Source of the DNA: a virus
IMG/VR virus record: IMGVR_UViG_3300042923_001459
Span: 32,001 to 96,000 of that record
Length of the DNA stretch: 64,000 bases
Direction: 5' to 3' (one strand)
The notes under the pieces are model-generated. The model was not told the origin of the DNA. It did not search any database and worked only from the letters and a program-made list of their open reading frames with translations. Shown in pieces: positions 1 through 64,000 of this stretch. Within the stretch, counting starts at the first letter, position 1. Each line of letters starts with the position of its first letter. Made by a program: the position numbers and the translations under genes.

Positions 1-616
1 TAGCTATTGCATCCATAAATTCATCAAATACTCCAGAAAAAGAATTCTCAACTACCTTAATAACTCCATTCATTTCTTCATCGGACAACTCTTGCTTACT
101 ATATTCAAAATGAGTATAATCTTCATCACCATCTAAATTCCACTTTCCTTGGATTTTTTTAGAAGTTATTCTTTCAACTAGATAATTAACAATAGCATTA
201 TCGAATTGAAGGGTGAGTTGTGTTAATTTATTTGACTTATAAAGATTAATGAATTGCTTGTCATTACTAGTAAAAGAGTATTTTTCACCATGATTTGGTT
301 GTTGTTTTGCTAACTTTAGTTTCTTTCTAGTAATTAGTTTACCGCTATAGTACACACCTTCAGCATAGTAATCCATTAGAGAAATTATAGTTTGAACAAA
401 ATCTCCCATTTCTTTTTCAATTATATTTCTCATAAAATTATTGCTAGATATAAGAGGTGCCGAAAGCACCTCTTTTTTAATTCTATCTTGAATGAACCCT
501 AAAGTTTTTTCAAAACATTCTTTTGCTTCTTCATCGATAGACAAAATATATTTTTTAGCCAATTCACTCACCTGCATCTTCAACAACAATTCTCTCCAAC
601 CTTCTTCAACAGCCAT
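1..616 (-). CDS. hypothetical protein, runs off the window edge (MAVEEGWRELLLKMQVSELAKK...VFDEFMDAIA)
   Basis: Translated by hand and open from ATG at 616 to the edge; ATG overlaps the portal stop (TAATG). Not in the ORF track because it is truncated. Confidence 0.75.
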   Translation of the reverse strand, partial: MAVEEGWRELLLKMQVSELAKKYILSIDEEAKECFEKTLGFIQDRIKKEVLSAPLISSNNFMRNIIEKEMGDFVQTIISLMDYYAEGVYYSGKLITRKKLKLAKQQPNHGEKYSFTSNDKQFINLYKSNKLTQLTLQFDNAIVNYLVERITSKKIQGKWNLDGDEDYTHFEYSKQELSDEEMNGVIKVVENSFSGVFDEFMDAIA

Positions 617-2598
617 TAATTCTCCGAATTCTTCTGTTGAGTCTCCGCTTGACGTCTCACTTTTGTCGTTTGTGAAGAACGGGGATCCGTAGACGTCTGA
701 GTTTCTTCTTGAACCCCGCTTTGTACTAAAAAATCTGATAAATTGTTAGAGGAATGCTTTGGTCCAACTGATGGAGGTGGAGCATTCTGTTGTGATTTAT
801 CATTTGGTGAAGGAGCTTTCTCTGTTGGAGCAGGTCCCTTACCAGGGAAACCAAATGCTTGAGGGTTTGGTCCTTTATCACCACCAGGTACTGGTGCTCC
901 TGGTTTTCCCGGAGGAGTTGGTGGTGTTGGTCCATGTCCCGGTGCTCCTGGTGGCCCACTTGCTGGAGGATGAACTCCTGGAGGTCCTGGAGGATGTGGA
1001 GGTCCACCTGTAGGAGCACTTGGTCCGCCTGCTGCTGGGCCGCCTCCTGGAACTTTAGGAGCGTTGGAATCAAATACTGTTCCACGTTCTTTTTCAAGAT
1101 TTTTCATTTCGGTTTCAGGATCAAGCTTAAGCATAGGTAAAATAGTATGCATAGATACAAGACCTTTTGATTGCAATTGTTGAACAAAGTTTAAAACGGA
1201 TTGGTTAGAAGTCAAATCTTGTTGAGACCAAGAAATTTCAGGAATGATTAGATTCATTTCTTTTTTACTTGCCAATCTTCTTTGTTCTTTTTCGCTTAAA
1301 TACTTACTAGAAATAGTTCCAGTAGCTGGTTTATAGAAACCTTGAATTTCAGCAATAGGCTTGTAAACTTTTCTTCTAATCCAAGATTCCATCTTTAAAC
1401 GATAAGAAGCATAACGCTTAGCTAATGCATCCATACCAACTTGAGCATTAGCATATGTTGGACCAGTACCATCAACAAGGGCTTGGTTAATCATAAGACC
1501 ATTCATAAGTTCTTTTTGAATAAAATCAAACTCTTGATTCAGAGGAAGAATTTTTCCTGAAGAACCAACATAATCTGTTTGAAGGGCATAGTGATAAACT
1601 AGAACGAAGTTAGGGTCTTCATCGGCCATCATTAAAGTATCACGTAAAGAATCTAAATCTTCTTGTTGTGGCATTGGCTCACCAGGTGCACCAACTTTAA
1701 AGATACGTAATGGTGTGATGTGTCTATTTGCAATAGCGTTTTGTGCTTCTCTCAATTTATCCTTATAGATAAGAGTTTTGAAACAACGCATCATGATAGG
1801 TGTTCCCCAAGTTTCATACTGAGCAGCCTTATGAGCAATATGAGAAACAAGACGATTATCTAATTTCATGTTTCTACCCATACGTACTTGACGCACGACA
1901 TCTTCAGGTAATTGTTGATAGATTGAAGCATAATCTCCACGCGGTCCAGCAGAAACAATTGCTTTAACTGTTTCATCGGGAATAAGTTCAATAACTGGAT
2001 CACCAGCTAGAATTGAAGCTTTAATATCTACGAAGTCTGGATTTAAGAGTACAAATCTTTCCCACATTCCATCACTTTCATTTAATTGACCAAATGGGAA
2101 AACGTCTCCAATCTTCCAATACTCTAGTCCAATATCTAAAAGTAGACTTATTAAATCTAAACGATCGAATGCCATGTGATCAAAGAAATCTTTAATTCCA
2201 TTATCTGAAACTACATGATTAAAATCTGAAATTGGAAATTCAGTGTGTAAATCTAATGACGTAGCAATAATTGGTTCAGTTCTATAGAAATGTCTGCACC
2301 ATTCATTACGCTCCCTTCTGTCTCTTGGGAGCATTATGTTCATAGCTTGGAATAAAGGGTGATAGAAGTTAGGATTACCCATCTTAATATTACCCATTGA
2401 CGGATTAGCCATTTTTCTTTGTATGTTCTTAGGCAAGCCATTTTTATCTTGTAAAAGCGCACTACGCATCATAGCTCCGCCGCCATGATTATTGTTCATG
2501 CCACTATTTCCTGTTGCGTTCATCGCAGCTTGTTTTGCCATTTTAAAATCTGATTCGGTAACATTTGTGATGATACGATCACTCACGCGGTACACCAC
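616..2598 (-). CDS. phage portal protein with Pro/Gly-rich C-terminal tail
   Basis: Segments WCRHFYRTEPIIATSLDLHTEFP, LEYWKIGDVFPF and SHIAHK...WGTPIMMRCFKTL...AQNAIANRH resemble large-myovirus portals; lies downstream of terminase. Confidence 0.75.
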   Translation of the reverse strand: MVYRVSDRIITNVTESDFKMAKQAAMNATGNSGMNNNHGGGAMMRSALLQDKNGLPKNIQRKMANPSMGNIKMGNPNFYHPLFQAMNIMLPRDRRERNEWCRHFYRTEPIIATSLDLHTEFPISDFNHVVSDNGIKDFFDHMAFDRLDLISLLLDIGLEYWKIGDVFPFGQLNESDGMWERFVLLNPDFVDIKASILAGDPVIELIPDETVKAIVSAGPRGDYASIYQQLPEDVVRQVRMGRNMKLDNRLVSHIAHKAAQYETWGTPIMMRCFKTLIYKDKLREAQNAIANRHITPLRIFKVGAPGEPMPQQEDLDSLRDTLMMADEDPNFVLVYHYALQTDYVGSSGKILPLNQEFDFIQKELMNGLMINQALVDGTGPTYANAQVGMDALAKRYASYRLKMESWIRRKVYKPIAEIQGFYKPATGTISSKYLSEKEQRRLASKKEMNLIIPEISWSQQDLTSNQSVLNFVQQLQSKGLVSMHTILPMLKLDPETEMKNLEKERGTVFDSNAPKVPGGGPAAGGPSAPTGGPPHPPGPPGVHPPASGPPGAPGHGPTPPTPPGKPGAPVPGGDKGPNPQAFGFPGKGPAPTEKAPSPNDKSQQNAPPPSVGPKHSSNNLSDFLVQSGVQEETQTSTDPRSSQTTKVRRQAETQQKNSEN

Positions 2599-2736
2599 CT
2601 TCTCTGTTTTAACATCTAATATATGCTTAATATATTATGCAATTCTATTTTAATAATAAAATCATTGCACAAATTAAAAATAGCTTGCTACAAAAAAGAC
2701 AAATACTCTTTTTTTGAGTATTTGTCTTAATATAAT

Positions 2737-3018
2737 TTATTTGTTTTTTGCTTTTAATTTGTGTTTTTTCAAACCATGATCAATTGAGTTGTGTAACATT
2801 TCATAATGTTCACTTTTATCATGTCCCTTACGACCTTTGATTCCATCAATATGACCACCATTTTCATGAAAATGATCAATAATATCTGCAAAGTGGTCTT
2901 GCTCAAGTCTTAAGCCTGAACGTCTAGTTACCAAATAACCGATTAGTTTTTCTAGTTCGCTTTTTGCTGCATAAGCAGCACTTTTTGCCATTAAACGTTT
3001 CATTGTCAACAACTCCAA
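2737..3018 (-). CDS. hypothetical protein, His-rich
   Basis: ORF in co-oriented run, abuts the next gene. Confidence 0.6.
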   Translation of the reverse strand: MELLTMKRLMAKSAAYAAKSELEKLIGYLVTRRSGLRLEQDHFADIIDHFHENGGHIDGIKGRKGHDKSEHYEMLHNSIDHGLKKHKLKAKNK

Positions 3019-3390
3019 TTAGAATAAGTCGTCATCTTCCTTTTCTTCCACTGGAGGAACATACGCTTTAATTGAAACTCCATCATCTTCAGCGGTAGTA
3101 ATGCCGCCTTCTTCTGTTTCAATTTCATAGTTATCTTTTCCATTTTCTGAAGCATAAGGACCATAGATGACAGTTCCGAAGATACCTCGTGTCTCTACTT
3201 GATCTCCAACCGCAAAATTAGCTTTCTTAGTTTTCTTTTTGGTTGTTTTGTTTTTCTTAACCAATCTGAAATCATCGAAGTACTCTTTTAAATCAGGGTC
3301 AAGGCCCCCGAACATCATAGCTTCTCTAGTAAAAGAATCCATGTCATCCATACTGCTATATGATTTTTTTAAACGTCCTTTATCTTTCAT
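3019..3390 (-). CDS. hypothetical protein (SH3-like beta C-terminal half)
   Basis: RBS AAGGAG; FAVGDQVET...GTVIYGPY. Confidence 0.65.
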   Translation of the reverse strand: MKDKGRLKKSYSSMDDMDSFTREAMMFGGLDPDLKEYFDDFRLVKKNKTTKKKTKKANFAVGDQVETRGIFGTVIYGPYASENGKDNYEIETEEGGITTAEDDGVSIKAYVPPVEEKEDDDLF

Positions 3391-3461
3391 TGCTCAATTA
3401 GCTCCTTAACCCTGAATTATTAATATATCTATATTATGCGGTTGGCCATATAAAAGTTTAA

Positions 3462-4595
3462 TTATTTTTTATGTTGAAAGATTTCTCCACTTCTCAAATC
3501 AACTGCGTATTCAGTACCACCTTTTGGTGAATACACGCCTTGGAAATGACCAGCAGTAGTGGATTTAACAAGTTCTTCACCTGTTTCTGGACAAATACCT
3601 TGTTGGAAGATTTTTTCAGCTACACCGCTAAGTTTTTCAACTTTATCTTCTCCACATGTGCATTCTCCATTTTCACAACCACAATCCTCGCAACAATCTT
3701 CGTCTTTATCTTTTTCACCAGGAACTTCAACTTTAGGTTCAAGCTCAGGTTTAGGTTCTTCTTCAGCAGGTGCTTCAACCGCTGGAGTTTCTGTTGCTAC
3801 TGGAGCATCATTAGTTACAGCTTGTTGAACTTCAGAAGGAGCGTGTTGTGATAACTCAACGCGACCAGCTGGAGAAGTAATGTCAACAGCTTTTTCTTTA
3901 GCGAGTTCTTGAGCTGATTGGTTAGCTGAATCAGTAAAGTGTTGAACTTCATCTTGAATAGCTTGAGTAGCACCTGGATCATCAACAAATTGTGGAACAC
4001 GAGCATATTGTTGTTCAATGCTAGATAGACGTTTCTCTAAAGTAGCAATAGTAGCTTCCAATTCTTCAAAGCCAGAAGCAATTACGTTCATAACTTCTTC
4101 ACCCTCAAGAACTTCATCTTCTTCGCCAACTGCAGCTTCTTTAGTTTCATTAACTGGTGGAACATCACAAGCTTCTTCTTCAACACTTGCAGTAATGTCT
4201 TCATCTTCACCCTCAAGGATTTCATCTTCTTCACCTAAGGAGAGAGCAAGTTTATCCAATTCGTTTGCTAAATCATCTTCTTTAACTTCTTCAGCAGCAA
4301 CAATCTCATTAGCATTAAGTTTGTGATCTACTTCTTCAACAGATTTAACATCTGGAATAGAAGTAACAGTGTTACCAAATTCATTTATAACGTTTGCGCC
4401 TTTTTCATCAAAAGCTACTCTAAAAGTTTCATCTTTCCATACAATTTTATCAAGGTCACCAACATTAATTTCAGCTACTACTTCTTCTTTAGTCTCCTCT
4501 TCTTTTGTGTCGACTTCAGCCTTTTTTGCTAATCCATTAATAAATTCTTCCATCCAAGCAGATAAACCTCTTTTTGAAACATGTTTGTTTTCCAT
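3462..4595 (-). CDS. acidic coiled-coil protein, possible head scaffold/core component
   Basis: Very E/D-rich, heptad segment FEELEATIATLEKRLSSIEQ, near portal; function inferred. Confidence 0.5.
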   Translation of the reverse strand: MENKHVSKRGLSAWMEEFINGLAKKAEVDTKEEETKEEVVAEINVGDLDKIVWKDETFRVAFDEKGANVINEFGNTVTSIPDVKSVEEVDHKLNANEIVAAEEVKEDDLANELDKLALSLGEEDEILEGEDEDITASVEEEACDVPPVNETKEAAVGEEDEVLEGEEVMNVIASGFEELEATIATLEKRLSSIEQQYARVPQFVDDPGATQAIQDEVQHFTDSANQSAQELAKEKAVDITSPAGRVELSQHAPSEVQQAVTNDAPVATETPAVEAPAEEEPKPELEPKVEVPGEKDKDEDCCEDCGCENGECTCGEDKVEKLSGVAEKIFQQGICPETGEELVKSTTAGHFQGVYSPKGGTEYAVDLRSGEIFQHKK

Positions 4596-4747
4596 CTTGA
4601 AAAATCACTCCTAACAGAATTTTATATTGTCTTTGAACTTTAATTTAATTATTCAAAAACCAAAATGATAACTATCTATAATTATTACGTAATTATATTA
4701 GCCTTAACACTATAAAATATTTCACTTTTTAATATTTTTTATAATGC

Positions 4748-4984
4748 TTATTTTTTGAGTCTACTTCTCTTATTAGAGCTCATTAATTGATGTTCAGCAT
4801 AGTCAATTGGTTGTTCAAATAACCATTGCTGCGAAATTGAAGGTCCATATGTTTTTTTTGTTATCTCATCTTTATTATCAACTATTTCTTCTGGATTTCC
4901 AAAAAGAACGGGTACTGCTGAATAACCAGTACCCATACCGCCGGATTCATCGGCAATTTTTTTAAGTCTTGTTTTAGTTTCCAC
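4748..4984 (-). CDS. hypothetical protein
   Basis: RBS GAGGTG; begins KTRLKKIA and ends SRLKK. Confidence 0.65.
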   Translation of the reverse strand: METKTRLKKIADESGGMGTGYSAVPVLFGNPEEIVDNKDEITKKTYGPSISQQWLFEQPIDYAEHQLMSSNKRSRLKK

Positions 4985-5003
4985 TCGGTACCACCTCTTT
5001 TTA

Positions 5004-5426
5004 TTACGAAAAACCTAAGAAGCTAGGTTTCTTGAGTAGTAAATTATGATAATAGTCATTTTTACCTTTGTTACGTGGATTAGATACAAATTGCTCTAAT
5101 TGCTTTTGAAGTACTGGTATTTGTTTTGCAAACTTCTCAGCACGCGATACTCCTTTAAAAGCAGTTAATAAATCTGAATACATTCTAAATGCAGATTTAA
5201 CATCTGGACCATCATAAAAAGAACTAGTGTTTGTATCATAATTAATATAAACTTGATACCATGGGTTCCAGTTTACAACTCTTGCGGATAGACCAACAAT
5301 GTCTCCACTTCCAAGAATTTCCGTATCAAGATCCATAGCGGGTGATGCTATCTTAGTCATCGTGTCTATATTGATTTTTGCCTCTTCTGATTTTTTCAAT
5401 TTTCTTAAACGACTCACGTGTATCAC
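5004..5426 (-). CDS. hypothetical protein
   Basis: ORF in operon. Confidence 0.6.
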   Translation of the reverse strand: MIHVSRLRKLKKSEEAKINIDTMTKIASPAMDLDTEILGSGDIVGLSARVVNWNPWYQVYINYDTNTSSFYDGPDVKSAFRMYSDLLTAFKGVSRAEKFAKQIPVLQKQLEQFVSNPRNKGKNDYYHNLLLKKPSFLGFS

Positions 5427-5571
5427 CTTGGCCTTTAACTGACTTTAAACTGCCGTCGTCACAGGATTCGCAGATTGTAATAATGGTTTTATCATCTAAC
5501 CATACCTTTTTAATCTCTTCTTCCGGGGTATAATTATTACAATCTGGCATACCGCACCTGAAAATTTTCAT
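5353..5571 (-). CDS. small zinc-ribbon protein
   Basis: CxxxxC...CxxC; RBS GGGGG. Confidence 0.5.
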   Translation of the reverse strand: MKIFRCGMPDCNNYTPEEEIKKVWLDDKTIITICESCDDGSLKSVKGQGDTRESFKKIEKIRRGKNQYRHDD

Positions 5572-5603
5572 TTGCTTTCAATTTCCCCCAATAAACTATT
5601 ATG

Positions 5604-5978
5604 TTATTGTGACCATACTGGTCCATGAGGAGCAATAAAATCACTATCTGGTGGTCTATCTTGAGATCCACTATTTTCATACTCAATTTTTAAGCCAGGA
5701 ACAGGAATAATGCTTGATTTTTGAATATCATTAATCAAGTCAGTTTTTTCTAGCTCTTTCGATATACTTTCATTATTAGAGGTTTTGCGTAAATCTTTTA
5801 CAAGTTTACCTTCTAAGGCTGATTTTTTTTCAAGACTTGTTTTTCTTTCATCGGCTATTTTGTCTAATTTTGACATAGAACCCAATAATTGACTATAATC
5901 AATGCCAAGAGGCTGATTGACAGCCTCTTGGTTTTTTGGTAAGTTTGTTCTTTCGCTTGACTTAATGTAAGGATTCAT
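5604..5978 (-). CDS. hypothetical protein
   Basis: RBS AGGAG. Confidence 0.6.
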   Translation of the reverse strand: MNPYIKSSERTNLPKNQEAVNQPLGIDYSQLLGSMSKLDKIADERKTSLEKKSALEGKLVKDLRKTSNNESISKELEKTDLINDIQKSSIIPVPGLKIEYENSGSQDRPPDSDFIAPHGPVWSQ

Positions 5979-5990
5979 ACCTACATCTCC

Positions 5991-8768
5991 TTATTGGAAA
6001 TAGCGGCGTAATTCTTTTGCCACCATCTCTAAATCTTTCGCAGATTCAGCGTTTTCTAAAGCTACTTTTAACAAACTAGATTTATTAGCAGTTATTTTTT
6101 TCATTGATTCAGCCTTGTTAATTGTAGATTCTATGCTATTTTTAGCTTCTATCAATTTTGGAGCTAAACCTTTTTGAACTTCTAAAGCTCTAGTTTCAGA
6201 ACGCATTTCGTATGCAGAACCAAGATTGAATCTATGTTCATCTCTATTAGCCAATTGAATTTGTTCTTTACCTTCTTTAACGTTCATTTGATCTCCAGCT
6301 AAAGCTACAAGTTCAGCAACTGTGCGTTGACTTGCAAATGTAGCACTGTTCAGTGGTTGAATAAAACCTTTGCTAACAAAACCATCAATGATAGATGCGA
6401 TTTTATCAGTAGATGCAACTACTTTAAGTTTACCCATTAAGTTGCTTTTGCTAATTAGATTTCTGTCATTGCTTCTATTATCAACTTTATTATGAGCTGT
6501 AAATTGTTTTTGAGCTTCAGAAACATTTTTAGCTAGTAATTCAGAAAGTTTATTTACTGGAACCTCTTCATTACCATGAGCAACCGAAACAAGATTTTTC
6601 AATTTACCTTCTTCTTTGTTAAAATTGAAAGCTAATTTAAGATTTGTTCCGCTAAGAGGATTACGAACGTCTGCAACTACAGAATAAGTTGTTTCACTTT
6701 CACCAGCAGCTACAACAATGTATTCTTTGAACATTCTACCAATTGCGTCAGATGCAAATACATTCTTCTTATCAATAGACCATTCAGATTCTATAACATC
6801 TCTCACGCCAGTATCTTCAGTTGTTTCATCAGTATTAACTTTAAGCTGTCTACCAAAGTGTTGACTTTGATAATCTGCAACTTTTTGTTCTTCGTCAGTA
6901 ATAATAGAGTCATCAGCGACTTTAGAAAGCAATTCTTCGAATGAATGATCACTTGCCAAAGTTTCTTGATTGAGCTCAGTCATCAAACCATTATCCAACC
7001 ATTTTTGAATTGTTTCATCGATTTTGGATGCTGTAACAACTGATGCTAGTTTTCTTTGAAGATTCTTTCTAGAAATAACAATTGATTCAACTGTTAATCC
7101 AGCAGTTTTATCTTGTAAATACTTAGCAAGAACCTTGTTCTTAATAAATGCTTGTGCTAAGTTTTTAATACTAACATCATGATCTCCGATAGAAGCAACA
7201 CATTCAACAACTTTTGATCCATCGAAAGAAATAGTGAATGGAACATCATGACGAGTACCAGTAGCCTTATTCATTAAACTAACATTCATAGCATAAGAAT
7301 CTCTATTAATCTTATTAAAAGAAGATACTCTGTATTTTTTCAAGTGTTTATTGATGAATGAATTAGCATTAAATAATCTTTGCTCATCAGTACCCTTATC
7401 TTCAACTTCACGAACTTCTTCTTGAGGTTTAATTAAATCTGTTTCAACCTCTAAACCGCCACCGAAGTGTTTTTGTAAATCTGAAATTTCAGAAGTTTGC
7501 TCGTCAGTTAACATATCAACATTAGCACTTCGAAGAAGTTCTTCAAAAGTTTTTTCTGTAGCAAAAGTTGAGCTGTTGATTGGGGTTACCAAGCCGTCAG
7601 CAATCCAATTTTTAATAACATTTGGAATTTGACTTGCTTCAACAGTTTTGAACAATTTAGACTCAATATCTTTGCTTGTTAGAACCATGCCAGAATACGC
7701 ATGTTTTGAAGCTGTCTTGCCTGTTGAAAGATATTTATTTAGTAACGAATTATCAATCTGAGTTAATTGTTGGTGCAGTTCATTGGTTGTTAAGTGTTTT
7801 TGATTAATTTGAGCTGTTTTTATACCAGAGAGCTTTTCACCCTCAATGCCAAATGAGAAGTTAATGTTTTCTCTAACACCATTTTTCCCCAAGATAACAG
7901 CACTAACAAGTAATTCGTTTCCATTTCTTTGAGCTTCTTTAACAGAAACATCTTTTCCAAATTCTCCTACTAAGTAGTTATTAGCATCAATAGTTAATAA
8001 TCTTGCAGATTTAACTTGATTAGAAGCTACATGCTCTTGATTTGGTGTGAAATGGAATTCTCCCATTTTGTCATTTGCGCCTTGTTTTTCCAATTGCGGA
8101 AATAATTGGTCTGCATCATAAAATGAAGCGTAAGTGTTACTTCCCGCTCCGATAATAACTCCATCATGCAGTAATTCATTAATTTTATCAGTTGCTTGCC
8201 TTAATGAACCATTATAGCGACGTACGATTTCTTCTCTATTGATAAGATACGCTTTACCAACAGCCTCCACTTTTTTGGATTCTTTAGTTCTGCCAGCCTT
8301 AATATCTGCTAAGCTTTCCTCTAATCCAGCTTTACTAAATGGATATTCTCCATTGTTTGCATAAAAAATATTAGCAGTTGTAAGTTTTCCAGCTTTAATT
8401 TCGAACGGAAATTGAAAATTTGCACCAACACTATCAAGAACAGCGTCCAATGCAACATAATCAGTACCTACATTAGTACTGGTAACTTTATAGTATTTAC
8501 CTACTAGAAATTTAGCTAAGCTAATTTTAGACTCAGAAATCAGCTTGGTTTCGTTATAATTATTTTTAAGATAACGAGGATCAGCTGACATTTCTGGGCG
8601 ATATACTTGTTGTCTTTCAGCAAATACACCTTTTTGTTCTGCTTCTAATTCTATAGTTTCACGTTGTTTAATCTGTAAATTATCCGTTAGGTTACTCATC
8701 CAATCAGGAATATTCTCCTTATTTTGTTTGGTGAATAAACTAGGGTTTGTAGTACTAAATTTGCTCAT
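5991..8768 (-). CDS. large protein with four ~200-aa internal repeats, probable virion/head protein
   Basis: 925 aa; repeats end in I..W...G.....N..TFA....F.EL. Confidence 0.6.
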   Translation of the reverse strand: MSKFSTTNPSLFTKQNKENIPDWMSNLTDNLQIKQRETIELEAEQKGVFAERQQVYRPEMSADPRYLKNNYNETKLISESKISLAKFLVGKYYKVTSTNVGTDYVALDAVLDSVGANFQFPFEIKAGKLTTANIFYANNGEYPFSKAGLEESLADIKAGRTKESKKVEAVGKAYLINREEIVRRYNGSLRQATDKINELLHDGVIIGAGSNTYASFYDADQLFPQLEKQGANDKMGEFHFTPNQEHVASNQVKSARLLTIDANNYLVGEFGKDVSVKEAQRNGNELLVSAVILGKNGVRENINFSFGIEGEKLSGIKTAQINQKHLTTNELHQQLTQIDNSLLNKYLSTGKTASKHAYSGMVLTSKDIESKLFKTVEASQIPNVIKNWIADGLVTPINSSTFATEKTFEELLRSANVDMLTDEQTSEISDLQKHFGGGLEVETDLIKPQEEVREVEDKGTDEQRLFNANSFINKHLKKYRVSSFNKINRDSYAMNVSLMNKATGTRHDVPFTISFDGSKVVECVASIGDHDVSIKNLAQAFIKNKVLAKYLQDKTAGLTVESIVISRKNLQRKLASVVTASKIDETIQKWLDNGLMTELNQETLASDHSFEELLSKVADDSIITDEEQKVADYQSQHFGRQLKVNTDETTEDTGVRDVIESEWSIDKKNVFASDAIGRMFKEYIVVAAGESETTYSVVADVRNPLSGTNLKLAFNFNKEEGKLKNLVSVAHGNEEVPVNKLSELLAKNVSEAQKQFTAHNKVDNRSNDRNLISKSNLMGKLKVVASTDKIASIIDGFVSKGFIQPLNSATFASQRTVAELVALAGDQMNVKEGKEQIQLANRDEHRFNLGSAYEMRSETRALEVQKGLAPKLIEAKNSIESTINKAESMKKITANKSSLLKVALENAESAKDLEMVAKELRRYFQ

Positions 8769-8795
8769 CTTTTCTCACCTAACCTTATGAGTTAT

Positions 8796-8824
8796 AAAAA
8801 GTAGGGGGAGTTTTCCTCCCCACT
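8796..8824 (-). terminator. intrinsic terminator
   Basis: Minus strand GGGGAG-GAAAA-CTCCCC followed by a T-run. Confidence 0.7.
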
Positions 8825-9194
8825 ATCTTAGATATCCATTAATTTCATTTTTAGCTTCTTCAAGTGTAGTATAGAAACCTCTATACTCTACATTTTCCCA
8901 TTCGCCTTGTTGATAACCTTCAACAACATGATCAGCACTTAAAACAACATATGCTTCATTTGTTTGATTTCTCTCTTGCTCAACAAATACTTTCCAAACC
9001 TCAAATACCTCTACGATATTTTTTGGAAGTCTAAAACCTTTTGGTATTTCTTGATTGGGATTCTCAGCTTGATTATTATCCTGTTTTTTAACTGTCTCAA
9101 CAGGCACTGGAGGAACCTCTAAATTTCTAGTCATCAATGCTGCTACATTATGAGATGCAACTGAGAGTGCATCTAAAACTAAATTTAAAGGCAA
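8823..9194 (-). CDS. hypothetical protein
   Basis: ORF in co-oriented run, followed by terminator. Confidence 0.55.
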   Translation of the reverse strand: MPLNLVLDALSVASHNVAALMTRNLEVPPVPVETVKKQDNNQAENPNQEIPKGFRLPKNIVEVFEVWKVFVEQERNQTNEAYVVLSADHVVEGYQQGEWENVEYRGFYTTLEEAKNEINGYLR

Positions 9195-9214
9195 ATTCTC
9201 AATTGCATTAGCAG

Positions 9215-10339
9215 TTACTTTTTTTTTAAGCGATTTGTTACTGCATTTGCTTTATAAACGTTGAATGGTCCAGTTTCATATGAACTTGGAGAAACTCCAC
9301 CGGAACTAGGAGAATCGGATCTCATTTGAGTTGTAGAATCATATCCGCCCATTCCACCGTCATTTGGCTTACCAACTGGATCTTGATTACCACTATCCAT
9401 CTTTTCCATTTGATCTAAAGCTTCATCAGAAAGTTGAATGTCTTTGAACTCTTCAAATCCAATAGTAGGTTTATCCAAAGTAACATCAATTAGAGCTGAA
9501 GCATAATCATCTGGGAAAATTTGTTTGAAGTAATCTAACATACCCATGGCTTCTGCTTTTTTAACAATTATGTTAGATTTTTCTAATTCCGTTACTTCAT
9601 CAAACATTGCTTTAGCAACCTTAGAAGTGGGAAAGATTTTATTGAGTTCAGCTAAGCGCGAAATGATAGAACCTTTAGATAACTTAGAAATTTTTGTAAA
9701 TACCTTGATTTTCGAAGCATATCTAGGAGTTTCATCAGTTAGCGTTGGAGTTACTTCATATCCCCAACCTTTAAGAATTTCTGCAATTTGTTTTTTCATT
9801 TCATTTGTGGTTTTATTCATTGTAAAACCATCATAGAAGTTTTGAATCGGACCGTCTACTTGACTCCATAAAGTTAAAATCTCTTTTGCAAGATTCTCTG
9901 GTGTGTAAGTGATGTCTTGAACTTCTTTAGTGGCAACTCTTTCTGGTCTTCTACCAACAATCAACATTAAACCTTCCTTAATTGGTTGTTTTGCTAAATC
10001 ACTATTTAGTTCAGCGATTTTACTAGCTTGGTTTTCATGACCAAAATACTTTTTAGCGATACTTGCTAAAGTTTCGCCTTTTGTTGTTTGATGCAAAACA
10101 TTTCTATCAGCAAAATATCTCATAGTATACGGCTCCATTTCATACCCCTTATTGTAATCATTAATTGAAGGATCGGTGAGAGACGGGATGGACGGGTCAA
10201 TTAGACCGTGGTCATTTTTGACTCCGCCATCATCTTGCCAGTTGAGGTCTGACGTTCCATACTCATTGTTCTCTTCTACATTTAGAGTATAATCTAGGGG
10301 TTTAGATTTATTATTATTGAATTTTTTAATCCTACTCAC
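9215..10339 (-). CDS. LysM-domain protein
   Basis: HQTTKGETLASIAKKYFG...KIAELNSDL...IKEGLMLIV matches the LysM pattern. Confidence 0.7.
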   Translation of the reverse strand: MSRIKKFNNNKSKPLDYTLNVEENNEYGTSDLNWQDDGGVKNDHGLIDPSIPSLTDPSINDYNKGYEMEPYTMRYFADRNVLHQTTKGETLASIAKKYFGHENQASKIAELNSDLAKQPIKEGLMLIVGRRPERVATKEVQDITYTPENLAKEILTLWSQVDGPIQNFYDGFTMNKTTNEMKKQIAEILKGWGYEVTPTLTDETPRYASKIKVFTKISKLSKGSIISRLAELNKIFPTSKVAKAMFDEVTELEKSNIIVKKAEAMGMLDYFKQIFPDDYASALIDVTLDKPTIGFEEFKDIQLSDEALDQMEKMDSGNQDPVGKPNDGGMGGYDSTTQMRSDSPSSGGVSPSSYETGPFNVYKANAVTNRLKKK

Positions 10340-10352
10340 AATTTCATCACTC

Positions 10353-11168
10353 CTATTTGTTAAAGTACTTTCTTTGTCTTCCGACTTTTTCCAAGTGCTC
10401 TTTAACAGCAGAGTTGATAAATTTACTTAGCGTATATTTAGAATTAACTTCCATAGTCAATGCTGTTGCTGCAAGTTTCTTAATTTCATCAACTGCATCG
10501 TCATCAGTAATTCCATGTTCAGCCAATTTAGAAATAATCAATTTGTCCATTTTTTGATTAAACATTGCATATAATGCGTGTTTCACTTCGGGAGTTGCAT
10601 CATGTAAAAAAGCATCGCCAAATGAAGAATCGTAAAGTATGTTTGCAATTGTCTTGAAAGAAACATCTGAAGTATATCTAACGTCTTTTCTTTTTGTTGC
10701 AGCTGTTTTTGTTTGTTGTGCGAGTTGAGGATTTCTTACTGGAGTTTCTTCTTCATCCTCTTCAACTTCTTTAACTAAAACTGGAGCACCATTTTCATCT
10801 GTCGCTAATTTCCAAATTGTACCATCGTTAAAATTGTAATTGAACAACTCGCCGACACCTGATTCTCTTTGAAAACAATATCTTCCCCAAGCTAATTTTT
10901 TAAACTGACCACTTTCTTCAGCTTCATTTAAAGAAACATGTTGTAATTTAGCAGTATAAACTTTAAACTTACCATTTACAGTTTCTTCAACTTCAGTTTT
11001 GAATCCATTTACCTTTAACTCAGCTGCACAAACATCTGCTTCTTTTTTGGAATCAAATGTATCAAAAAGTTTTTTACTTTCGGCTTTCTCAATAGCTGAA
11101 GCAATCTTATTGAGTTCCTTACTTGAGAAAACTGAATAATCATCGGTACGTTTTATCATATTAAACAC
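10353..11168 (-). CDS. hypothetical protein, probable head-region protein
   Basis: RBS GAGGTG; several KxA sites (NKIAS, KKLAW, TKTAA). Confidence 0.6.
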   Translation of the reverse strand: MFNMIKRTDDYSVFSSKELNKIASAIEKAESKKLFDTFDSKKEADVCAAELKVNGFKTEVEETVNGKFKVYTAKLQHVSLNEAEESGQFKKLAWGRYCFQRESGVGELFNYNFNDGTIWKLATDENGAPVLVKEVEEDEEETPVRNPQLAQQTKTAATKRKDVRYTSDVSFKTIANILYDSSFGDAFLHDATPEVKHALYAMFNQKMDKLIISKLAEHGITDDDAVDEIKKLAATALTMEVNSKYTLSKFINSAVKEHLEKVGRQRKYFNK

Positions 11169-11244
11169 CTCACCTACTAAATGTATTACACTTTTGTATT
11201 TACATAAGTAAGTGTCTATTGATTATTATACATTTAAGTAAATA

Positions 11245-11865
11245 TTAATCGTTTTTAAGTTGGTCTTTCAATTTCTTGATTGTTTTCTTTTTAATAACAG
11301 ATACTCTGCTTTGACTAATATCTAACATATCACCAATTTCTTGTTGCTTAAATCCACTCATTGATAATTTAATAATTTGACTTTGTCTATCAGAAATTAA
11401 ATCGTATATTTCTTCTACGAACATTTTGTCATCTATAGATAAATGATCTTTTGAAGCTCCCATTAGATATTCCGAAAATTCTGTAGGTTGTTCTCTTTTG
11501 CGTTTAAAGTAGTAGCTTTGAATAAAAGCACGAAGTTTAATGATAAGATTTTTGAAAAGATATTTATCAAAAGGTATAAAGTTACCATTGTAGTAAGGAT
11601 TGTAATTTTTGCAAAAATCTACAAAATACATATAAGCTTGTTGATAAAGTTCATCGGAATCAAAATTTTTCCAGTATCCTAAACTATTTGCAACTTTTCT
11701 AATTTTTTCATCATACTTAAACCACATTGCATTTGGATCGTTCTTAATCAAGTATAAATCAGCTTCTACCGGTAAATCTTTTAGTTCTATAGGCCCATAT
11801 TCTCTTGCTTCTACTTCTTTATTTTCTGAAACCTCTGTATTTTCATTTTGCGGATTGTTTACCAT
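11245..11865 (-). CDS. RNA polymerase sigma-70 family factor (alternative/sporulation-like)
   Basis: Region 2 DELYQQAY...F..Y....I; region 4 LISDRQSQII...GFKQQEIGDMLDISQSRVS. Confidence 0.85.
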   Translation of the reverse strand: MVNNPQNENTEVSENKEVEAREYGPIELKDLPVEADLYLIKNDPNAMWFKYDEKIRKVANSLGYWKNFDSDELYQQAYMYFVDFCKNYNPYYNGNFIPFDKYLFKNLIIKLRAFIQSYYFKRKREQPTEFSEYLMGASKDHLSIDDKMFVEEIYDLISDRQSQIIKLSMSGFKQQEIGDMLDISQSRVSVIKKKTIKKLKDQLKND

Positions 11866-11959
11866 TATTTAATTTCCCTCCCAATTTTTAAAACAATAAA
11901 GGGCTGCAAGACAAAAATGAATGTCTCACAACCCATAAGGTGCTCTTTTAGGTTGTACA

Positions 11960-13180
11960 CTATTTTGGTGTAATTTGTGAAAACTGCCAGTTGTCCGGTA
12001 CAAAATACTGTCTTGCAACTCTTTGTATATCTTCTTTTGTTACTGCTTCGATACCACTGAGATAATCGTCAGGTTCAGTGGATGTTTCATCTATAATAGC
12101 ATTTCCGATGTAACTATTGATTGATGATGGTTTCTCAAGATTGATAATGTGAGAACCGCGAGTATATGCTATAGCGCGTTTCAATTCAATATCACTTACA
12201 GGTTCATTTCTTAAACGTTCGAATTCTTCAATAACAGTATCCTTAACTGCTTCAATCTTGCTTGCATCTAAACCAGTATAACCAAGAATCATTCCAGAAT
12301 CGCGAAGCGCATAATAACTAACACGAACTGTGTAAGCTAAACCACGTTTTTCTCTAATAAGTTGATATAATCTTGAAGAAGAACTGCCGCCTAAAATAAC
12401 ACATGCAATATCCATAGCGTAATAATCAGAACTATTAATCGATGGACCAAATAAACCCCAAGCAAAGTGAGCTTGTTCAATGCTTCTTTCAATCTCTATC
12501 GTGTTTGAATCTAAAATATCAGGTTCGAATTCTTCTTTTTTAAATTCATTAGGATTTTCTTGAAAGTCTTTTGTGTATTCTTCCATAAATTTATTGATAG
12601 CTTCATCATCTATCTTGCCAGTTGCTACAACAAATATATTGTTAGGTTGGTAAAATTTATTCTTGAAATCAATTAAATCTTGTCTTGATATCTCAGCAAC
12701 TTGTTTTGGTGTTCCACCAACTAATTGTCTGCTTGGAAAACTCTTATGCATTGCTGTAAAAAGCATGTCTGTAACATGTGAAGAAGTATCATCTGAGTAC
12801 ATCTTGAGTTCTTCTTGAATCACCGTTCGTTCCAATTCGACTTCTTCTTCAGGAATAGTAGAATGAAATATGATGTCAGATATTACATCTGCTGCTGTTT
12901 TCCAATTTTCCGCTGGCACTGTAGCAAAGTACCTAGTGTGTTGAAAACTTGTCTCAGCATTAATGTAACCGCCTATTGATTCAATTTCTTCCATAATTTG
13001 CTGTGAATTGCGTGAATCCGTTCCTTTAAATACCATGTGTTCAATGAAATGAGCGATACCAAATCTATCTGTTTCATCGTATGAACCAACTTTTACATAA
13101 ATACTAAATGTCATTGTTTTTGCAGACTCGATTTTTTCTGTATAAACATCGAGACCATTTGGAAGTGTTTTCTTTTGCAA
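11960..13180 (-). CDS. M16 family zinc peptidase (insulinase-like)
   Basis: Inverted zinc motif HFIEH in GIAHFIEHMVFKGT; LGGSSSSRLYQLIREKRGLAY. Confidence 0.92.
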   Translation of the reverse strand: MQKKTLPNGLDVYTEKIESAKTMTFSIYVKVGSYDETDRFGIAHFIEHMVFKGTDSRNSQQIMEEIESIGGYINAETSFQHTRYFATVPAENWKTAADVISDIIFHSTIPEEEVELERTVIQEELKMYSDDTSSHVTDMLFTAMHKSFPSRQLVGGTPKQVAEISRQDLIDFKNKFYQPNNIFVVATGKIDDEAINKFMEEYTKDFQENPNEFKKEEFEPDILDSNTIEIERSIEQAHFAWGLFGPSINSSDYYAMDIACVILGGSSSSRLYQLIREKRGLAYTVRVSYYALRDSGMILGYTGLDASKIEAVKDTVIEEFERLRNEPVSDIELKRAIAYTRGSHIINLEKPSSINSYIGNAIIDETSTEPDDYLSGIEAVTKEDIQRVARQYFVPDNWQFSQITPK

Positions 13181-13193
13181 CGTCGTACCTCCT

Positions 13194-13751
13194 TTATTTT
13201 AATAATCCTTCAATAGTAGATTCAACTTCATTCCAATCCTTAACCCTAATGATTCCTTCTGAAGTAGAATTTTTTCTATTTTTTGGGAGGTCCATGAAGA
13301 TAGTGGTAATTCCTACTTTATGCATCGATTCAACAACTTTTGGATAATCATCAACAAATGCGTTTAAGTTTAGGTCTTTAGCTAAGTTAGATTTTTCTTC
13401 ATCAAAATACAATTCATGATATTTAATTCCATTCTGCTTCAACCAGATTTTTGTTCTCTCTACAGCTGTTAGAGGTCTGGCTGTAATAATGATAATTTCA
13501 TGACCTTCATCATACCACTTATTAATTGTTTCTACTGATTTTGGAAATGGACTTAAGTCTTCAAATATTTCATTTCCAAAGTTTTTAAAAAATTCATCCA
13601 TTAGTGATTTTGGTATATCGTATACGTCACTGAGTCTTCCATTAACATCGTTTACTGTAATGTTCTTATTAAATTTTTCGTTTAATAATGGAAGGTAGTA
13701 ACTAAAGCTATCGGCTATTGTATCGTCAATGTCAAAACCTAACTTTGCCAA
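13194..13751 (-). CDS. HAD-family 5'(3')-deoxyribonucleotidase (NT5C-like)
   Basis: FDIDDTIAD, ITAR, FVDD motifs. Confidence 0.85.
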   Translation of the reverse strand: MAKLGFDIDDTIADSFSYYLPLLNEKFNKNITVNDVNGRLSDVYDIPKSLMDEFFKNFGNEIFEDLSPFPKSVETINKWYDEGHEIIIITARPLTAVERTKIWLKQNGIKYHELYFDEEKSNLAKDLNLNAFVDDYPKVVESMHKVGITTIFMDLPKNRKNSTSEGIIRVKDWNEVESTIEGLLK

Positions 13752-13763
13752 CTTGAAAACCCC

Positions 13764-14177
13764 TTACTCGTTTTGTTTTATATAATCTTCTAGAATTTTG
13801 AATGCTTCTGGGCTTTTATCCTTGTCCTGGATATCGGTGCCTCTGGGAATGTAGATAATGTTTCTACGTTCTGGCTTAAGAGTTTCAATTAAAACTTCCA
13901 TTGCTTTGAATGGGTCTCCTTCATCACCACAAGTAAATACATCTGCTGCAGCATAACCAAGCTCTGGATAGGTGTGAATGCTCATATGACTTTCACTCAA
14001 TAAAGCTAAGGCTGTTACTCCAAATGGTTTGAATTGATGTGAGGACAAATTCAGCAATGTCATTTTAGCTTCTTCAACCGCTTTCTTGAATGTTTCAAGA
14101 AAAAGTTCCTCATTATCTAATACTTTAAAATCACAACCGTACATTTCCAATATAACGTGTTTTCCCAGTGACTGCAA
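13764..14177 (-). CDS. speD: S-adenosylmethionine decarboxylase proenzyme
   Basis: GKHVILEMYGC; pyruvoyl autocleavage motif LSESHMSIHTYPE; DVFTCG. Confidence 0.93.
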   Translation of the reverse strand: MQSLGKHVILEMYGCDFKVLDNEELFLETFKKAVEEAKMTLLNLSSHQFKPFGVTALALLSESHMSIHTYPELGYAAADVFTCGDEGDPFKAMEVLIETLKPERRNIIYIPRGTDIQDKDKSPEAFKILEDYIKQNE

Positions 14178-14414
14178 TTCCAGCCCCCTCCTTTATAATA
14201 TGCATTTTTAATTTTTTTTTAAATACCTCACTAACAAAGTGGAATATTTGATCTTTGTTAACGTATTAGAATCTTCTTACTTGAATGATTATCAACGCAA
14301 CATTCTAAGAATAATCAACTGACTAAATATAATAACCAAAGTATGTATTTTTTTTAAATAATTTTTTTTCTAATAGCCAAGTCTGGGTTGCATTTTAGAG
14401 ACGCTAACAAAACA

Positions 14415-14441
14415 AAAAGGTGAGATAAATTCTCACCTTTC
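14415..14441 (-). terminator. intrinsic terminator after subtilisin gene
   Basis: AAAGGTGAGA-TAAAT-TCTCACCTTT stem with T-run on the minus strand. Confidence 0.7.
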
Positions 14442-14451
14442 ATTTTACAAA

Positions 14452-15378
14452 TTATTTTATGTTATTGAAAGAGAATAATCCATATCCAAATTCATTATCT
14501 CTACCACTTATTCCTTCATCTTTACTGTTAGCTGCAAGGAATGATAGAACATCATGCGGTTTCATCATTTTACCTGTTTTTTGTAGAGAATCAGCTTGAA
14601 TTAATGCAACAGCACCGGCAATATGAGGACAAGCCATAGAGGTTCCAGATAGACGAGCATATTTTCCATTAGGAAAAGTACTAACCACGTCAACCCCGGC
14701 AGCAGAAACGTCAACCTCTACACTAGTACTAGAAAAAGAACCCTTGTGTTCTATTGAGTCAACGGCTGCAACTGAAATAACTTCATCAAAACTTGCAGGA
14801 TAACCAACTGTATCTTGACCAGCACCTTCATTACCAGCAGCAGCTACCAATACAATTCCAGCATCATATGCTTTTTTAATTGCATTATACAATGACGGGA
14901 TAAAACCTGGAGCTCCGAGACTCATAGAGACAACATGAATTCCATTTTCAATACACCATTCAAGACCTTGAATAATCCATTCTAATGTACCTTGACCACT
15001 GTCACTAAGTACCTTTACAGCATATAACTCAACTTCAGGTGCAACTCCTACAATACCAAGATAGTTTATTGAAGCGCCAATTACTCCAGCACAGTGAGTA
15101 CCATGACCTTGACGATCCATGTAATCATTGATGTCTGAAGTGGTAAAATTAACTCCACCCTTGAATCTGTCTTTTAGATCTTGATGATTGTAATCAATGC
15201 CAGTATCAAGTACAGCAACTTTAATTCCAGCGCCCTTTGTTTTTTCCCATTCTTTTTGAGCGCCAATTAGACGTACACCATATTCAACATTATCAATTGC
15301 ATTAGTTGATGCAGTCTTTAAAAATCCTTCAGCTTCAATAATTTCTAAAACCTTAAAACCAGAAACTTTAAATTCCAT
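14452..15378 (-). CDS. subtilisin-like S8 serine protease, no signal peptide
   Basis: Triad VAVLDTG, GHGTHCAG, GTSMACPH; oxyanion AAAGN. Confidence 0.95.
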   Translation of the reverse strand: MEFKVSGFKVLEIIEAEGFLKTASTNAIDNVEYGVRLIGAQKEWEKTKGAGIKVAVLDTGIDYNHQDLKDRFKGGVNFTTSDINDYMDRQGHGTHCAGVIGASINYLGIVGVAPEVELYAVKVLSDSGQGTLEWIIQGLEWCIENGIHVVSMSLGAPGFIPSLYNAIKKAYDAGIVLVAAAGNEGAGQDTVGYPASFDEVISVAAVDSIEHKGSFSSTSVEVDVSAAGVDVVSTFPNGKYARLSGTSMACPHIAGAVALIQADSLQKTGKMMKPHDVLSFLAANSKDEGISGRDNEFGYGLFSFNNIK

Positions 15379-15464
15379 TTAAAGCACCTCCAGTGATTTA
15401 AAATACTTAATTCAATGATTAGAATTAAGTATAATAAATATATAAGATGATGTTTAAAAAATAA

Positions 15465-15500
15465 TAAAAGCTTACTCTATTTGAGAGAGTAAGCTTTTAT
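15465..15500 (-). terminator. terminator-like hairpin after terminase
   Basis: AAAAGCTTACTCT...AGAGTAAGCTTTT inverted repeat. Confidence 0.7.
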
Positions 15501-15511
15501 ACTTGAGGTTA

Positions 15512-17179
15512 TTAAACTCTATACATTCTTCCAGTTGTAGGTCTTGGCATTCTACTTTTTCCACCAAATTCAGCTGCAAAATTAGCTAACGCATCAGAAC
15601 AACAAGCATCATCATGTCCACCATTTGGAGCTTCAATTCTTTTATTAACTGTTTGACGAACTTCCATCTCTAAATCTTTCCATTCACCAATCATTTTATG
15701 ATAAAAACCACCTAAATCTCTATTGCCAGTTTTATTAATTACATCTTTAGAAGGATATTTGAACCTTCCAACTTCTATATCATGCTTTATTTTTGCGAAC
15801 ATAATATTTTTCATATTCATACCAGAACGAGTATAGGAATCAGAAGCATTAAATGTGATACCTTCTAATTGTCTTAACCCATCTTGATCTCTAAGAATAT
15901 CAACAATTGGTCTACCTACACCAGTAAAATCAGCAAAAATTGACTCTACTGGAAATTTAGGTCTTGGTCCGCCAAACAATTTTAAAATTTCTAATCTTTG
16001 AGTATTAAAGCTCTCACCATGCATCTCCATAGCAAATACCTTTTCTCTTAATCCATTTGGTTGAACTCTCAATACTGAAATATGAGTATAATCGGCACCT
16101 GATGCGGCAGAACCTGCAAAGTCAATACCTGCAACGTATTTTTCTCCATAGTTGCCACTTTCTTGCCATTCGTGTTCTCCAGAGATCAATGTATCCCATT
16201 CCGATGTACTTAGGAATTGGCCAGCTCCATCAACAAATTCAAGCATATATTGTGTCTTAAAATCCTCTACTGACATTTCTCCTTCAGTCCAAACTTCTGG
16301 ATTTTTAGGGAAATATTGTTGCTTTAAAGGCTTAGGCATCAAACGAAGAACGTAAGCAGAGTATGGTCTCATTTCTTCTGGATTTTTGTAATCTGGAAGA
16401 TAAGTAGCATCCAAAGCCCATAATTGAGGACACTCTGTCCAGTCTTTTCTGATTTGAACAAATCCTTTTGGATTTTTAATTGAATCATATGCAATACCAG
16501 GTTGAAATGATTCCCAGAAATGATTACGAAATTTAGGTGTACCAATTTTAATAATTTTAGCATTTGTTGCACCACCCATCGGAACAATACGCTCAGATAC
16601 GGTGTAATTGGAAATTTTTTGTGCTTCATCTAATACAATTATATCAAATGTCAAACCCTCAATATTTGATTGGTCGGAACCAGAAACTGCCATTACATAA
16701 GAGCCATTGCTAAGTTCAATTTTACCTTTTGTACATTTTACAAGTTTATTGTTGAGTTTTTCTTCATTCATTTGAAAGAAGATAGCTGTACGTCCAACAT
16801 TAAGTTCTGCTTGCTGAATACGAGGGGTAAAGATACCAATTCTCATGTTTGGATAATTATCTAATAGGTAACCGGTAAATGATGCAATTGATTCTGTTTT
16901 ACCAGCTTGTCGAGCCATGAGGGCTGCAACAGAACGAATTTTAGGATTACATACAGCTCTAATTAACTCTACTTGATTAGCATGTAATTTCTGTTTATTT
17001 GGTGGCAAATGAGCTCTAAGAACTCTATGACAATATTCAACTGGATCCATTTTTGTAAGCATTTTTTTAAATATATAGCCACCTAAATCTTCACCATGAA
17101 TTTTATTTTGTTTCATAGCATTAAGTTGACCTTGAATAGCATTTGTATCACTTTTAAGTTTCGATATGTCGAAGAACAA
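15512..17179 (-). CDS. terL: terminase large subunit
   Basis: Walker A ARQAGKTE, Walker B IIVLDEA, coupling motif GTP, nuclease GIDFA and HDDACCSDA. Confidence 0.9.
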   Translation of the reverse strand: MFFDISKLKSDTNAIQGQLNAMKQNKIHGEDLGGYIFKKMLTKMDPVEYCHRVLRAHLPPNKQKLHANQVELIRAVCNPKIRSVAALMARQAGKTESIASFTGYLLDNYPNMRIGIFTPRIQQAELNVGRTAIFFQMNEEKLNNKLVKCTKGKIELSNGSYVMAVSGSDQSNIEGLTFDIIVLDEAQKISNYTVSERIVPMGGATNAKIIKIGTPKFRNHFWESFQPGIAYDSIKNPKGFVQIRKDWTECPQLWALDATYLPDYKNPEEMRPYSAYVLRLMPKPLKQQYFPKNPEVWTEGEMSVEDFKTQYMLEFVDGAGQFLSTSEWDTLISGEHEWQESGNYGEKYVAGIDFAGSAASGADYTHISVLRVQPNGLREKVFAMEMHGESFNTQRLEILKLFGGPRPKFPVESIFADFTGVGRPIVDILRDQDGLRQLEGITFNASDSYTRSGMNMKNIMFAKIKHDIEVGRFKYPSKDVINKTGNRDLGGFYHKMIGEWKDLEMEVRQTVNKRIEAPNGGHDDACCSDALANFAAEFGGKSRMPRPTTGRMYRV

Positions 17180-17256
17180 AACAATACACTCCCTTGTGAA
17201 TATTTATTAATAAATATAAACACAAGGTACTTTATAATAACAAGAAAAAAGAGAAC

Positions 17257-18000
17257 TCAAACGAGTTCTCTTTCAGTAATTATTTTATCAATTTCTCTTT
17301 TAATCATAGCAAATACTTCGTCAACTGATTTTTGTTTGCCATTTTTCATTTGATCAATAACGATCCAGTTATCTCTAGTTTTTGCAAAGTCGAGATAAGT
17401 TTCTGATACATTAATTAGAAGTTGATTGTTATTTTCATGAATATCTTCTTTACCTTCTTGATACTCTCGTTTACCACGAGATTCAATTCGCTCGATAGAA
17501 ATTGAAGGGTCAACATAAAGATAAAAATTGTAATCAGGCTTCACAACTTTAAGTTCATTGAACTCCATGTCTTCAATCCATCCAATGAATTCTTGTCTCT
17601 CTTCTTTTGATATTTTTTTACCAGCTGTAAAAAGATTAGAGTAAGTATATCTATCAGCCAATACAATATGACCATTTTCAATACTATTTTTTATTTCATC
17701 TCTTAATCTTGCTCTATCTGCAGCATAAGCAATACATATGAGTTCATCAGGGACGCTGTCAATACCACCATATTCGCCCTTGAGGTATGATGCAATTACT
17801 TTTCCAATTGGACGTTCATATTCAGGAAAAGAAACAATGTGCACTGTATGACCAAGATTTTCAAGATACTTAGCTGTACTTTTAACATGTGTACCTTTAC
17901 CCGCTCCATCAATTCCCTCGAATGTAAGAAGTAAGCCTTGTTCTAGACGTTTTTTGTTTTTAAAGAGATTGTAAATTTGTAGCTTACTCATTGCTGCCAT
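17257..18000 (-). CDS. tmk: thymidylate kinase
   Basis: P-loop TFEGIDGAGKGT, YAADR, LADRY. Confidence 0.9.
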   Translation of the reverse strand: MAAMSKLQIYNLFKNKKRLEQGLLLTFEGIDGAGKGTHVKSTAKYLENLGHTVHIVSFPEYERPIGKVIASYLKGEYGGIDSVPDELICIAYAADRARLRDEIKNSIENGHIVLADRYTYSNLFTAGKKISKEERQEFIGWIEDMEFNELKVVKPDYNFYLYVDPSISIERIESRGKREYQEGKEDIHENNNQLLINVSETYLDFAKTRDNWIVIDQMKNGKQKSVDEVFAMIKREIDKIITERELV

Positions 18001-18004
18001 CCCT

Positions 18005-18304
18005 TCAAACGTTTAATTTTTGTTTGTATTTATTTTTAAGAACAGTATTAAGAGTATCGAAATAGAAACAAGGTTCACCTTTATCGTTTAAACCTCTACC
18101 CATATAGACAAATTCTTCAACAGTGTTATCTTCAAATTCAATTTTAAATCCTTCTTTGTATAAATAGTCTTCTAATTGATGGAAAACATAAGTATCTACC
18201 GTTTCTGTATCTACTAACACATCACCATTTGGCATAGTGATTTTAGCAATTGAACCAATGCTATCTTGTTCGTTAACAATGAATTCTAAGAACTCCATAA
18301 ACAT
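18005..18304 (-). CDS. hypothetical protein
   Basis: ORF in operon. Confidence 0.6.
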   Translation of the reverse strand: MFMEFLEFIVNEQDSIGSIAKITMPNGDVLVDTETVDTYVFHQLEDYLYKEGFKIEFEDNTVEEFVYMGRGLNDKGEPCFYFDTLNTVLKNKYKQKLNV

Positions 18305-18384
18305 TCCTCTTTTCTTATTCTTATTTAATTATTATATGAATTATGTATACTCATTTTAAAGGATAATTAAATAAAAAAGACACC

Positions 18385-19086
18385 TTATTCATCGGTGCCT
18401 TTCAATTTGTTTATTTTGTTAATAAAAGCATTGTTGAAACCAGTCACTTCACGTATCTTGGCTTTACTTAAATCTATTTCACCAATACAACTTTTTTGAG
18501 CACATTTAATTGTTCCCGTGAAATCCTTATTGATAAGTTCTTTTGTAGCTTTTCTACAGGTTGGGCATCTTACTGATATGAGTTTCACAATTGCGTTCCT
18601 AGAGAACTTGCCAGCAGTTTCATCTTTATTCTCTTTATTTTCTTCATGATAGAGAAAAGTATTAGTTAAAGACCTTGCTGTTCTCTTTAAAGTGGTATCA
18701 AACAAAGTTTTCAATCTACCTGTATTTTTTACTGGATTTTTTACAACCTCAACTTGATCGTGTTCGTCAACCCACAATAAACCATATCCTTGTGGTAGTT
18801 CTTCTGGTTGAATTAAGTTAGTTGGACACATGATGTATGCATAGTGAGCATGATGAAAATAGGATGTTTTATCTCCAAATAGTTTAGTGTCTCTCTTATA
18901 ATCACCTTTTGAAGCTTTTACCTCAATAACCCTAACTTCTCTTCTTTTCAGATTCAAACCAACTGCATCCGCTATACTCCAAGCGTTATTGAATTCGACC
19001 TCGTTAGCTACTAAATCAGTCACTTTACTTTTTAGCCAATGCAATGCTACATATTTAAGGTGCTTGTGTGTTTCTCCCTCAGCCAT
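18385..19086 (-). CDS. PD-(D/E)XK nuclease-fold protein (MmcB-like) with C-terminal zinc ribbon
   Basis: IADAVG...VIEVKASKGDYKRD; CPTC...CAQKSC. Confidence 0.65.
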   Translation of the reverse strand: MAEGETHKHLKYVALHWLKSKVTDLVANEVEFNNAWSIADAVGLNLKRREVRVIEVKASKGDYKRDTKLFGDKTSYFHHAHYAYIMCPTNLIQPEELPQGYGLLWVDEHDQVEVVKNPVKNTGRLKTLFDTTLKRTARSLTNTFLYHEENKENKDETAGKFSRNAIVKLISVRCPTCRKATKELINKDFTGTIKCAQKSCIGEIDLSKAKIREVTGFNNAFINKINKLKGTDE

Positions 19087-19163
19087 GAAATCGCCTCCTT
19101 ATATATTCTATTCAAAATTTGCAAACTTTATTACAAAATAAATAAAAAAGGAGCCGAAGCTCC

Positions 19164-19577
19164 TTATTCAAAACCATCTTTTAATTTAGCAATTCTTGCT
19201 ATTTCTACAAAAAGCTTTTTAAATTCATCAAAATCATAGAAAGTATATCTAGCACTGTGTGTTGAAGAATCATGATTGAAATGCGAAGTTTTAAAATTGG
19301 ATTTATCTAAATACGATATTAAAGTTCTGTGATCATGTGCATGTTTCATTAAGTAAATAGAAAAGACCAATTTATCTTCATAACAAAACAATTCAAACTC
19401 AAATATTTTATTTACATTAATTCGTAGATAGGTTAGTGTTTCATCACTGTGAAGTGTCTTCATCGTTACTGGAGCTCCACCAGTTAATTCTGCCATTACA
19501 AGAAATGCGCTTAGAAAATCCTCAAATTCATCCAACATTACAATACTACTCTTTATATGCACCAACGAGTTTTTCAA
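19164..19577 (-). CDS. hypothetical protein carrying the shared helix motif (FEDFLSAFLVMAELTG)
   Basis: ORF followed by terminator at 19145-19165; motif shared with the 35-41 kb family. Confidence 0.6.
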   Translation of the reverse strand: MKNSLVHIKSSIVMLDEFEDFLSAFLVMAELTGGAPVTMKTLHSDETLTYLRINVNKIFEFELFCYEDKLVFSIYLMKHAHDHRTLISYLDKSNFKTSHFNHDSSTHSARYTFYDFDEFKKLFVEIARIAKLKDGFE

Positions 19578-20280
19578 TTGCTTTTTTCCTCGCTTTCATA
19601 GATTCCAAATTATCTCTAAGCGTATCAAGCTTTCTTTGAGCCAAATTTACTTTATCTGGTTCAATTTCGTTATCAACGATAATTTTTTGAATTTCAATTT
19701 CAACTTCTAACTTTGGAATACTTTTGGTTACGTCTTCTAATAAACCTTTTAAAATATAAATCTTTAATTCGTCCATGTTACTCACTTTTTCTTCGCCACC
19801 TTTTGGTAAATTACTTATTCTTTCAATAGTGCTGTTTTCAGAGTTGCGTTGAAACACATAGTGAGGTATTTTTTTAGCCTCATCTTTTTTTGGTTCAACT
19901 TTTTTCTTTTTTAACTCTTTTACAGGAACAACAATATCTTTTGTTTCTTCTTCTAAATCTAATTTTAGATTTATTTTTTCAATATCTAGACTTTGTTCTT
20001 TAGCTATCACTCTTTCTAACCATTCATCATTGATTGGAGGAAGATCAAGCTCTGCAATAGGGGCATAAACTGTGTCTAGTGTTTTCAATTCTTCTTCGAC
20101 GTTAAGTTCAACTTCCTTTTCAACAAATACTTCATCAACTGCAGATTCTTTTTCTGGCTGACTTTCTTCAATCGGAGCTTGTTGTATTGGCTGTGAGTCA
20201 TTTATTAACTCAGATTCGCTCTGTTTCCTTGAAGAATTATTATTTAAACGTGGATTATAAGAATTTTTACCCTTGGCCAT
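19546..20280 (-). CDS. hypothetical acidic coiled-coil protein
   Basis: Overlaps neighbours in operon. Confidence 0.6.
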   Translation of the reverse strand: MAKGKNSYNPRLNNNSSRKQSESELINDSQPIQQAPIEESQPEKESAVDEVFVEKEVELNVEEELKTLDTVYAPIAELDLPPINDEWLERVIAKEQSLDIEKINLKLDLEEETKDIVVPVKELKKKKVEPKKDEAKKIPHYVFQRNSENSTIERISNLPKGGEEKVSNMDELKIYILKGLLEDVTKSIPKLEVEIEIQKIIVDNEIEPDKVNLAQRKLDTLRDNLESMKARKKAIEKLVGAYKE

Positions 20281-21145
20281 TATAAAAACCGTCCTTCATT
20301 AGCTTTTTAATAAAGCTATAAAACTCGAGGTCAGTAAATATTTCTCTTGCAGCCTTCCAATTGAGTTGAATTTCACAGTCATCGAAGGTATAAGGAACCG
20401 GAACATCCCGTCGAATAGTTACAAGTTCTAATGTTTTGCTTGCATTTGGTGCCCAAGCTCTAACATTTTCACCAATTTTACCTTTAATAGCTCCAGCATT
20501 TTCAACAACACCATCAAGAGAACCATATTCTTTAAGAAGTTTGATTCCTGTTTTTTGGCCGCATTTTTCAATACCCTTAACATTATCTCCACCATCACCC
20601 ATTAAAGCTTTAAGTTCTGCAAATTGTTCAACTTTAATATCATACTCAGTTTCAAATGCTTCACGAGTATAAAATTTCATATTAGAAGTACCTGTTAATG
20701 GAAACATTACTGTTGTGTTATCATCAATCAATTGAAAACTATCTTTATCACCAGTAAAAATATAAGTCTTATCAGCTTCAGTGATATTAGCATAAGTACC
20801 AAGAACATCATCTGCTTCATAGCCAGGAATGCCAACATGTTTAATGCCAATTAAAGTTAAGATAGATTTAATGTCTTCAAATTGACTATATAATCCTTCT
20901 GATTTAGAAGAATCACGATTAGCTTTATATGTTTCATCAATACCTGTTCTAAAGTTAGCTTTTCCTACATCCCATCCAATAACAACGTGAGTAGCTCTTA
21001 CCATTTTCATAGCACTATCAAGCATTGTGAAAAACCTGTAAGTTCCTCCAGTTTCTCTACCGCCAGAAGTTGTCATTACTGGTGGTACAAAAGCTCCCCT
21101 ACAAGCAATTGAGTTACCGTCTACGATTAAAAGTACTTTTTCCAT
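20267..21145 (-). CDS. 5'-3' exonuclease / flap endonuclease (Pol I N-terminal-like)
   Basis: IVDGNS, YKANR, YEADD, TGDKDSFQL, LMGDGGDNVKGI. Confidence 0.93.
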   Translation of the reverse strand: MEKVLLIVDGNSIACRGAFVPPVMTTSGGRETGGTYRFFTMLDSAMKMVRATHVVIGWDVGKANFRTGIDETYKANRDSSKSEGLYSQFEDIKSILTLIGIKHVGIPGYEADDVLGTYANITEADKTYIFTGDKDSFQLIDDNTTVMFPLTGTSNMKFYTREAFETEYDIKVEQFAELKALMGDGGDNVKGIEKCGQKTGIKLLKEYGSLDGVVENAGAIKGKIGENVRAWAPNASKTLELVTIRRDVPVPYTFDDCEIQLNWKAAREIFTDLEFYSFIKKLMKDGFYNGQG

Positions 21146-21160
21146 TTTTGTATCCTCCAG

Positions 21161-21355
21161 TTAGCTACTTACGATTTCTATATTTTCTTTCATCCAAGCA
21201 AATACTTTTTCTCTAAATTCCGTATCATTGGGTCCCCATTGAATTGCGAGATTCATAATATCTAACGGAATAGAATCAATAATGTCGTCAATTTGATTTT
21301 GACTTGGTTTTTCTCCAATAATATCGACAAAACAATCATTAATTGTATTTTTCAT
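21161..21355 (-). CDS. hypothetical protein (MKNTINDC...)
   Basis: ATG overlaps the NAD kinase stop (ATGA); start revised from the track. Confidence 0.6.
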   Translation of the reverse strand: MKNTINDCFVDIIGEKPSQNQIDDIIDSIPLDIMNLAIQWGPNDTEFREKVFAWMKENIEIVSS

Positions 21356-22137
21356 ACAAATGACTCCTTTACGCGATTCCAAAAAGTATGTCTTTTGCAT
21401 CTAGCAAATCTAATCTTCTTATTTGAAACTCTTAATTTCAATTTTGAAAAATTATCAGCTATCACAGTATGGTCTGCACCAAGAACCAACTCATCGCTAT
21501 CTCCTTCAATGTGAATTTCTAGAGTGTGATGCTTTGGTAAAATGATAGAAGAACCAATAGTTCTAAACACGTTGTTGTTTACTGACGCCATCTCTGATAA
21601 TTGTATAGCTTCCAATGAAGGATGAACAATTGATCCATTTAGAGCTTTATTGTAAGCAGTACTTCCAGATGGAGTTGATATACATAAACCATCACCTCTG
21701 AAATTTTCGAAATGATCACCATTGATGTATACACTGCATATTAAAGATTTTTTAGGACTTTTCAAATAAATTTCATTTACAGCCAAGTACTCAAGTTCTT
21801 CTTCACCATCATTAAATGTCAACTCAACAAGTGGATATTCAACAATGGTTGGTTCATCATTGATTAAATGGTTAAGTAGTTCTTCAAAATCAGCTTGTTT
21901 CCAATCAGTATAGAAACCCAAGTGACCAGTATGTAAACCAACAAAAGCTACTTTGTCAAGAGAATCACTATATTTGTGGAATGCATGTAGCATAGTTCCA
22001 TCCCCGCCAATACTCAACACAATATCAGGTGTACCATAAGTTTGCCACCCAGCATATTTTAATCTATCTCTTATGGCATTTGCTAATCCGTCAGAAAGAA
22101 TGTCACCACGACTAACAATATCGAATTTTTTAATCAT
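21352..22137 (-). CDS. nadK: NAD kinase
   Basis: SIGGDGTML, HTGHLGFY, NE, GDGLCISTPSGSTAY. Confidence 0.95.
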   Translation of the reverse strand: MIKKFDIVSRGDILSDGLANAIRDRLKYAGWQTYGTPDIVLSIGGDGTMLHAFHKYSDSLDKVAFVGLHTGHLGFYTDWKQADFEELLNHLINDEPTIVEYPLVELTFNDGEEELEYLAVNEIYLKSPKKSLICSVYINGDHFENFRGDGLCISTPSGSTAYNKALNGSIVHPSLEAIQLSEMASVNNNVFRTIGSSIILPKHHTLEIHIEGDSDELVLGADHTVIADNFSKLKLRVSNKKIRFARCKRHTFWNRVKESFV

Positions 22138-22230
22138 TTATCTTTACCTTCCCATCTTTTTTTAATTATTATATGATAAAAAGGGACTGAGTTTTACTCA
22201 ATAAAAAAATAGTAGGTTTTATCCTACTAC

Positions 22231-22920
22231 TTAATTGGTGTAATCATAAGTTTCAAAATCAAGTAAGACACCTTTTTTATTTGAAATTGATTTTTTACAA
22301 GTATCTATTAGTCTTTCTAATGCAGCTTTCATTAATGGTTCTCTACCATATGTACCAAGTTTTGTTTCAATAGCACATAGTACAGTTTCGTGTATGCCGG
22401 ATTCCATATAGTTACCGCTTGAATCGAGTATACCTGAATTATTATTGTGTTTGTAACCCATTTTAATTGGGCTTTCACCGAGATTTGGATCATATATAAC
22501 TACTGGAGAAGGGTTGCTTTTTCCTGCATTCCATCCCTCTTGAGATTTAGTAAATAACATAACAAACGTCCATTCATTTGACCACTTACTCAAAATATCT
22601 TCCAATTCATCTAGAAGAGATTTAGTTTTATCGAAATCAACGTAGACGTCATTGTTGGCGGTGTACATAAAGGTTGGATACTTACTACCCATTAACCTCA
22701 AATTATCAAGACCTTTAGCATTACCGCCACCAATGATGTGTTCTAAATTATACCAAATGGTATCCATTAGATTATAGAGAAGTGGTGGTGAAATCGTAAT
22801 TTTTTCCCATAGCTGATTGTCAATTTCATCAGCAATTCTAGCCATGTTAGCGCGAATATCACGATCTTGAATTCCTTCATCTCTTAGCATTTTTAAAATC
22901 TTACTCGTAAAATCTTCCAT
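22231..22920 (-). CDS. hypothetical protein
   Basis: 229-aa ORF followed by hairpin at 22210-22230. Confidence 0.65.
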   Translation of the reverse strand: MEDFTSKILKMLRDEGIQDRDIRANMARIADEIDNQLWEKITISPPLLYNLMDTIWYNLEHIIGGGNAKGLDNLRLMGSKYPTFMYTANNDVYVDFDKTKSLLDELEDILSKWSNEWTFVMLFTKSQEGWNAGKSNPSPVVIYDPNLGESPIKMGYKHNNNSGILDSSGNYMESGIHETVLCAIETKLGTYGREPLMKAALERLIDTCKKSISNKKGVLLDFETYDYTN

Positions 22921-22963
22921 ACTAAGGACACAAAAATCGTATCCTCACACCTTCCTTTCTCTT

Positions 22964-23281
22964 TTAGAGTAGGGGATTCTTGCTGTCTTTCTTGATACCA
23001 AATACTTCATTCACTACTTCAGAAGCAGCAGATAGAGCAGCACCAGCAATAATTGTAAAGAATACTTCGCTTGCATAGAAAGTTTCAGGTAGATCACCAT
23101 TGATAGATTCAACTATTTTCTCCAAAGAATCAATCTTCTTCTCAATTTCAATTAAGCGAGCCTTGATTTCTTTTTCCTCGTCAGTCAATTCTATTTGCAC
23201 ATCTGGTTGTTGTTTCGACTTTGAAGCTCCTGGAAGGAGAACCAATTTCGATTTTAAGTCCTTGTCATCTTTATTGCTCAT
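22964..23281 (-). CDS. hypothetical coiled-coil protein with hydrophobic C-terminal segment
   Basis: RBS GAGGGG. Confidence 0.6.
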   Translation of the reverse strand: MSNKDDKDLKSKLVLLPGASKSKQQPDVQIELTDEEKEIKARLIEIEKKIDSLEKIVESINGDLPETFYASEVFFTIIAGAALSAASEVVNEVFGIKKDSKNPLL

Positions 23282-23427
23282 ATAATGACCCCCTCGAGAG
23301 AAGCTAGTAAAGCCCTCTCAAGGAATAAATATCGTTATATTTGATAATTATTACTTAGCACCCTGTGAACGGTTTTAATGCTTTTTTAAACTTTTTTCTT
23401 CATAAGAAGAACTCAATAAACCCAATA

Positions 23428-24189
23428 TCAATTATCTTGTAATACCCAAAACTTAAGTTGCTTGTTACCAAGTTTTAAGGCTTCTTGCGTAGTTGAGACG
23501 CATATGTCGACTCTGTATTTTCCTTTAATAGCTCCTCCGGTGTCTTGGGCAATTACCACACCGAATCCTTCTACATAGAACTTTGTACCGAGTTCCCAAT
23601 AACGAGTATCTACCGCTATCGTCACTCCTGGTTGCGCTTTTGCACCAGAGGCAGTTTTGCCTGTGCATCCAACACATTTCGGAGTATAGAATGAAGCATT
23701 AAAAACACCAGTGGGTTGGGTGTTTTCTATTTCATTGATGTTGTTGGTCTGGATAGGTTTCACTTTAGCCACATTTGAAGAATCAACAGAAAGATTCTTA
23801 AGTGTATTAGCTTGTTTCTCACTACCCAAGGCTATTGTTAGCCGTTTTTTTTCCAGGGCGTCACGGCGTTCCCTGTATTTTTTTGTTAAATCCTCATTAT
23901 CTACTGTTAATTGTTGTATACTTTGTTCTTGTAATGCGACCTTACTTTTTAAATCTTCAATTATCTGTTTATTAGCCGTAGATTCTTGCTTGATGATTTC
24001 AAACTGACCAACTACTTCATTCAACTGTCTCGATCTCTCTGTTAAGTCTTTGCCCATTACCCACATACTAAGTGAGGAAAACAGAATCAACGCTGCACTG
24101 CCAATCGCAACGATATAAAATTTCTTTCGTGAAACTGGTAATGCATTTGGGTTTAATTGAGTTCTCCTATTGGCTGCCGGGTTTTTCAT
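23428..24189 (-). CDS. membrane-anchored coiled-coil protein with C-terminal 3D domain (cell-wall lytic transglycosylase-like)
   Basis: N-terminal TM; GKTASG, TIAVD, AQDTGGAIKG, RVDI. Confidence 0.85.
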   Translation of the reverse strand: MKNPAANRRTQLNPNALPVSRKKFYIVAIGSAALILFSSLSMWVMGKDLTERSRQLNEVVGQFEIIKQESTANKQIIEDLKSKVALQEQSIQQLTVDNEDLTKKYRERRDALEKKRLTIALGSEKQANTLKNLSVDSSNVAKVKPIQTNNINEIENTQPTGVFNASFYTPKCVGCTGKTASGAKAQPGVTIAVDTRYWELGTKFYVEGFGVVIAQDTGGAIKGKYRVDICVSTTQEALKLGNKQLKFWVLQDN

Positions 24190-24541
24190 ACAGCACCTCC
24201 ATAGGATGTTTGTGAATCATTTTTTATTTTATGATTATAAATGTCAAATATTAACTGCTAATGTCGAGACGTAAGTGTCTCTAGGATGTCCTCTAATTCA
24301 CGTAGTGCATTGATATCAGTGATATCTATGAATCAATGGTTATTCACAGGGTGCATCTATAAATATAAGATCTATTATATAAGAATATAAATAAAGAAAT
24401 ATAGAGAAAGATAAGAGAGAGAGGGAAGCAAGTTCCCTGTGCAATTAATGTTTTTACGTCTCGAATTCAGTCGTGTTACTATTTGATATTTGAACTTTAA
24501 TAGGTTTAACCATGACTTATATTCTAGTTTTATCCTTGCAT

Positions 24542-25042
24542 CTACTTACCCTTAACTGCTCTCAACAAGTTTACGTAATCAAGAAAAGCTTTCAACTCTT
24601 TACCTTCAATTCTACTAACATTTAACTTGTTGTTCTTAAGAGGACCGCTATTTTGTATTTTGTGTATCAGATAAGAGTTTGGAAAAAAGCGATACTCATA
24701 AATCCCAAACTTTTTAAAATCAACAAGAAATGCAACCCAAACTTTCTTACCTGTGTTTGCTTCTTTTTTTGCATAAGCTTCAACGTGACTCTTGTTTATA
24801 AGTAAACAATTTTCAGGTTCAATACCTGTATGCTGCATTGACCACATAAACTCAGATTCTAGATACTTACTGTCTACGTACATTTCATCGTACACAAGTT
24901 CAATATCAATATCCTTCACATCTTCTTCGTTGTTGAGTTTTGATGGAACACCATTAAGATTTAATAACTCAACTAATAAATCTTCTTTGTCATTGCCAAT
25001 CTTTAATTTTTCTTCAAAGCTTCTACTATCTGATTGATACAA
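24542..25042 (-). CDS. hypothetical protein, possible PD-(D/E)XK fold
   Basis: G..KE...DIDIE....YVDSK pattern. Confidence 0.5.
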   Translation of the reverse strand: MYQSDSRSFEEKLKIGNDKEDLLVELLNLNGVPSKLNNEEDVKDIDIELVYDEMYVDSKYLESEFMWSMQHTGIEPENCLLINKSHVEAYAKKEANTGKKVWVAFLVDFKKFGIYEYRFFPNSYLIHKIQNSGPLKNNKLNVSRIEGKELKAFLDYVNLLRAVKGK

Positions 25043-25366
25043 GTTTATTCACATCCCTTTAAAAAGTTAATATTATTAAGCGTTAAAATATGAATCGAGT
25101 ATATTGTATGAAATTTAGCAGCTATGTTTAAATTTTATGTAAATAAGTTACGTGATTAAAAATGTTCAATTTTTGATTCTGTGGCGATATTTACATCAAT
25201 ATGAATGAAATAACACAGTATGTATATTTTCAAACCTCAGTTGAAATCATGTACCTAAATAATAATCATTTCCATCAGTAAAAGATGCGGAATATGTTCA
25301 CCGTCTGGTATAATCTGGTTTTTGACAAAAAAATACCCATCTTTTAATGAGATGGGATATCAGGAC

Positions 25367-25750
25367 TTATTTTTTTATATCCATAATTTTATCAATCATT
25401 TCTTCAGAAACTGCATCAGTTATGTCAAGCTCAATCTCAACACCATTTTGCACAAATAGTTGTACAGCAATTGTTACGCAATTAGAACAAATAAGGGGTT
25501 CATTTTTTTCACTTAAAGAAACTACTGGTTTTTCGTTAGTTCCAATAGTTCCACAAAATGAACACGAATGAAATGAACTTTGCAAACCTTCAAGTCCAGC
25601 AGTTCCTCCATATAGTGGTAAAATTTGTCCATCTTCAAATTCAACAAAAGTCATTTGTCCATCTTGTTTGATGTCCTTTACTGGTTGTTTCATTAATATT
25701 GTAAGTTCTTTTATTCTTTCCTCATCTAACATATCACATCTTCCTTCCAA
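25367..25750 (-). CDS. protein with ClpX-type C4 zinc finger
   Basis: CSFCG...ICSNCV matches the ClpX N-domain pattern; no AAA+ domain. Confidence 0.7.
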   Translation of the reverse strand: MEGRCDMLDEERIKELTILMKQPVKDIKQDGQMTFVEFEDGQILPLYGGTAGLEGLQSSFHSCSFCGTIGTNEKPVVSLSEKNEPLICSNCVTIAVQLFVQNGVEIELDITDAVSEEMIDKIMDIKK

Positions 25751-26003
25751 GTATAGAATTTAACATTGAATCAACTTGGTTAGAACCATTTGAGTTCTTT
25801 AAAATGGTCTGTGTTACTGTTAATTCATTAAGCACTCTAGAAAGTTGAAGCATAATTGAACTAGCTTCTATTAGATTTTCAAACTTATAGTTCTTGTCAT
25901 TTCTATTATCTTCCATAGAACACTTACGAGACAACAATTCTATTTGTTTTACTATGGCATTTATAGCTAAATCAATTTGATCTTGCTGCGACTCCAAACT
26001 CAT
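25734..26003 (-). CDS. hypothetical helical protein
   Basis: RBS AAGGGAAG. Confidence 0.6.
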   Translation of the reverse strand: MSLESQQDQIDLAINAIVKQIELLSRKCSMEDNRNDKNYKFENLIEASSIMLQLSRVLNELTVTQTILKNSNGSNQVDSMLNSILGRKM

Positions 26004-26018
26004 TTTTAACTTCCCTTC

Positions 26019-26774
26019 TTACTTGTTGTTAAAAGTTTTAATAAAACATCCAGTATATTCATTGACGCTACTATCATTGCGTGTTATTTTAGCAGAAATA
26101 ACGTCATAATCCAAAACATCACTAGTGTTTAAAATAATATTAACTAAATCAGTAGAAATTACATATGAAATTATCTTTGAAAGTTTAACATCAGTATTAT
26201 CATCAAAAACAACAATTAATTTGTTCGTAATTAAATCAAATCTAATGTTGCCAAAATGAGTTCCGTCCTTAACAATATCTGCTTCTACTATAGATGTTTT
26301 TAATATATCATATTCAAAGACTTCATCATTGTAAACAAGGAATTTACCAATAATATCTGAAGCATTACCCTGAATATTTAATTTAAAATTCTTAAAAAGA
26401 GATAAATCAATACTTTTTAAAGAACTTTCATCCTGTAGCACTGAAAATCCAATATTTATTTTGTTATTTTCAATCACTGAAGCAAAAATTCTTGAAAAAG
26501 CTAAACTAGCACAATTAAAACACCAGTAAGTATTTCTAACTTCATCAATTAAAAGCTTATCTAAAAATCCATCAACATTGTTTTTGTAGTAGAAATCTTG
26601 CGCTCCTAAATTTTGATGTTGTGCAAATCCCCATCCATTATGAAGAGATAAAGGTGATAATATTCCTTGTTTCATTTGACTTTCTACACCTTCACAAAAA
26701 ATGCAAACAATTGCATCTTCACCATTTGCGTTAGCTGCGATCAAGTTTCTACTTTGTATAGGTTTTGAAATCAT
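26019..26774 (-). CDS. hypothetical protein with two CxxC motifs
   Basis: CIFC...CFNC. Confidence 0.6.
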   Translation of the reverse strand: MISKPIQSRNLIAANANGEDAIVCIFCEGVESQMKQGILSPLSLHNGWGFAQHQNLGAQDFYYKNNVDGFLDKLLIDEVRNTYWCFNCASLAFSRIFASVIENNKINIGFSVLQDESSLKSIDLSLFKNFKLNIQGNASDIIGKFLVYNDEVFEYDILKTSIVEADIVKDGTHFGNIRFDLITNKLIVVFDDNTDVKLSKIISYVISTDLVNIILNTSDVLDYDVISAKITRNDSSVNEYTGCFIKTFNNK

Positions 26775-26791
26775 AACAATTCAACTCCAAA

Positions 26792-27088
26792 TTACTTCTT
26801 TTTCTTTTGTTTTTCTAATTCTTTAATTTGATCATCTGTCAGAGTCTTAAGTTGTTTCGTATCATCACCATCTATATCGGACTGATGTTTAATGATTACT
26901 TTGTAACCTGCAGCGCCAAGCAATTGCTTTGCTAATTGTAGTGAAATTTCTGCGTCTTCATTTTTCAAACGAGAAATCCAAGACTTAGAAACATCAGCTT
27001 TTTTGGCAAATTGAGTAACAGTAATACCGTTTTGATAGCAATAAGTTCTTACGATTCTTATAATATCTTTTGTGGTAGGTTGAATCAT
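26792..27088 (-). CDS. XRE-family helix-turn-helix protein
   Basis: GITVTQFAKKADVSKSWISRLKN. Confidence 0.85.
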   Translation of the reverse strand: MIQPTTKDIIRIVRTYCYQNGITVTQFAKKADVSKSWISRLKNEDAEISLQLAKQLLGAAGYKVIIKHQSDIDGDDTKQLKTLTDDQIKELEKQKKKK

Positions 27089-27187
27089 GAACTACAACTC
27101 CTTTTTTTATATAGATAAAATAATTGATTTGCTTAATAATAACAAAAAAAATCAAAAACCCTACACAACGTAGGGTTATACATATTG

Positions 27188-29743
27188 TTATACAACTGAT
27201 TTGTTCTTCTGCCTAAAGTCTGTTAACTTCGGTAAGAGCTCGTTATACCATTTTTCCTCATCTTGATGATTATAATCTCTCTTAGTATTGTTGAGCGTAA
27301 TTTCGGGGAACCAACCCATAGCAACAGCCTTGTTAAATGTATATTCTGCTACTGGGTTTATGAATGTTCTACCAAGTCTCCAATTTTGATATTGAGAATT
27401 GTATTCTTCTGAAAATGTTTTATATAAGAGCATAGCAACTCCATTTTTTCTATATTGCTCTTGTACTTCAACATAATTAATGTAGATGTATTCATGTTCA
27501 GGATAGATTTCATACTTCATATCTCCAAGCATTTCTCCATCTCTAAAGATCTCAATTTTACGTCCTCTATTATTAATTTCTTTTTTCTGAACATCAATTG
27601 GACCAACTGCAACTTCGGATGCAAATTTACGCAATCTGTAATCATTACCTTTAGCCCAATATTCAGGACCTTTATACTGTTCTGGCAACTTATTACGTAA
27701 GTCATTCCAAACTTCGTCTGGGTTTGTTTTAAGGCTTTTATTATATCGATCTCTCTTCACATACTTATCATCTATTGAAGTTTCATTTATCCAACCTAAA
27801 CTTACAGCTTTTCTAAATGCATATTCAGCTATTGGATTAATATAGTATCTAGAAACCGGCCAATCACTAAAGTTAGAATTGTAGATTTCACCAAACTTTT
27901 TGTAAAGTAGTTGTCCAACACCATAACTTCTATATTCTTCCTTTACTTGGACTTCATCTACGTGAATAATATTGCTGCCAGGTGGTAAATCCCTAAGACT
28001 TCTATTGTTTTCGTGAATATATTTAGGGTTTTCAACATTGTAAAAAGCTGAAAAATACATATTTCCAATATTAATACCATTAGATAATTTAGCGTTTATT
28101 GAATAGTCAACTTGTTTTTCGGCACCAACATAATCTCCATCTTCTTCTGACTCAGTATAAGATAGTACAATGTTTCTCATATCAATTTCTGACAAATCAG
28201 CTAATTTAAATAGTTTTTTCAATCTAGAACTACCTCTATACATTGGAGGAAGTTTCTTTCTCAAATCCTTCCAAAGCGTTTTATCTTTTTTATCATAATT
28301 GCGCTTTAATTTATCATCATTTAAAGCCCATCCAGAAATCCACCCTAATGAAATAGCTTTACGATAAGAATATTCAGCTATAGGGTTATGAAAATCTACA
28401 GAAACTGGGAGACGATCAAATTGTTGTTGATAAATTTCACCAAATTTCTGAAGAAGTAATTGACCAATACCAAGGCTTTGATATTGTTCAGTAACTTTAA
28501 TTAAATCGATATGAACTTTATCTCTTCCTGCATAGGCACTATTTGTATCATAAACGTAAGCTGTAAATCTTATGCTTCCCACTTCTTCACCATTAAGTTG
28601 TGCATAAACCATGTGGGTGTCCATTGTTAAGCCATTGTCATAAGTTGAACTACCAATAGAACCTCCATCTTCAAGTATTATGCCAGACCTAATATCGGTC
28701 ACGCTTAGATCTGAAGCTAGTTTACGTAAATCTTTTTTCATACTAGCCTCCGGCCCTCTAACATGTTCTGGAAGTTTTTGTCTTAAATCATTCCAAAGCG
28801 CTTTATTTTTTGTACTATAGTCACGAATTATCTTTTCTTCAGAAAGAGCCATATCTGGAACCCAGCCAAGAGATACTGCTTTTCTAAAGGAATATTCAGC
28901 AACAGGATTTACAAATTGTCTACCAACTGCCCAACCATTAAATTGTTCAGTGTACATCTCACCAAATTTTTTGTAAAGCATTTGGCCTACGCCAGCTCCT
29001 TCAAAATATTGTTGCACATACAAAAACGAAACATATAATTCTGGTTCAGTATAATCTTTAGCTTCTTCTTTTGGAACATACTTTGAAAAATCCAAATAAC
29101 CAATTTGACTTCCAGCGTACATAGCGGAAATTTCATAACTAGATCTAAGTGTTTGTCCCCAGTCTTTTTCTTCACTAGGACCAGAAACTTCAAATTGAAT
29201 ACCTTGTCGTAAGTCAATTTTTTCATCATCACTTATGGCAATTTTTTTCAATCTTGAAAATCTACTAGCATGTAAATTTTCTGGTAATTTTTGTTTTAAG
29301 TCATTCCATTGTTGCTCTTTTTTATCATCATAACTTCTAGTTGTTCTCTCTGGAGTATAAGCTTGATTTGGTACCCAACCTTGATCTACTGCTTTTTTAA
29401 AAGAATATTCAGCAATGGGACTCTCAAAGTGTCTTTCAACTTCCCAGTCCATAAAGTTTTGGCTATACACTTCACCAAATTTTTTGTAAAGCATACCACT
29501 AATTCCAGTTCCACGATACTCAGATTCAACTTTGATATAAGCAAGGTATAGAATATCTTCCTCGTTGCCATTTTCATCTAGTTGCGAAACTTGATTGAAA
29601 TCTAAAGCGCCAATTTCGCCTCCATTGTACATAGCTTCAATTCTATGCATAGTCATGTAGTATCCATCTTCAGGATCACTATCACTACCAACATTAGGTG
29701 AGTAATCAATTCTAACTTTTCTAATGTCAAACTGATCAGACAT
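27188..29743 (-). CDS. five-unit tandem GNAT acetyltransferase-like protein
   Basis: Five motif-A segments (YRGTGIS, FEGAGVG, YQSLGIG, YRSYGVG, YRKNGVA), each followed by an NPxAEY.F.KAV-type block. Confidence 0.8.
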   Translation of the reverse strand: MSDQFDIRKVRIDYSPNVGSDSDPEDGYYMTMHRIEAMYNGGEIGALDFNQVSQLDENGNEEDILYLAYIKVESEYRGTGISGMLYKKFGEVYSQNFMDWEVERHFESPIAEYSFKKAVDQGWVPNQAYTPERTTRSYDDKKEQQWNDLKQKLPENLHASRFSRLKKIAISDDEKIDLRQGIQFEVSGPSEEKDWGQTLRSSYEISAMYAGSQIGYLDFSKYVPKEEAKDYTEPELYVSFLYVQQYFEGAGVGQMLYKKFGEMYTEQFNGWAVGRQFVNPVAEYSFRKAVSLGWVPDMALSEEKIIRDYSTKNKALWNDLRQKLPEHVRGPEASMKKDLRKLASDLSVTDIRSGIILEDGGSIGSSTYDNGLTMDTHMVYAQLNGEEVGSIRFTAYVYDTNSAYAGRDKVHIDLIKVTEQYQSLGIGQLLLQKFGEIYQQQFDRLPVSVDFHNPIAEYSYRKAISLGWISGWALNDDKLKRNYDKKDKTLWKDLRKKLPPMYRGSSRLKKLFKLADLSEIDMRNIVLSYTESEEDGDYVGAEKQVDYSINAKLSNGINIGNMYFSAFYNVENPKYIHENNRSLRDLPPGSNIIHVDEVQVKEEYRSYGVGQLLYKKFGEIYNSNFSDWPVSRYYINPIAEYAFRKAVSLGWINETSIDDKYVKRDRYNKSLKTNPDEVWNDLRNKLPEQYKGPEYWAKGNDYRLRKFASEVAVGPIDVQKKEINNRGRKIEIFRDGEMLGDMKYEIYPEHEYIYINYVEVQEQYRKNGVAMLLYKTFSEEYNSQYQNWRLGRTFINPVAEYTFNKAVAMGWFPEITLNNTKRDYNHQDEEKWYNELLPKLTDFRQKNKSVV

Positions 29744-29762
29744 TTATTACACCCTCTTTTGA

Positions 29763-30251
29763 TTAAGAATATTTAAGTTTTCTTTTTAGTCTTTTAGCAC
29801 CTCTATATTGTTCAGGCACCTTTTCTCTTAAATCTTGCCATTGTTGTTTTTGTTGATCGTCGTAATTTCTATTTACGTTGTTTTCATCTAAGGCTGAAGA
29901 TGGTATCAATCCACCAGAAATTAAATTTCTAAATGCTAATTCAAATTCTGGATCGTGAAAGTTTAAAATTACCTTCCAACCCGTGTAATTAGCTTCAAAT
30001 TCCTTACCAAATTCATCCATTAACATTTCTTCTAAATCATAATCTCTGTATTTTTCACTAATAAGACATTCATCTACGGATAAAACACCTTTAGATGCTT
30101 CTGTAAATTCAACGTGACCAACTTCTTTGCCGTTATAGATAGACGAAATTCTATGATCTTTTGAACCAAAAGTACCTTGATGATCAAAATAAATTTGAGC
30201 TTGAAACTGTTCTATGTTTGACGGTGCTGCAACCTTTCTAAGTTTACTCAT
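29763..30251 (-). CDS. single degenerate GNAT-like unit (MSKLRKVA...)
   Basis: Homologous to neighbouring repeats; ATG at 30251 has RBS AAGGGTGA and overlaps the upstream gene end; start revised from the track. Confidence 0.7.
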   Translation of the reverse strand: MSKLRKVAAPSNIEQFQAQIYFDHQGTFGSKDHRISSIYNGKEVGHVEFTEASKGVLSVDECLISEKYRDYDLEEMLMDEFGKEFEANYTGWKVILNFHDPEFELAFRNLISGGLIPSSALDENNVNRNYDDQQKQQWQDLREKVPEQYRGAKRLKRKLKYS

Positions 30252-32406
30252 TTTTATCACCCTTATCCCTATAATCTTTTCTTTCAATACTTTTCTTAAA
30301 CTTCTTTTTCTCTTTTGCTGGTAACCAATCAAATAAATCTTTAGCAATTTGTTTTTCATGTTCATCATATTGACGCGCTATTAAATCATCATTATATGCA
30401 GTTTCAGGGATATTTCCCTTATCGACTTCTTCTTTAAATACATATTCTGCTATAGGGTTTGCAAAAACTTGAGCAACTGGCCAATCCATAAAATCTTGCT
30501 TGTAAATTTCTCCAAACTTCTCATATAATTTCTTGCCAATTCCATAACCTCTGTACTCACTATTCACAAGAACGTTGTTTACATATAACATTTCATCATA
30601 ATGCTTGTTTTCAAGAGAAGTATGAACATCTTTAGCTGTTACATTATGAAATTCTGAAAAGTGCATGTAACCAATTTGAGAACCATAATAATCACAATAA
30701 ATTTCGTGATCAACTACATGATCTGCTCCATTCTTGTTTTCTTCTCTTGGGATATTTTGAACATCAATTTCTATGTGATTCCATTCAATGTCTGGTTTAT
30801 CATCTTTTTTTTCTTCACCATCATATGAGTCAGAAACATAATTAACTGCATTTTCTTTTTTGAGCAATCTTTTTGTCAATTTAGCCCAAGTCTCAGGGCC
30901 CTTTAAATTGTCTGGAAGTTTATTTCTTAAATCGGTTATTGTTTGTGAATCATAATTTTTATAATCCCTAGTGATCATTGGTTCAGTTAATGCTGATTCT
31001 GGCACAAAACCTTTTGAAACTGAATTTCTAAAAGCGTATTCAGCTACTGGATTCATAAAATGCCTTTCAACAGGCCAACCATTAAACTTTTCACTATAAA
31101 TTTCTCCAAATTTTTTGTAAATTTCATACGCTAGACCTTGATTTTGATATTTTGGATCAACCTCAAGTTGAATAATTTCAATATATTTTCCATTAGTATC
31201 AGCAGTGAAGGCTAAGAATCCAGCGTGATCACCATTTACAAGCAAAGTAATGTCATTTGTTGAACTAGTTCCCCAATCTTCAAAGAAATAGGTTGTTTCA
31301 ATATTTTGTTCCTCTGATTTTCTAATCATACGAAGTCTTTTAATTTTTGACCATGTTTCAGGACCTTGAACATGTTCTGGTAACTTATTGCGTAAATCTT
31401 TTGCTAGATTTCTTTCAGTATCGGTATATACTCTTGCAATGTCATCTTCTTGTAATGCTTCTTGGGGAACCCAACCTAATCCAACAGCTTTTCTAAATGA
31501 ATATTCTGCTATAGGGTTAATAAAAAAACGTTTAACTTTTGTGCCCATATATTTTTGTGAGTAAATATTTCCAAATTCTTTATACAATAATTGCCCAATT
31601 CCTAAATTTCGATATTTATCATCAACGTCTACTGAATCAATTTCAATATGATTATCGCTTCCGACTATTTTAAAGTCCATTTCTCCAACTTTTTGTCCAT
31701 TCAATTTAGCGGTAATGTAATTATGATAATTCCAATTGGAGAATTCAAATTGTATATTTCTTAAATCAACTTTTTCTTCTTCAGCTGTTTTTAGAAGTTT
31801 AATTTTTTTCAGTCTTGATTGAATTTCTGGACCACGATATTGTTCTGGCAATTTTTGTCTTAAATCTTGCCAAAGTTGTGTTCTATTATCGTTTTCATCT
31901 AGTGGTTTATTGTATCCTCTATTGATATATTGTTCAGTTAACGCATTTTCACTAATTAATCCATTTGCAACCGCTTTTCTAAATGAATATTCTGCGACTG
32001 GATTTACAAAGTATCTAGCAACAGGCCAACCGTTGAATTGTTCATTGTAGATTTTTCCAAACTCTTCATATATCTTATAGCCAATTCCAGCCTGTCTATA
32101 TTCTTCGTTTACTTCAACATTGTTTACATATAAAGCACGATCAACAATATTGTAGTCATCTGGACCTGGCTCTCTTTCCATCAATATCTCATATGGAACG
32201 TTCTCAACATCTATGAAATCCATGTATCCAACTTGTGTTCCGCTTATTGTAGTAATTGTAATTTTATGTTGATTCATTGAGGTGACACCAAATTCTGATT
32301 GAGCATCTGCGAATTCATCAGAAACTCTCACCATATGATTCACTGCTAGATTACGTAAATCATCACCTGTATCTGATGCTTTTTTTTCCATCATCCTATA
32401 GTCCAT
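30244..32406 (-). CDS. four-unit tandem GNAT acetyltransferase-like protein
   Basis: Motif A YRQAGIG, YRNLGIG, YQNQGLA, YRGYGIG; conserved NP(V/I)AEY blocks. Confidence 0.8.
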   Translation of the reverse strand: MDYRMMEKKASDTGDDLRNLAVNHMVRVSDEFADAQSEFGVTSMNQHKITITTISGTQVGYMDFIDVENVPYEILMEREPGPDDYNIVDRALYVNNVEVNEEYRQAGIGYKIYEEFGKIYNEQFNGWPVARYFVNPVAEYSFRKAVANGLISENALTEQYINRGYNKPLDENDNRTQLWQDLRQKLPEQYRGPEIQSRLKKIKLLKTAEEEKVDLRNIQFEFSNWNYHNYITAKLNGQKVGEMDFKIVGSDNHIEIDSVDVDDKYRNLGIGQLLYKEFGNIYSQKYMGTKVKRFFINPIAEYSFRKAVGLGWVPQEALQEDDIARVYTDTERNLAKDLRNKLPEHVQGPETWSKIKRLRMIRKSEEQNIETTYFFEDWGTSSTNDITLLVNGDHAGFLAFTADTNGKYIEIIQLEVDPKYQNQGLAYEIYKKFGEIYSEKFNGWPVERHFMNPVAEYAFRNSVSKGFVPESALTEPMITRDYKNYDSQTITDLRNKLPDNLKGPETWAKLTKRLLKKENAVNYVSDSYDGEEKKDDKPDIEWNHIEIDVQNIPREENKNGADHVVDHEIYCDYYGSQIGYMHFSEFHNVTAKDVHTSLENKHYDEMLYVNNVLVNSEYRGYGIGKKLYEKFGEIYKQDFMDWPVAQVFANPIAEYVFKEEVDKGNIPETAYNDDLIARQYDEHEKQIAKDLFDWLPAKEKKKFKKSIERKDYRDKGDKNE

Positions 32407-32987
32407 TGTTCCTCCGCCTTTTTAAAGTTTTGGCCCCGCGAGTTTGAGACCCTGAAGTCTGAGCCCACATCCATTAGTCTTATTCTATATACTTTTTCTT
32501 TATTTCTAAATTCTATTTATTTTAGCTTTTTTCCACAATTCACCCTTTTAGCCTTGATGCACTCCACGCGAGCGAGCTGAAAGCGAAGCGAGAGGCCGGA
32601 GGCCTGGGGTATTTTGAGTCTCGGGACTCGCGATAGAAGAAAGAGTAGAAAGACAGCTTTATTGTCTCCCTTAAGGTTACATGTTTATTATACAAAGTTC
32701 TGATCGAGACAGTAAAAATGGCCGCTTTCGCGGCCAAAAGTTTATTTTTTCTTGTTGTAAAAAAATTGTGTCGTTGAAATAATTCCACCAAAGCAAAAAG
32801 ATAAAACAAGCAATGGCTCAATTTGTAAAACGCTGCCTAGAACACAAACAGTAGCTACGGCGCTAAAAGCGCTAAATGAATCAAATCCTTGCAGCAAACC
32901 GGATAATTTGAGCATTTTCAATATCCCCTTCTAAGGTTCTTTATAAATTCTATACAGAAAAGCATATTTTTTTATTACATATTTTAA

Positions 32988-33255
32988 AAAAAGACCAATA
33001 GAACTTAACAGGCATAATCGGGTCTATAGATAAAACTGAAAACTTTACTTCAGCTATCTATAGAAAAACTAATTGATCTATCTATAGATAAAATGAAAAG
33101 TATTCTATAGACATAATAGTTAAAGCCTGAATAGTTCTATCGGTCTTTTTGTTCTTTCTATCTATAGGTTAAAACGAGCTATCTATAGATAAAGGAGCAT
33201 AGTCTATTCTATAGATAAAATTGTTTGATCTATCTATAGAATCTATCTATAGTAG
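32988..33255. repeat. cluster of CTATAG / TATCTATAGATA palindromes with an 18-bp inverted repeat, putative replication origin
   Basis: About nine CTATAG copies at 33023-33255; AAAAAGACCAATAGAACT (32988-33005) versus AGTTCTATCGGTCTTTTT (33133-33150). Confidence 0.6.
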
Positions 33256-33264
33256 AAAATTTAT

Positions 33265-33630
33265 CTATTCTGATTTACTATCTAATAATTCCTTAAGTTG
33301 TGTAGGAAGTATCTTATGGCTCCATAGTTCTATAGCTCGTCTAACCGCCTTTGTCTTTAATTTATTCTCGGTTAAATGTATTTGTGTTTCCCATGAATTA
33401 CCTAACATTGCTATTACTACTGGTGGTTTCTTTACTACAGTGCTGTACGTATGGATTAGTTCTCTTGTTGCGGGGAGGGCTTCTTCTCCCCCGGCCATTG
33501 TCTCATAGAGTCTTACTTCTACCAGTGCTATCTTGCCAAAAATCCATTCTGGATCCTGCTCTATTCTAACATCCATTTCATATTCATAGAAATCGTTTAT
33601 CTTCTCTAAGATGTTCTTTACCATTTCCAC
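33265..33630 (-). CDS. hypothetical protein
   Basis: RBS-like AGGATGAG; ORF in orientation. Confidence 0.6.
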   Translation of the reverse strand: MEMVKNILEKINDFYEYEMDVRIEQDPEWIFGKIALVEVRLYETMAGGEEALPATRELIHTYSTVVKKPPVVIAMLGNSWETQIHLTENKLKTKAVRRAIELWSHKILPTQLKELLDSKSE

Positions 33631-33838
33631 CTCATCTCCTATCTAGATTGATTATTATTTAGTTTTCTGGGTCTATCTGATGAAGGTTTTATTATGTCTT
33701 CAGATATTTTATATGTTTTCTATTTAATTTGATTTCTATTTGGTTCTTTAGTTGCGGGAGAAAGGAAAAGAGGACTCCTATTGGAGCCCTCGCCTGTTGA
33801 TTCCATTCTGCTATCTATAGATAGTTCTATAGGAATTC

Positions 33839-34471
33839 TTATTGGATTACCCTGCGAGCGTTTACAAATTTATTTCTCCAGTACGAACCTGAAGCGAAAG
33901 TAATGTAATTGATTTTGGCTGTAGGATTATTTGTATGAAGCATTATATCCTTGTCAATATACATTCCTACGTGGTTGATTACTCCATCACCATTTGTGTC
34001 AAAAAATAGTAAATCTCCCGTACGTAATTCATCAAGCTCTACTACTTGACCATAAACTGCTTGACGACGACTATCCCATGGGAGTTGTATTCCGATAGCT
34101 TTATCAAAACACCATTGCATTAGATCAGAACAATCGAAATCATTGTCGTTTGTTCTGCTTGAGCCATAAACATAAGGAGTGTTGATAATATTTCCATCAG
34201 CATCTCTTCTATTCATGTAAAACTCAATTTTAGCTATTACTAATTTTGCTTTTTCTAACCATTCCGGAATAAATTCCTCCACGTATTGTGATAATGAAGT
34301 AATGTAACCAACCGTTCCGTCCATCAATTTAGCATAATAGAAAGTTTTTCCTTCTACGTTGCTTAAAACTTGTAATTCTGTGCCTGCAGGGAGTGTTTTA
34401 ATAACATTATTCGCAACTACTGGGTCTTTTCTAAAGTTGACTGAAGTTTTTGTGCGTATAAATTTTTCCAT
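33839..34471 (-). CDS. SH3b + NlpC/P60 peptidoglycan endopeptidase
   Basis: SVNFRKDP...GTVGYI (SH3b); FDCSDLM, GDLLFF, HVGMY (NlpC/P60). Confidence 0.9.
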   Translation of the reverse strand: MEKFIRTKTSVNFRKDPVVANNVIKTLPAGTELQVLSNVEGKTFYYAKLMDGTVGYITSLSQYVEEFIPEWLEKAKLVIAKIEFYMNRRDADGNIINTPYVYGSSRTNDNDFDCSDLMQWCFDKAIGIQLPWDSRRQAVYGQVVELDELRTGDLLFFDTNGDGVINHVGMYIDKDIMLHTNNPTAKINYITFASGSYWRNKFVNARRVIQ

Positions 34472-34571
34472 AAGAATTCCCCCGTACTATCATATTAAGG
34501 ACATTATTAGTATCCTCATAATAAAAGTACAACTAGTACTTTTTATGATAATAAGAGGGAATTGTTAAATA

Positions 34572-35054
34572 TTACCAATTTATTTTTTTTAATTGTTTAA
34601 GTTTATCAAAATGTTTTTCTATGTCTGAAAGTTTTACATCCTTCTTTACGATAATTCCATTTATCTTTAAAAAGGCTGTTCTTTCTCCATAGAGCGGAAA
34701 TTCTTCATAAGCTTCAAATTCTATAGCAAACGACTGATCAAATATTACAATTACTGTTTCGCGAAATTCACTTTCATTATTATTAAATAAAAATTCCACT
34801 AAACCGGGAACCATTTTATCCAACTCATCCTTAACGCTGTATTCACACCATGTTGTTTCATAAGCTAATTGAAAGTTCATTTTATTAAGAGCTATCAGTA
34901 TTTCTTTGATATTCTCTGGGTGCGGTTCTGATTTTGTTCTAAAGTACGAAACACGTCCATATAACGGGTAATATTTGAAATCATAGCTTTTTATGAATTC
35001 TTCTCCGCTAGTTCTTATTAACTTTAACATCTTTATCCTACCTTTCATGGTCAT
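34572..35054 (-). CDS. hypothetical protein (start possibly 35030)
   Basis: Operon member. Confidence 0.6.
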   Translation of the reverse strand: MTMKGRIKMLKLIRTSGEEFIKSYDFKYYPLYGRVSYFRTKSEPHPENIKEILIALNKMNFQLAYETTWCEYSVKDELDKMVPGLVEFLFNNNESEFRETVIVIFDQSFAIEFEAYEEFPLYGERTAFLKINGIIVKKDVKLSDIEKHFDKLKQLKKINW

Positions 35055-35481
35055 AGATAGCTGGTTGCATATCTATAAGGAATTGTTGTAGATGATCTGG
35101 ACTATCTATAGATACTTCTATAAATCTTTCTCCCTGCTTACCGTCAAATGTGACCTTTCTTTTGTAATTCTTTAGTGGCGCGTATCTACTTGTGTTTAAT
35201 TTAAAAGCTTTTTCATCTATTTCTGCAACTATTTCCTTTGTGAGCATATTATGTTTAAATCTGATGATTGTTTTCATTTGAAAACTAAATCGATTTTCCC
35301 TTATGTATTTTCTTATGCAGTATGTGTGCTTAAAGGAATTTACCGATGCTCTTTCAACTTTTGGTTTGTAATGGAATTTATCTGCCAGTCCTGCTAATTC
35401 ATTAAGTATGAAAAATGCATCTATGGTTTCTTCCACCATTGTTCTTTTGGGATGTGTTTCTGTTATCATTCCTTTAGCCAC
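35038..35481 (-). CDS. shared-helix family protein (VEETIDAFFILNELAG)
   Basis: N-terminal motif; overlapping operon. Confidence 0.65.
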   Translation of the reverse strand: MAKGMITETHPKRTMVEETIDAFFILNELAGLADKFHYKPKVERASVNSFKHTYCIRKYIRENRFSFQMKTIIRFKHNMLTKEIVAEIDEKAFKLNTSRYAPLKNYKRKVTFDGKQGERFIEVSIDSPDHLQQFLIDMQPAIYDHER

Positions 35482-35939
35482 CTACTTATAATTGGTAAAA
35501 TTTTCTGCAGATCTTCTATGCTTCTTAGTGTGCACACCATGATTCTTTTTCCCGGTTCCTTATTCTCATTATAAGATACGTCTGGCATAGTGAATCCAAA
35601 TTGGGCCAAATCTGGTTCATTTTCAACAACTATACCTAATGGTTCCTCATTTATTAAGCAATCTATCATTGTAATGTACTCTCTGACACTAAAACCAGCC
35701 TGTAGAAAATTACTAAATCCCTCTCCACGTCTGATGCACCAAGAATGAGTATTATCATGTATCAATTGCCCACCGGTAATTTTTATATCTCTTGTCATAA
35801 GTTCAAGTACTCTATATGATTCCATAGTTTCATTGAAGTCTTTAATTAATTTATGATAGCAATTTACGTGAAACTCCCATGCTTCTTTCGAGCTTATAAA
35901 GTCGTTCAATAATGGTTGATCTATATTGTTTTCCATCAT
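35466..35939 (-). CDS. shared-helix family protein (FNETMESYRVLELMT)
   Basis: RBS GAGGAGG; promoter upstream. Confidence 0.65.
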   Translation of the reverse strand: MMENNIDQPLLNDFISSKEAWEFHVNCYHKLIKDFNETMESYRVLELMTRDIKITGGQLIHDNTHSWCIRRGEGFSNFLQAGFSVREYITMIDCLINEEPLGIVVENEPDLAQFGFTMPDVSYNENKEPGKRIMVCTLRSIEDLQKILPIISRWLKE

Positions 35940-35957
35940 TTATCCTCCTCATTATAT

Positions 35958-36006
35958 CCTTATATATATATTATATCACATTCTTTTCATTTTGTAAACA
36001 AAAAAA
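35958..36006 (-). promoter_or_regulatory. sigmaA-type early promoter, same class as the 42-64 kb array
   Basis: Minus strand TTTACA-N17-TATAAT with TGTG extension. Confidence 0.75.
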
Positions 36007-36042
36007 GAAGGTTTACCCTTCTTTATCTAGGAATTGTTGATA

Positions 36043-36450
36043 TTAAATAATTTTGTCTATCACGCTTAAAAATATTTCAAATGATTTTGCATCATACAAC
36101 GTCCATATAACTGTGTTTCCAGCTACAGATATTTCGCTTTTACTATGTACATCGTAAATAGTTCGCGGAGTTATGTCATATTGTGTGTGCATTTTTAGAT
36201 CTTGATATTCTCTACTTGTCAGTAACTCATGCTCCATATAAATTCCATTTCTACTAACTACAATTTTTTGATCTTCCTCATATACAGAAATGTCGTAAAC
36301 TGTTCCACCTTTTTTTCTATGCAATGTGAATTTACCAATTTTTTTATCTGAAAGTACCTTTACCTCAACTGGGAATGGTTTGGTATCAGTAAGACATTTC
36401 ATCACTATATAATTATCAAGTATTTCGTTAATTTCTTCAATTAATGTCAT
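36043..36450 (-). CDS. shared-helix family protein (INEILDNYIVMKCLT)
   Basis: ATGA overlap; motif. Confidence 0.65.
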   Translation of the reverse strand: MTLIEEINEILDNYIVMKCLTDTKPFPVEVKVLSDKKIGKFTLHRKKGGTVYDISVYEEDQKIVVSRNGIYMEHELLTSREYQDLKMHTQYDITPRTIYDVHSKSEISVAGNTVIWTLYDAKSFEIFLSVIDKII

Positions 36451-36839
36451 CTAAAGACCACCCATTCCTTCATAATCTGATTTAAGAATATTGGAAGATG
36501 TTTTTCAGAAATATGAATTCTTATTGTCCTGCGTCCAACGCTGTAAGTATCATATTCCATTTTTCCAAAATGTTCATAATCACTTTCTATAATCATCCCA
36601 ACTTCGTTTTCATTAAATTGTGCGATATAACCCAACGTATCATATCTATAAAATACTCTTAAGGTGTATTCAAACGATTTTCTACCTTTTACATAATACG
36701 AAATCATGCAGCCTTGCGCATCACGCCACACATCTAATGCAAAAATACATCTACCTGTTAATTCCTTCATAACTATGAAACTTTCCATAGTATCGTGTAA
36801 TTCTTGCATTATTAGGTTATCATTTAACAATACACTCAT
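36447..36839 (-). CDS. shared-helix family protein (LHDTMESFIVMKELTG)
   Basis: ATGA overlap; motif. Confidence 0.65.
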   Translation of the reverse strand: MSVLLNDNLIMQELHDTMESFIVMKELTGRCIFALDVWRDAQGCMISYYVKGRKSFEYTLRVFYRYDTLGYIAQFNENEVGMIIESDYEHFGKMEYDTYSVGRRTIRIHISEKHLPIFLNQIMKEWVVFR

Positions 36840-37267
36840 GACATTTCCTCAATTGAAAAAGAATCAATTTTTGACAATACATCATGAAACATTTCAAACA
36901 TTCTATCTATATCTTTAGGTGTTACAGCTTCTTCGAACAGACCATACTTATCGCCTATATATTTTCTGAAATCTTGATTTTGACCGCAAGACCAAATCCT
37001 TGTAATTTTGTCAAATGACCAATCATCATTGTAAAGTACTAACATATTAATTTGTAAAAGATTTTCAAATTCTCTACAATAAAATGATATGCAATCCCTA
37101 AAAAAACTATCTGAATGAGAAACCGCTACTTCCCAATCTGCCATTTGTGCAGTAACCAACAAGATTTCCAACTTATCAACGAAATCATTAAGTGGTATTT
37201 TACTAGTGCTTAAATGATCATATTTTATAGGAGTCCATGTTCTATCAACTTCATATTCATAACTCAT
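36836..37267 (-). CDS. shared-helix family protein (FVDKLEILLVTAQMAD)
   Basis: Divergent motif; operon member. Confidence 0.6.
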   Translation of the reverse strand: MSYEYEVDRTWTPIKYDHLSTSKIPLNDFVDKLEILLVTAQMADWEVAVSHSDSFFRDCISFYCREFENLLQINMLVLYNDDWSFDKITRIWSCGQNQDFRKYIGDKYGLFEEAVTPKDIDRMFEMFHDVLSKIDSFSIEEMS

Positions 37268-37279
37268 AACTAAACCCCT

Positions 37280-37768
37280 TCACCGAATGTATTTCATGAT
37301 TTTTGAAATTAATTCCATTAGTTGATCAAAATTCTCAAAGCTTACCGATAATCTCTTTAGACCCTTAACATTAGTAAATGTATGATTTTCTCTAGTAATA
37401 TTTATCCAGTTGTATTCACTGAATTTATTTTCAATACTAACGCCAATTTTTCTTTCATCTATTGAAAAATTAAGAATCCCTGCATGTACCTCTATCATTA
37501 TAAAGTAAGAACTTAACATTGGTGTCATTGATCCATTATTATAAATCATCCATCTTTTCATCATTGCACTCTTATCCTTGCGTATATAAAGTAGCTTCTG
37601 AGTTGATAGCGCTCGGTTTACGTTGAGGGCATCCAAAAGTTCATCAATTTGTTCTTCCAATGTGACCCTCTCATTTCTGCTTATTTTTAATTTGAATGAA
37701 GGTACTTTGCCATTTTTCCATTGTCCCATTTTCCCCACTCTCCCAGCCGAAGGCTCGGGGCTCGGCAC
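37280..37768 (-). CDS. shared-helix family protein (IDELLDALNVNRALS)
   Basis: Motif; true start probably the internal MGQWK. Confidence 0.6.
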   Translation of the reverse strand: MPSPEPSAGRVGKMGQWKNGKVPSFKLKISRNERVTLEEQIDELLDALNVNRALSTQKLLYIRKDKSAMMKRWMIYNNGSMTPMLSSYFIMIEVHAGILNFSIDERKIGVSIENKFSEYNWINITRENHTFTNVKGLKRLSVSFENFDQLMELISKIMKYIR

Positions 37769-37849
37769 TCACGAATCTATCTTCAAGCTCTCTGTAGAAT
37801 TCCCTATAGTATTAAAACATTATGTTACATATTTATTATACTAAGTTTC

Positions 37850-38266
37850 TTACAACAAATAGAGAGGTTGAACTTTGACTAGAATGTCGTACACATCGCT
37901 AGGCTTATTTAGTTCGAAGAGGAATTCCCGTTCAAATCTCTCTAAAATCTCACCGATAGAACCAGCATAGTGAGCGTGCTTCCTCCCGCCTTCAACAAAT
38001 TTATATCTTTGCTTCAGCCATTCTATATTCTCTTCTCCAACGCTAAACTGGCTTACTTTCGTGTATATGCTACCATTAGGCCGTATGAAATCAAAAGACA
38101 ATGAGTCTCTTTGCCGTGATTTTGTCAATCTAATTGAAAAACTATATTTTGAGCTTTTTGGATCTGGGTACTCCGTAATTCTAACTGGTCTATTGTCAGT
38201 TAGGTTCCATCCTACAATGTAGGTTTCCATTTCCTCTCTAATTTGTGCAATCATGCTTTTAGCCAT
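37850..38266 (-). CDS. shared-helix family protein (IREEMETYIVGWNLTD)
   Basis: TAATG overlap; motif. Confidence 0.65.
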   Translation of the reverse strand: MAKSMIAQIREEMETYIVGWNLTDNRPVRITEYPDPKSSKYSFSIRLTKSRQRDSLSFDFIRPNGSIYTKVSQFSVGEENIEWLKQRYKFVEGGRKHAHYAGSIGEILERFEREFLFELNKPSDVYDILVKVQPLYLL

Positions 38267-38742
38267 TACAACTTCTCCACCCTTAGGAAAATTTTAAAGA
38301 ATTCTCTTATTTCATTAGGATCTTCAATCTTCATGAAGAAATCTCTATAGCCAGGTTTTTGTGATTGTCTATTGACTCTAAGATTAGCTTTATTCATGAT
38401 TGCTCTACATTTAGTTTTTAGGTTGATGCCAAAATGATCTTCTATTAGCCATAATTCTGATTCTACTCCATAGCGGTATCTATTCACCCTAATTTTCATG
38501 CAAGCTTGCCAATTTTGATAATATGATGGATGAGAACCTATGTAGTATGTTGAATCCTTCTGGTCTCCATGAATGTCACTTTTTGTCCAACAAACTTTCC
38601 CTTTCAAACCAGAAAGTTCTCTCAAAACATTTATTGAATCTACTTCTTCTTGTATGACTAATTCTAAGTTTGCACGCAATTCTCGTGTTTGTAGAATGTA
38701 CTTATCTAGCTCTTCTGGTGTCACCTTATTCACCTCATACAT
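38266..38742 (-). CDS. shared-helix family protein (IQEEVDSINVLRELSG)
   Basis: Motif. Confidence 0.65.
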   Translation of the reverse strand: MYEVNKVTPEELDKYILQTRELRANLELVIQEEVDSINVLRELSGLKGKVCWTKSDIHGDQKDSTYYIGSHPSYYQNWQACMKIRVNRYRYGVESELWLIEDHFGINLKTKCRAIMNKANLRVNRQSQKPGYRDFFMKIEDPNEIREFFKIFLRVEKL

Positions 38743-38811
38743 ATTTTATCCTTTTATCTATTTTATGCAATAAAAAAACCAGTTTTTACACTGGTTGATT
38801 AATATTTAACA

Positions 38812-39243
38812 TTACTTTCTCAACTTAGGTTCATCTCCAGCATCACAATATGTGCAATTGGATTTATCGCGGTCATATTTCAATGTATAACTTTCAGTTA
38901 TCCCGAAAGCAAGTGGTCCTTTATTTTTCTTTATTGTAAGATTAATTTTGTATCCCGGTAATTCGTTGTCTTCTGATAATTCCTTTGCTACAATCAATCC
39001 ATCAATGTAATCATCAATATGAATCCCTAAATCCATAGCTTCTCCTAAAGCCTTATCCCTACATTTCTCACAAGTTATACCATCATGCGACGTTTTATTA
39101 TGCCATTTACATAGCTTACACATATTAGCCTCATCCCATAGCTTTATATTTGTAAAATCTATTGGTTTTGAACCCAAAATACACCGTATATATTCCTCTT
39201 CCCTTGAAAAACTTTCACATGGGTCATTTAATTTCATTTGCAC
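38812..39243 (-). CDS. C4 zinc finger + shared helix (IDDYIDGLIVAKELSE)
   Basis: CKLC...CEKC. Confidence 0.65.
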   Translation of the reverse strand: MQMKLNDPCESFSREEEYIRCILGSKPIDFTNIKLWDEANMCKLCKWHNKTSHDGITCEKCRDKALGEAMDLGIHIDDYIDGLIVAKELSEDNELPGYKINLTIKKNKGPLAFGITESYTLKYDRDKSNCTYCDAGDEPKLRK

Positions 39244-39448
39244 TTTTCTTCAGCTCCTCAGCTACAACATATGCATCCGTAAAATCCTTCAGACTTATGT
39301 TTGTTACCTTTTCCCATTCCTTAAATATTTCCTCTAGACATTCAGAACATACTGTTGTCGTTGTGTGATCACCAGCCAAACTCGATATAAATGCTGTCGT
39401 GCAACATTGACAACTATACGCATACCATTTGCCATCGGATTCATTCAT
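39224..39448 (-). CDS. C4 zinc finger + shared helix (LKDFTDAYVVAEEL)
   Basis: CQCC...CSEC. Confidence 0.65.
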   Translation of the reverse strand: MNESDGKWYAYSCQCCTTAFISSLAGDHTTTTVCSECLEEIFKEWEKVTNISLKDFTDAYVVAEELKKSANEIK

Positions 39449-39641
39449 TTGAAATCTCCCTCATTACGATGTATGCATCTATAAATTCAAAAATGTTAGT
39501 CCTATCGTCAATATCATTTTTATACCATGCTGCTCTTATTTCTGCAAAACATGGCTCGCATAAACTCATTGCCAATTGGCTTTTACAACGCAATCCCCAT
39601 ACAAATCTTATATTGCAATTTCTACATGTACAAGCATACAT
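39441..39641 (-). CDS. C4 zinc finger + shared helix (IFEFIDAYIVMREIS)
   Basis: CRNC...CEPC. Confidence 0.65.
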   Translation of the reverse strand: MYACTCRNCNIRFVWGLRCKSQLAMSLCEPCFAEIRAAWYKNDIDDRTNIFEFIDAYIVMREISNE

Positions 39642-39883
39642 TATGATTCACCCAATTCCTCAGTTGCAATATAAGCATCCATGAATTCATCGTAATCCAA
39701 CAATTCTCTATTCTCTGCACATGCTTCATACCAAGCTGCTAAAGCATTTTCTTGACATGTTATGCAGATTTTCTTTTCTCGTATTCCCCAATCGTATTTT
39801 GAAAATTTTTTGCATATCTTACAATCAAACGCTTTTTCCATAATTTTATTTAATTCTTCTATATTTTTCTTTTTATCAATCAT
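39641..39883 (-). CDS. C4 zinc finger + shared helix (YDEFMDAYIATEELG)
   Basis: CKIC...CITC. Confidence 0.65.
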   Translation of the reverse strand: MIDKKKNIEELNKIMEKAFDCKICKKFSKYDWGIREKKICITCQENALAAWYEACAENRELLDYDEFMDAYIATEELGES

Positions 39884-40230
39884 TTTGCTTCTATCGACCT
39901 ACCTTCCGCACCAGACATTTCATTCATAACTTCAATGGCGTCCACCAAATCCTGTATCGTGCTATCACTATACCGCGGATTTGTCGCTATTACATTCTCC
40001 AGCTCTGCGTAGCAGTCGCGACAAATTTTATTGAGCTTATAGCTTTTCTTATCGCGGAATCCAACTAAGCACCTGCACGTTTTGCATTCTGGTGGAACTG
40101 CACTTTGCAGATGCTCTATCATTTTATCCGTTAAGATTCTTTCAATTTTCTTATGAACTTCCTTTTCGACTCGTCGTTTTTCCTTCCAATCCACTATCGC
40201 ATTTCTAATGCGTTTTAACATTTTCCTCAC
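39880..40230 (-). CDS. C4 zinc finger + shared helix (IQDLVDAIEVMNEMSG)
   Basis: CKTC...CRDC. Confidence 0.65.
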   Translation of the reverse strand: MRKMLKRIRNAIVDWKEKRRVEKEVHKKIERILTDKMIEHLQSAVPPECKTCRCLVGFRDKKSYKLNKICRDCYAELENVIATNPRYSDSTIQDLVDAIEVMNEMSGAEGRSIEAK

Positions 40231-40243
40231 CCGCCAATTGTAT

Positions 40244-40489
40244 TTATTCTGCTAATTCATTCATTGTATCTATTGCATCTACTACATCTAAAACCGTCAT
40301 ATCAACTTGTGCTTTTTCCAATTCAAATTTGATATTTTTATAACAACTCGTACATGTTTTACACTCCATGTACGCCTTTGCATTTGAATTTGCCAATCCA
40401 CCGCATGTCTTACAATTTCCAAGTAGTTGGCGTTTCTTATTTCTTATCTTTTTAGCCTTTAGTTTTTGAAAGAAATTGTCTAATTCCAT
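40244..40489 (-). CDS. C4 zinc finger + shared helix (VLDVVDAIDTMNELAE)
   Basis: CKTC...CTSC. Confidence 0.65.
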   Translation of the reverse strand: MELDNFFQKLKAKKIRNKKRQLLGNCKTCGGLANSNAKAYMECKTCTSCYKNIKFELEKAQVDMTVLDVVDAIDTMNELAE

Positions 40490-40490
40490 T

Positions 40491-40706
40491 TTACGACCTC
40501 GCCAATTGTCTTATTAGTTTTTTACCTTCAACATATTCTTCTAGACCATACCCATCGCCGGCGATCGAATTTCTAAATTCTTCTTCACACTTTTTCTTAC
40601 ATTTTTTGCATAACTCTAAATCTAAATCATCTACCAACATGTACCCACATAATTGACAACAACCGTCAATTGTTTTTATCGTATAGCCAGTCAGATCTAT
40701 TTTCAT
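40491..40706 (-). CDS. C4 zinc finger + shared helix (LEEYVEGKKLIRQLA)
   Basis: CQLC...CKKC. Confidence 0.65.
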   Translation of the reverse strand: MKIDLTGYTIKTIDGCCQLCGYMLVDDLDLELCKKCKKKCEEEFRNSIAGDGYGLEEYVEGKKLIRQLARS

Positions 40707-40707
40707 A

Positions 40708-40938
40708 CTAGCAACTCCCTAACATATTAGCTAATTTTTTATTTTCAATATATTCTTCAAAATCAACCTCCGCACCTTCAGCTCTTAAACTTTTACATTC
40801 TATTTGACATTTAGTTGTACAAACCAAACATAAATCAAGGTTTATTACCACAATTGCTCTTTTTTCGCAAAATACACACATATTATGAACCATTTCTACT
40901 TTTCCGCTAAATGTTATTTTCATACTAACAACTCCCAA
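40708..40938 (-). CDS. C4 zinc finger + shared helix (FEEYIENKKLANMLG)
   Basis: CVFC...CLVC. Confidence 0.65.
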   Translation of the reverse strand: MGVVSMKITFSGKVEMVHNMCVFCEKRAIVVINLDLCLVCTTKCQIECKSLRAEGAEVDFEEYIENKKLANMLGSC

Positions 40939-41173
40939 GTGCGTTTGCTAATTTTTTATATTCTATGTACTCCCTAATCCCCAGTGCTTCCCCTTGCCAC
41001 ACTAACTCCTCTATGTCGAATGTCGCTTTTATGTAACAGCTCGTACACAGTTTATGTCCATTTCTCTCATCATACTCCTTACTGCATAACTCACATCTTA
41101 TCTTATAATAATGTGCGTTCATTGCTACAAATTCCCACCACGTTTTATTCCCTAACCCTCCGCGAACTGTCAC
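40925..41173 (-). CDS. C4 zinc finger + shared helix (IREYIEYKKLANALG)
   Basis: CELC...CTSC; close paralog of the next gene. Confidence 0.65.
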   Translation of the reverse strand: MTVRGGLGNKTWWEFVAMNAHYYKIRCELCSKEYDERNGHKLCTSCYIKATFDIEELVWQGEALGIREYIEYKKLANALGSC

Positions 41174-41494
41174 CTACCATTCCCTCCCTAATTCGTTAGC
41201 TATTTTCTTATATTCGATATACTCGCTAATCTCCACAACCTCCCCTTGCCATATTAACTTCTCTATGTCGAATGTTGCTTTTATGTAACAATTTTCGCAT
41301 AGTTTGTATATGTTAGTTGGCATCAAATGCTTCTTTCCACATATTTCACACTTGTACTTTTTGTTCAAATAGTCTAATACTTCTTGTTGTAACTCCTGTA
41401 TTTCCTTCGTGGTTGCCATCTTATCCCCCCAAGTGTCAGCGTATTTTACTGTCAACTTTTTGCCTTCAATTTTTTTCCAGAAATTTTTTAACAA
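41174..41494 (-). CDS. C4 zinc finger + shared helix (ISEYIEYKKIANELG); start probably 41419 (MATTKE)
   Basis: CEIC...CENC; GGGGGG RBS before 41419. Confidence 0.65.
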   Translation of the reverse strand: MLKNFWKKIEGKKLTVKYADTWGDKMATTKEIQELQQEVLDYLNKKYKCEICGKKHLMPTNIYKLCENCYIKATFDIEKLIWQGEVVEISEYIEYKKIANELGREW

Positions 41495-41542
41495 CCCTTA
41501 TGTCCAATCCTATTTTTGCTTAATTTTTTCTCTAGAAATTTT

Positions 41543-41656
41543 TTACTGCCCTAATGCCTTACTCATAAACATTACAAATCCTACAAATATGCCCATTATG
41601 CCTGCCAACATTGCCAACCAAAACAGCCCAATAGCCCATAATCGCTTCATATCCAT
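41543..41656 (-). CDS. small membrane peptide, 37 aa (MDMKRLWAIGLFWLAMLAGIMGIFVGFVMFMSKALGQ)
   Basis: Hand translation; GAGGG RBS; below the track length cutoff. Confidence 0.5.
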   Translation of the reverse strand: MDMKRLWAIGLFWLAMLAGIMGIFVGFVMFMSKALGQ

Positions 41657-42012
41657 TGCCCTCACTGCCCTCTCCCGTTACTCTACTAATACTTTGTTTA
41701 GTACCAACAACTCCAGAAAAACACCTTAAATTTTACCCGTGATTTAGCGGGTATCTGCCCACCCTCTAGAGGCCCTCTGGGACCTTTCTAGGCACTTTTA
41801 CAGCTGATAGGTATACCGCTGCCGCCGTATTACCTTATATATATATTATATCACATTAACGTTCTTTTGTAAACGGTTTGTTTAAAATTTGTTTAGACTG
41901 CTAGACGGTTCAATCGGTTGTCAAGACTTCTGGTTCTGTCCTCAGGTTTTCTATCGCGAGGCCAAAGCTTTTGAGAAGTCTGGGGAAAACCCTAAGATTC
42001 TCCCCAATTCTC

Positions 42013-42228
42013 TTACATCATATCGATTCCGACGAGTTCTACGATAGATTCAATACAACCTGAGTCAATGAATGCATCGAAGTCTCTGTCGTTCAGGTCT
42101 GCTACATCATAGTCATTCAGAATTCGTTTAACTACTTCATCTACCATTTCGTCAGTAAAGTTATCCCATTGTCTGTCAGCTTCTGCTCTTATTTCATTTC
42201 GGAAATACTTAAGTCTGTTATCATCCAT
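42013..42228 (-). CDS. small acidic protein
   Basis: Own promoter and RBS. Confidence 0.75.
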   Translation of the reverse strand: MDDNRLKYFRNEIRAEADRQWDNFTDEMVDEVVKRILNDYDVADLNDRDFDAFIDSGCIESIVELVGIDMM

Positions 42229-42316
42229 TTTGTTTCCTCCTTTGTACTACCTTATAGAATAATTATATCACAAAGGAGTTGAGTTGTAAACTGTTTTTAA
42301 ATAAAAAAGAGAGAGC

Positions 42317-42601
42317 CTATGCTCCCTCCTCCTTAAAGAGAAATTCAATGAATGGTTCTGCTTCATTTCCAATAGCATCTCGAAAGTAATCCTTTACATT
42401 TTCAACTTCATTCTTTAGCGTTTCAATTGGAAAGTTATTGATTACGTGTGATACATATTGCCAGCCTCTAGGATAGAGATTTTGTTCCGGGTCGAATAGT
42501 TTGTCCGGATTCTGTTGTATGTAGTTTACTACCTTTTGATTTACTGCGCCAGTCTTTCCATACTCTATCCAGTCCTTTACATCGACACTAAACATTGCCA
42601 T
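42317..42601 (-). CDS. small protein resembling an isolated MoxR/AAA+ lid domain
   Basis: DWIEY...YIQQNPDKLF...YPRGWQYVS. Confidence 0.55.
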   Translation of the reverse strand: MAMFSVDVKDWIEYGKTGAVNQKVVNYIQQNPDKLFDPEQNLYPRGWQYVSHVINNFPIETLKNEVENVKDYFRDAIGNEAEPFIEFLFKEEGA

Positions 42602-42705
42602 TTTGTTTCCCCCTTCATTATTACCTTATAGATTTATTATATCACAATTGTTTGCTTGTGTAAACTGTTTTTTAAATGAAGAAAGGAGAGCAATTAAGCT
42701 CTCCT

Positions 42706-43113
42706 CTAGAATTGGAAGCACCATGAACCACCACGAACGCCGAACACTAGGTCTTCGCTTTTACAAAGCTCATCGACTCTTTCAACTCTACTTTCAATTA
42801 AGTCGGAGTCTTTATCGTACCCAACATAGAACCGACACATTTCATGAAACTCTTCTTTATACTCGTATTGTGGAATGATTTCAAGGAACTCACCTGGAGC
42901 AAAGATAGTTTTGAACTTGTTCTCATCTCTTAAATCCAATGAGATAGTATCGAAGTCTCCGCCTTCTTGTCCGCTACGGAATTCAGTAATGTCGATGTTA
43001 CCAAACTTAGCTGGTTTGATTATCATTGAAGTGCCGTTAGCATTGTGTTTGATATAATCAATCTTGTTGCAGTCCTTCGTACGTTTGAAGTTAATCCCGT
43101 TACATGATTTCAT
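42706..43113 (-). CDS. hypothetical early protein
   Basis: Own promoter, RBS, terminator. Confidence 0.75.
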   Translation of the reverse strand: MKSCNGINFKRTKDCNKIDYIKHNANGTSMIIKPAKFGNIDITEFRSGQEGGDFDTISLDLRDENKFKTIFAPGEFLEIIPQYEYKEEFHEMCRFYVGYDKDSDLIESRVERVDELCKSEDLVFGVRGGSWCFQF

Positions 43114-43201
43114 TGTGTTGCCTCCTTTGATTACCTTATAGATTAATTATATCACAATTGTTAAGAGTTGTAAACTGTTTTTTAAAAGAAGAGAGGAGGG
43201 A

Positions 43202-43543
43202 TTACCCCCTCCATAATAATGCGTGGTATCTTTCCAAATCCAATAGCTTTGCCTTAGCATCATGAGGTTTTAGTTTCTCCTCTATGATTTCAGAGAAAAC
43301 TTCATTGGCATTTAATCCAATTGCATAAGGGATTCCCATTAGGCGATTGAAGTCTTCTCTGTTGTCAACAGATTTTGCCAATAGGTTTTCAATTTTCAAT
43401 TGTGTGTTGTAATCTTTTCTTTCTTCCTTGTTCATCTTTGGTAAGTCCGTATCTCTATCTGGGTTGATGATGATTTCTAATCCCGTTGAACCTACATGGA
43501 ATATTCTCCGTTTGCTTTTTAATTCCTTGAAATAGTTATTCAT
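43202..43543 (-). CDS. hypothetical early protein
   Basis: Own promoter, RBS, terminator. Confidence 0.75.
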   Translation of the reverse strand: MNNYFKELKSKRRIFHVGSTGLEIIINPDRDTDLPKMNKEERKDYNTQLKIENLLAKSVDNREDFNRLMGIPYAIGLNANEVFSEIIEEKLKPHDAKAKLLDLERYHALLWRG

Positions 43544-43631
43544 TTGATTCCCTCCTTTGATTACCTTATAGATTAATTATATCATAATTGTTTGATTGTG
43601 TAAACTGTTTTTTAAACAGCAAAAAAGAGAG

Positions 43632-43865
43632 TCAGTTGACTCCCTTCAGTCTTTTGCGTCTCATCATGTCTTGATATGATGTGCGGTCCGGTTGAATGAA
43701 GAGGTTGTACTCTTCTTCAGTAAAGCCAAGGAATTCTTGCAGAGTTCTTTCTTCATCTGCATCGTCATGCCAGTTATCAACGTAATCATCTACGTCTTTA
43801 AGTTCTGCGTTGCCGTCAATATAGTCTTGAACAAATGTACTCATACTAGTTTCTCCTCCGTCCAT
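43632..43865 (-). CDS. hypothetical protein, paralog of 51509-51706 (start probably 43844, MSTFVQD)
   Basis: TFVQD...LQ.FLGFT. Confidence 0.7.
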   Translation of the reverse strand: MDGGETSMSTFVQDYIDGNAELKDVDDYVDNWHDDADEERTLQEFLGFTEEEYNLFIQPDRTSYQDMMRRKRLKGVN

Positions 43866-44056
43866 ACAGTTCTACGTAAAAATTGATTCCGCATTTCTTG
43901 CAGTTCTCCAAGTCCCTTTGCTAACTCGATTGTATCTTCTCCTGCTAGAGCAGCGCGTCCAATCATATCAGAAGTTTGTTCAATTTGTTTCTGAATGCTG
44001 TCATACATACGAAGTACTTCGCCAACCTTACATGGCTTCATGTCTGAATGATTCAT
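43841..44056 (-). CDS. hypothetical helical protein
   Basis: ATGA coupling. Confidence 0.6.
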   Translation of the reverse strand: MNHSDMKPCKVGEVLRMYDSIQKQIEQTSDMIGRAALAGEDTIELAKGLGELQEMRNQFLRRTVWTEEKLV

Positions 44057-44065
44057 CGTATCTCT

Positions 44066-44137
44066 TCACCGCTTCTTTCTAAAGTAGAATACTAAATAGA
44101 TTATTAATCCAATACCGAACCATTTAATAATGTCCAT
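44066..44137 (-). CDS. 23-aa membrane peptide (MDIIKWFGIGLIIYLVFYFRKKR)
   Basis: Hand translation; AAGGAGG RBS. Confidence 0.6.
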   Translation of the reverse strand: MDIIKWFGIGLIIYLVFYFRKKR

Positions 44138-44167
44138 GACCGTTCCTCCTTTGAGGAGAGGGGAGGA

Positions 44168-44347
44168 TTACTCCTCTCCCTCATAGAATGTTTCACCAGT
44201 CTCTTCTCCCCATTGGGAGCGTGGTGCAAGTGCTTGCCCAGCTCCGTTGTATTCAACTCCGCATGCGCATTTGTTTGCCCAGGCTGATGTAAGTTTTACT
44301 TCGTTCTCGTCGCAGTAACGACATTGAATTGTTCTGATTTGTCTCAT
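44168..44347 (-). CDS. 59-aa zinc-ribbon protein (MRQIRTIQCRYC...CACG...QWGEETGETFYEGEE)
   Basis: Hand translation; own promoter and RBS. Confidence 0.7.
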   Translation of the reverse strand: MRQIRTIQCRYCDENEVKLTSAWANKCACGVEYNGAGQALAPRSQWGEETGETFYEGEE

Positions 44348-44450
44348 TTGAATTCCTCCAGTGTTTTTGTATTGGATTACCTTATAGATTAATTATATCA
44401 CAGACTTTTGATTATGTAAACTGTTTTTTAAAAGAGGAAAGGGAGCTAAA

Positions 44451-44675
44451 TTACAGCTCCCACATGTCGTTCTTATGAATGTCTATCTTACCTGTGACTG
44501 GGTCCATGCACGCTGAGTTCCAGTTACCTTCCTCGTCTGTAATCTTGAGGAAGGGTTCATCACAATAGACATCGGCTTCTAGGATAACTCCGAATTTAGC
44601 ACATAGAGTTTCCAATTGTCCTTGGAATTCTAGTCTCTCCTCAGGAGAGAGTTTTAGTCCGTCTGTTCTGCTCAT
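44451..44675 (-). CDS. hypothetical early protein
   Basis: ATGA coupling; RBS GGAGG. Confidence 0.7.
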   Translation of the reverse strand: MSRTDGLKLSPEERLEFQGQLETLCAKFGVILEADVYCDEPFLKITDEEGNWNSACMDPVTGKIDIHKNDMWEL

Positions 44676-44914
44676 ATTGTTGCAATCCTCCGTTTCATTT
44701 CCAATGCTTCTTCCATTTCATGTAAATCCATTTCAATCATTGTAATCTCTTCGTTGAGAGCTTGGCGATGATTCTCAATGTGCAATGGGGTCCAGCTTTG
44801 TCCGACATCTTCGCGTTCCGCTTTCTTCCGTTCAATGTTTTCCTTGCGTTCCTTAATCATCTTCTCTAATCCATTGATTGAGTAGTATAATGCATAATCA
44901 CCTTGGCTCTTCAT
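44672..44914 (-). CDS. hypothetical coiled-coil protein
   Basis: Own promoter and RBS. Confidence 0.75.
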   Translation of the reverse strand: MKSQGDYALYYSINGLEKMIKERKENIERKKAEREDVGQSWTPLHIENHRQALNEEITMIEMDLHEMEEALEMKRRIATI

Positions 44915-45093
44915 TGTTGTTCCTCCTTTGATTACCTTATAAGATAATTATATCATGGTTAATCAATCATGTAAACTGTTTTTTAAGAATACTCTGTCAT
45001 ATCTCGTGAATCATAAAAGGAAGGATAAGGATATATATTATCCTGATTTCTGATTCAATCTGGTGACAAATAAAAAAGAGAGCGTTAGCTCTC

Positions 45094-45450
45094 TTAGTAA
45101 AGCCCACTTCCTGTTCCGAATCCGCAGCGTCCGCAAACAACTCCCATATATCCACGGCTTGGTCCGTTAACATCTTCTGCTTCGAAATTGTGTCCTTTCT
45201 CTTCACATTCTTTGAAGCGAGATATTTGTTCTTTAACTCCAGTTATTGCTAGTTCCATCTCATTGTCTGTCGCCTCGTTTGCTTCCTTTGCCTTGATTTC
45301 AGCTTCTTCAATTGTCATGCCTTCTTCTTTCATGTAGTAGAACACGTGGTCTCCAATAGATTCAACACGCATAAAGAAGTTCAGTTCTTCTTGTGTTGCG
45401 CTATCAAGACTGGTAACCAACAATACATACTGTTCGTATGTCATTTTCAT
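45094..45450 (-). CDS. hypothetical protein with C-terminal Cys/His cluster
   Basis: CEEKGH...CGRCG; own promoter. Confidence 0.75.
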   Translation of the reverse strand: MKMTYEQYVLLVTSLDSATQEELNFFMRVESIGDHVFYYMKEEGMTIEEAEIKAKEANEATDNEMELAITGVKEQISRFKECEEKGHNFEAEDVNGPSRGYMGVVCGRCGFGTGSGLY

Positions 45451-45541
45451 TTGTATTCCTCCTTTGATTACCTTATAGATTAATTATATCACAGTTGTTG
45501 AGAGTTGTAAACTGTTTTTTAAAAAGAAGAGAGGAGTATTT

Positions 45542-45850
45542 TTAGTCCTCCTCGTCTTCCTCTATTTCGTCCAAGTGACAATCACAACAACATGGATGAC
45601 ATCCGCAAGATAACAATCTATCATCTTCATGCAAGTCATCATACGTTGCTTCTAGTTCTTCTTCGTTGTTTTCCCAATCACTGGGTTCATCATGCATGAA
45701 GTCATCTTCTTCTTCAAACTTGTCATCCTCAACGAGGAGCTTGGCGCCTTCCCATTCAGCTCCGCACATACAAATTAAATCGCCATCTACTTTGTGAGGT
45801 CCGCAATATGGAGATGGTCTATCGCAGAATCTGCATTCATAATGTGCCAT
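45542..45850 (-). CDS. acidic Cys-rich protein
   Basis: Own promoter and terminator. Confidence 0.75.
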   Translation of the reverse strand: MAHYECRFCDRPSPYCGPHKVDGDLICMCGAEWEGAKLLVEDDKFEEEDDFMHDEPSDWENNEEELEATYDDLHEDDRLLSCGCHPCCCDCHLDEIEEDEED

Positions 45851-45940
45851 TGTTCTTCCTCCTTTGATTACCTTATAAGATAATTATATCACAGATTATA
45901 GAACTTGTAAACTGTTTTTTAACAACAAAAAAGGAGAGGG

Positions 45941-46408
45941 TTAGCTCTCCTCCCCTAAACAACTATCACATCGACAACCATCATCACAATCATCGTCATC
46001 GTCATCTTCTTCCTCTTCATCCGCTATGACAATTTTGACCACTCGTTCTACTTCTTCTCTAAGATTATCCTCAAGTGTGTCTTCACCTTCTAACCAGCTT
46101 CCACTTGACCACGGGTAACTTCTCTGCACTTCATAAGTTACATCTTCCTCTTCCTCTTCTTCTACTTCGCAATCACAATCATCTCCATCTTCGCAATCAT
46201 CATCCTCGTCGTTCTCTTCTTTCTCTTCGGCTTGATAAGTGAGTTGGCAATCATGGAATGCGTCCATCTCTTCTTCAGTAAAGAGATGTTCTAAACCATT
46301 ATCTTCTATTGCAGCGCCGAAATAAGCAAGACTATGATGTCTATCAGGTATTGCATTATATATCGCATCTACTACCTCTTTAAGTTGCTCATCAGTTAAT
46401 TGACTCAT
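45941..46408 (-). CDS. extremely acidic protein
   Basis: Long D/E tracts; own promoter and terminator. Confidence 0.75.
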   Translation of the reverse strand: MSQLTDEQLKEVVDAIYNAIPDRHHSLAYFGAAIEDNGLEHLFTEEEMDAFHDCQLTYQAEEKEENDEDDDCEDGDDCDCEVEEEEEEDVTYEVQRSYPWSSGSWLEGEDTLEDNLREEVERVVKIVIADEEEEDDDDDDCDDGCRCDSCLGEES

Positions 46409-46498
46409 TTTGTTTCCTCCTTTGATTACCTTATAGATTAATTATAACACAATTGTTAGGGTTTGTAAACAGCTTTTTAAAACAAAAAAAGGAGAGCG

Positions 46499-46696
46499 TT
46501 AGCTCTCCTCAATTGGTGCAAACATACGTTGGAAGTTCCTGAACATCTTGGCTCCATCTTGCCATAGTTCATTTGGTGATGGTTTGATCATGAAGTTACC
46601 TTGTTGTCCCATCTTCACCACATGTCCTAATGCTTCGAGCAAATCATCGAATTCAAGTATGTCTAAGCAATTTGGGTAAACGATTTGAATTTTCAT
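46499..46696 (-). CDS. hypothetical early protein
   Basis: Cassette. Confidence 0.75.
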   Translation of the reverse strand: MKIQIVYPNCLDILEFDDLLEALGHVVKMGQQGNFMIKPSPNELWQDGAKMFRNFQRMFAPIEES

Positions 46697-46806
46697 TTTG
46701 TTCCTCCTTTGTGATTACCTTATAGAATAATTATATCACAAACTTTTGAATTTGTAAACTGTTTTTTAAGACAAAAAAAGGAGAGGGATTTCTCCCTCTC
46801 GTACTT

Positions 46807-47037
46807 TCATCTTGCTAATTCTTTGAGCCTTTCTATAAAACGTACTTCATCTTTCGGATAGTGCTTTTCAAAGTACTCAATTGCCATTTCAACTGGCAAT
46901 CCGTCAAGCATTTTGCTACACCACTGGTATCTGTCGGTTTCTACACCAAACATATCGTCGTCAACTTCATAGTGGTACATCCATTTCAACTCTATTTTGT
47001 AGCACCTTATTACAAAATCTCGAAGTTCTTGGTTCAT
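46807..47037 (-). CDS. hypothetical early protein
   Basis: Cassette. Confidence 0.75.
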   Translation of the reverse strand: MNQELRDFVIRCYKIELKWMYHYEVDDDMFGVETDRYQWCSKMLDGLPVEMAIEYFEKHYPKDEVRFIERLKELAR

Positions 47038-47128
47038 TGTTATTTCCTCCTTCGTTATTACCTTATAGATTAATTATATCACAATCGTTTGGGTTTGTAA
47101 ATTGTTTTTTAAAAGAAAAGAGAGGGTG

Positions 47129-47392
47129 TTACCCCTCTACCTTTAATTCATACCAAGTATCTGAATAGCCATTTGCTGCTGCGTTTGTTACAGCATTATT
47201 GAGATTTGATACCAATGATTTAATTGTTTTAGGTTCTAAGTTAATTTTCTTATTACCTTTTTCATGTTGCCATGATTTCCCGACTTCAAGAGTGTAACCA
47301 AAATATTTAATAAATTCTTCTAAAGTTCTAGCAATCTCCGTTGTTTGTCCTCTACGATGTTTGATGATTGTGAAAATCTTTGGTTCTTTCAT
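47129..47392 (-). CDS. hypothetical early protein
   Basis: Cassette; YFGYTLEVGKSW...KKINLEPKTIKSL. Confidence 0.75.
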   Translation of the reverse strand: MKEPKIFTIIKHRRGQTTEIARTLEEFIKYFGYTLEVGKSWQHEKGNKKINLEPKTIKSLVSNLNNAVTNAAANGYSDTWYELKVEG

Positions 47393-47492
47393 TGTTTATT
47401 CCTCCTTTGTTTTTGTATTACCTTATAAGATAATTATATCACAAACTTTTGATTATGTAAACTGTTTTTTAAAAAAGAGGGTGTTACCCCTC

Positions 47493-47711
47493 TCATTTGG
47501 TATTTAACTTGATGAGTTTAACTATCTTATCAAGTAGTTCAATTGCTTCCATTGCAAGTTCATATCCTTGTTCGGAATTGATTTTTCCAAAAATTCGGAG
47601 ATCGTTTGGAGTACCGGATAAATCGTCTAATACACCTATTGCCTGTTCAAGATGCGCTATTACTTCTTTGTTCTCTACATTTTGGTCAAATATCATTTTG
47701 TTTTCCTCCAA
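47493..47711 (-). CDS. hypothetical helical protein (start probably 47696, MIFDQ)
   Basis: Cassette. Confidence 0.7.
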   Translation of the reverse strand: MEENKMIFDQNVENKEVIAHLEQAIGVLDDLSGTPNDLRIFGKINSEQGYELAMEAIELLDKIVKLIKLNTK

Positions 47712-47799
47712 TGTTTTTTAATTTGTATTACCTTATAGAATAATTATATCACAATTGTTGGGTCTTGTAAACTGTTTTTTAACATAAAAAAAACCAGGC

Positions 47800-48195
47800 T
47801 TAGATAGCCTGGTCAATAACTGCTGGGTATTGTGGTGTGTAGAGTTCGATATCGATTTCATCTACGCCAACCAGAGTGTCCTGTGTTTCACCAGTTTTTG
47901 GATTGAATAGTTTACCTTTAAAGGCGTTTCGTTTAGCTGAGGGCTTAACGATTTGGACCTGACGTCCTGTAGCCCAACCGCTTACCACATTTACGATATC
48001 GCCTTCCTTGAATGCTGGTGTTTCAACTTCATACCATTTGCCAGCTTTTGGAGCTTGGGTGGCAGCCATTTTATCAATTGCTTCATTGATTTGAGTAATA
48101 AGAGTTTCTGCTTTAACTCCAACCACCTTGAGGTCAAAGAGTTTACCAATTTCTTGAGCTACCTTGTAGTTTGTTTCGTTTGTAAGTTTTTTCAT
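47800..48195 (-). CDS. KOW/SH3-like protein, paralog of 53880-54281
   Basis: FKEGDIVNVVSGWATGRQVQI. Confidence 0.7.
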   Translation of the reverse strand: MKKLTNETNYKVAQEIGKLFDLKVVGVKAETLITQINEAIDKMAATQAPKAGKWYEVETPAFKEGDIVNVVSGWATGRQVQIVKPSAKRNAFKGKLFNPKTGETQDTLVGVDEIDIELYTPQYPAVIDQAI

Positions 48196-48287
48196 TTTAA
48201 TTCCTCCAATGTTTTTTAATTTGTATTACCTTATAGAATAATTATATCACAAGTCTTAGTACTTGTAAACTGTTTTTTTAAAAGTTT

Positions 48288-48500
48288 TTATGCTGTTCTT
48301 CGTATGTATACTTGGTGCACCAGTTTTGAAAGTCTTTTCATGTCAAGAAATGATATGAAGTTCTTACCGCGATATGCTGCCGGGAATGGTTGACCTTTGA
48401 ACTGGTAAGGGCGTCCAAGTTTTTCTGTTAATCTTATTCTCTTTGCCGGTCTTTCTTTCATCATTAACTTTAGTTCTGTGAGTTTTTCTGTGTTTAGCAT
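48288..48500 (-). CDS. small basic protein
   Basis: Cassette. Confidence 0.7.
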   Translation of the reverse strand: MLNTEKLTELKLMMKERPAKRIRLTEKLGRPYQFKGQPFPAAYRGKNFISFLDMKRLSKLVHQVYIRRTA

Positions 48501-48670
48501 TTTGTTTCCTCCTTTGTTTTTGTATTACCTTATAGAATAATTATATCACAAACTTTTGAATGTGTAAACTGTTTTTTAAAATTCTCTAGTGATTTCTCGT
48601 GAATGAAAGATTTTAGGGTAAAGGATATATATTACCGATTAAACTGATGAACACAGAAAAAAACGATGGG

Positions 48671-49045
48671 CTAGTCAATCAACTCCACCGTGATTCGTAC
48701 TCGTCTTCCTTTGTAAGCGCTTCCTATCTCATTCTCAATCAACTTACTGTATCCCGGACCTTGCTCGTCAATCAAAATCAAAGCATAGTCCTCGTAATCA
48801 CACCCGTTGTCTCCAACCAAACCTTCCATCACTAGGGTGTCGTCTTGCTCACCTTCAATTACCTTACCATAATAAACTTCATACTGCTTGGAGATACTTG
48901 CTACGTCTTTATCAAGAACAGCTTGCGCTTCCTCACGTGTTGCATACTTCCGTGTACTTGTCCATACATCGTTGCGGTCAATCACTTTTCCAGGACCAAT
49001 TGGTTGGATATAACGGTACGATATTTCTGCTTGGTATGTTTTCAT
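48671..49045 (-). CDS. hypothetical early protein
   Basis: RBS GGAGG. Confidence 0.7.
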   Translation of the reverse strand: MKTYQAEISYRYIQPIGPGKVIDRNDVWTSTRKYATREEAQAVLDKDVASISKQYEVYYGKVIEGEQDDTLVMEGLVGDNGCDYEDYALILIDEQGPGYSKLIENEIGSAYKGRRVRITVELID

Positions 49046-49066
49046 TTTAATTCCTCCAATGTGTTT

Positions 49067-49231
49067 TTAGTTTTGATCCTTTACAATTTTACAATCATCC
49101 TTATCAACCAAAAGAGATGGACCTTCGCCAACATAGTAATCTCCGTCTATTTCACCAAGAACAACGAACTTCTCGCCAATACAATCGGAGTACCAGAATT
49201 CGCCACTTGCTTTGGTTATTTCAATCTTCAT
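49067..49231 (-). CDS. 54-aa protein (MKIEITKASGEFWYSDCIGEKF...CKIVKDQN)
   Basis: Hand translation; own promoter and RBS. Confidence 0.7.
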   Translation of the reverse strand: MKIEITKASGEFWYSDCIGEKFVVLGEIDGDYYVGEGPSLLVDKDDCKIVKDQN

Positions 49232-49330
49232 TTTGTTTCCTCCTTTGTTCTTCCTTATAGATTTATTATATCACAAACTTATGATTTTGTAAACTGTTTT
49301 TTAACATAAAAAAAGGGAGAATCATCTCCC

Positions 49331-50098
49331 TTACTTTTCAATATGTGCAATAGCATCTTTAATGTGGGAGATATCAAGAACAATTGCTGTCCATTCTTTA
49401 GTAGAAGCATTAGCTATTGCTACTATTTCATTATTTTCATTTAATACTGGACTACCAGAACTTCCTTTTTCTACCTTGTTTGTCAAGCGGTGAGAATATC
49501 TTACAATATCCTCTTTACCCGCAAAATAAGAACCTCTATACATTTCTGTAACTTCGCCTTCACTTATGCCAAATACACCACTTGGAAAGCCCTTGATTGT
49601 AACCTTATCACAAACAGATAGATTTTTATCAGCTATTGGTAATATTTTGATTCTATCTTTAAAATCAAGGTCGTACTGAAAAAATTTGAATTGTGTATCA
49701 AATTTAAGAACAGATAAATCATGTTCTTCATCATCATACGCGTTTGTCAAAGCAATCTTTTCCTTGTAAGTGAAATCACCTTTTTTCCACGGCGTTTCCA
49801 CCAGCAAGTCAAAAGTTAATGTTATGTTAGTAGCGTTTTTCTTCAAGCCGTGAGCAACATGATAATTTGTTATCAAATGATTATCATCAACAATTACTCC
49901 GGTACCATAAGCACAAAAACGATCTTTTTCAATCTGATAGCATCTATTGATTTTTACTACTGAAACTGATTGAACATCATCCGTTTTATCTGTTTCTTTA
50001 GTATATTCAGCTGCAAGAGTATTTGTAGAAAAGCATAGAGTTGTAATTGCGACAATAAATATTTTGGATAACAATAATTTTTTAAACATATCGAACAC
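49331..50098 (-). CDS. secreted trypsin-like (S1) serine protease
   Basis: Signal peptide; TNYHV, DLSVL, GSSGSPV triad motifs. Confidence 0.85.
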   Translation of the reverse strand: MFDMFKKLLLSKIFIVAITTLCFSTNTLAAEYTKETDKTDDVQSVSVVKINRCYQIEKDRFCAYGTGVIVDDNHLITNYHVAHGLKKNATNITLTFDLLVETPWKKGDFTYKEKIALTNAYDDEEHDLSVLKFDTQFKFFQYDLDFKDRIKILPIADKNLSVCDKVTIKGFPSGVFGISEGEVTEMYRGSYFAGKEDIVRYSHRLTNKVEKGSSGSPVLNENNEIVAIANASTKEWTAIVLDISHIKDAIAHIEK

Positions 50099-50197
50099 TC
50101 TCCTTTGTTTTTGTATTACCTTATAGAATTATTATATCACATGCTTTTGAATTTGTAAACTGTTTTTTAAAAATAAAAAAGGGAGGGTGAGCTCCCT

Positions 50198-50485
50198 TTA
50201 CCGGTAATTTGAAGAATCTCCACCAATTGAATTTTGGAATTGGTGTCGAATTCCGCCATTCCTTCTTTGAATAATGGAATTTGAAATAGTACCTGGAATT
50301 ACATATGTTGGCCGGCCAAAGAGTTTAATTTGCTCCAAAGGTTTAGCGATTATCTCATCATAAAATACGTCCTTCAATTTTCCGCAAACTTCAATTTGAA
50401 GCCACCCATCTCCATATACCTGTTTGATGATTCCTTTTTTGCCTGCATAATCAACTTCCTGATTGATTTGATAATCCATACCCAT
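50198..50485 (-). CDS. hypothetical SH3-like protein
   Basis: Cassette. Confidence 0.7.
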   Translation of the reverse strand: MGMDYQINQEVDYAGKKGIIKQVYGDGWLQIEVCGKLKDVFYDEIIAKPLEQIKLFGRPTYVIPGTISNSIIQRRNGGIRHQFQNSIGGDSSNYR

Positions 50486-50653
50486 TTGTATTTCCTCCTT
50501 TGTTCTTCCTTATAGATTAATTATATCACATGCTTTTGAATTTGTAAACTGTTTTTTAATTGATCTCAGGTGATTTCTAGTGAATCAAGTTCTGATAGGT
50601 AAAGGATATATATTACCTCATTAATCTGAGATTAACATAAAAAAACTGGGTGT

Positions 50654-51430
50654 CTAAATGACATCCAGTTGTCGATTATTATATGCTCTTATTTGTTTCC
50701 TTTTAAGTATGTCGTAGATGACCTGCTCATCACTTAGTTTCATTACAGTGAACTTTAAATTGATATCCATTAGTGTTCTGAATTGATCTAAATCCTTTTC
50801 TATGATAAATCCTTGTTCAATATACAAATCAATCTTTTCTGAGGAAGTTTTGGCATTTTGGATGATGTAATCAATCCCAAATTCTTCTGCGATTGCTTGT
50901 ATATTGTAGGATACCCTATTCTTTGCTAGTGAAAGAGAACCATTAGAGAACTTGAGTTTCATTTCTTTTTTGAGTTTTGAACATTTTGCTATTTTCTTCT
51001 TCGCCTTGCTTACGATGTAATCTAGTGCTTTGTATTCATCGTGTGCTTTGTTCCATTCTTTTGTCAATTCGCTTTCATCCAAATTTGAGAAATCATATTC
51101 ATAGGATGGAAGTTTTGCATTAATTCGAAGGTGGTATGTTTGTTCATTTTTGAACTTATCGAGTTTTTCATTTGTTTCAAATTTAGCTGTATTAACAAGT
51201 AAACCATAATCATTTAGGAATTGATTAAGACCAATTTGATTAACTTGGAATACTCTGTTTCTTATGTATTTTGCTACTATTCCTTGGGAGTGAAAAACTC
51301 GTCTTACTTCATCCTCTAGCATTCTGCTTTTGAATTCATTTCTAAGTTGAATCAACTTGTCTTCCAGGAGTTTGTATGTTTGATATTGGTTAGTTGAGAA
51401 GAGATTATCAATGATTTCTACTGCGTCCAT
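50654..51430 (-). CDS. hypothetical protein, 258 aa
   Basis: Cassette. Confidence 0.75.
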   Translation of the reverse strand: MDAVEIIDNLFSTNQYQTYKLLEDKLIQLRNEFKSRMLEDEVRRVFHSQGIVAKYIRNRVFQVNQIGLNQFLNDYGLLVNTAKFETNEKLDKFKNEQTYHLRINAKLPSYEYDFSNLDESELTKEWNKAHDEYKALDYIVSKAKKKIAKCSKLKKEMKLKFSNGSLSLAKNRVSYNIQAIAEEFGIDYIIQNAKTSSEKIDLYIEQGFIIEKDLDQFRTLMDINLKFTVMKLSDEQVIYDILKRKQIRAYNNRQLDVI

Positions 51431-51508
51431 TTGTTTGTTCCTCCTTTGTTATTACCTTATAAGATAATTATACCACAAAGGATAGCATTTGTAAACTGTT
51501 TTTTTAAA

Positions 51509-51706
51509 CTATCTTAACTTTTGAACTAGCATTGCGTTAATCATTCCTCTATTTTCAGAGAGGTATGTTTGAAATTCTGCCCATGTAAATCCAAGGAAAT
51601 CTTGAAGTGAAAGTGGTGAACACCCACATCTCCATGCATTAACGTAAACTTCAAGGTCCACCAAACCAGCTCTACCATTCAATAGGTCTTGCACAAAAGT
51701 TGTCAT
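51509..51706 (-). CDS. paralog of 43632-43865
   Basis: MTTFVQDLLNG...SLQDFLGFT. Confidence 0.7.
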   Translation of the reverse strand: MTTFVQDLLNGRAGLVDLEVYVNAWRCGCSPLSLQDFLGFTWAEFQTYLSENRGMINAMLVQKLR

Positions 51707-51761
51707 TTTAATCTTCTCCCTTCATAATTACCATATTAGTTTATAAAAAAAGGACCAGCCA

Positions 51762-51935
51762 TTAGGCTGGTCTTGTACTTGCTGTAATTGAAAGCAATTT
51801 TCGATACTCCGCTTGCATTTTTGTTCTTTCCTCGGTGGAAAGGCGTGGTGATGAAAGCTCGTGGAATAATGAATTCCTACGGGACATCATTTGTGAGTGC
51901 GTAAGACCTGTTTCTGGGTGAATTTGATTTTTCAT
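51762..51935 (-). CDS. 57-aa protein (MKNQIHPETGLTHSQMM...)
   Basis: Hand translation; own promoter, RBS, terminator. Confidence 0.65.
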   Translation of the reverse strand: MKNQIHPETGLTHSQMMSRRNSLFHELSSPRLSTEERTKMQAEYRKLLSITASTRPA

Positions 51936-52055
51936 TTAGTTCCTCCAATGCGTTTTTGTTTGTATTACCTTATAGATTTATTATATCACAGACTTTTGAT
52001 TATGTAAACTGTTTTTTAAAAAAAGAAAGAAGAGATTTTACTCTCTCCTTTGCAA

Positions 52056-52265
52056 CTATTTTCTACTCGTAATGTACGTAGGAACTTTTTTCTTATACTT
52101 TACACGAGATTGTGTACCTGTTTTTAAATTAACAGTTACCTTGTATTGACTACCTTCAATTGGAAAATTTTCACGATATATCATCTTACTTCCTCTTACC
52201 AAGTACTCAATGATTCCATACTTCTCAGCGTAAAATAAGGCTTGTTGTTCATAATTTGTTTCCAT
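52056..52265 (-). CDS. hypothetical early protein
   Basis: Cassette; YAEKYGIIEY. Confidence 0.75.
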   Translation of the reverse strand: METNYEQQALFYAEKYGIIEYLVRGSKMIYRENFPIEGSQYKVTVNLKTGTQSRVKYKKKVPTYITSRK

Positions 52266-52366
52266 CCTATCTCCTCCTCGTTTACCTTATAGATTAATTA
52301 TATCACAGACTTTTGATTTTGTAAACTGTTTTTTTAAAAAGAGAGAGGGTTTCCCCTCCCTGTTGG

Positions 52367-52561
52367 TTAGGCTTTGATTAATCCTGAAACGATAAAGTCA
52401 CTTCTTGATTGCCCGGTTAATTCCATTTGCTCTCTGATAGCTTTGTTTTCGCTATCAACATTATTCCAACCTTTGATGTACGGGCATTGTTCCTCTTTGC
52501 CAGTTACTAAGTTCATAAGTTTGAAGCCCGTGTATCCGTTCACTCCATTATTCTTTGCCAT
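52367..52561 (-). CDS. hypothetical early protein
   Basis: Cassette. Confidence 0.75.
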   Translation of the reverse strand: MAKNNGVNGYTGFKLMNLVTGKEEQCPYIKGWNNVDSENKAIREQMELTGQSRSDFIVSGLIKA

Positions 52562-52662
52562 TTTGTTTCCTCCTTTGTATTACCTTATAGATTAATTATA
52601 TCACAAGCTTAGCGCTTTGTAAACTATTTTTTAACATAAAAAAAGAGAGGGTTTCCCCTCTC

Positions 52663-52872
52663 TTAAAATGCTGTTGCTTCGATATCTTTACGGTGACTAT
52701 CATAAACTCCCATATCTTTTAATGCTGTCTCCTTGATGTCCTTGCCTTGTTCTTCGCAACGAGTAATGAATTGCTCATAATCTTCGTTGTCCCAACATTC
52801 TACCATACCGTCTCCACCGTTATTGTAATTATCCAGTGCTAGTTGCTTAAGCATTTTGATTTTTTCTTCCAT
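52663..52872 (-). CDS. hypothetical early protein
   Basis: Cassette; ALDNYNNGGDGMVECW. Confidence 0.75.
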   Translation of the reverse strand: MEEKIKMLKQLALDNYNNGGDGMVECWDNEDYEQFITRCEEQGKDIKETALKDMGVYDSHRKDIEATAF

Positions 52873-52954
52873 TTGAATTCCTCCAGTGTTTGTGTGTTTG
52901 TATTACCTTATAGATTAATTATATCACAAACACTGGAGTATGTAAACTGTTTTT

Positions 52955-53425
52955 TTAAACTACTTGTTGTAATTCTTCCTGCGTCTCTTCTTTTGGAAGA
53001 GCAAAAGCGTTTCTGTTCTCATCGAACTCAAGTGAATCAAGTCTTCTGATGTTGTTTCCACTGTCGTCAAGTAATCCAATGCAGCGTTCCAATGCATGTG
53101 AGTAACACCAAGTCTGAGCAATTTTATGTTCTTCCTCAGAGAGAGGATAGAGACTACTCAACCTACAAAAGCGGTTTTCCTCTAAAACCTCACCAGAGAT
53201 GTCGTAATAACGATCATCAATTTTCGTTACCACGTGGGCGCCGAAGAGAGGCGTTGAAAGAATCTCTCCTTCTGGGAAGACAAATTGAAGAGTCCTTGCA
53301 AACATGTAACAATTACCACGAGAGTAGACTTGCTCTAAGACCTGGTGAGCATCATGACCATTTCCATTTTTGTGTCCTTTGATAAGACCGATAAAGAACA
53401 TTACTCGTTGGTGTGTAGTTTGCAT
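52955..53425 (-). CDS. putative papain/transglutaminase-like Cys-His-Asp protein
   Basis: GNCYMFA...HVVTKIDDRYYDISG. Confidence 0.55.
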   Translation of the reverse strand: MQTTHQRVMFFIGLIKGHKNGNGHDAHQVLEQVYSRGNCYMFARTLQFVFPEGEILSTPLFGAHVVTKIDDRYYDISGEVLEENRFCRLSSLYPLSEEEHKIAQTWCYSHALERCIGLLDDSGNNIRRLDSLEFDENRNAFALPKEETQEELQQVV

Positions 53426-53528
53426 TGAATCCAGCTCCTCTACGTTTTGTATTACCTTATAGATTAATTATATCACAGCTTGTACAATTTGTAAACTGTT
53501 TTTTTAAAAAGAGAGGATTTCCTCTCCT

Positions 53529-53765
53529 TTAATGTTTGTCCCAAAGTAACAATACCGTCTTGGCAATGGTTACCGCATCTGGGTTACGAGTTACCTCGTG
53601 TGGTTCATTCTCATCAGACCATTCATAATATACCACATCATCTTTTACCGTTAACCAGAGGGGCACATGGAAAATGTTCTTTCTTTCTTCCGGAGTTAGG
53701 ATGCTTTCAATCATGAATTTCATAAGTGACTTAGCCATGGATTTGTTATCTACTTCAATTTGCAT
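53529..53765 (-). CDS. hypothetical early protein
   Basis: Cassette. Confidence 0.75.
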   Translation of the reverse strand: MQIEVDNKSMAKSLMKFMIESILTPEERKNIFHVPLWLTVKDDVVYYEWSDENEPHEVTRNPDAVTIAKTVLLLWDKH

Positions 53766-53879
53766 TTTGTTTCCTCCTTCGTTATTACCTTATAAGATAA
53801 TTATACCACGTTCTTACGTATTTGTAAACTGTTTTTTAACATCAAAAAAGGAGAACCTTTTGGGTTCTCCTTTTAAAGA

Positions 53880-54281
53880 TTAGATTACTTCTGGTGTTTG
53901 TGCAAGGACTGGAAATTGTGGAACATATAATTCAATATCCACTTCATCCAAACCAACCAGTGTGCCTTGTGGTGTCCCCGACTTAGGATTAAAGAGTTGA
54001 GCCTTGAAAGCATTTTTCTTTGCCGAAGGCTTAACAATTAATGCCTGGCGTCCAGTTGCCCATCCGGATTTTACAATTACCAAATCATTTTCATTGAAAG
54101 CCGGAGTTTCATTTTCAAACCATTTTCCACCTTTTGCTTTTGGTTGGGAATTCATTTCATCAATCCTTTCATTGATTTGATCTATCAGGATTGCTGCCTT
54201 AATTCCATTAACCTTGAGTTCAAATAACTTACCAATTTCTTTAAGAACATTGTAATTAGTTTCGATGGATACGTTTTTCAT
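53880..54281 (-). CDS. paralog of 47800-48195
   Basis: ETNY...EIGKLF.LKV...SGWATGRQ..IVKPSAK. Confidence 0.75.
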   Translation of the reverse strand: MKNVSIETNYNVLKEIGKLFELKVNGIKAAILIDQINERIDEMNSQPKAKGGKWFENETPAFNENDLVIVKSGWATGRQALIVKPSAKKNAFKAQLFNPKSGTPQGTLVGLDEVDIELYVPQFPVLAQTPEVI

Positions 54282-54381
54282 TTGAATTCCTCCAATGTTT
54301 TTTTAAATTTGTTTTCCTTACCTTATAGATTAATTATATCACATTTCTTAGTACTTGTAAACTGTTTTTTTAAAATCTTTT

Positions 54382-54459
54382 TTAACGACTTATTATTAAG
54401 TAGATAATGAATGCTACGAATTCAGGAGTAAAATTAATACTCATTTGATATTTTTTCAT
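54382..54459 (-). CDS. 25-aa hydrophobic peptide (MKKYQMSINFTPEFVAFIIYLIISR)
   Basis: Hand translation; promoter fused directly to AAGGAGG. Confidence 0.5.
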   Translation of the reverse strand: MKKYQMSINFTPEFVAFIIYLIISR

Positions 54460-54534
54460 TTAGCATTCCTCCTTATAGATTAATTATATCACAATCTTAT
54501 GAGTATGTAAACTGTTTTTTAAAGAGGAGAGGAG

Positions 54535-54738
54535 TTAATCCTCCTCCTCTATCCTGACCTCCATGGTGTCAATTACTTGCATTCCTTTATATACTATAAT
54601 CGTTCCTTTTGTGTTACACGTCGTGCAATTCTCGCGATACGTACCACACCATTCATCCGGAACTTCTCTTTCTCCATCGCCATGACAATCATCACAAACT
54701 ATTTCTTTCAATTTCTTCTTAACTTTTAAACTATTCAT
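54535..54738 (-). CDS. DnaJ-type CxxCxGxG zinc-finger protein
   Basis: CDDCHGDG...CTTCNTKG. Confidence 0.7.
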   Translation of the reverse strand: MNSLKVKKKLKEIVCDDCHGDGEREVPDEWCGTYRENCTTCNTKGTIIVYKGMQVIDTMEVRIEEED

Positions 54739-54838
54739 TTCATTCTCCCCTTCCGTATTACCTTATAGATTAATTATATCACAGACTATTATGTTTGTAA
54801 ACTGTTTTTTAACAAAAAAATAGAGACCCAAAGGTCTC

Positions 54839-55069
54839 TTAACTGCGAAGATAAGCTACATCATCCTTGAAAAATTTCTCTCTTGCCTGACCGACTGTCA
54901 TCCCAACAAACTGAGATTGATTGTGGTGGTAACTCTTTTCATCTGTGTAGAATGAGAACAGTTTTTCCTTGCCACTTGCAGTGATAGCATGTACCGCGTA
55001 TTGAGCAACATTTCCTGCCCATTTGAATGTGGGTTCAAACTCAACCGATTGAATAATTTCATTTTCCAA
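54839..55069 (-). CDS. hypothetical early protein
   Basis: Cassette. Confidence 0.7.
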   Translation of the reverse strand: MENEIIQSVEFEPTFKWAGNVAQYAVHAITASGKEKLFSFYTDEKSYHHNQSQFVGMTVGQAREKFFKDDVAYLRS

Positions 55070-55173
55070 GTGAATCCCTCCAGCATTTTTTAATTTGTAT
55101 TACCTTATAGATATATTATATCACATGGAATAGTATTTGTAAACTGTTTTTTTAACATGAAAAAACCCCTCCG

Positions 55174-55440
55174 TTAGGAGAGGTTCTCTACTACAACTAT
55201 GGTTTTGCCTTCCTTCTTAGCAAGATCAACCCCGCGCCAAATAAAGAAGTCTTCCTTGACATCAGCGTAATATGCTGCATCGTTAGCGGTTAACCATTCT
55301 CTCAACTTAGCTCCTTCCTCCTTGTATGTTGGGTTGTTCCAAGAACGTACCGGAAACAATACTTCAATGAGTCTACAAATGTTAACTACTTTAACACCAT
55401 CAATTTCTTCCATAACCGGAACATTTCCAATCATTTTCAT
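55174..55440 (-). CDS. hypothetical early protein
   Basis: Cassette. Confidence 0.7.
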   Translation of the reverse strand: MKMIGNVPVMEEIDGVKVVNICRLIEVLFPVRSWNNPTYKEEGAKLREWLTANDAAYYADVKEDFFIWRGVDLAKKEGKTIVVVENLS

Positions 55441-55540
55441 TCCTCCAGTGTTTTTAATTTGTATTACCTTATAGATTAATTATATCACATGGAGTAGTAT
55501 TTGTAAACTGTTTTTAAATAAAAAAGAGAGATTTCTCTCT

Positions 55541-55924
55541 CTATCGAGCGGATATTTCAAATACCGGTTGTTTGGAACAAGCATTAAATACTGCTTCAAA
55601 CGGTCCGTCGTCTTCATTATTCAAATTCTCAGGAGTTATCTTGGTCCAAATACGAACGTTGTAAATCGTTTCCATTTCTCCAGCTGCATGGCCTAATCTT
55701 GGTTGTTCTGAAGAACTAAACTCAACACGATTGATAGATACTGTTTTTGGGAAATACAGCTTATTGTTTGACATAAAGTCAACCGGATGAAGTGTTAAAA
55801 AACCAATAATGGAAGCATCAGCTCTACCGAATTTCTTAATTAGTTCTTCGTTGTTAATGAGCTTGATTTGCTTTTCAATTCGTTGAAATTCTTCTACAGT
55901 TGTAGCTGTAATCTTAATTGCCAT
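55541..55924 (-). CDS. hypothetical early protein
   Basis: Cassette. Confidence 0.75.
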   Translation of the reverse strand: MAIKITATTVEEFQRIEKQIKLINNEELIKKFGRADASIIGFLTLHPVDFMSNNKLYFPKTVSINRVEFSSSEQPRLGHAAGEMETIYNVRIWTKITPENLNNEDDGPFEAVFNACSKQPVFEISAR

Positions 55925-56000
55925 CGTATCTCCTCCAAAGTTTTTTGTATTACCTTATAGATTAATTATATCGTGTATAATGGCCTTTGTAAACTGTTTT

Positions 56001-56753
56001 TTAAGCTCCTCTTACAAGAGCTTTCTTTACTAAACTTGCTTCAATGTATTGTTCAACATAGAATTCATATCCAATCTCTTTGAGCGCACCCAAACAACGC
56101 TTGTTAATTACAATATCTGCGTTTACATCATTAGGATTGATCTCTACAATTGTCCCAACATGCGGACCTTCCGTTACTGTGATGTAAATCATTTCACCTT
56201 CGCGTGACTCAAACTTCTCAAGTACATATTTTTGATAATCACCTTGGAAATGCATAATTTCTTTCTGAATTACCAGAGATTGCTTGTTAAGCTCTTCAAT
56301 CGGTTGTTCTAACCTAACTGTGTCGTTGCTTTTTTTGTTGTACTTACGAAACATTTCGAAATCCGCAAGGTATGGTACAAAACTTACGCGTCCATAAAAT
56401 GTTGTGATGATGATTGTATCTTTCTTGCCTTTTGTTTCGAACGTAAATAGAATGTCATCATCAATAACACCAATGCATTGCTTGTAATATAACTTGACAC
56501 GACGTTGTGCGTGAGCAACACTGATAGTTTCTGCCAATCTGCTTATGTCATTGATGACAGGGCCGACCCTGGTGTTCCAACGAGGGAATGCATGATTAAC
56601 GATTTGAAATTTTAGTGTTGGCTCCATGCTAGATAATTGTAAGTCTCTCATGTTGCGATTGCGCATGTAATCCCTGATGTCCTCTATGTTGCTTGAAGTA
56701 TGATTGCGTAAACTGAAGTACTGCGTGATTTCGATAGGTTTAGTGTGTCCCAT
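56001..56753 (-). CDS. hypothetical protein, 250 aa
   Basis: Degenerate promoter at about 56785-56830. Confidence 0.7.
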   Translation of the reverse strand: MGHTKPIEITQYFSLRNHTSSNIEDIRDYMRNRNMRDLQLSSMEPTLKFQIVNHAFPRWNTRVGPVINDISRLAETISVAHAQRRVKLYYKQCIGVIDDDILFTFETKGKKDTIIITTFYGRVSFVPYLADFEMFRKYNKKSNDTVRLEQPIEELNKQSLVIQKEIMHFQGDYQKYVLEKFESREGEMIYITVTEGPHVGTIVEINPNDVNADIVINKRCLGALKEIGYEFYVEQYIEASLVKKALVRGA

Positions 56754-56841
56754 GTCATCCGGTACTCTCCCTTCGTCATTTTATTGTTATAACATTATTA
56801 TATCAAGTTTGTCTCATTATGTAAACATTTTTTAAAAATTA

Positions 56842-57045
56842 TTATGAAGCCTTCCGTGTTAAGACAACCACAACTTGTACACTGGAGCAACCTCTTGCTT
56901 CATACTTGGTTTTAAGTTGTTCCTTTGCTTGACGGTTTGCATCGAATTCGTCTGTTGCAGCTTCTACATATTCAGTTGGTTTTGATTTGAGATTTGAGAC
57001 CCCGTCAAATGCTTCTAAATTACAATGGCAAACGTATGAATCCAT
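56842..57045 (-). CDS. hypothetical early protein
   Basis: Cassette. Confidence 0.7.
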   Translation of the reverse strand: MDSYVCHCNLEAFDGVSNLKSKPTEYVEAATDEFDANRQAKEQLKTKYEARGCSSVQVVVVLTRKAS

Positions 57046-57150
57046 ATAATTCCCTCCAATGAGTTAGTTTAACTTGTATTACCTTATATATTTATTATAT
57101 CATGATTTCTTCCTCTTGTAAACTGTTTTTAAAAACAAAAAAAGGGGAGC

Positions 57151-57306
57151 CTATTGGCTCCACCTAGTTTTGAGAATGTAAACCATAGTTTTGAAACGTT
57201 TTTTAAAAGTTGCTTTCTTTTCAGCCTTGAAAACAACTTCAACGTTTTTAGGAGCTGCCACCACATATGGTTTACCGTCTTTCATTCCAATCACTACTTG
57301 TTTCAT
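57151..57306 (-). CDS. small basic protein (MKQVVIGMKDG...)
   Basis: GGAGGG RBS before 57306; start revised from the track. Confidence 0.65.
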   Translation of the reverse strand: MKQVVIGMKDGKPYVVAAPKNVEVVFKAEKKATFKKRFKTMVYILKTRWSQ

Positions 57307-57330
57307 CGAATCCCTCCAATGAGTTGTTTT

Positions 57331-57389
57331 TTGTTTTCCTTTATAGTTTATTATATTCACATTTTGTTAGGGTTAGAACTAAAACTTTT
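57331..57389 (-). promoter_or_regulatory. variant promoter element, copy 1
   Basis: AAAGTTTTAG-TTCTAA-N17-TATAAT-AAACTATAAAGGAAAACAA. Confidence 0.6.
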
Positions 57390-57417
57390 AAAGGAAGTTG
57401 ACAGAAAAAAAGGGAGC

Positions 57418-57669
57418 TTACGCCCCCACCTTTTTCTTTTGCTTGTCCTTTTTCAAGAGATTCTTGGCTAATAAAATGCCAGTACCACCAACACCAAAGG
57501 CGAGCATTGCTGGTCCTATAATACCTAAGGCTGTAACGATAATTGCTGGAGCAATGATTGCAGTGACTGCGAGTGCACCACCAGCTATTATTGTGTATCC
57601 AGCTTTGTCACTAGCTTCAGGTCTTCCAGAAATCTCTCTAATTATTTCAAGCTTTTCATTGTTTGTCAT
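57418..57669 (-). CDS. two-TM membrane protein
   Basis: Long hydrophobic Gly/Ala-rich segment, basic tail. Confidence 0.7.
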   Translation of the reverse strand: MTNNEKLEIIREISGRPEASDKAGYTIIAGGALAVTAIIAPAIIVTALGIIGPAMLAFGVGGTGILLAKNLLKKDKQKKKVGA

Positions 57670-57688
57670 TTATAAATCCCTCCAATTT

Positions 57689-57747
57689 TTGTTTTCCTTT
57701 ATAGTTTATTATATTCACATGCTAGTAGTAATAGAACCAAAACTTTA
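57689..57747 (-). promoter_or_regulatory. variant promoter element, copy 2
   Basis: AAAGTTTTGG-TTCTAT-N17-TATAAT-AAACTATAAAGGAAAACAA. Confidence 0.6.
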
Positions 57748-57762
57748 CAAAAAAAACCTCCC

Positions 57763-58077
57763 CTATTCAGGGAGGGTAATTTCTCCATTTGCGATTTTGC
57801 AAAGTTGTCCAGCGTATTTTTGGATTTTCTTTGCTGCAATGGTATATTGCTTTGGAGTGAGAGTTTTTCCACGGTTGATTTGTTCTGCAAATGAAGTCAT
57901 GATGCCTGCATCTGCACCATTGAATCCAACTCCATTGTGATGTCTGGTATCTCCAATGCGCTTCTCGTCTTCCGTTTGGAACTTCCAAATAGAAACTATT
58001 GCTCTTTGTACTGCATTCACGTTGTTTGCCAGTAGAGATTTGATTTCATCTTTGTCCCAAACTTTTGTTTGCTCCAT
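57763..58077 (-). CDS. phage hypothetical protein
   Basis: QTEDEK...NGVGFNGADA...LTPKQ; cassette. Confidence 0.75.
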   Translation of the reverse strand: MEQTKVWDKDEIKSLLANNVNAVQRAIVSIWKFQTEDEKRIGDTRHHNGVGFNGADAGIMTSFAEQINRGKTLTPKQYTIAAKKIQKYAGQLCKIANGEITLPE

Positions 58078-58174
58078 TTTAATTCCTCCAATGTGTAATT
58101 AATTTGTATTACCTTATAGATTAATTATATCACAATTGGTAGTGTTTGTAAACTGTTTTTTAACAAAAGAAGGA

Positions 58175-58384
58175 TTACTCCTCCTCTTGTGGTTCGCTCC
58201 ATTTTTCAGCACATTCATTTCTTTCTGCTTTGTTTTCAAATTGAGCAATTACTACAAATGTTGCTCCTTCTTCTCTAGCAACTATCCAATCCATGCCTAT
58301 ACCTTCAATTATCTTATCGCCGTATGAATCTCGACCAAAGTAACCTTCGCAAAATCCGTATAGTTTCATACCAGTTTTTAACAT
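58175..58384 (-). CDS. phage hypothetical protein
   Basis: GFCEGYFGRDSYGDKIIE; cassette. Confidence 0.75.
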   Translation of the reverse strand: MLKTGMKLYGFCEGYFGRDSYGDKIIEGIGMDWIVAREEGATFVVIAQFENKAERNECAEKWSEPQEEE

Positions 58385-58497
58385 TTTGTTTCCTCCTTTG
58401 TATTTGTATTACCTTATAGATTAATTATATCACAATTGTTGAAGCGTGTAAACTGTTTTTTAAAACAAAAGGGAGATTTTACTCTCCCTCTAATCAA

Positions 58498-58707
58498 TTA
58501 CCAAAGCCTTTGTTTGTCTTTTGCTGCTTCCTCTGCCGAAATCTCGATTGCATCGTATCCCTCGATATTGCGAATCTTCTCGATGGTTGCCATACCTTGG
58601 ATGTAACTTGTATTGCTTTCATCATCGGCTGGAACATCGAAGCTGTAGTTGCGTTGACCATTAACCATAATGTCAAAGTACCTATATTTGCGCTTTGTTG
58701 TTTCCAT
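58498..58707 (-). CDS. hypothetical early protein
   Basis: Cassette, AAGGAGG RBS. Confidence 0.7.
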   Translation of the reverse strand: METTKRKYRYFDIMVNGQRNYSFDVPADDESNTSYIQGMATIEKIRNIEGYDAIEISAEEAAKDKQRLW

Positions 58708-58981
58708 TTTGTTGCCTCCTTTGTATTTGTATTACCTTATAGAATAATTATATCACAGACTACTATTTTTGTAAACTGTTTTTTAATTGATCTCTAGTGT
58801 CGCTGAGTGAATCAAGTTCTACGCGGTAATATATATCCTTTACTCTGTTTCTCTGAAAGGATAAAGGATATATCCATCCTTAGGATTCCTGTATATCTCT
58901 GGGTTCACCGTGTCATCTCTGTGAACATCGTGATATAATAATGATATAACCTATTATCCCGAGACATAAAAAAAGATGGGA

Positions 58982-59302
58982 TTATGCTCCCATCTGTACC
59001 TCAGTCCAACCAGAGCCTGCGCATAGATACTTAATACCATCGATTTCTACAATATCTCCAACCGACATTGATGTGTGATCTGCTCCATTGCGATTAAATC
59101 CAAGCTCCGGGTCATTTGGTTGAAATCCTTCATGCACCCAATTGAAGAGTTCAAAGTAAGCTTCAAGCATGCTTTCATTGGAATGATTAGGTGGCTTGCT
59201 AACCGAAGTTTCAAAGACCAATGCATAATCATTCATAGTTAATGCTTTTTTAAACATTTGCTTTTTGTAATAAATCTTTACTTGTTTCTTTTGAAATTCC
59301 AT
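58982..59302 (-). CDS. YodL-like domain protein
   Basis: LEAYFELFN...HTSMSVGDIVEIDG..YLC...GW. Confidence 0.65.
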   Translation of the reverse strand: MEFQKKQVKIYYKKQMFKKALTMNDYALVFETSVSKPPNHSNESMLEAYFELFNWVHEGFQPNDPELGFNRNGADHTSMSVGDIVEIDGIKYLCAGSGWTEVQMGA

Positions 59303-59403
59303 TTGAATTCCTCCAGTGTGTTTTTAATTTGTATTACCTTATAGATTAATTATATCACAACTGTTAGAGTATGTAAACTGTTTTTTAACAAAAAAGGAGG
59401 GGG

Positions 59404-59655
59404 TTAACCCTCCATGACCTCCACGAAAATTCGTTTCTCTTCTACTGCTTCATCCAAAAACCATAATCCACGGTGAGCGCTTTTACCAAACTCCAATAAC
59501 TCATGTTCATCTGGATTGTCAATATAAACCTTATATTCAGGGCCGATTGGAGTATTTGTAATACCAAGTATTTTCAATGTCTGGATTTGATTTATTGGTT
59601 TACCAGTATTGTCTGTCACTTTAAGTCTTTGACCCGGTTTAAACATAGTTTCCAT
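59404..59655 (-). CDS. hypothetical early protein
   Basis: Cassette. Confidence 0.75.
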   Translation of the reverse strand: METMFKPGQRLKVTDNTGKPINQIQTLKILGITNTPIGPEYKVYIDNPDEHELLEFGKSAHRGLWFLDEAVEEKRIFVEVMEG

Positions 59656-59737
59656 TTTTGTTTCCTCCTTTGTGATTACCTTATAGATATATTATAACAC
59701 ACAAAGAAGCCGTTGTAAACGGCTTTTTAAAAACATA

Positions 59738-60127
59738 TTACCACTTTTCTACATACCATCCATGATGAATCTCAGCAGTCGTATCGTCAATTACTTTAAT
59801 GCGGATTTCTGGAGCTCCATACCCGTAACTGTCTTCCCATTCTTGGGCCCAACTGTTACCTCTGTACAACTGCTTCACTCGACCCTTCTTAAAGGTATCA
59901 TCCTTCTTCCGCTCAAGTGTTGCCATAATAGCCTTCCAGTCATCGTCAGGGCTTAAACAAGCCGCTAACCCAACCATGTCTTCAAAGATTGAATCGTCTG
60001 TAGCATTTTCACTGCGTTCTTCCTTGATTAATTCTTGTACCCAAGGCTCCATAGCCTCGAGGTCACCTACGATTTTCAGTTCTACACCTTTTGAATTTAG
60101 TTCTGAATGAAGTACGATAATTGCCAT
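59738..60127 (-). CDS. hypothetical protein
   Basis: AGGAGG RBS. Confidence 0.7.
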   Translation of the reverse strand: MAIIVLHSELNSKGVELKIVGDLEAMEPWVQELIKEERSENATDDSIFEDMVGLAACLSPDDDWKAIMATLERKKDDTFKKGRVKQLYRGNSWAQEWEDSYGYGAPEIRIKVIDDTTAEIHHGWYVEKW

Positions 60128-60139
60128 AATTACTTCCTC

Positions 60140-60295
60140 CTATACTTTGATATCAATGTGTTTACCCTTTTGATTGTTCTTGTTTGCATTATTGACCAAA
60201 CGTTCTACTTGCTCGACAGGTTTGATAAGAGGTGTTTTCTTTTGTTGCTCGTACAATTCTCTAGCAGAGTCATTTCTATACACCGGTTGTATCAT
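60140..60295 (-). CDS. 51-aa protein ending KGKHIDIKV (YjfB-like C-terminal pattern)
   Basis: Hand translation; GGGAG RBS. Confidence 0.5.
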   Translation of the reverse strand: MIQPVYRNDSARELYEQQKKTPLIKPVEQVERLVNNANKNNQKGKHIDIKV

Positions 60296-60453
60296 TTCAT
60301 CAGCTCCCTGAGATTGTTATTTAAGCACTAGTTTTATCCACTGAGCACACTTAATATGCTTTATGTAAATTTACTTATTTGGAACCACGAAGCATCGCAG
60401 AGATGAGGAAGGTACCCATCAATAAGACGGGTATCCCTATCCAAAGTATGGTG

Positions 60454-60768
60454 CTAATCATTGTCTACCTCGAGAATTTGAGTGATTTTGAAACCATCTA
60501 ATTGATCGTAGAGGATAACTGCTTCTCTACCAACCTTCAATTCTGAACCTGGAGTTATGTATCCAATGTAGTAATAATCAGACTCATCGTTTATCTTGCT
60601 CTTCAGTTTAACGTAGTCACCGGAGAACCCTTCAACCGTAAAGAAGGTATATGCATATTCTCTTCCATCTACCGGGATTGTAGCGATTTCACAATCACAA
60701 GCTTGTGCAATGCCACTTCCAATTAATAGAGTTCCTGCAATAAGTAATGTTGAGATTATTTTTTTCAT
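60454..60768 (-). CDS. secreted protein with signal peptide
   Basis: MKKIISTLLIAGTLLIGSGIAQA. Confidence 0.75.
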   Translation of the reverse strand: MKKIISTLLIAGTLLIGSGIAQACDCEIATIPVDGREYAYTFFTVEGFSGDYVKLKSKINDESDYYYIGYITPGSELKVGREAVILYDQLDGFKITQILEVDND

Positions 60769-60869
60769 TTGATTGCCTCCAATGTATGTTTGATTACCTT
60801 ATAGAATAATTATATCACAACTTGTACCACTTGTAAATTGTTTTTTAAAGAGAAGGTGTTACCCTTCTC

Positions 60870-61193
60870 TTACGCGAGAACTCCAACCTTACCTTTAAGC
60901 ATTTGTAGTTTTTTGGTTAGTTCAACAAACTCTTCCTTATTGTGTTCATCCAATGCAATGTCAATCAAATTCAAGATTGCACCTTCATCAATGAGAAGGT
61001 TATCTTCTACTTTTTTCATTTGAGAAAATCTAAAACGACTAGTTAGACCAATAAGATTAGCATCGTCGGAATTTGCAATGTATATGTCCGCACCATTTGC
61101 TTTCACACATTCCACCCAACCTTGGAACATTGCGCCTTCACTAGTTTTTCCGCTAACCCAATCTTCTTTTTCGAATGTTGTGTCAATTGTCAT
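60870..61193 (-). CDS. IDEAL-domain protein
   Basis: LIDIALDEHNKEEFVELT. Confidence 0.75.
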   Translation of the reverse strand: MTIDTTFEKEDWVSGKTSEGAMFQGWVECVKANGADIYIANSDDANLIGLTSRFRFSQMKKVEDNLLIDEGAILNLIDIALDEHNKEEFVELTKKLQMLKGKVGVLA

Positions 61194-61298
61194 CGTTTTG
61201 TTCCTCCTTGTTTTGTATTACCTTATATATATATTATACCACATCCATCTGAGTTTGTAAACTGTTTTTTTTAGATTGTTTTTCACAAAAAAAAGAGC

Positions 61299-61685
61299 TT
61301 ACCCCATTGAAGGAGTAAACTCTTTGAAGTTAAGATTGAATACCTGGGATTGAGCTTCCTTAATCGTTCCTTGGAGGTTTCTGAATAAGTTTCTAACCCT
61401 GTAATTTTTACCAATGCGTTTGTAAATGAAACCGTGTTTTGTTTTCCAGCGGATGATTGTCCGCACCGCATCGGCACCATTATCTCTTACGTGGTTTGTT
61501 CTCATATCCAGAGAGGAGAAAATAATGATGTCCACCGATTTGTTCTTGGTTGAGATTCTGTAAATGCGTTCCCAGCTTTCATTTCCTTCCTCCAACCAAG
61601 CTTCCGTGATATCCTCCATCCAACCAAGTCCCATATTACGAAGTTCGTATTCAAATTGCTTTTTGCAAAATTGGTAATATTCCAT
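61299..61685 (-). CDS. hypothetical early protein
   Basis: Cassette. Confidence 0.75.
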   Translation of the reverse strand: MEYYQFCKKQFEYELRNMGLGWMEDITEAWLEEGNESWERIYRISTKNKSVDIIIFSSLDMRTNHVRDNGADAVRTIIRWKTKHGFIYKRIGKNYRVRNLFRNLQGTIKEAQSQVFNLNFKEFTPSMG

Positions 61686-61776
61686 TGTTTAATTCCTCCA
61701 ATGTTTTTTAATTTGTATTACCTTATAGAATAATTATATCACATACTACTATGTTTGTAAACTGTTTTTTATAAGT

Positions 61777-62010
61777 TTATGCTTTTCTATTCACGAGGTC
61801 TACACTTTCCGGTGTAATACCAATAACGCTTGTGATTTGATCACAATTGATTGTACCGACAGAACCATCAGTGTCGATGTAATATCCATCTTCGGTTTTA
61901 TCAACAATTAAACTTAACACGGGTAGCCAGCTTCTATCATAGGGTTGCCAAATGATTACATGCCCTTGTTGAAGATTTTCAATGTTCTGTTCTTTACTCA
62001 TACCTACCAA
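61777..62010 (-). CDS. hypothetical early protein
   Basis: Cassette. Confidence 0.65.
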   Translation of the reverse strand: MVGMSKEQNIENLQQGHVIIWQPYDRSWLPVLSLIVDKTEDGYYIDTDGSVGTINCDQITSVIGITPESVDLVNRKA

Positions 62011-62101
62011 CCTCCAGTGTTTAATTTGTATTACCTTATAGAATAATTATATCACACATTGGAGTAGTTGTAAACTGTTTTTTTACAAAAAAAAGCCCTC
62101 C

Positions 62102-62332
62102 TTAGTAGGAGAGCTCCATTTCCTTATTGATTGCTTGACGTAACTTGTGGTCCTCTAATCTCATCTTATTCGCAAGGTGTCTAGGGTTATTATTGATGAA
62201 GTGGAATTGTTTCTTGAGCTTCTTAGAGGCTCTAAATTCTATCCAAAGGCTGCCATATTGATTTGCCCCAAAGATTACCCCAAATCCCATCACCATTAGT
62301 TTAAGCAATTTGTAGTTTCCCTTTGTCTTCAT
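62102..62332 (-). CDS. small basic protein
   Basis: Cassette. Confidence 0.7.
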   Translation of the reverse strand: MKTKGNYKLLKLMVMGFGVIFGANQYGSLWIEFRASKKLKKQFHFINNNPRHLANKMRLEDHKLRQAINKEMELSY

Positions 62333-62431
62333 TTTCCATTTCCCCTTTCGTTATTACCTTATGAATTAATTATATCACAAATAGAAGGGTTTGTAAACTG
62401 TTTTTTAAAAAGAAAAGGCTAGGGTTTTCCC

Positions 62432-62902
62432 CTAGCCCATCATACTTTGTAATTGTTGTTGATATTCTTTTATCACTGTTTGAAATTTAAATCCTGGGAA
62501 CTTTTTCCATTCCAAAAGTAAAAATTTAAATGTTTCTACTTCTAGACTACCCTTAAGTACATTGCAATTTTGACATGCGCATGTTAAATTTTTAGGTGTT
62601 GATAGACCGCCTTGAGCTCTGGGTACGATATGATCGACAGTAGTACCAATTTCACCACAATATTTACAAATATTGTTATCTCTTTTAAGAACAAATTTCT
62701 TTAAACTCATTTTGTCATAAATGAAAAAAACTACACCATCTCTATTTACAAATGCTGCCTCTTCTATTACATATTGATATGCTTTTTCAATATCAATTGA
62801 GTTAAACCAAATTCTGTCTTTTGTTCTTCCCATTGCTTTTACTACATTAGATTGAATCTTATCAAGTCTACTTAAAGATACTTTGATTGGCGTCATTTTC
62901 AA
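62432..62902 (-). CDS. HNH endonuclease (McrA-like)
   Basis: RDNNICKYCG...VDHIVPRAQGG....NLTCACQNCNVLKG. Confidence 0.9.
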   Translation of the reverse strand: MKMTPIKVSLSRLDKIQSNVVKAMGRTKDRIWFNSIDIEKAYQYVIEEAAFVNRDGVVFFIYDKMSLKKFVLKRDNNICKYCGEIGTTVDHIVPRAQGGLSTPKNLTCACQNCNVLKGSLEVETFKFLLLEWKKFPGFKFQTVIKEYQQQLQSMMG

Positions 62903-62967
62903 TTTCCCCTCTCGTATTACCTTATGAATTAATTATATCACAAGTAAAAGGGTTTGTAAACTGTTTT

Positions 62968-63066
62968 TTAATGTTTCTTAAAGCACTTTGGACAGTATGT
63001 ACCGCAAAACTTGATATTGCAAGACTTGCATAGTACTATGATTTCTTTTCTCATGATGCTTTTCAT
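62968..63066 (-). CDS. 32-aa zinc-ribbon peptide (…CKSC…CPKCFKKH)
   Basis: Hand translation; GGGAGG RBS. Confidence 0.55.
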   Translation of the reverse strand: MKSIMRKEIIVLCKSCNIKFCGTYCPKCFKKH

Positions 63067-63102
63067 TGTGTCCTCCCATGTTGTAAAATGAAAAACGCCG
63101 AC

Positions 63103-63384
63103 TTAATAGTCAGCGCTTGCTACTACTTTGCTTACAAGAATCTTTGCATTTACTTTGAATTTCTTTACCTGCTTCTTATCTTCTTTGTAAATGATGGTTG
63201 CTGCTTCAGTATTGAATGGTCCGTAGAAGAGAGTTATTTGACCATCTTCTTTGAACTTTGTGAGACCATTCTTTTCTGCTACTTTAATCAACCGGTACAG
63301 ACGTTCTCTTGCCTGTTCAGTTACCTCAGTACCATTCATTGCTACCAGTGCTTTAACCATTTTAATCATTGTTGTGAAATCCAT
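63103..63384 (-). CDS. hypothetical early protein
   Basis: Cassette. Confidence 0.75.
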   Translation of the reverse strand: MDFTTMIKMVKALVAMNGTEVTEQARERLYRLIKVAEKNGLTKFKEDGQITLFYGPFNTEAATIIYKEDKKQVKKFKVNAKILVSKVVASADY

Positions 63385-63469
63385 TTATCATTTCCCCTTT
63401 TCGTTTTCCTAGTATGTATTACCTTATAGAGTAATTATATCACAATTTGTATAGTTTGTAAACTGTTTT

Positions 63470-63874
63470 TTAAAGATTGTTATCGTATCTTACTCCAGTA
63501 CCGGTAAAGTATCCAACACGTCCTTGGATAATCATCAATGGTATTTCTTTGAATTGCAATTTGCCAGTGTTGACCGCTTTTCCTTCAATTGGATGCAATG
63601 ATGTAGTGATGTGCGGAGTTGAAGGATTCTTGTAGTACTTCATGAGTTCACTGTGGAACTCAACTTGAAAGCCTTGGTTAATATCATCATTGCCTTCTCC
63701 AAACACCATTACTTCAACGTATTCACCGATGATATCATCTGGGAGCAGTTCTTTGGGTTTGAATTCCAATGTAATATGCGGAAATTCAATTGTTCTATCT
63801 AGAGTTGGAGCAATTGCCTTTAGTTCATTATATGTACGTTCATCAAAGAATACACCTGTGTACACTGGTTTCAT
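63470..63874 (-). CDS. 2H phosphoesterase superfamily protein
   Basis: Two HxT motifs, PHITL and PHITT. Confidence 0.75.
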   Translation of the reverse strand: MKPVYTGVFFDERTYNELKAIAPTLDRTIEFPHITLEFKPKELLPDDIIGEYVEVMVFGEGNDDINQGFQVEFHSELMKYYKNPSTPHITTSLHPIEGKAVNTGKLQFKEIPLMIIQGRVGYFTGTGVRYDNNL

Positions 63875-64000
63875 CTAGTTGTCCTCCTCAGGGATTTCTA
63901 AGTATGTACTACTTTCATTGTAATTCCATCCTGCTTGCGCAAACAAATACCTAGCGGACTCTTTTGTAATTGGAGTTCCATTTCTTTTACAACCACGCAA
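63875..64000 (-). CDS. partial hypothetical protein (…YLEIPEEDN), 5' end outside the window
   Basis: Open frame to the edge; stop abuts the next ATG. Confidence 0.55.
   Translation of the reverse strand: MRGCKRNGTPITKESARYLFAQAGWNYNESSTYLEIPEEDN

Follow-up and report, generated by a model that had tools for sequence, protein, structure and literature searches.

Phage T4 marks unrelated, fast-evolving cargo enzymes (Alt and IPI–III) with a common short N-terminal leader; the leader-bearing genes include host-modifying transferases such as the ADP-ribosyltransferase Alt, and the cargo loci are hyperplastic. In the polyvalent proteins that Iyer et al. described in 2017 from phages and conjugative elements (PMC5512222), effector domains that include GNAT and ART domains are joined in multi-domain phage polypeptides (PMC5512222, PMC7824862), for which delivery with the DNA and release by proteolysis have been proposed (PMC5512222). 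Rac of phiKMV-like phages, cited in PMC7824862, is a GNAT that acetylates the RNA polymerase alpha subunit. The mitochondrial processing peptidase (MPP) acts on presequences and also splits the tandem precursor Arg5,6 internally, where the sequence resembles a presequence (PMC8734313). The counterpart by position is gp678 of phage G, a giant Bacillus phage to which the virus analysed here is related; gp678 is annotated as 'acetyltransferase' (Table S1, 10.1101/2024.12.16.628780); no description of its repeat structure or linkers was found in the literature.

We analysed an array of GNAT units in a 64,000-nucleotide stretch of a viral record (the window), for which the original prediction had claimed that no such system was described. 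Given the published T4 capsid-targeting leaders and polyvalent proteins (PMC5512222, PMC7824862), that claim was too strong. The array shares with the T4 system its leader-like peptide, its (here presumed) host-modifying type of cargo and its plasticity. However, the peptide here is basic and ends K-h-A/S, whereas the T4 gp21 cleavage motif is L/I-x-E; it also stands between domains and at C-termini, and the lineage, which has an HK97-like small capsid protein, is not T4-like. With 4 and 5 GNAT domains, the strings lie within the 2–15 effector domains per polypeptide that characterize polyvalent proteins. Unlike these, which mix domains, usually with an MPTase, the strings are homotypic (GNAT only, P0005 of a relative being the exception), have no embedded peptidase and are joined through one defined linear motif. 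As in the MPP system, there is an MPP-beta-type M16B peptidase, here a head-module product with the zinc site HxxEH, and the proposed substrates have basic leaders at N-termini and fusion junctions with a basic residue 2–3 positions ahead of A/S, but there is neither an import step nor an alpha subunit here. Compared to gp678, with which the array is syntenic (between gp677 and gp679 (HTH) homologues) and whose first and last units are of the A4 type (58% identity) and C5 type, ten units in three genes replace three units in one. Rac, in turn, exemplifies a phage GNAT used to seize a host machine, and such host takeover is most likely the kind of activity to be expected of the units; Rac is a single-domain early protein rather than a string, and the likeness holds at the superfamily level.

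Layout of the array and fold of its units

Ten homologous units of ~170 aa, ordered 4+1+5 in three genes, had been predicted, and the ORFs, three neighbours on the minus strand, and a unit profile agreed on this arrangement (Table 1). The one profile matched each unit with E values of 1e-47 to 1e-68; the units range from 143 to 207 aa and share 20–43% pairwise identity. A profile search of the 108.6-kb contig gave no unit copies beyond these ten. The ATG of gene B lies at 30251 (MSKLRKVA...), overlapping the gene A stop in ATGAGTAA, and 30368 is a wrong start. The sole promoter-like site of the array is of the host sigma-A type and, as far as its sequence indicates, gives no hint of late expression.

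Table 1. Features of the array and of the head module (positions in the window)
Feature	Position	Strand	Basis or remark
Gene A, 720 aa, four GNAT units	30244-32406	-	ORF, Pfam, unit profile; RBS GGAGG ahead of ATG
Unit A1	31786-32406	-	part of gene A
Unit A2	31318-31785	-	part of gene A
Unit A3	30847-31317	-	part of gene A
Unit A4	30247-30846	-	part of gene A
Junction tag SRLKKIKLLKTA (A1/A2)	31783-31818	-	
Junction tag KRLRMIRKS (A2/A3)	31315-31341	-	
Junction tag KRLLKKENA (A3/A4)	30847-30873	-	
Gene B, 162 aa, single unit	29763-30251	-	ORF, unit profile, orthologue comparison
Gene B N-terminal tag SKLRKVA	30228-30248	-	
Gene B basic C-terminal tail	29766-29795	-	
Gene C, 851 aa, five GNAT units	27188-29743	-	ORF, Pfam, unit profile
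Unit C1	29240-29743	-	part of gene C
Unit C2	28718-29239	-	part of gene C
Unit C3	28199-28717	-	part of gene C
Unit C4	27620-28198	-	part of gene C
Unit C5	27191-27619	-	part of gene C
Junction tag SRLKKIA (C1/C2)	29237-29257	-	
Junction tag DLRKLA (C2/C3)	28715-28732	-	
Junction tag SRLKKLFKLA (C3/C4)	28199-28228	-	
Junction tag YRLRKFA (C4/C5)	27620-27640	-	
Upstream terminator	32719-32736		promoter-like site follows directly
Promoter-like site TTTACT-18-TATAAT, ~280 nt 5' of gene A	32687-32716	-	consensus match only
Terminator-like hairpin and T-run, 11 nt past gene C stop	27157-27177	-	closes three-gene unit
Lone ClpX zinc-finger protein, 1.4 kb downstream of array	25367-25750		
M16B zinc peptidase, phage G gp2 homologue, HFIEH intact	11960-13180	-	PF00675 and PF05193 match
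gp9 homologue, head-module small protein	5004-5417	-	starts V-SRLRKLKKS
gp10 homologue, head-module small protein	4748-4984	-	starts V-ETKT-RLKKIA, ends ...SRLKK

PF00583 scored 77.1 and 59.0 bits (curated cut-off 20.7), and PF13508, PF14542 and PF13673 were likewise above their cut-offs in genes A and C; the families passing threshold were Acetyltransf_1, _7, _CG and _10. An AlphaFold model of unit A2 (pLDDT 93.6) retrieved GNATs in Foldseek, and all of the 50 best matches in a VIA structure search were GNATs (Z 7.7–9.8, 76–124 residues aligned), in keeping with the GNAT fold of a mixed sheet around a beta4-alpha3-beta5-alpha4 core. Sequence and models thus agree with the prediction that the units are GNAT domains. 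Several features are those of a minimal GNAT: PF14542 (Acetyltransf_CG, YjdJ-like) gave 49.4 and 39.5 bits (cut-off 30), the A2 model has four strands ahead of alpha3 with no intervening helices (the alpha1–alpha2 arm is absent), and YjdJ (5i0c) could be aligned with the unit model end to end (Z 7.9). A conserved helical extension, DLRxKLPExxRGPE, follows the GNAT core of each unit; the cores are acidic (pI 4.5–5.9) and the tails basic (+2 to +6).

As foreseen, the C-terminal halves are conserved and the N-terminal halves divergent, with mean pairwise identities of 43.5% (A2 residues 55–136) versus 23.0%, and the N-terminal stretch ahead of motif A differs in size too (55–102 residues). What is conserved is thus the acetyl-CoA half, and what varies is the strand/loop half. 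The sequence NPxAEYxFRKAVxxGW of the units presumably corresponds to GNAT motif B. Acetyl-CoA motif A (R/Q-x-x-G-x-G/A/S) is kept in nine of the ten units, the number first put forward, the exception being unit B, which reads YRDYDLE at this position. Gene B has no Pfam match and is recognized by the unit profile (1e-54). With degeneration of motif A and of the alpha4 Tyr alike, unit B is probably a pseudo-enzyme, and a conserved one: motif A is likewise degenerate in the orthologues P0021 and P0031, and the unit B clade has 97% support in the unit tree.

The junction peptide and unit shuffling among relatives

A short basic peptide of the consensus [S/K/D]-[R/L]-[L/R]-[K/R]-K-h-[A/S], with forms such as SRLKKIA, DLRKLA and KRLIKKS, was found at all seven junctions within genes A and C, at the predicted places. 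N-terminal copies had been proposed as well; this held for gene B (SKLRKVA). Gene C starts MSDQFDIRKV, without the basic motif. An N-terminal copy is missing in about half of the first units, gene C among them. In homologues the motif occurs in every junction, at times in 2–3 tandem copies, and it also lies within the C-terminal tails of terminal units. Its substitutions are conservative at the protein level, its codons vary and the upstream DNA is unrelated, which argues for selection on the peptide. Selection on the internal copies is argued by their retention in all seven junctions despite the 20–43% identity of the units. The pattern recurs in homologue junctions, opens separate orthologous genes and begins 25 phage G ORFs; the sequence comparisons identify it as a genuine, selected short motif rather than a casual linker, and one that is new here. 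In a two-unit model (pLDDT 88 per domain, pTM 0.52), a floppy hinge was predicted directly past the motif at the end of the A2/A3 tag (residues 155–157, pLDDT <50), so that the units are modelled as independent beads on a string with a disordered hinge between them.

The unit profile counted 3 units in phage G, 3+1 in L002 and 1 in L003, and 1-, 2-, 3- and 5-unit forms occur among a few dozen cluster representatives. In a unit tree built from a quick, unfinished search, 7 of the array's 10 units fall together with units from other phages: P0009 combines the A1 and A4 types, P0002 the C1, C4 and C3 types in that order, and P0013 is a fusion of the A4 and B types, whereas P0017 and P0021 are single genes of the A4 and B types on the same 3.7-kb contig. 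Orthologous units that form separate genes in relatives open exactly with the motif, as does the A4 orthologue P0017 (MKRLIKKKGA). On these comparisons, the linkers are the exact points at which relatives have reshuffled, joined and separated the unit types.

Tagged proteins and a candidate peptidase

The motif opens 25 phage G ORFs, compared with 2 for a reversed-motif control regex. Within the head region (taken as 1–40 kb), 7 of 68 ORFs are tagged versus 18 of 660 elsewhere, a 4-fold excess (Fisher p 0.006), and 18 of the 25 thus sit outside it. Tagged head-module proteins include gp10, gp17, gp20 and gp38, and variant tags, judged by eye, open gp9, gp13 and gp21; the leader is retained in the orthologues of our contig and in G002. 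In the contig itself, the strict motif was found six times (three in the array, three in head-module proteins) against a roughly estimated chance expectation of ~0.07, and all of these genes have good ribosome-binding sites upstream. A distant relative without M16 showed no general excess. Other tagged proteins look like conflict effectors (two weakly PARP/ART-like, one SLOG), and in P0005 a weak, tag-flanked Tpt1/ART-like insert (E 0.005) lies between GNAT units.

Because the same peptide opens ~25 other phage proteins, several of them for head assembly, cleavage may release the units from the strings as individual enzymes. The reading we prefer, and to which we give an even chance, is a copy-number-variable array of at least ten anciently diverged mini-GNATs, made as strings that would be cleaved at the basic peptide, a leader or processing signal. 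Each freed enzyme would acetylate its own host target, in takeover or counter-defence, and the catalytically dead unit B could be a binding partner or decoy. Processing would perhaps take place inside, or en route into, the procapsid, following the T4 Alt/IP model. Sequence and models lend partial support to the originally predicted processed, possibly capsid-targeted polyproteins.

The M16B peptidase is encoded within the head module; the terminase gene (15512–17179) is a few kb upstream of it. Among solved structures, the peptidase is closest to a processing protease from bacteria (3hdi, E 2e-63) and to beta subunits of MPP (E ~1e-40). The pattern [RK]-K-h-[AS] is compatible with R/K at -2/-3 of a putative MPP-type cut, and the enzyme is a candidate remover of the basic tag, perhaps cutting as MPP splits tandem mitochondrial precursors. 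That it acts on the tagged proteins we infer by analogy and from the co-occurrence of M16 and tag among close relatives only. In a 2020 virion proteome study, the phage G capsid protein was reportedly processed by a prohead protease. The motif is absent from the major capsid protein; if this protein is indeed so processed, the prohead protease probably recognizes a different sequence.

A broader proposal, in which the M16 or prohead protease reads the basic tag as a general processing code of G-like megaphages and the effectors are loaded into the capsid and injected, strikes us as unlikely. If true, dozens of phage proteins would bear the tag as an N-terminal mark and effector polyproteins would bear it at their seams, shuffled single GNAT effectors (and ART-like ones in relatives) would be released for a huge capsid, and the whole, evolved independently of T4, would be an equivalent of its capsid targeting that mirrors mitochondrial presequence processing.

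Alternative readings of the strings

Because C-terminal tails carry the motif and about half of the first units lack it, a helix with a structural or binding role would suit it no less than a cleavage site. Conceivably, though we lean against it, the proteins stay whole as multi-headed acetyltransferases in which each unit needs its basic helix for function. The helix could bind nucleic acid, membrane or a partner and so tether the protein (DNA, ribosomes or tRNA being examples of anchors), and the fusion would be one that raises local concentration or sets stoichiometry. Consistent with this, the motif closes each unit's C-terminal amphipathic helix in the models, it is kept C-terminally in terminal and stand-alone units where nothing follows, acidic cores are paired with basic tails, a tandem GNAT has been solved (2wpw) and metagenomes hold other large proteins with 4–7 GNAT domains. 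Whole proteins leave unexplained, however, why the same peptide stands directly after Met in ~25 unrelated proteins, why linkers hold 2–3 tandem copies, and why the motif is the precise point at which units are found now fused, now separate; nor did the two-unit model predict confident packing between units.

Alternatively, the junction motifs are relics of N-terminal tags from once-separate genes, now neutral spacers, the tag working at a free N-terminus only, for example as a degron or adaptor for phage ClpXP or as a stability signal. Stand-alone orthologues do open with the tag, A and B are still separate here and fused in P0013, ClpP and ClpX are encoded by phage G (PMC12484599), and a lone ClpX zinc-finger protein lies near the array. 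What makes this reading improbable is that all seven internal motifs are kept in such diverged units and are multiplied in homologues, and that the motif is found at C-termini too. In addition, the tag is not known to match any class of ClpX signal.

It is very doubtful that the units have small molecules (antibiotics, polyamines, nucleotide sugars), aminoacyl-tRNA or DNA bases (Mom-like) as their substrates, or are mostly non-catalytic binding modules: GNAT substrates are unreadable from sequence, one unit type (B) is inactive by sequence and among the structural neighbours are acetyltransferases for aminoglycosides, streptothricin, polyamines and sugars, but ten conserved paralogue types, hypervariable acceptor halves and ART-like tagged neighbours suit macromolecular targets better, and the array has no antitoxin-like partner. 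A GNAT toxin–antitoxin pair of the TacT/AtaT type was rejected, as no DUF1778 was found and the gene adjoining the array downstream encodes an Xre-type HTH protein (PF01381) with 89% identity to phage G gp679.

The array locus in a phage G-like contig

Both ends of Bacillus phage G, right and left, are collinear with the 108.6-kb virus contig from which the window derives (bases 32001-96000). Compared with phage G, the capsid protein is 91% identical, an HTH regulator 89%, the portal 84%, the prohead protease homologue 80% and the terminase 78%. Taken with the collinearity, these values indicate that the contig is a fragment of a G-like megaphage. Phage G was found by protein search only; nothing in the phage collection matched the locus by megablast. 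To our knowledge, phage G is the sole cultivated megaphage, and most of its ~700 genes are unexplained. Nearly all genes of the window lie on the minus strand, and the array occupies the position of phage G gp678, between homologues of gp677 and gp679.

The promoter-like site before the array and the terminator-like hairpin after gene C suggest that genes A, B and C form a single transcription unit. Joining of A and B by programmed frameshifting or read-through was rejected, since gene B lies in the +1 frame and has its own ribosome-binding site; an A AAA AAT run, considered as the frameshift site, would shift by -1, into stops. A toxin-antitoxin reading of the array was also rejected, and an Rfam search of the 860-nt region upstream of the array gave nothing credible. 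The CTATAG-centred palindromes further upstream could serve as an operator or as an iteron-like cluster. When window positions 26019-26774 were compared with gp680-gp681, gp681, which a phage G table annotates as 'virion structural protein', had no counterpart.

Features of the array locus (window positions)
Feature	Position	Strand	Remarks
CTATAG-centred palindromes (TATCTATAGATAG)	32988-33255		~9 copies, non-coding, upstream of the array promoter region
Small ORF	32744-32914	-	~57 aa, hydrophobic, good ribosome-binding site
Strong hairpin terminator	32719-32736		after the ~57-aa ORF; followed by the promoter-like site and a GC-rich ~280-nt leader before gene A
Promoter-like site	~280 nt upstream of gene A	-	directly past a terminator
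Gene A	30244-32406	-	ORF
Gene B	true start ATG 30251	-	ORF; start overlaps the stop of gene A as ATGAGTAA
Gene C	27188-29743	-	ORF
Terminator-like hairpin	after gene C	-
gp680 homologue	26019-26774		half-length, 251 aa vs 486 aa in phage G
ClpX-type C4 zinc-finger protein	25367-25750	-	stand-alone; phage G gp683 homologue, 1.4 kb downstream of array; weak Pfam match (E 4e-4)

Ten GNAT units and their shuffling between phages

The original prediction of ten homologous units, arranged 4+1+5, was borne out by a unit profile that matched exactly ten (each at E 1e-47 to 1e-68), with no further copies elsewhere in the contig. Their assignment as GNAT acetyltransferases likewise held: Pfam GNAT families scored above curated cut-offs, and the PHROGs matching the array proteins are labelled 'acetyltransferase'. 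An AlphaFold model of unit A2, built with 41 sequences, reached a pLDDT of 93.6 and comprises four strands, the motif-A helix, beta5, alpha4, a short strand and two extra helices; the core is without the alpha1-alpha2 arm, like PF14542/YjdJ. Foldseek returned GNATs only, and the best 50 matches of a Foldseek-independent structure search were all GNAT enzymes (Z 7.7-9.8). Nine units retain an intact acetyl-CoA motif A, as had been noticed, and the segment NPxAEYxFRKAVxxGW presumably corresponds to GNAT motif B, which it resembles. In unit B the motif-A glycines and the alpha4 tyrosine are gone. Since motif A is lost likewise in its orthologues, unit B is predicted from sequence to be a conserved pseudo-enzyme. 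The proposed division into a conserved and a variable half is reflected in mean pairwise identities of 43.5% for the acetyl-CoA half vs 23.0% for the N-terminal half, which is also variable in length. Individually, the units may be new acetyltransferases that target the host in Bacillus and Lysinibacillus.

The family proved small when 1.8 billion cluster representatives were searched exhaustively with the profile: 64 match at E up to 1e-10, including forms with 1, 2, 3 and 5 units. Compost or metagenome contigs, of up to 476 and 558 kb, are the source of the members that are named or on long contigs. Phage G has three units, and the IMG/VR contigs L002 and L003 have 3+1 and one, respectively; within the libraries searched, the present array is the largest homotypic GNAT-module string for this family. 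When 86 units were placed in a quick tree, seven of our ten clustered with units of other phages, and A2, A3 and C2 stood without a close partner. Unit order and fusion state vary among phages: homologue P0009 is of A1+A4 type and P0002 of C1-C4-C3 type, P0013 fuses the A4 and B types that are separate genes here, and one 3.7-kb contig carries P0017 (A4 type) and P0021 (B type) as single genes. This grouping across phages, combined with differing order and fusion, indicates that the ten units are old, individually conserved types.

The units have been recombined, fused and split at their linkers. As had been described, all seven junctions are basic; they carry the motif [S/K/D]-[R/L]-[L/R]-[K/R]-K-h-[A/S], as does every junction of the homologues, at times in two or three tandem copies. 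Many single-unit genes of the family start with this motif and a related basic tail closes terminal units; the N-terminal copy is absent from about half of the first units, including that of gene C. The array illustrates phages shuffling, fusing and splitting effector modules at a fixed seam, and both the homotypic ten-unit string and its cassette shuffling are new. In a 2025 multi-omics paper on phage G, in which particle proteomics picks up many non-structural proteins, gp678 appears just as 'acetyltransferase'. Our literature search found gp678 in no relevant paper beyond that annotation, and mBio 2017 and Viruses 2021 papers contain neither gp678 nor cleavage-site data.

One further unit of the family (G003:C1:16077-16550, minus strand, E 1.7e-45) is broken by one TGA and two TAA codons, representing a decaying copy or read-through; phage G reportedly has a gene for a TAA-suppressor tRNA (PMC12484599). 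Five giant metagenome proteins of 1438-3303 aa, unrelated to the array family (P0041, P0045, P0055, P0056 and P0061, on contigs of up to ~124 kb), are another kind of multi-GNAT protein, with 4-8 GNAT-like stretches each and a repeated YRRHGIAT motif.

The linker motif as a tag on other phage proteins

The strict motif occurs six times in the contig, vs ~0.07 expected by our rough estimate: three times within the array and three times, always as RLKKIA, within head-module proteins. We scanned phage G over its full length, for ORFs of 50 aa or more, with a five-residue pattern derived from the linkers, using the reversed pattern as a control. The tag opens 25 ORFs, compared with 2 for the reversed pattern, and 7 of 68 ORFs in the 1-40 kb head region are tagged vs 18 of 660 elsewhere (p 0.006). 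Among others, the pattern picked out gp10, gp17, gp38, gp675 and gp20, which adjoins the protease; by eye, variant tags open gp9, gp13 and gp21. An apparent 273-aa 'polyprotein' beside the protease proved to be an ORF-extension artefact, the real start being MTKNTRLKKIA.

Good ribosome-binding sites precede all tagged starts. Codons vary and the upstream DNA is unrelated, indicating selection on the peptide; we therefore rejected a DNA-level element or translation-start artefact, which is also at odds with the occurrence of the motif internally and at C-termini. Tags are kept in a second G-like contig, and a distant relative (55% GC, no M16 gene) shows no general tag excess. A tag marking a defined set of phage G proteins would make the processed, possibly injected, proteins of this lineage readable from sequence, and it would offer a direct, cheap test in a culturable system.

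Candidate processing of the strings

In a two-unit model each domain is confident, the pTM is 0.52 and the hinge just after the motif has a pLDDT below 50, depicting the domains as independent beads. The unit cores are acidic and the tails basic. Considering these features, and that fused and split forms interchange freely, the best reading of the tag is a leader or processing signal, in which case the strings would be cut at the tag to give single acetyltransferases with different acceptors, which may enter the capsid.

Two head proteases were considered as readers of the tag. The prohead protease homologue has a PHROG match, 'head maturation protease', and no Pfam or PDB sequence match. The capsid protein sequence lacks the motif, yet a 2020 J Mol Biol study of the phage G virion proteome is said to show its processing by the prohead protease, which counts against this enzyme. 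The other candidate is an M16B peptidase from the head module, a homologue of phage G gp2 that retains an intact HxxEH site; among solved structures it is closest to a bacterial processing protease and to beta subunits of the mitochondrial processing peptidase (MPP). MPP strips basic leaders and also cuts the tandem precursor Arg5,6 internally, at a presequence-like site (PMC8734313). By analogy, the M16 peptidase may read the tag. This possible link would be new and, if true, would parallel mitochondrial presequence processing in a virus of prokaryotes.

Against a leader or processing signal, the motif also occurs at C-termini and is modelled as a helix end. Alternatively, the strings could be uncleaved multi-headed enzymes, with the basic helix as a tether. 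The head region holds a minority of the tagged genes, and the promoter-like site is of host type; both also count against processing. The tags might instead be relics, functional at free N-termini only, a reading favoured by the phage's ClpXP (PMC12484599). Lastly, the units might act on non-protein substrates.

The nearest concepts to this system are the T4 capsid-targeting sequence with Alt, and those polyvalent proteins that include GNAT and ART domains (PMC5512222, PMC7824862). The T4 tag ends in L/I-x-E, whereas the present one is basic and belongs to a non-T4 lineage, and in this it is new. Other tagged phage G proteins gave weak PARP/ART matches (E 0.01-0.02, below cut-off), and one gave an SLOG match, at cut-off. 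In the relative P0005, a weak Tpt1/ART-like insert (residues ~393-610) lies between GNAT units with tags on both flanks. Tagged phage G proteins at L019:5994-6467 and L029:6709-7356, with weak PARP/ART-fold matches, start M(R/K)RLIKK(S/G)N-x-SFFHGT; they and the related insert of P0005 may be ADP-ribosyltransferase cargo analogous to Alt. In LR745208.1 (L034-L053), an uncultured phage of 485 kb whose capsid protein is related but which has no M16 gene, at least six ORFs start MT(T)LRSKLIRLAH-x-(N/D)P-x-LR (e.g. at record positions 351838, 226068 and 351543), representing a paralogous family or another shared leader.

Follow-up and report, generated by a model that had tools for sequence, protein, structure and literature searches.

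Eighteen tandem small proteins of a phage G-like megaphage share a helix that probably marks two branches of one family

Does a short helix that recurs in gene after gene of a phage genome serve as a portable docking element, or has it been inherited with a common fold? The question is raised by 18 consecutive small ORFs (g01-g18) on the minus strand at 35038-41494 of the window, the whole stretch of 64,000 nucleotides analysed here (positions 32,001 to 96,000 of IMG/VR record IMGVR_UViG_3300042923_001459). Many of these ORFs have overlapping stop and start codons, and searches of Pfam and PHROG returned no family match for their products. A preliminary description, made from the sequence, had proposed that they are plug-in adaptors, in which one amphipathic helix is fused to unrelated domains. 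The window covers part of the genome of a megaphage akin to Bacillus phage G, the two portals being 80% identical. The syntenic site of phage G has the same gene order, with gp670 (resembling the zinc-ribbon genes g09-g18, here group B), gp671 and gp674 (resembling g01-g08, group A), and gp677; as it holds only one B and two A genes, the 18-gene array is a local, lineage-specific expansion relative to phage G.

The promoter upstream of g18 is one of six near-identical copies within 35.9-43.7 kb; such sigma-A-type promoters, together with terminators, suggest that the array genes lie in early operons, and their consensus points to probable early transcription by the host RNA polymerase. A ninth group A copy sits apart from the array, amid head and packaging genes (Table 1); its product, which was outside the training set, aligns with positions 11-135 of the family profile and is also matched by the motif profile.

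Table 1. Array genes, their dispersed relative and nearby transcription signals
Feature	Position	Strand	Motif (residues)	Remarks
Group A, dispersed ninth member, 137 aa	19164..19577	-	18-33	family profile E 1.2e-5
g01, 147 aa	35038..35481	-	16-31	AF2 topology as g04, low confidence; relatives P0013, P0014, P0020
g02, 157 aa	35466..35939	-	35-50	cross-family score weak
Promoter, second consensus copy	35970..35998	-		upstream of g02
Terminator-like hairpin	36004..36024	-		after g03
g03, 135 aa	36043..36450	-	7-22	cross-family matrix
g04, 130 aa	36447..36839	-	14-29	motif inside model helix 1 (residues 2-26)
g05, 143 aa	36836..37267	-	29-44	weakest motif of set; family profile match full-length, but itself a training sequence
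g06, 162 aa	37280..37768	-	41-56	N-terminus kept in relative P0018
g07, 138 aa	37850..38266	-	9-24	BLASTP to g03, E 0.002
g08, 158 aa	38266..38742	-	30-45	relative P0017
Terminator-like hairpin and T-run	38777..38796	-		between g09 and g08, boundary of groups B and A
g09, hybrid, 143 aa	38812..39243	-	76-91	zinc ribbon; strand-like extension of 52 residues, ending in extra CxxC
g10, 74 aa	39224..39448	-	53-68	zinc ribbon; BLASTP, motif, Cys
g11, 66 aa	39441..39641	-	50-65	minimal form; BLASTP, motif, Cys, cross-family score
g12, 80 aa	39641..39883	-	64-79	BLASTP, motif, Cys
g13, 116 aa	39880..40230	-	92-107	best cross-family score
g14, 81 aa	40244..40489	-	66-81	motif is C-terminal end; BLASTP, motif, Cys
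g15, 71 aa	40491..40706	-	55-70	variant motif; BLASTP, motif, Cys
g16, 76 aa	40708..40938	-	60-75	variant motif; BLASTP, motif, Cys
g17, 82 aa	40925..41173	-	66-81	variant motif; 62% identical to g18
g18, 106 aa	41174..41494	-	89-104	variant motif; BLASTP, motif
Promoter, sigma-A-type consensus, extended -10	41845..41873	-		TTTACA, 17 nt, TG-n-TATAAT; upstream of g18

One motif in two kinds of protein

The helix motif of about 16 residues that had been described in 18 successive ORFs is borne out: it is present in all 18, and the eight example peptides quoted for it are all found there. A Gibbs sampler run without prior information (width 16) chose the same site in 18/18 ORFs, with a log-likelihood of 351-370 against 280 +/- 5 for shuffles; the comparison with shuffled sequences proposed in the preliminary description is thus significant, at z about 14. 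For g01-g08 alone the log-likelihood is 193.5 against 178.4 +/- 3.7 (z 4.0), and six control sets, made of eight neighbouring ORFs apiece, all score lower. Every member has D or E in columns 3 and 6 and a hydrophobic residue in columns 1, 5, 10 and 14; in reduced form the motif is Φ-x-[DE]-x-Φ-[DE]-x3-Φ-x3-Φ. This minimal pattern, which was defined post hoc from data already seen, occurs 18 times in the 2,065 residues of the family, 5 times in 32,919 residues of other minus-strand ORFs, and in 0.24 members after shuffling.

The motif also connects the two groups, and is the best conserved part of the array proteins. A scoring matrix built from the zinc-ribbon group alone has its best match at the motif site in 7/8 group A members; g01, g06 and g08 score above every one of the 151 background ORFs, with <=0.02 for g03 and g04. 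The reverse matrix, from group A, finds the site in 9/10 group B members; the cross-family score is weak taken alone for g02, g05, g07 and g15-g18. In a profile-profile comparison of the groups, the 19 aligned columns are exactly the motif (E 1.9e-4), and BLASTP gives a 51-residue alignment (E 0.001) between g08 and g13 of the zinc-ribbon group. The placement of the motif is as first described: near the N-terminus in g01-g08, starting at residues 7-41, and behind a zinc finger in g09-g18, where it ends 0-9 residues from the C-terminus in nine of the ten, the exception being g09 with its extension. It is thus supported that the motif is common to proteins of different architecture, namely helix plus domain, zinc ribbon plus helix, and zinc ribbon plus helix plus strands.

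By sequence, the ten zinc-ribbon genes are clear paralogs (BLASTP E down to 5e-25). All ten have four invariant cysteines in two CxxC knuckles, 10-21 residues apart and upstream of the motif, which is the spacing of a C4 zinc ribbon, with zinc binding predicted. Against named zinc-ribbon families in Pfam they give only sub-threshold matches (DZR_2, DUF4428, CpXC), and generic ribosomal zinc ribbons match at E 0.004 and weaker. A zinc-finger regulator of the DksA/TraR type was considered and rejected, as there is no zf-dskA_traR match in Pfam and the helices behind the ribbon cover only about 35 residues in total, whereas such regulators have a long, acidic-tipped coiled coil.

A predicted fold around the helix

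Beyond the motif, the group A proteins are hard to relate by sequence. Leave-one-out profiles of the part behind the motif gave no significant match, a profile search with this part found almost nothing, and the best pairs in pairwise profile comparisons, mostly collinear, reach P of only 0.0015-0.1; sequence evidence for homology of these domains is weak. Their pI spans 4.5-9.7 across the eight members.

A relationship is suggested by structure prediction, for which two of the eight members (g01 and g04) were modelled, g01 poorly. The AF2 model of g04 (pLDDT 78.3, pTM 0.70) consists of a helix, a six-stranded sheet and a second helix (H2-26, E32-40, E43-51, E56-65, E70-76, E94-96, E105-110, H112-128), and the motif lies in the first of its two helices. 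The independent, low-confidence model of g01, which is 16% identical to g04, has the same order of elements. The C-terminal domain of T4 MotA (5jlt_A) is the top solved chain for g01 (Z 4.7) and the second for g04 (Z 8.7, rmsd 3.1 A, 104/114 residues, identity 7%); Z scores of 8-9 to solved structures are within the range for common arrangements. Med17C is also among the best solved matches to g04, several frataxin/CyaY chains follow at Z 7-8 (7.2-8.0), and Spa15 type III chaperones, AcrIIA11, PsiB and the TriTu immunity protein at 6.0-6.4. Nearest to the ESM Atlas model of g04 are YbjN-like clusters.

In a search of predicted viral structures, the group A model finds more than 25 proteins of phage G, with the same motif at their N-termini as a helix of the form [DE]-x-x-[DE]-x-aromatic-x-hydrophobic...L-[ST]-[GD]. 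They account for almost all of the top matches, are about 110-180 residues long, and include Gp674, 76, 322, 488, 485, 497, 643, 520 and 671, many at a probability of 0.95-1.0 and most at a TM of 0.45-0.7; several are also matched by the family profile over their full length, yet weakly. In the models, then, the eight "variable domains" of about 100 residues, which had been taken for unrelated, appear to be one fold: g01 and g04 share a topology for which MotA is the first or second match, and the phage G paralogs are predicted to fold likewise. Nor does the helix appear to be a free, portable docking element. It superposes on the N-terminal helix of the MotA and frataxin folds and has hydrophobic residues at 7/16 positions on two faces, so that in the group A domain it is most likely partly buried, with its conserved acidic pair probably facing solvent. 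Burial within each fold is a state that the preliminary description had set against docking.

Two proteins bridge the groups. In gp307 of phage G the motif (motif profile E 8e-6) stands between CxxC..CxxC on one side and, on the other, strands that lead to a helix at the C-terminus; it is joined by g09, with zinc ribbon, helix and strands. When 1.84 billion proteins were searched exhaustively with a profile, only six further relatives came to light, all of the helix-plus-domain architecture and one of them on a 476-kb compost-metagenome contig.

Descent, docking and other readings

These considerations make it probable, on balance, that the motif helix is the conserved first helix of one fast-evolving, phage-specific family, restricted to phage G-like megaphages, of which the 18 genes represent two tandemly amplified branches. 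Group A would be a two-layer alpha/beta domain of about 120 residues (helix 1, six antiparallel strands, helix 2), with the motif forming the conserved C-terminal half of helix 1; elsewhere only helix 2 and a G-x-R strand would be recognisable, the sheet having diverged beyond sequence recognition. Group B would comprise the C4 zinc ribbon and, behind a short intervening helix, helix 1 again, and would most likely have arisen by fusion of a zinc ribbon to the domain, as exemplified by gp307 and with g09 as an intermediate, followed by loss of the sheet; the helix would thus be common by descent, not plugged onto unrelated domains. Accretion of a zinc ribbon is the alternative evolutionary direction. 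As to function, we infer that the proteins are small, diversified binding modules that would serve host takeover or counter-defence, in which the two helices would be the scaffold and the hypervariable sheet the seat of specificity, each paralog having a separate target.

Counted against the account by descent is that the ten B paralogs retain the helix without the sheet, as does gp670; this implies that the helix does something by itself, which would suit docking no less than descent. A weakened adaptor, to which we give a low probability, would have the acidic face of helix 1 dock all members to a common hub (such as host RNA polymerase, a protease or a phage assembly), with a second specificity in the variable sheet or zinc ribbon, the proteins of zinc ribbon and helix being minimal adaptors or competitive decoys. 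It is kept alive by the acidic pair, which is invariant in the array, common in the phage G paralogs and probably exposed; the conservation of the helix where the remainder diverges freely, and P0022, a candidate third architecture with a C-terminal motif behind another domain (a weak match, with E 0.005-0.03 when the genome's ORFs are searched and 0.12 when profiles are compared), also favour it. However, the motif helix of the group A model takes the position of the core N-terminal helix of the MotA and frataxin folds, its low hydrophobic moment (0.66) and two hydrophobic faces are typical of a core helix and not of a surface tag, and plain divergence would also leave conserved core helices and a variable sheet.

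It is similarly unlikely that the array encodes transcription factors, group A as MotA-like double wings and group B as zinc-ribbon DNA binders, which would steer the host RNA polymerase towards groups of phage promoters; the lineage is reported to be without its own polymerase and sigma factors. The rank of MotA for two independent models would fit, as would the character of MotA itself, an early protein of its phage that uses the sheet of its C-terminal domain to bind DNA (PMC2988021), the basic charge outside the motif in g01, g06, g07 and g08 (net +5 to +10) and the proposal that another zinc-ribbon expansion of phage G may consist of transcription factors (Iyer et al. 2021, PMC7824862). 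Yet identity to MotA is only 7%, Pfam gives no MotA family at E<=1, its activation domain is absent, and the Z of 8.7 is borderline, with unrelated protein-binding folds (Med17C, frataxin, type III chaperones, AcrIIA11, PsiB) scoring similarly; moreover, four group A members are acidic (pI 4.5-5.8), and dozens of paralogs per genome are many for sequence-specific factors.

Pairing of A with B, or self-association, through the common helix to give mixed oligomers is very improbable: the groups adjoin here, as gp670 and gp671 do in phage G, and the helix is rich in hydrophobic residues, but copy numbers are unequal (10 versus 8 here, 1 versus 2 at the phage G site) and a terminator separates the groups. 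Chance, or the composition of an AT-rich genome, is effectively refuted as the source of the motif, for although the pattern is low in information, it stands out from shuffles and control ORF sets, is detected across families by held-out profiles, and recurs in independent relatives and phage G paralogs.

Comparison with known systems

The C-terminal "double wing" of T4 MotA (PDB 5jlt, 6k4y) resembles group A in arrangement, with a helix at either end of the chain and an antiparallel sheet between them; its fold is a saddle of helices interspersed with six strands, and other folds come within one Z unit of its score with g04. Large virulent phages encode both MotA and the array proteins, all of them small, and the array genes also look early. 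Unlike MotA, group A proteins have no N-terminal activation domain (the binder of sigma region 4), being 130-162 residues long with only 6-40 residues before the motif, and no MotA family was found in Pfam at E<=1 among the nine proteins scanned (g01-g09). MotA is a single gene, whereas here there are dozens of paralogs, with net charges from strongly acidic to basic and DNA binding only conjectured.

Frataxin/CyaY is likewise built of helix 1, a sheet of five to seven strands and helix 2, with both helices on one face of the sheet. In frataxin, helix 1 and strand 1 bear an acidic ridge, and group A also has conserved acidic residues on helix 1. There is no sequence similarity, neither as a Pfam match nor between the family profile and the sequences of solved frataxins, and unlike frataxin the array genes are without any link to iron-sulfur cluster assembly. 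A 2025 re-annotation of phage G names one small protein "CyaY chaperone-like" (PMC12484599). Spa15, AcrIIA11, PsiB and the TriTu immunity protein, small binders in conflicts or chaperones, show a similar helix/sheet/helix sandwich; they have no sequence relation to the array, and their low scores could reflect only the common arrangement.

Phage G has a further zinc-ribbon expansion of about 35 copies, e.g. YP_009015343.1 (Iyer et al. 2021, PMC7824862), and 19 members of which occur in this record, upstream of the window. As in group B, small C4 zinc-ribbon proteins of this phage lineage have multiplied greatly; unlike group B, they are without the acidic helix. Identity of the two families was rejected, as group B has neither the CPxC...CxNxCY core nor the YWKENDRYL-type tail, and hhalign aligns only the first knuckle, at a probability of 8%.

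The F-box and SOCS-box, finally, share with the array a short conserved helical element and a variable remainder. Fusion to unrelated domains in their manner was rejected, since the group A members modelled show one topology and match one large set of phage G paralogs, and group B consists of plain paralogs; in contrast to F-box and SOCS-box proteins, the remainder here appears from the models to be one fold, of which the helix is itself a part.

The acidic helix shared by eighteen consecutive genes

The 18 minus-strand ORFs g01 to g18 form an unbroken run between 41494 and 35038, in which a stop codon often overlaps the next start codon, and each carries a 16-residue acidic helix: a Gibbs sampler given the sequences alone lands on the very examples picked out in the preliminary description, with a log-likelihood of 351-370 against 280 ± 5 for shuffled sequences. 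For group A alone (g01-g08), whose members are barely alignable apart from the motif, the log-likelihood is 193.5, against 178.4 ± 3.7 for shuffled sequences and 164-186 for control sets of eight neighbouring ORFs each. Columns 3 and 6 of the motif are acidic, and columns 1, 5, 10, and 14 hydrophobic, in 18 of 18 proteins; the minimal pattern Φ-x-[DE]-x-Φ-[DE]-x3-Φ-x3-Φ, defined after seeing the data, is enriched about 57-fold over other minus-strand ORFs. The hydrophobic residues form two faces and the hydrophobic moment is low, as expected for the core helix of a sheet-packed fold; the stripe bearing the acidic pair is the one opposite the N-terminal hydrophobic positions. Two readings were dropped: a membrane-targeting amphipathic helix, in view of the acidity and low moment, and DNA-level conservation as a recombination linker, since a nucleotide identity of just 67-76% over about 33 nt is no more than protein conservation would yield in an AT-rich genome.

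Group A and the zinc-ribbon proteins of group B (g09-g18) detect each other through the motif. A motif profile trained on g01-g08 places g13 and g11 next after its training set (E about 1e-3, 557 ORFs); scoring matrices peak at the motif site in 7 of the 8 group A proteins when built from group B, and in 9 of the 10 group B proteins when built from group A, several of these scores exceeding all 151 background ORFs; and when A and B are compared profile to profile, the alignment is 19 columns long and coincides with the motif (E 1.9e-4). The cross-group signal is weak on its own in g02, g05, g07, and g15-g18, the last four of which are tied in via whole-protein homology to the other zinc-ribbon genes.

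Judged by sequence, g09-g18 are plain paralogs (BLASTP E down to 5e-25), with four invariant cysteines, arranged as two CxxC knuckles, and the order zinc ribbon, short helix, loop, and motif helix at the C-terminus. In g09, this arrangement is extended by 52 strand-like residues and one more CxxC. This protein has eight cysteines in all, and its C9/C21 could form, with the C-terminal CxxC (C129/C132), a second metal site linking the two ends of the protein. A DksA/TraR-like secondary-channel factor was dropped as a candidate, the helices being too short and no family match being found. Complex prediction of g04 (group A) with g11 (group B) scored 0.00, which is evidence neither way.

The group A domain and its relatives

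Sequence alignment of group A is confined to the motif, a G-x-R strand, and the C-terminal helix; pairwise profile comparisons within the group are weak, the best pairs being mostly collinear, and neither leave-one-out nor post-motif profiles reach significance. Structure models cover two members. The AlphaFold model of g04, based on a 14-sequence alignment (pLDDT 78.3, pTM 0.70), consists of helix 1 (residues 2-26), four strands, a short helix, two strands, and helix 2 (residues 112-128), the motif (residues 14-29) falling within helix 1; the model of g01 (pLDDT 57) has its elements in the same order. In a comparison of the g04 model with 48,161 solved chains, Med17C scores Z 9.6, the C-terminal domain of T4 MotA Z 8.7 (rmsd 3.1 Å, 104/114 residues; it is the best match of the g01 model), 1yb3 Z 8.3, frataxin/CyaY Z 7-8, and type III chaperones, AcrIIA11, PsiB, and YjbR Z about 6; Foldseek against the PDB gave no match at E<=0.001. 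The scores against solved chains are borderline for homology, yet they define a predicted fold class, in which both terminal helices would pack against the same side of an antiparallel sheet; superposition within this fold class suggests that helix 1 is partly buried.

Among predicted viral structures, the matches of the g04 model comprise over 25 distinct proteins of phage G, mostly 130-150 residues long, many with a probability of 0.95-1.0 and most with a TM of 0.45-0.7. The earlier view that the helix is fused to unrelated domains finds no support in these matches or in the common topology of the g01 and g04 models. The phage G matches include a tandem cluster of 12 genes, gp485-497 (NC_023719.1, 376-382 kb), and others interspersed with nucleotide-metabolism genes, gp302-322 (NC_023719.1, 220-236 kb). 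Their N-termini show the same helix, with [DE]-x-x-[DE], an aromatic residue, hydrophobic residues, and then L-[ST]-[GD]; the family profile matches several of the proteins over their full length, if weakly. The members outside the tandem cluster sit singly, after genes of nucleotide metabolism and DNA modification (glucosyltransferases, thymidylate kinase and synthase, dCMP deaminase).

The record holds a ninth full-length group A member (see table), and an exhaustive HMMER search of 1.84 billion representatives yields six more relatives only, all with helix and domain. One of the six, P0015, lies on a 475,962-bp (476-kb) compost-metagenome contig, which carries MNJ89995.1 and is probably a near-complete phage G-like genome. 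P0022, a 144-residue protein encoded beyond the window, has motif-like last 16 residues after a different N-terminal region and may represent a third architecture (E 0.005-0.03 among the ORFs of the genome, 0.12 by profile comparison). Pfam and PHROGs gave nothing above threshold for any of the 18 genes, and Pfam did not match three extra candidates; megablast with the array as query matched no phage record, and tblastn searches of phages with g18 and g04 yielded noise only. No relatives were found in IMG/VR for P0014 or in JGI metagenomes for P0017, both related proteins, and a word-indexed protein search returned essentially only the proteins of the record itself.

Kinship with phage G and probable descent of the array

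The record (108,591 bp, GC ~34%, nearly all genes on the minus strand, completeness 22% as estimated by CheckV) encodes a portal protein with 80% identity to that of Bacillus phage G and distant from all other phages; it is thus a fragment of a phage G-like megaphage. Of this record, the window takes in bases 32001-96000. A 163,216-bp contig also bears identical proteins, which means that the same phage has been assembled at greater length. A locus search found no relatives of the NlpC/P60 gene that flanks the array.

The syntenic site in phage G holds gp670, which is B-like, gp671 and gp674, which are A-like, and gp677, which resembles the ORF adjoining the NlpC/P60-type gene; since only gp670, gp671, and gp674 occur there, the array of 10 + 8 genes is a lineage-specific expansion. 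Elsewhere in phage G, the 168-residue gp307 has CxxC..CxxC followed by the motif (E 8e-6 with the motif profile), after which come four strands and a C-terminal helix; it is a fusion of zinc ribbon and domain. Together with g09, it completes a graded series: domain alone; zinc ribbon and domain; zinc ribbon, helix, and strands; zinc ribbon and helix. The shared helix is best explained as the product of common descent: it would represent helix 1 of a single, rapidly diverging domain, conserved there and kept in zinc-ribbon derivatives.

Features of the record (window positions unless marked)
Feature	Position	Strand	Remark
Portal protein	616-2598		
Large terminase	15512-17179		
Ninth full-length group A member	19164-19577		Family profile E 1.2e-5; absent from training set
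Phage G gp677 homolog	33265-33630	-	Adjoins NlpC/P60-type gene; anchors synteny
Tail-lysin-like protein, 210 aa, C-terminal NlpC/P60-type domain	33839-34471	-	PHROG tail-protein matches, E 1e-22; just downstream of array
Consensus promoter upstream of g02	35998-35970	-	
Terminator-like hairpin after g03	36024-36004		
Terminator-like hairpin after g09	38796-38777		
g09	38812-39243	-	
Leader of g18	41543-41665 and 41700-41845	-	
Consensus promoter upstream of g18	41873-41845	-	
Single-gene cassettes	42262-43604	-	
Zinc-ribbon family, 19 paralogs	3372-19654 (record)	-	Upstream of window
P0022	103836-104270 (record)	-	Beyond window

Expression signals, possible functions, and known families

Six near-identical consensus promoters on the minus strand (TTTACA, 17 nt, TG-n-TATAAT) each lie inside a copy of a repeat of about 50 nt; with the hairpins they resemble early operons driven by the host polymerase, a likeness of sequence from which we infer the timing. 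Upstream of the array, promoter copies make up single-gene cassettes, most of them together with a hairpin terminator. The leader that separates the consensus promoter from g18 is about 350 nt long and contains an unusually GC-rich stretch as well as a 40-codon ORF for a strongly hydrophobic, membrane-like peptide. RNA folding of the GC-rich leader is no better than that of shuffles (z -0.8), and Rfam gave no match over 34.5-42.4 kb.

Because of the fold class, the conservation pattern, and the genomic context, our preferred guess is that these proteins are early binding modules that have diversified, their variable surface being the sheet. That they are MotA-like transcription factors is unlikely, given a pI spread from 4.5 to 9.7 and no sequence signal whatever. 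Diversified binders or MotA-like factors would each partly explain how megaphages without a polymerase of their own take over the host. Doubtful, too, and if anything more so, is an adaptor role, in which helix 1 would dock all members through its acidic pair to a single hub of host or phage, the hypervariable sheet would pick the targets, and the zinc ribbon and helix proteins, amplified ten-fold, would be minimal adaptors or tuning decoys. In its favour are the invariance of the acidic pair and the survival of the helix without the sheet in ten paralogs. On this reading the superfamily, which has dozens of copies in each megaphage genome, would constitute a modular adaptor system. The role of the helix could be probed with the natural truncation and fusion variants (zinc ribbon and helix, gp307, g09), which are ready-made constructs.

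At least 19 genes of the record are now placed in one superfamily, to which predicted structure and N-terminal motif add over 25 genes scattered through phage G. Its signature is an acidic helix 1, a G-x-R strand, and helix 2, its fold class is defined, and neither Pfam nor PHROG has a model of it; the apparent 'plug-in' motif receives a simple evolutionary reading. Phage G is the only cultivated megaphage, two thirds of its genes being unannotated, and 66% of its ORFs are still hypothetical in the 2025 re-annotation, whose main text names none of gp670, gp671, gp674, gp307, gp485, and gp488 (PMC12484599); in the literature, including that main text, no description of the superfamily was found. 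An expansion of a zinc ribbon to ~35 copies has been described in phage G by Iyer et al. (2021; PMC7824862). It is probably the same family as the 19 paralogous small zinc-ribbon proteins encoded in the record upstream of the window, with CPxC...CxNxCY and a tail of the YWKENDRYL type, and this family is distinct from group B.
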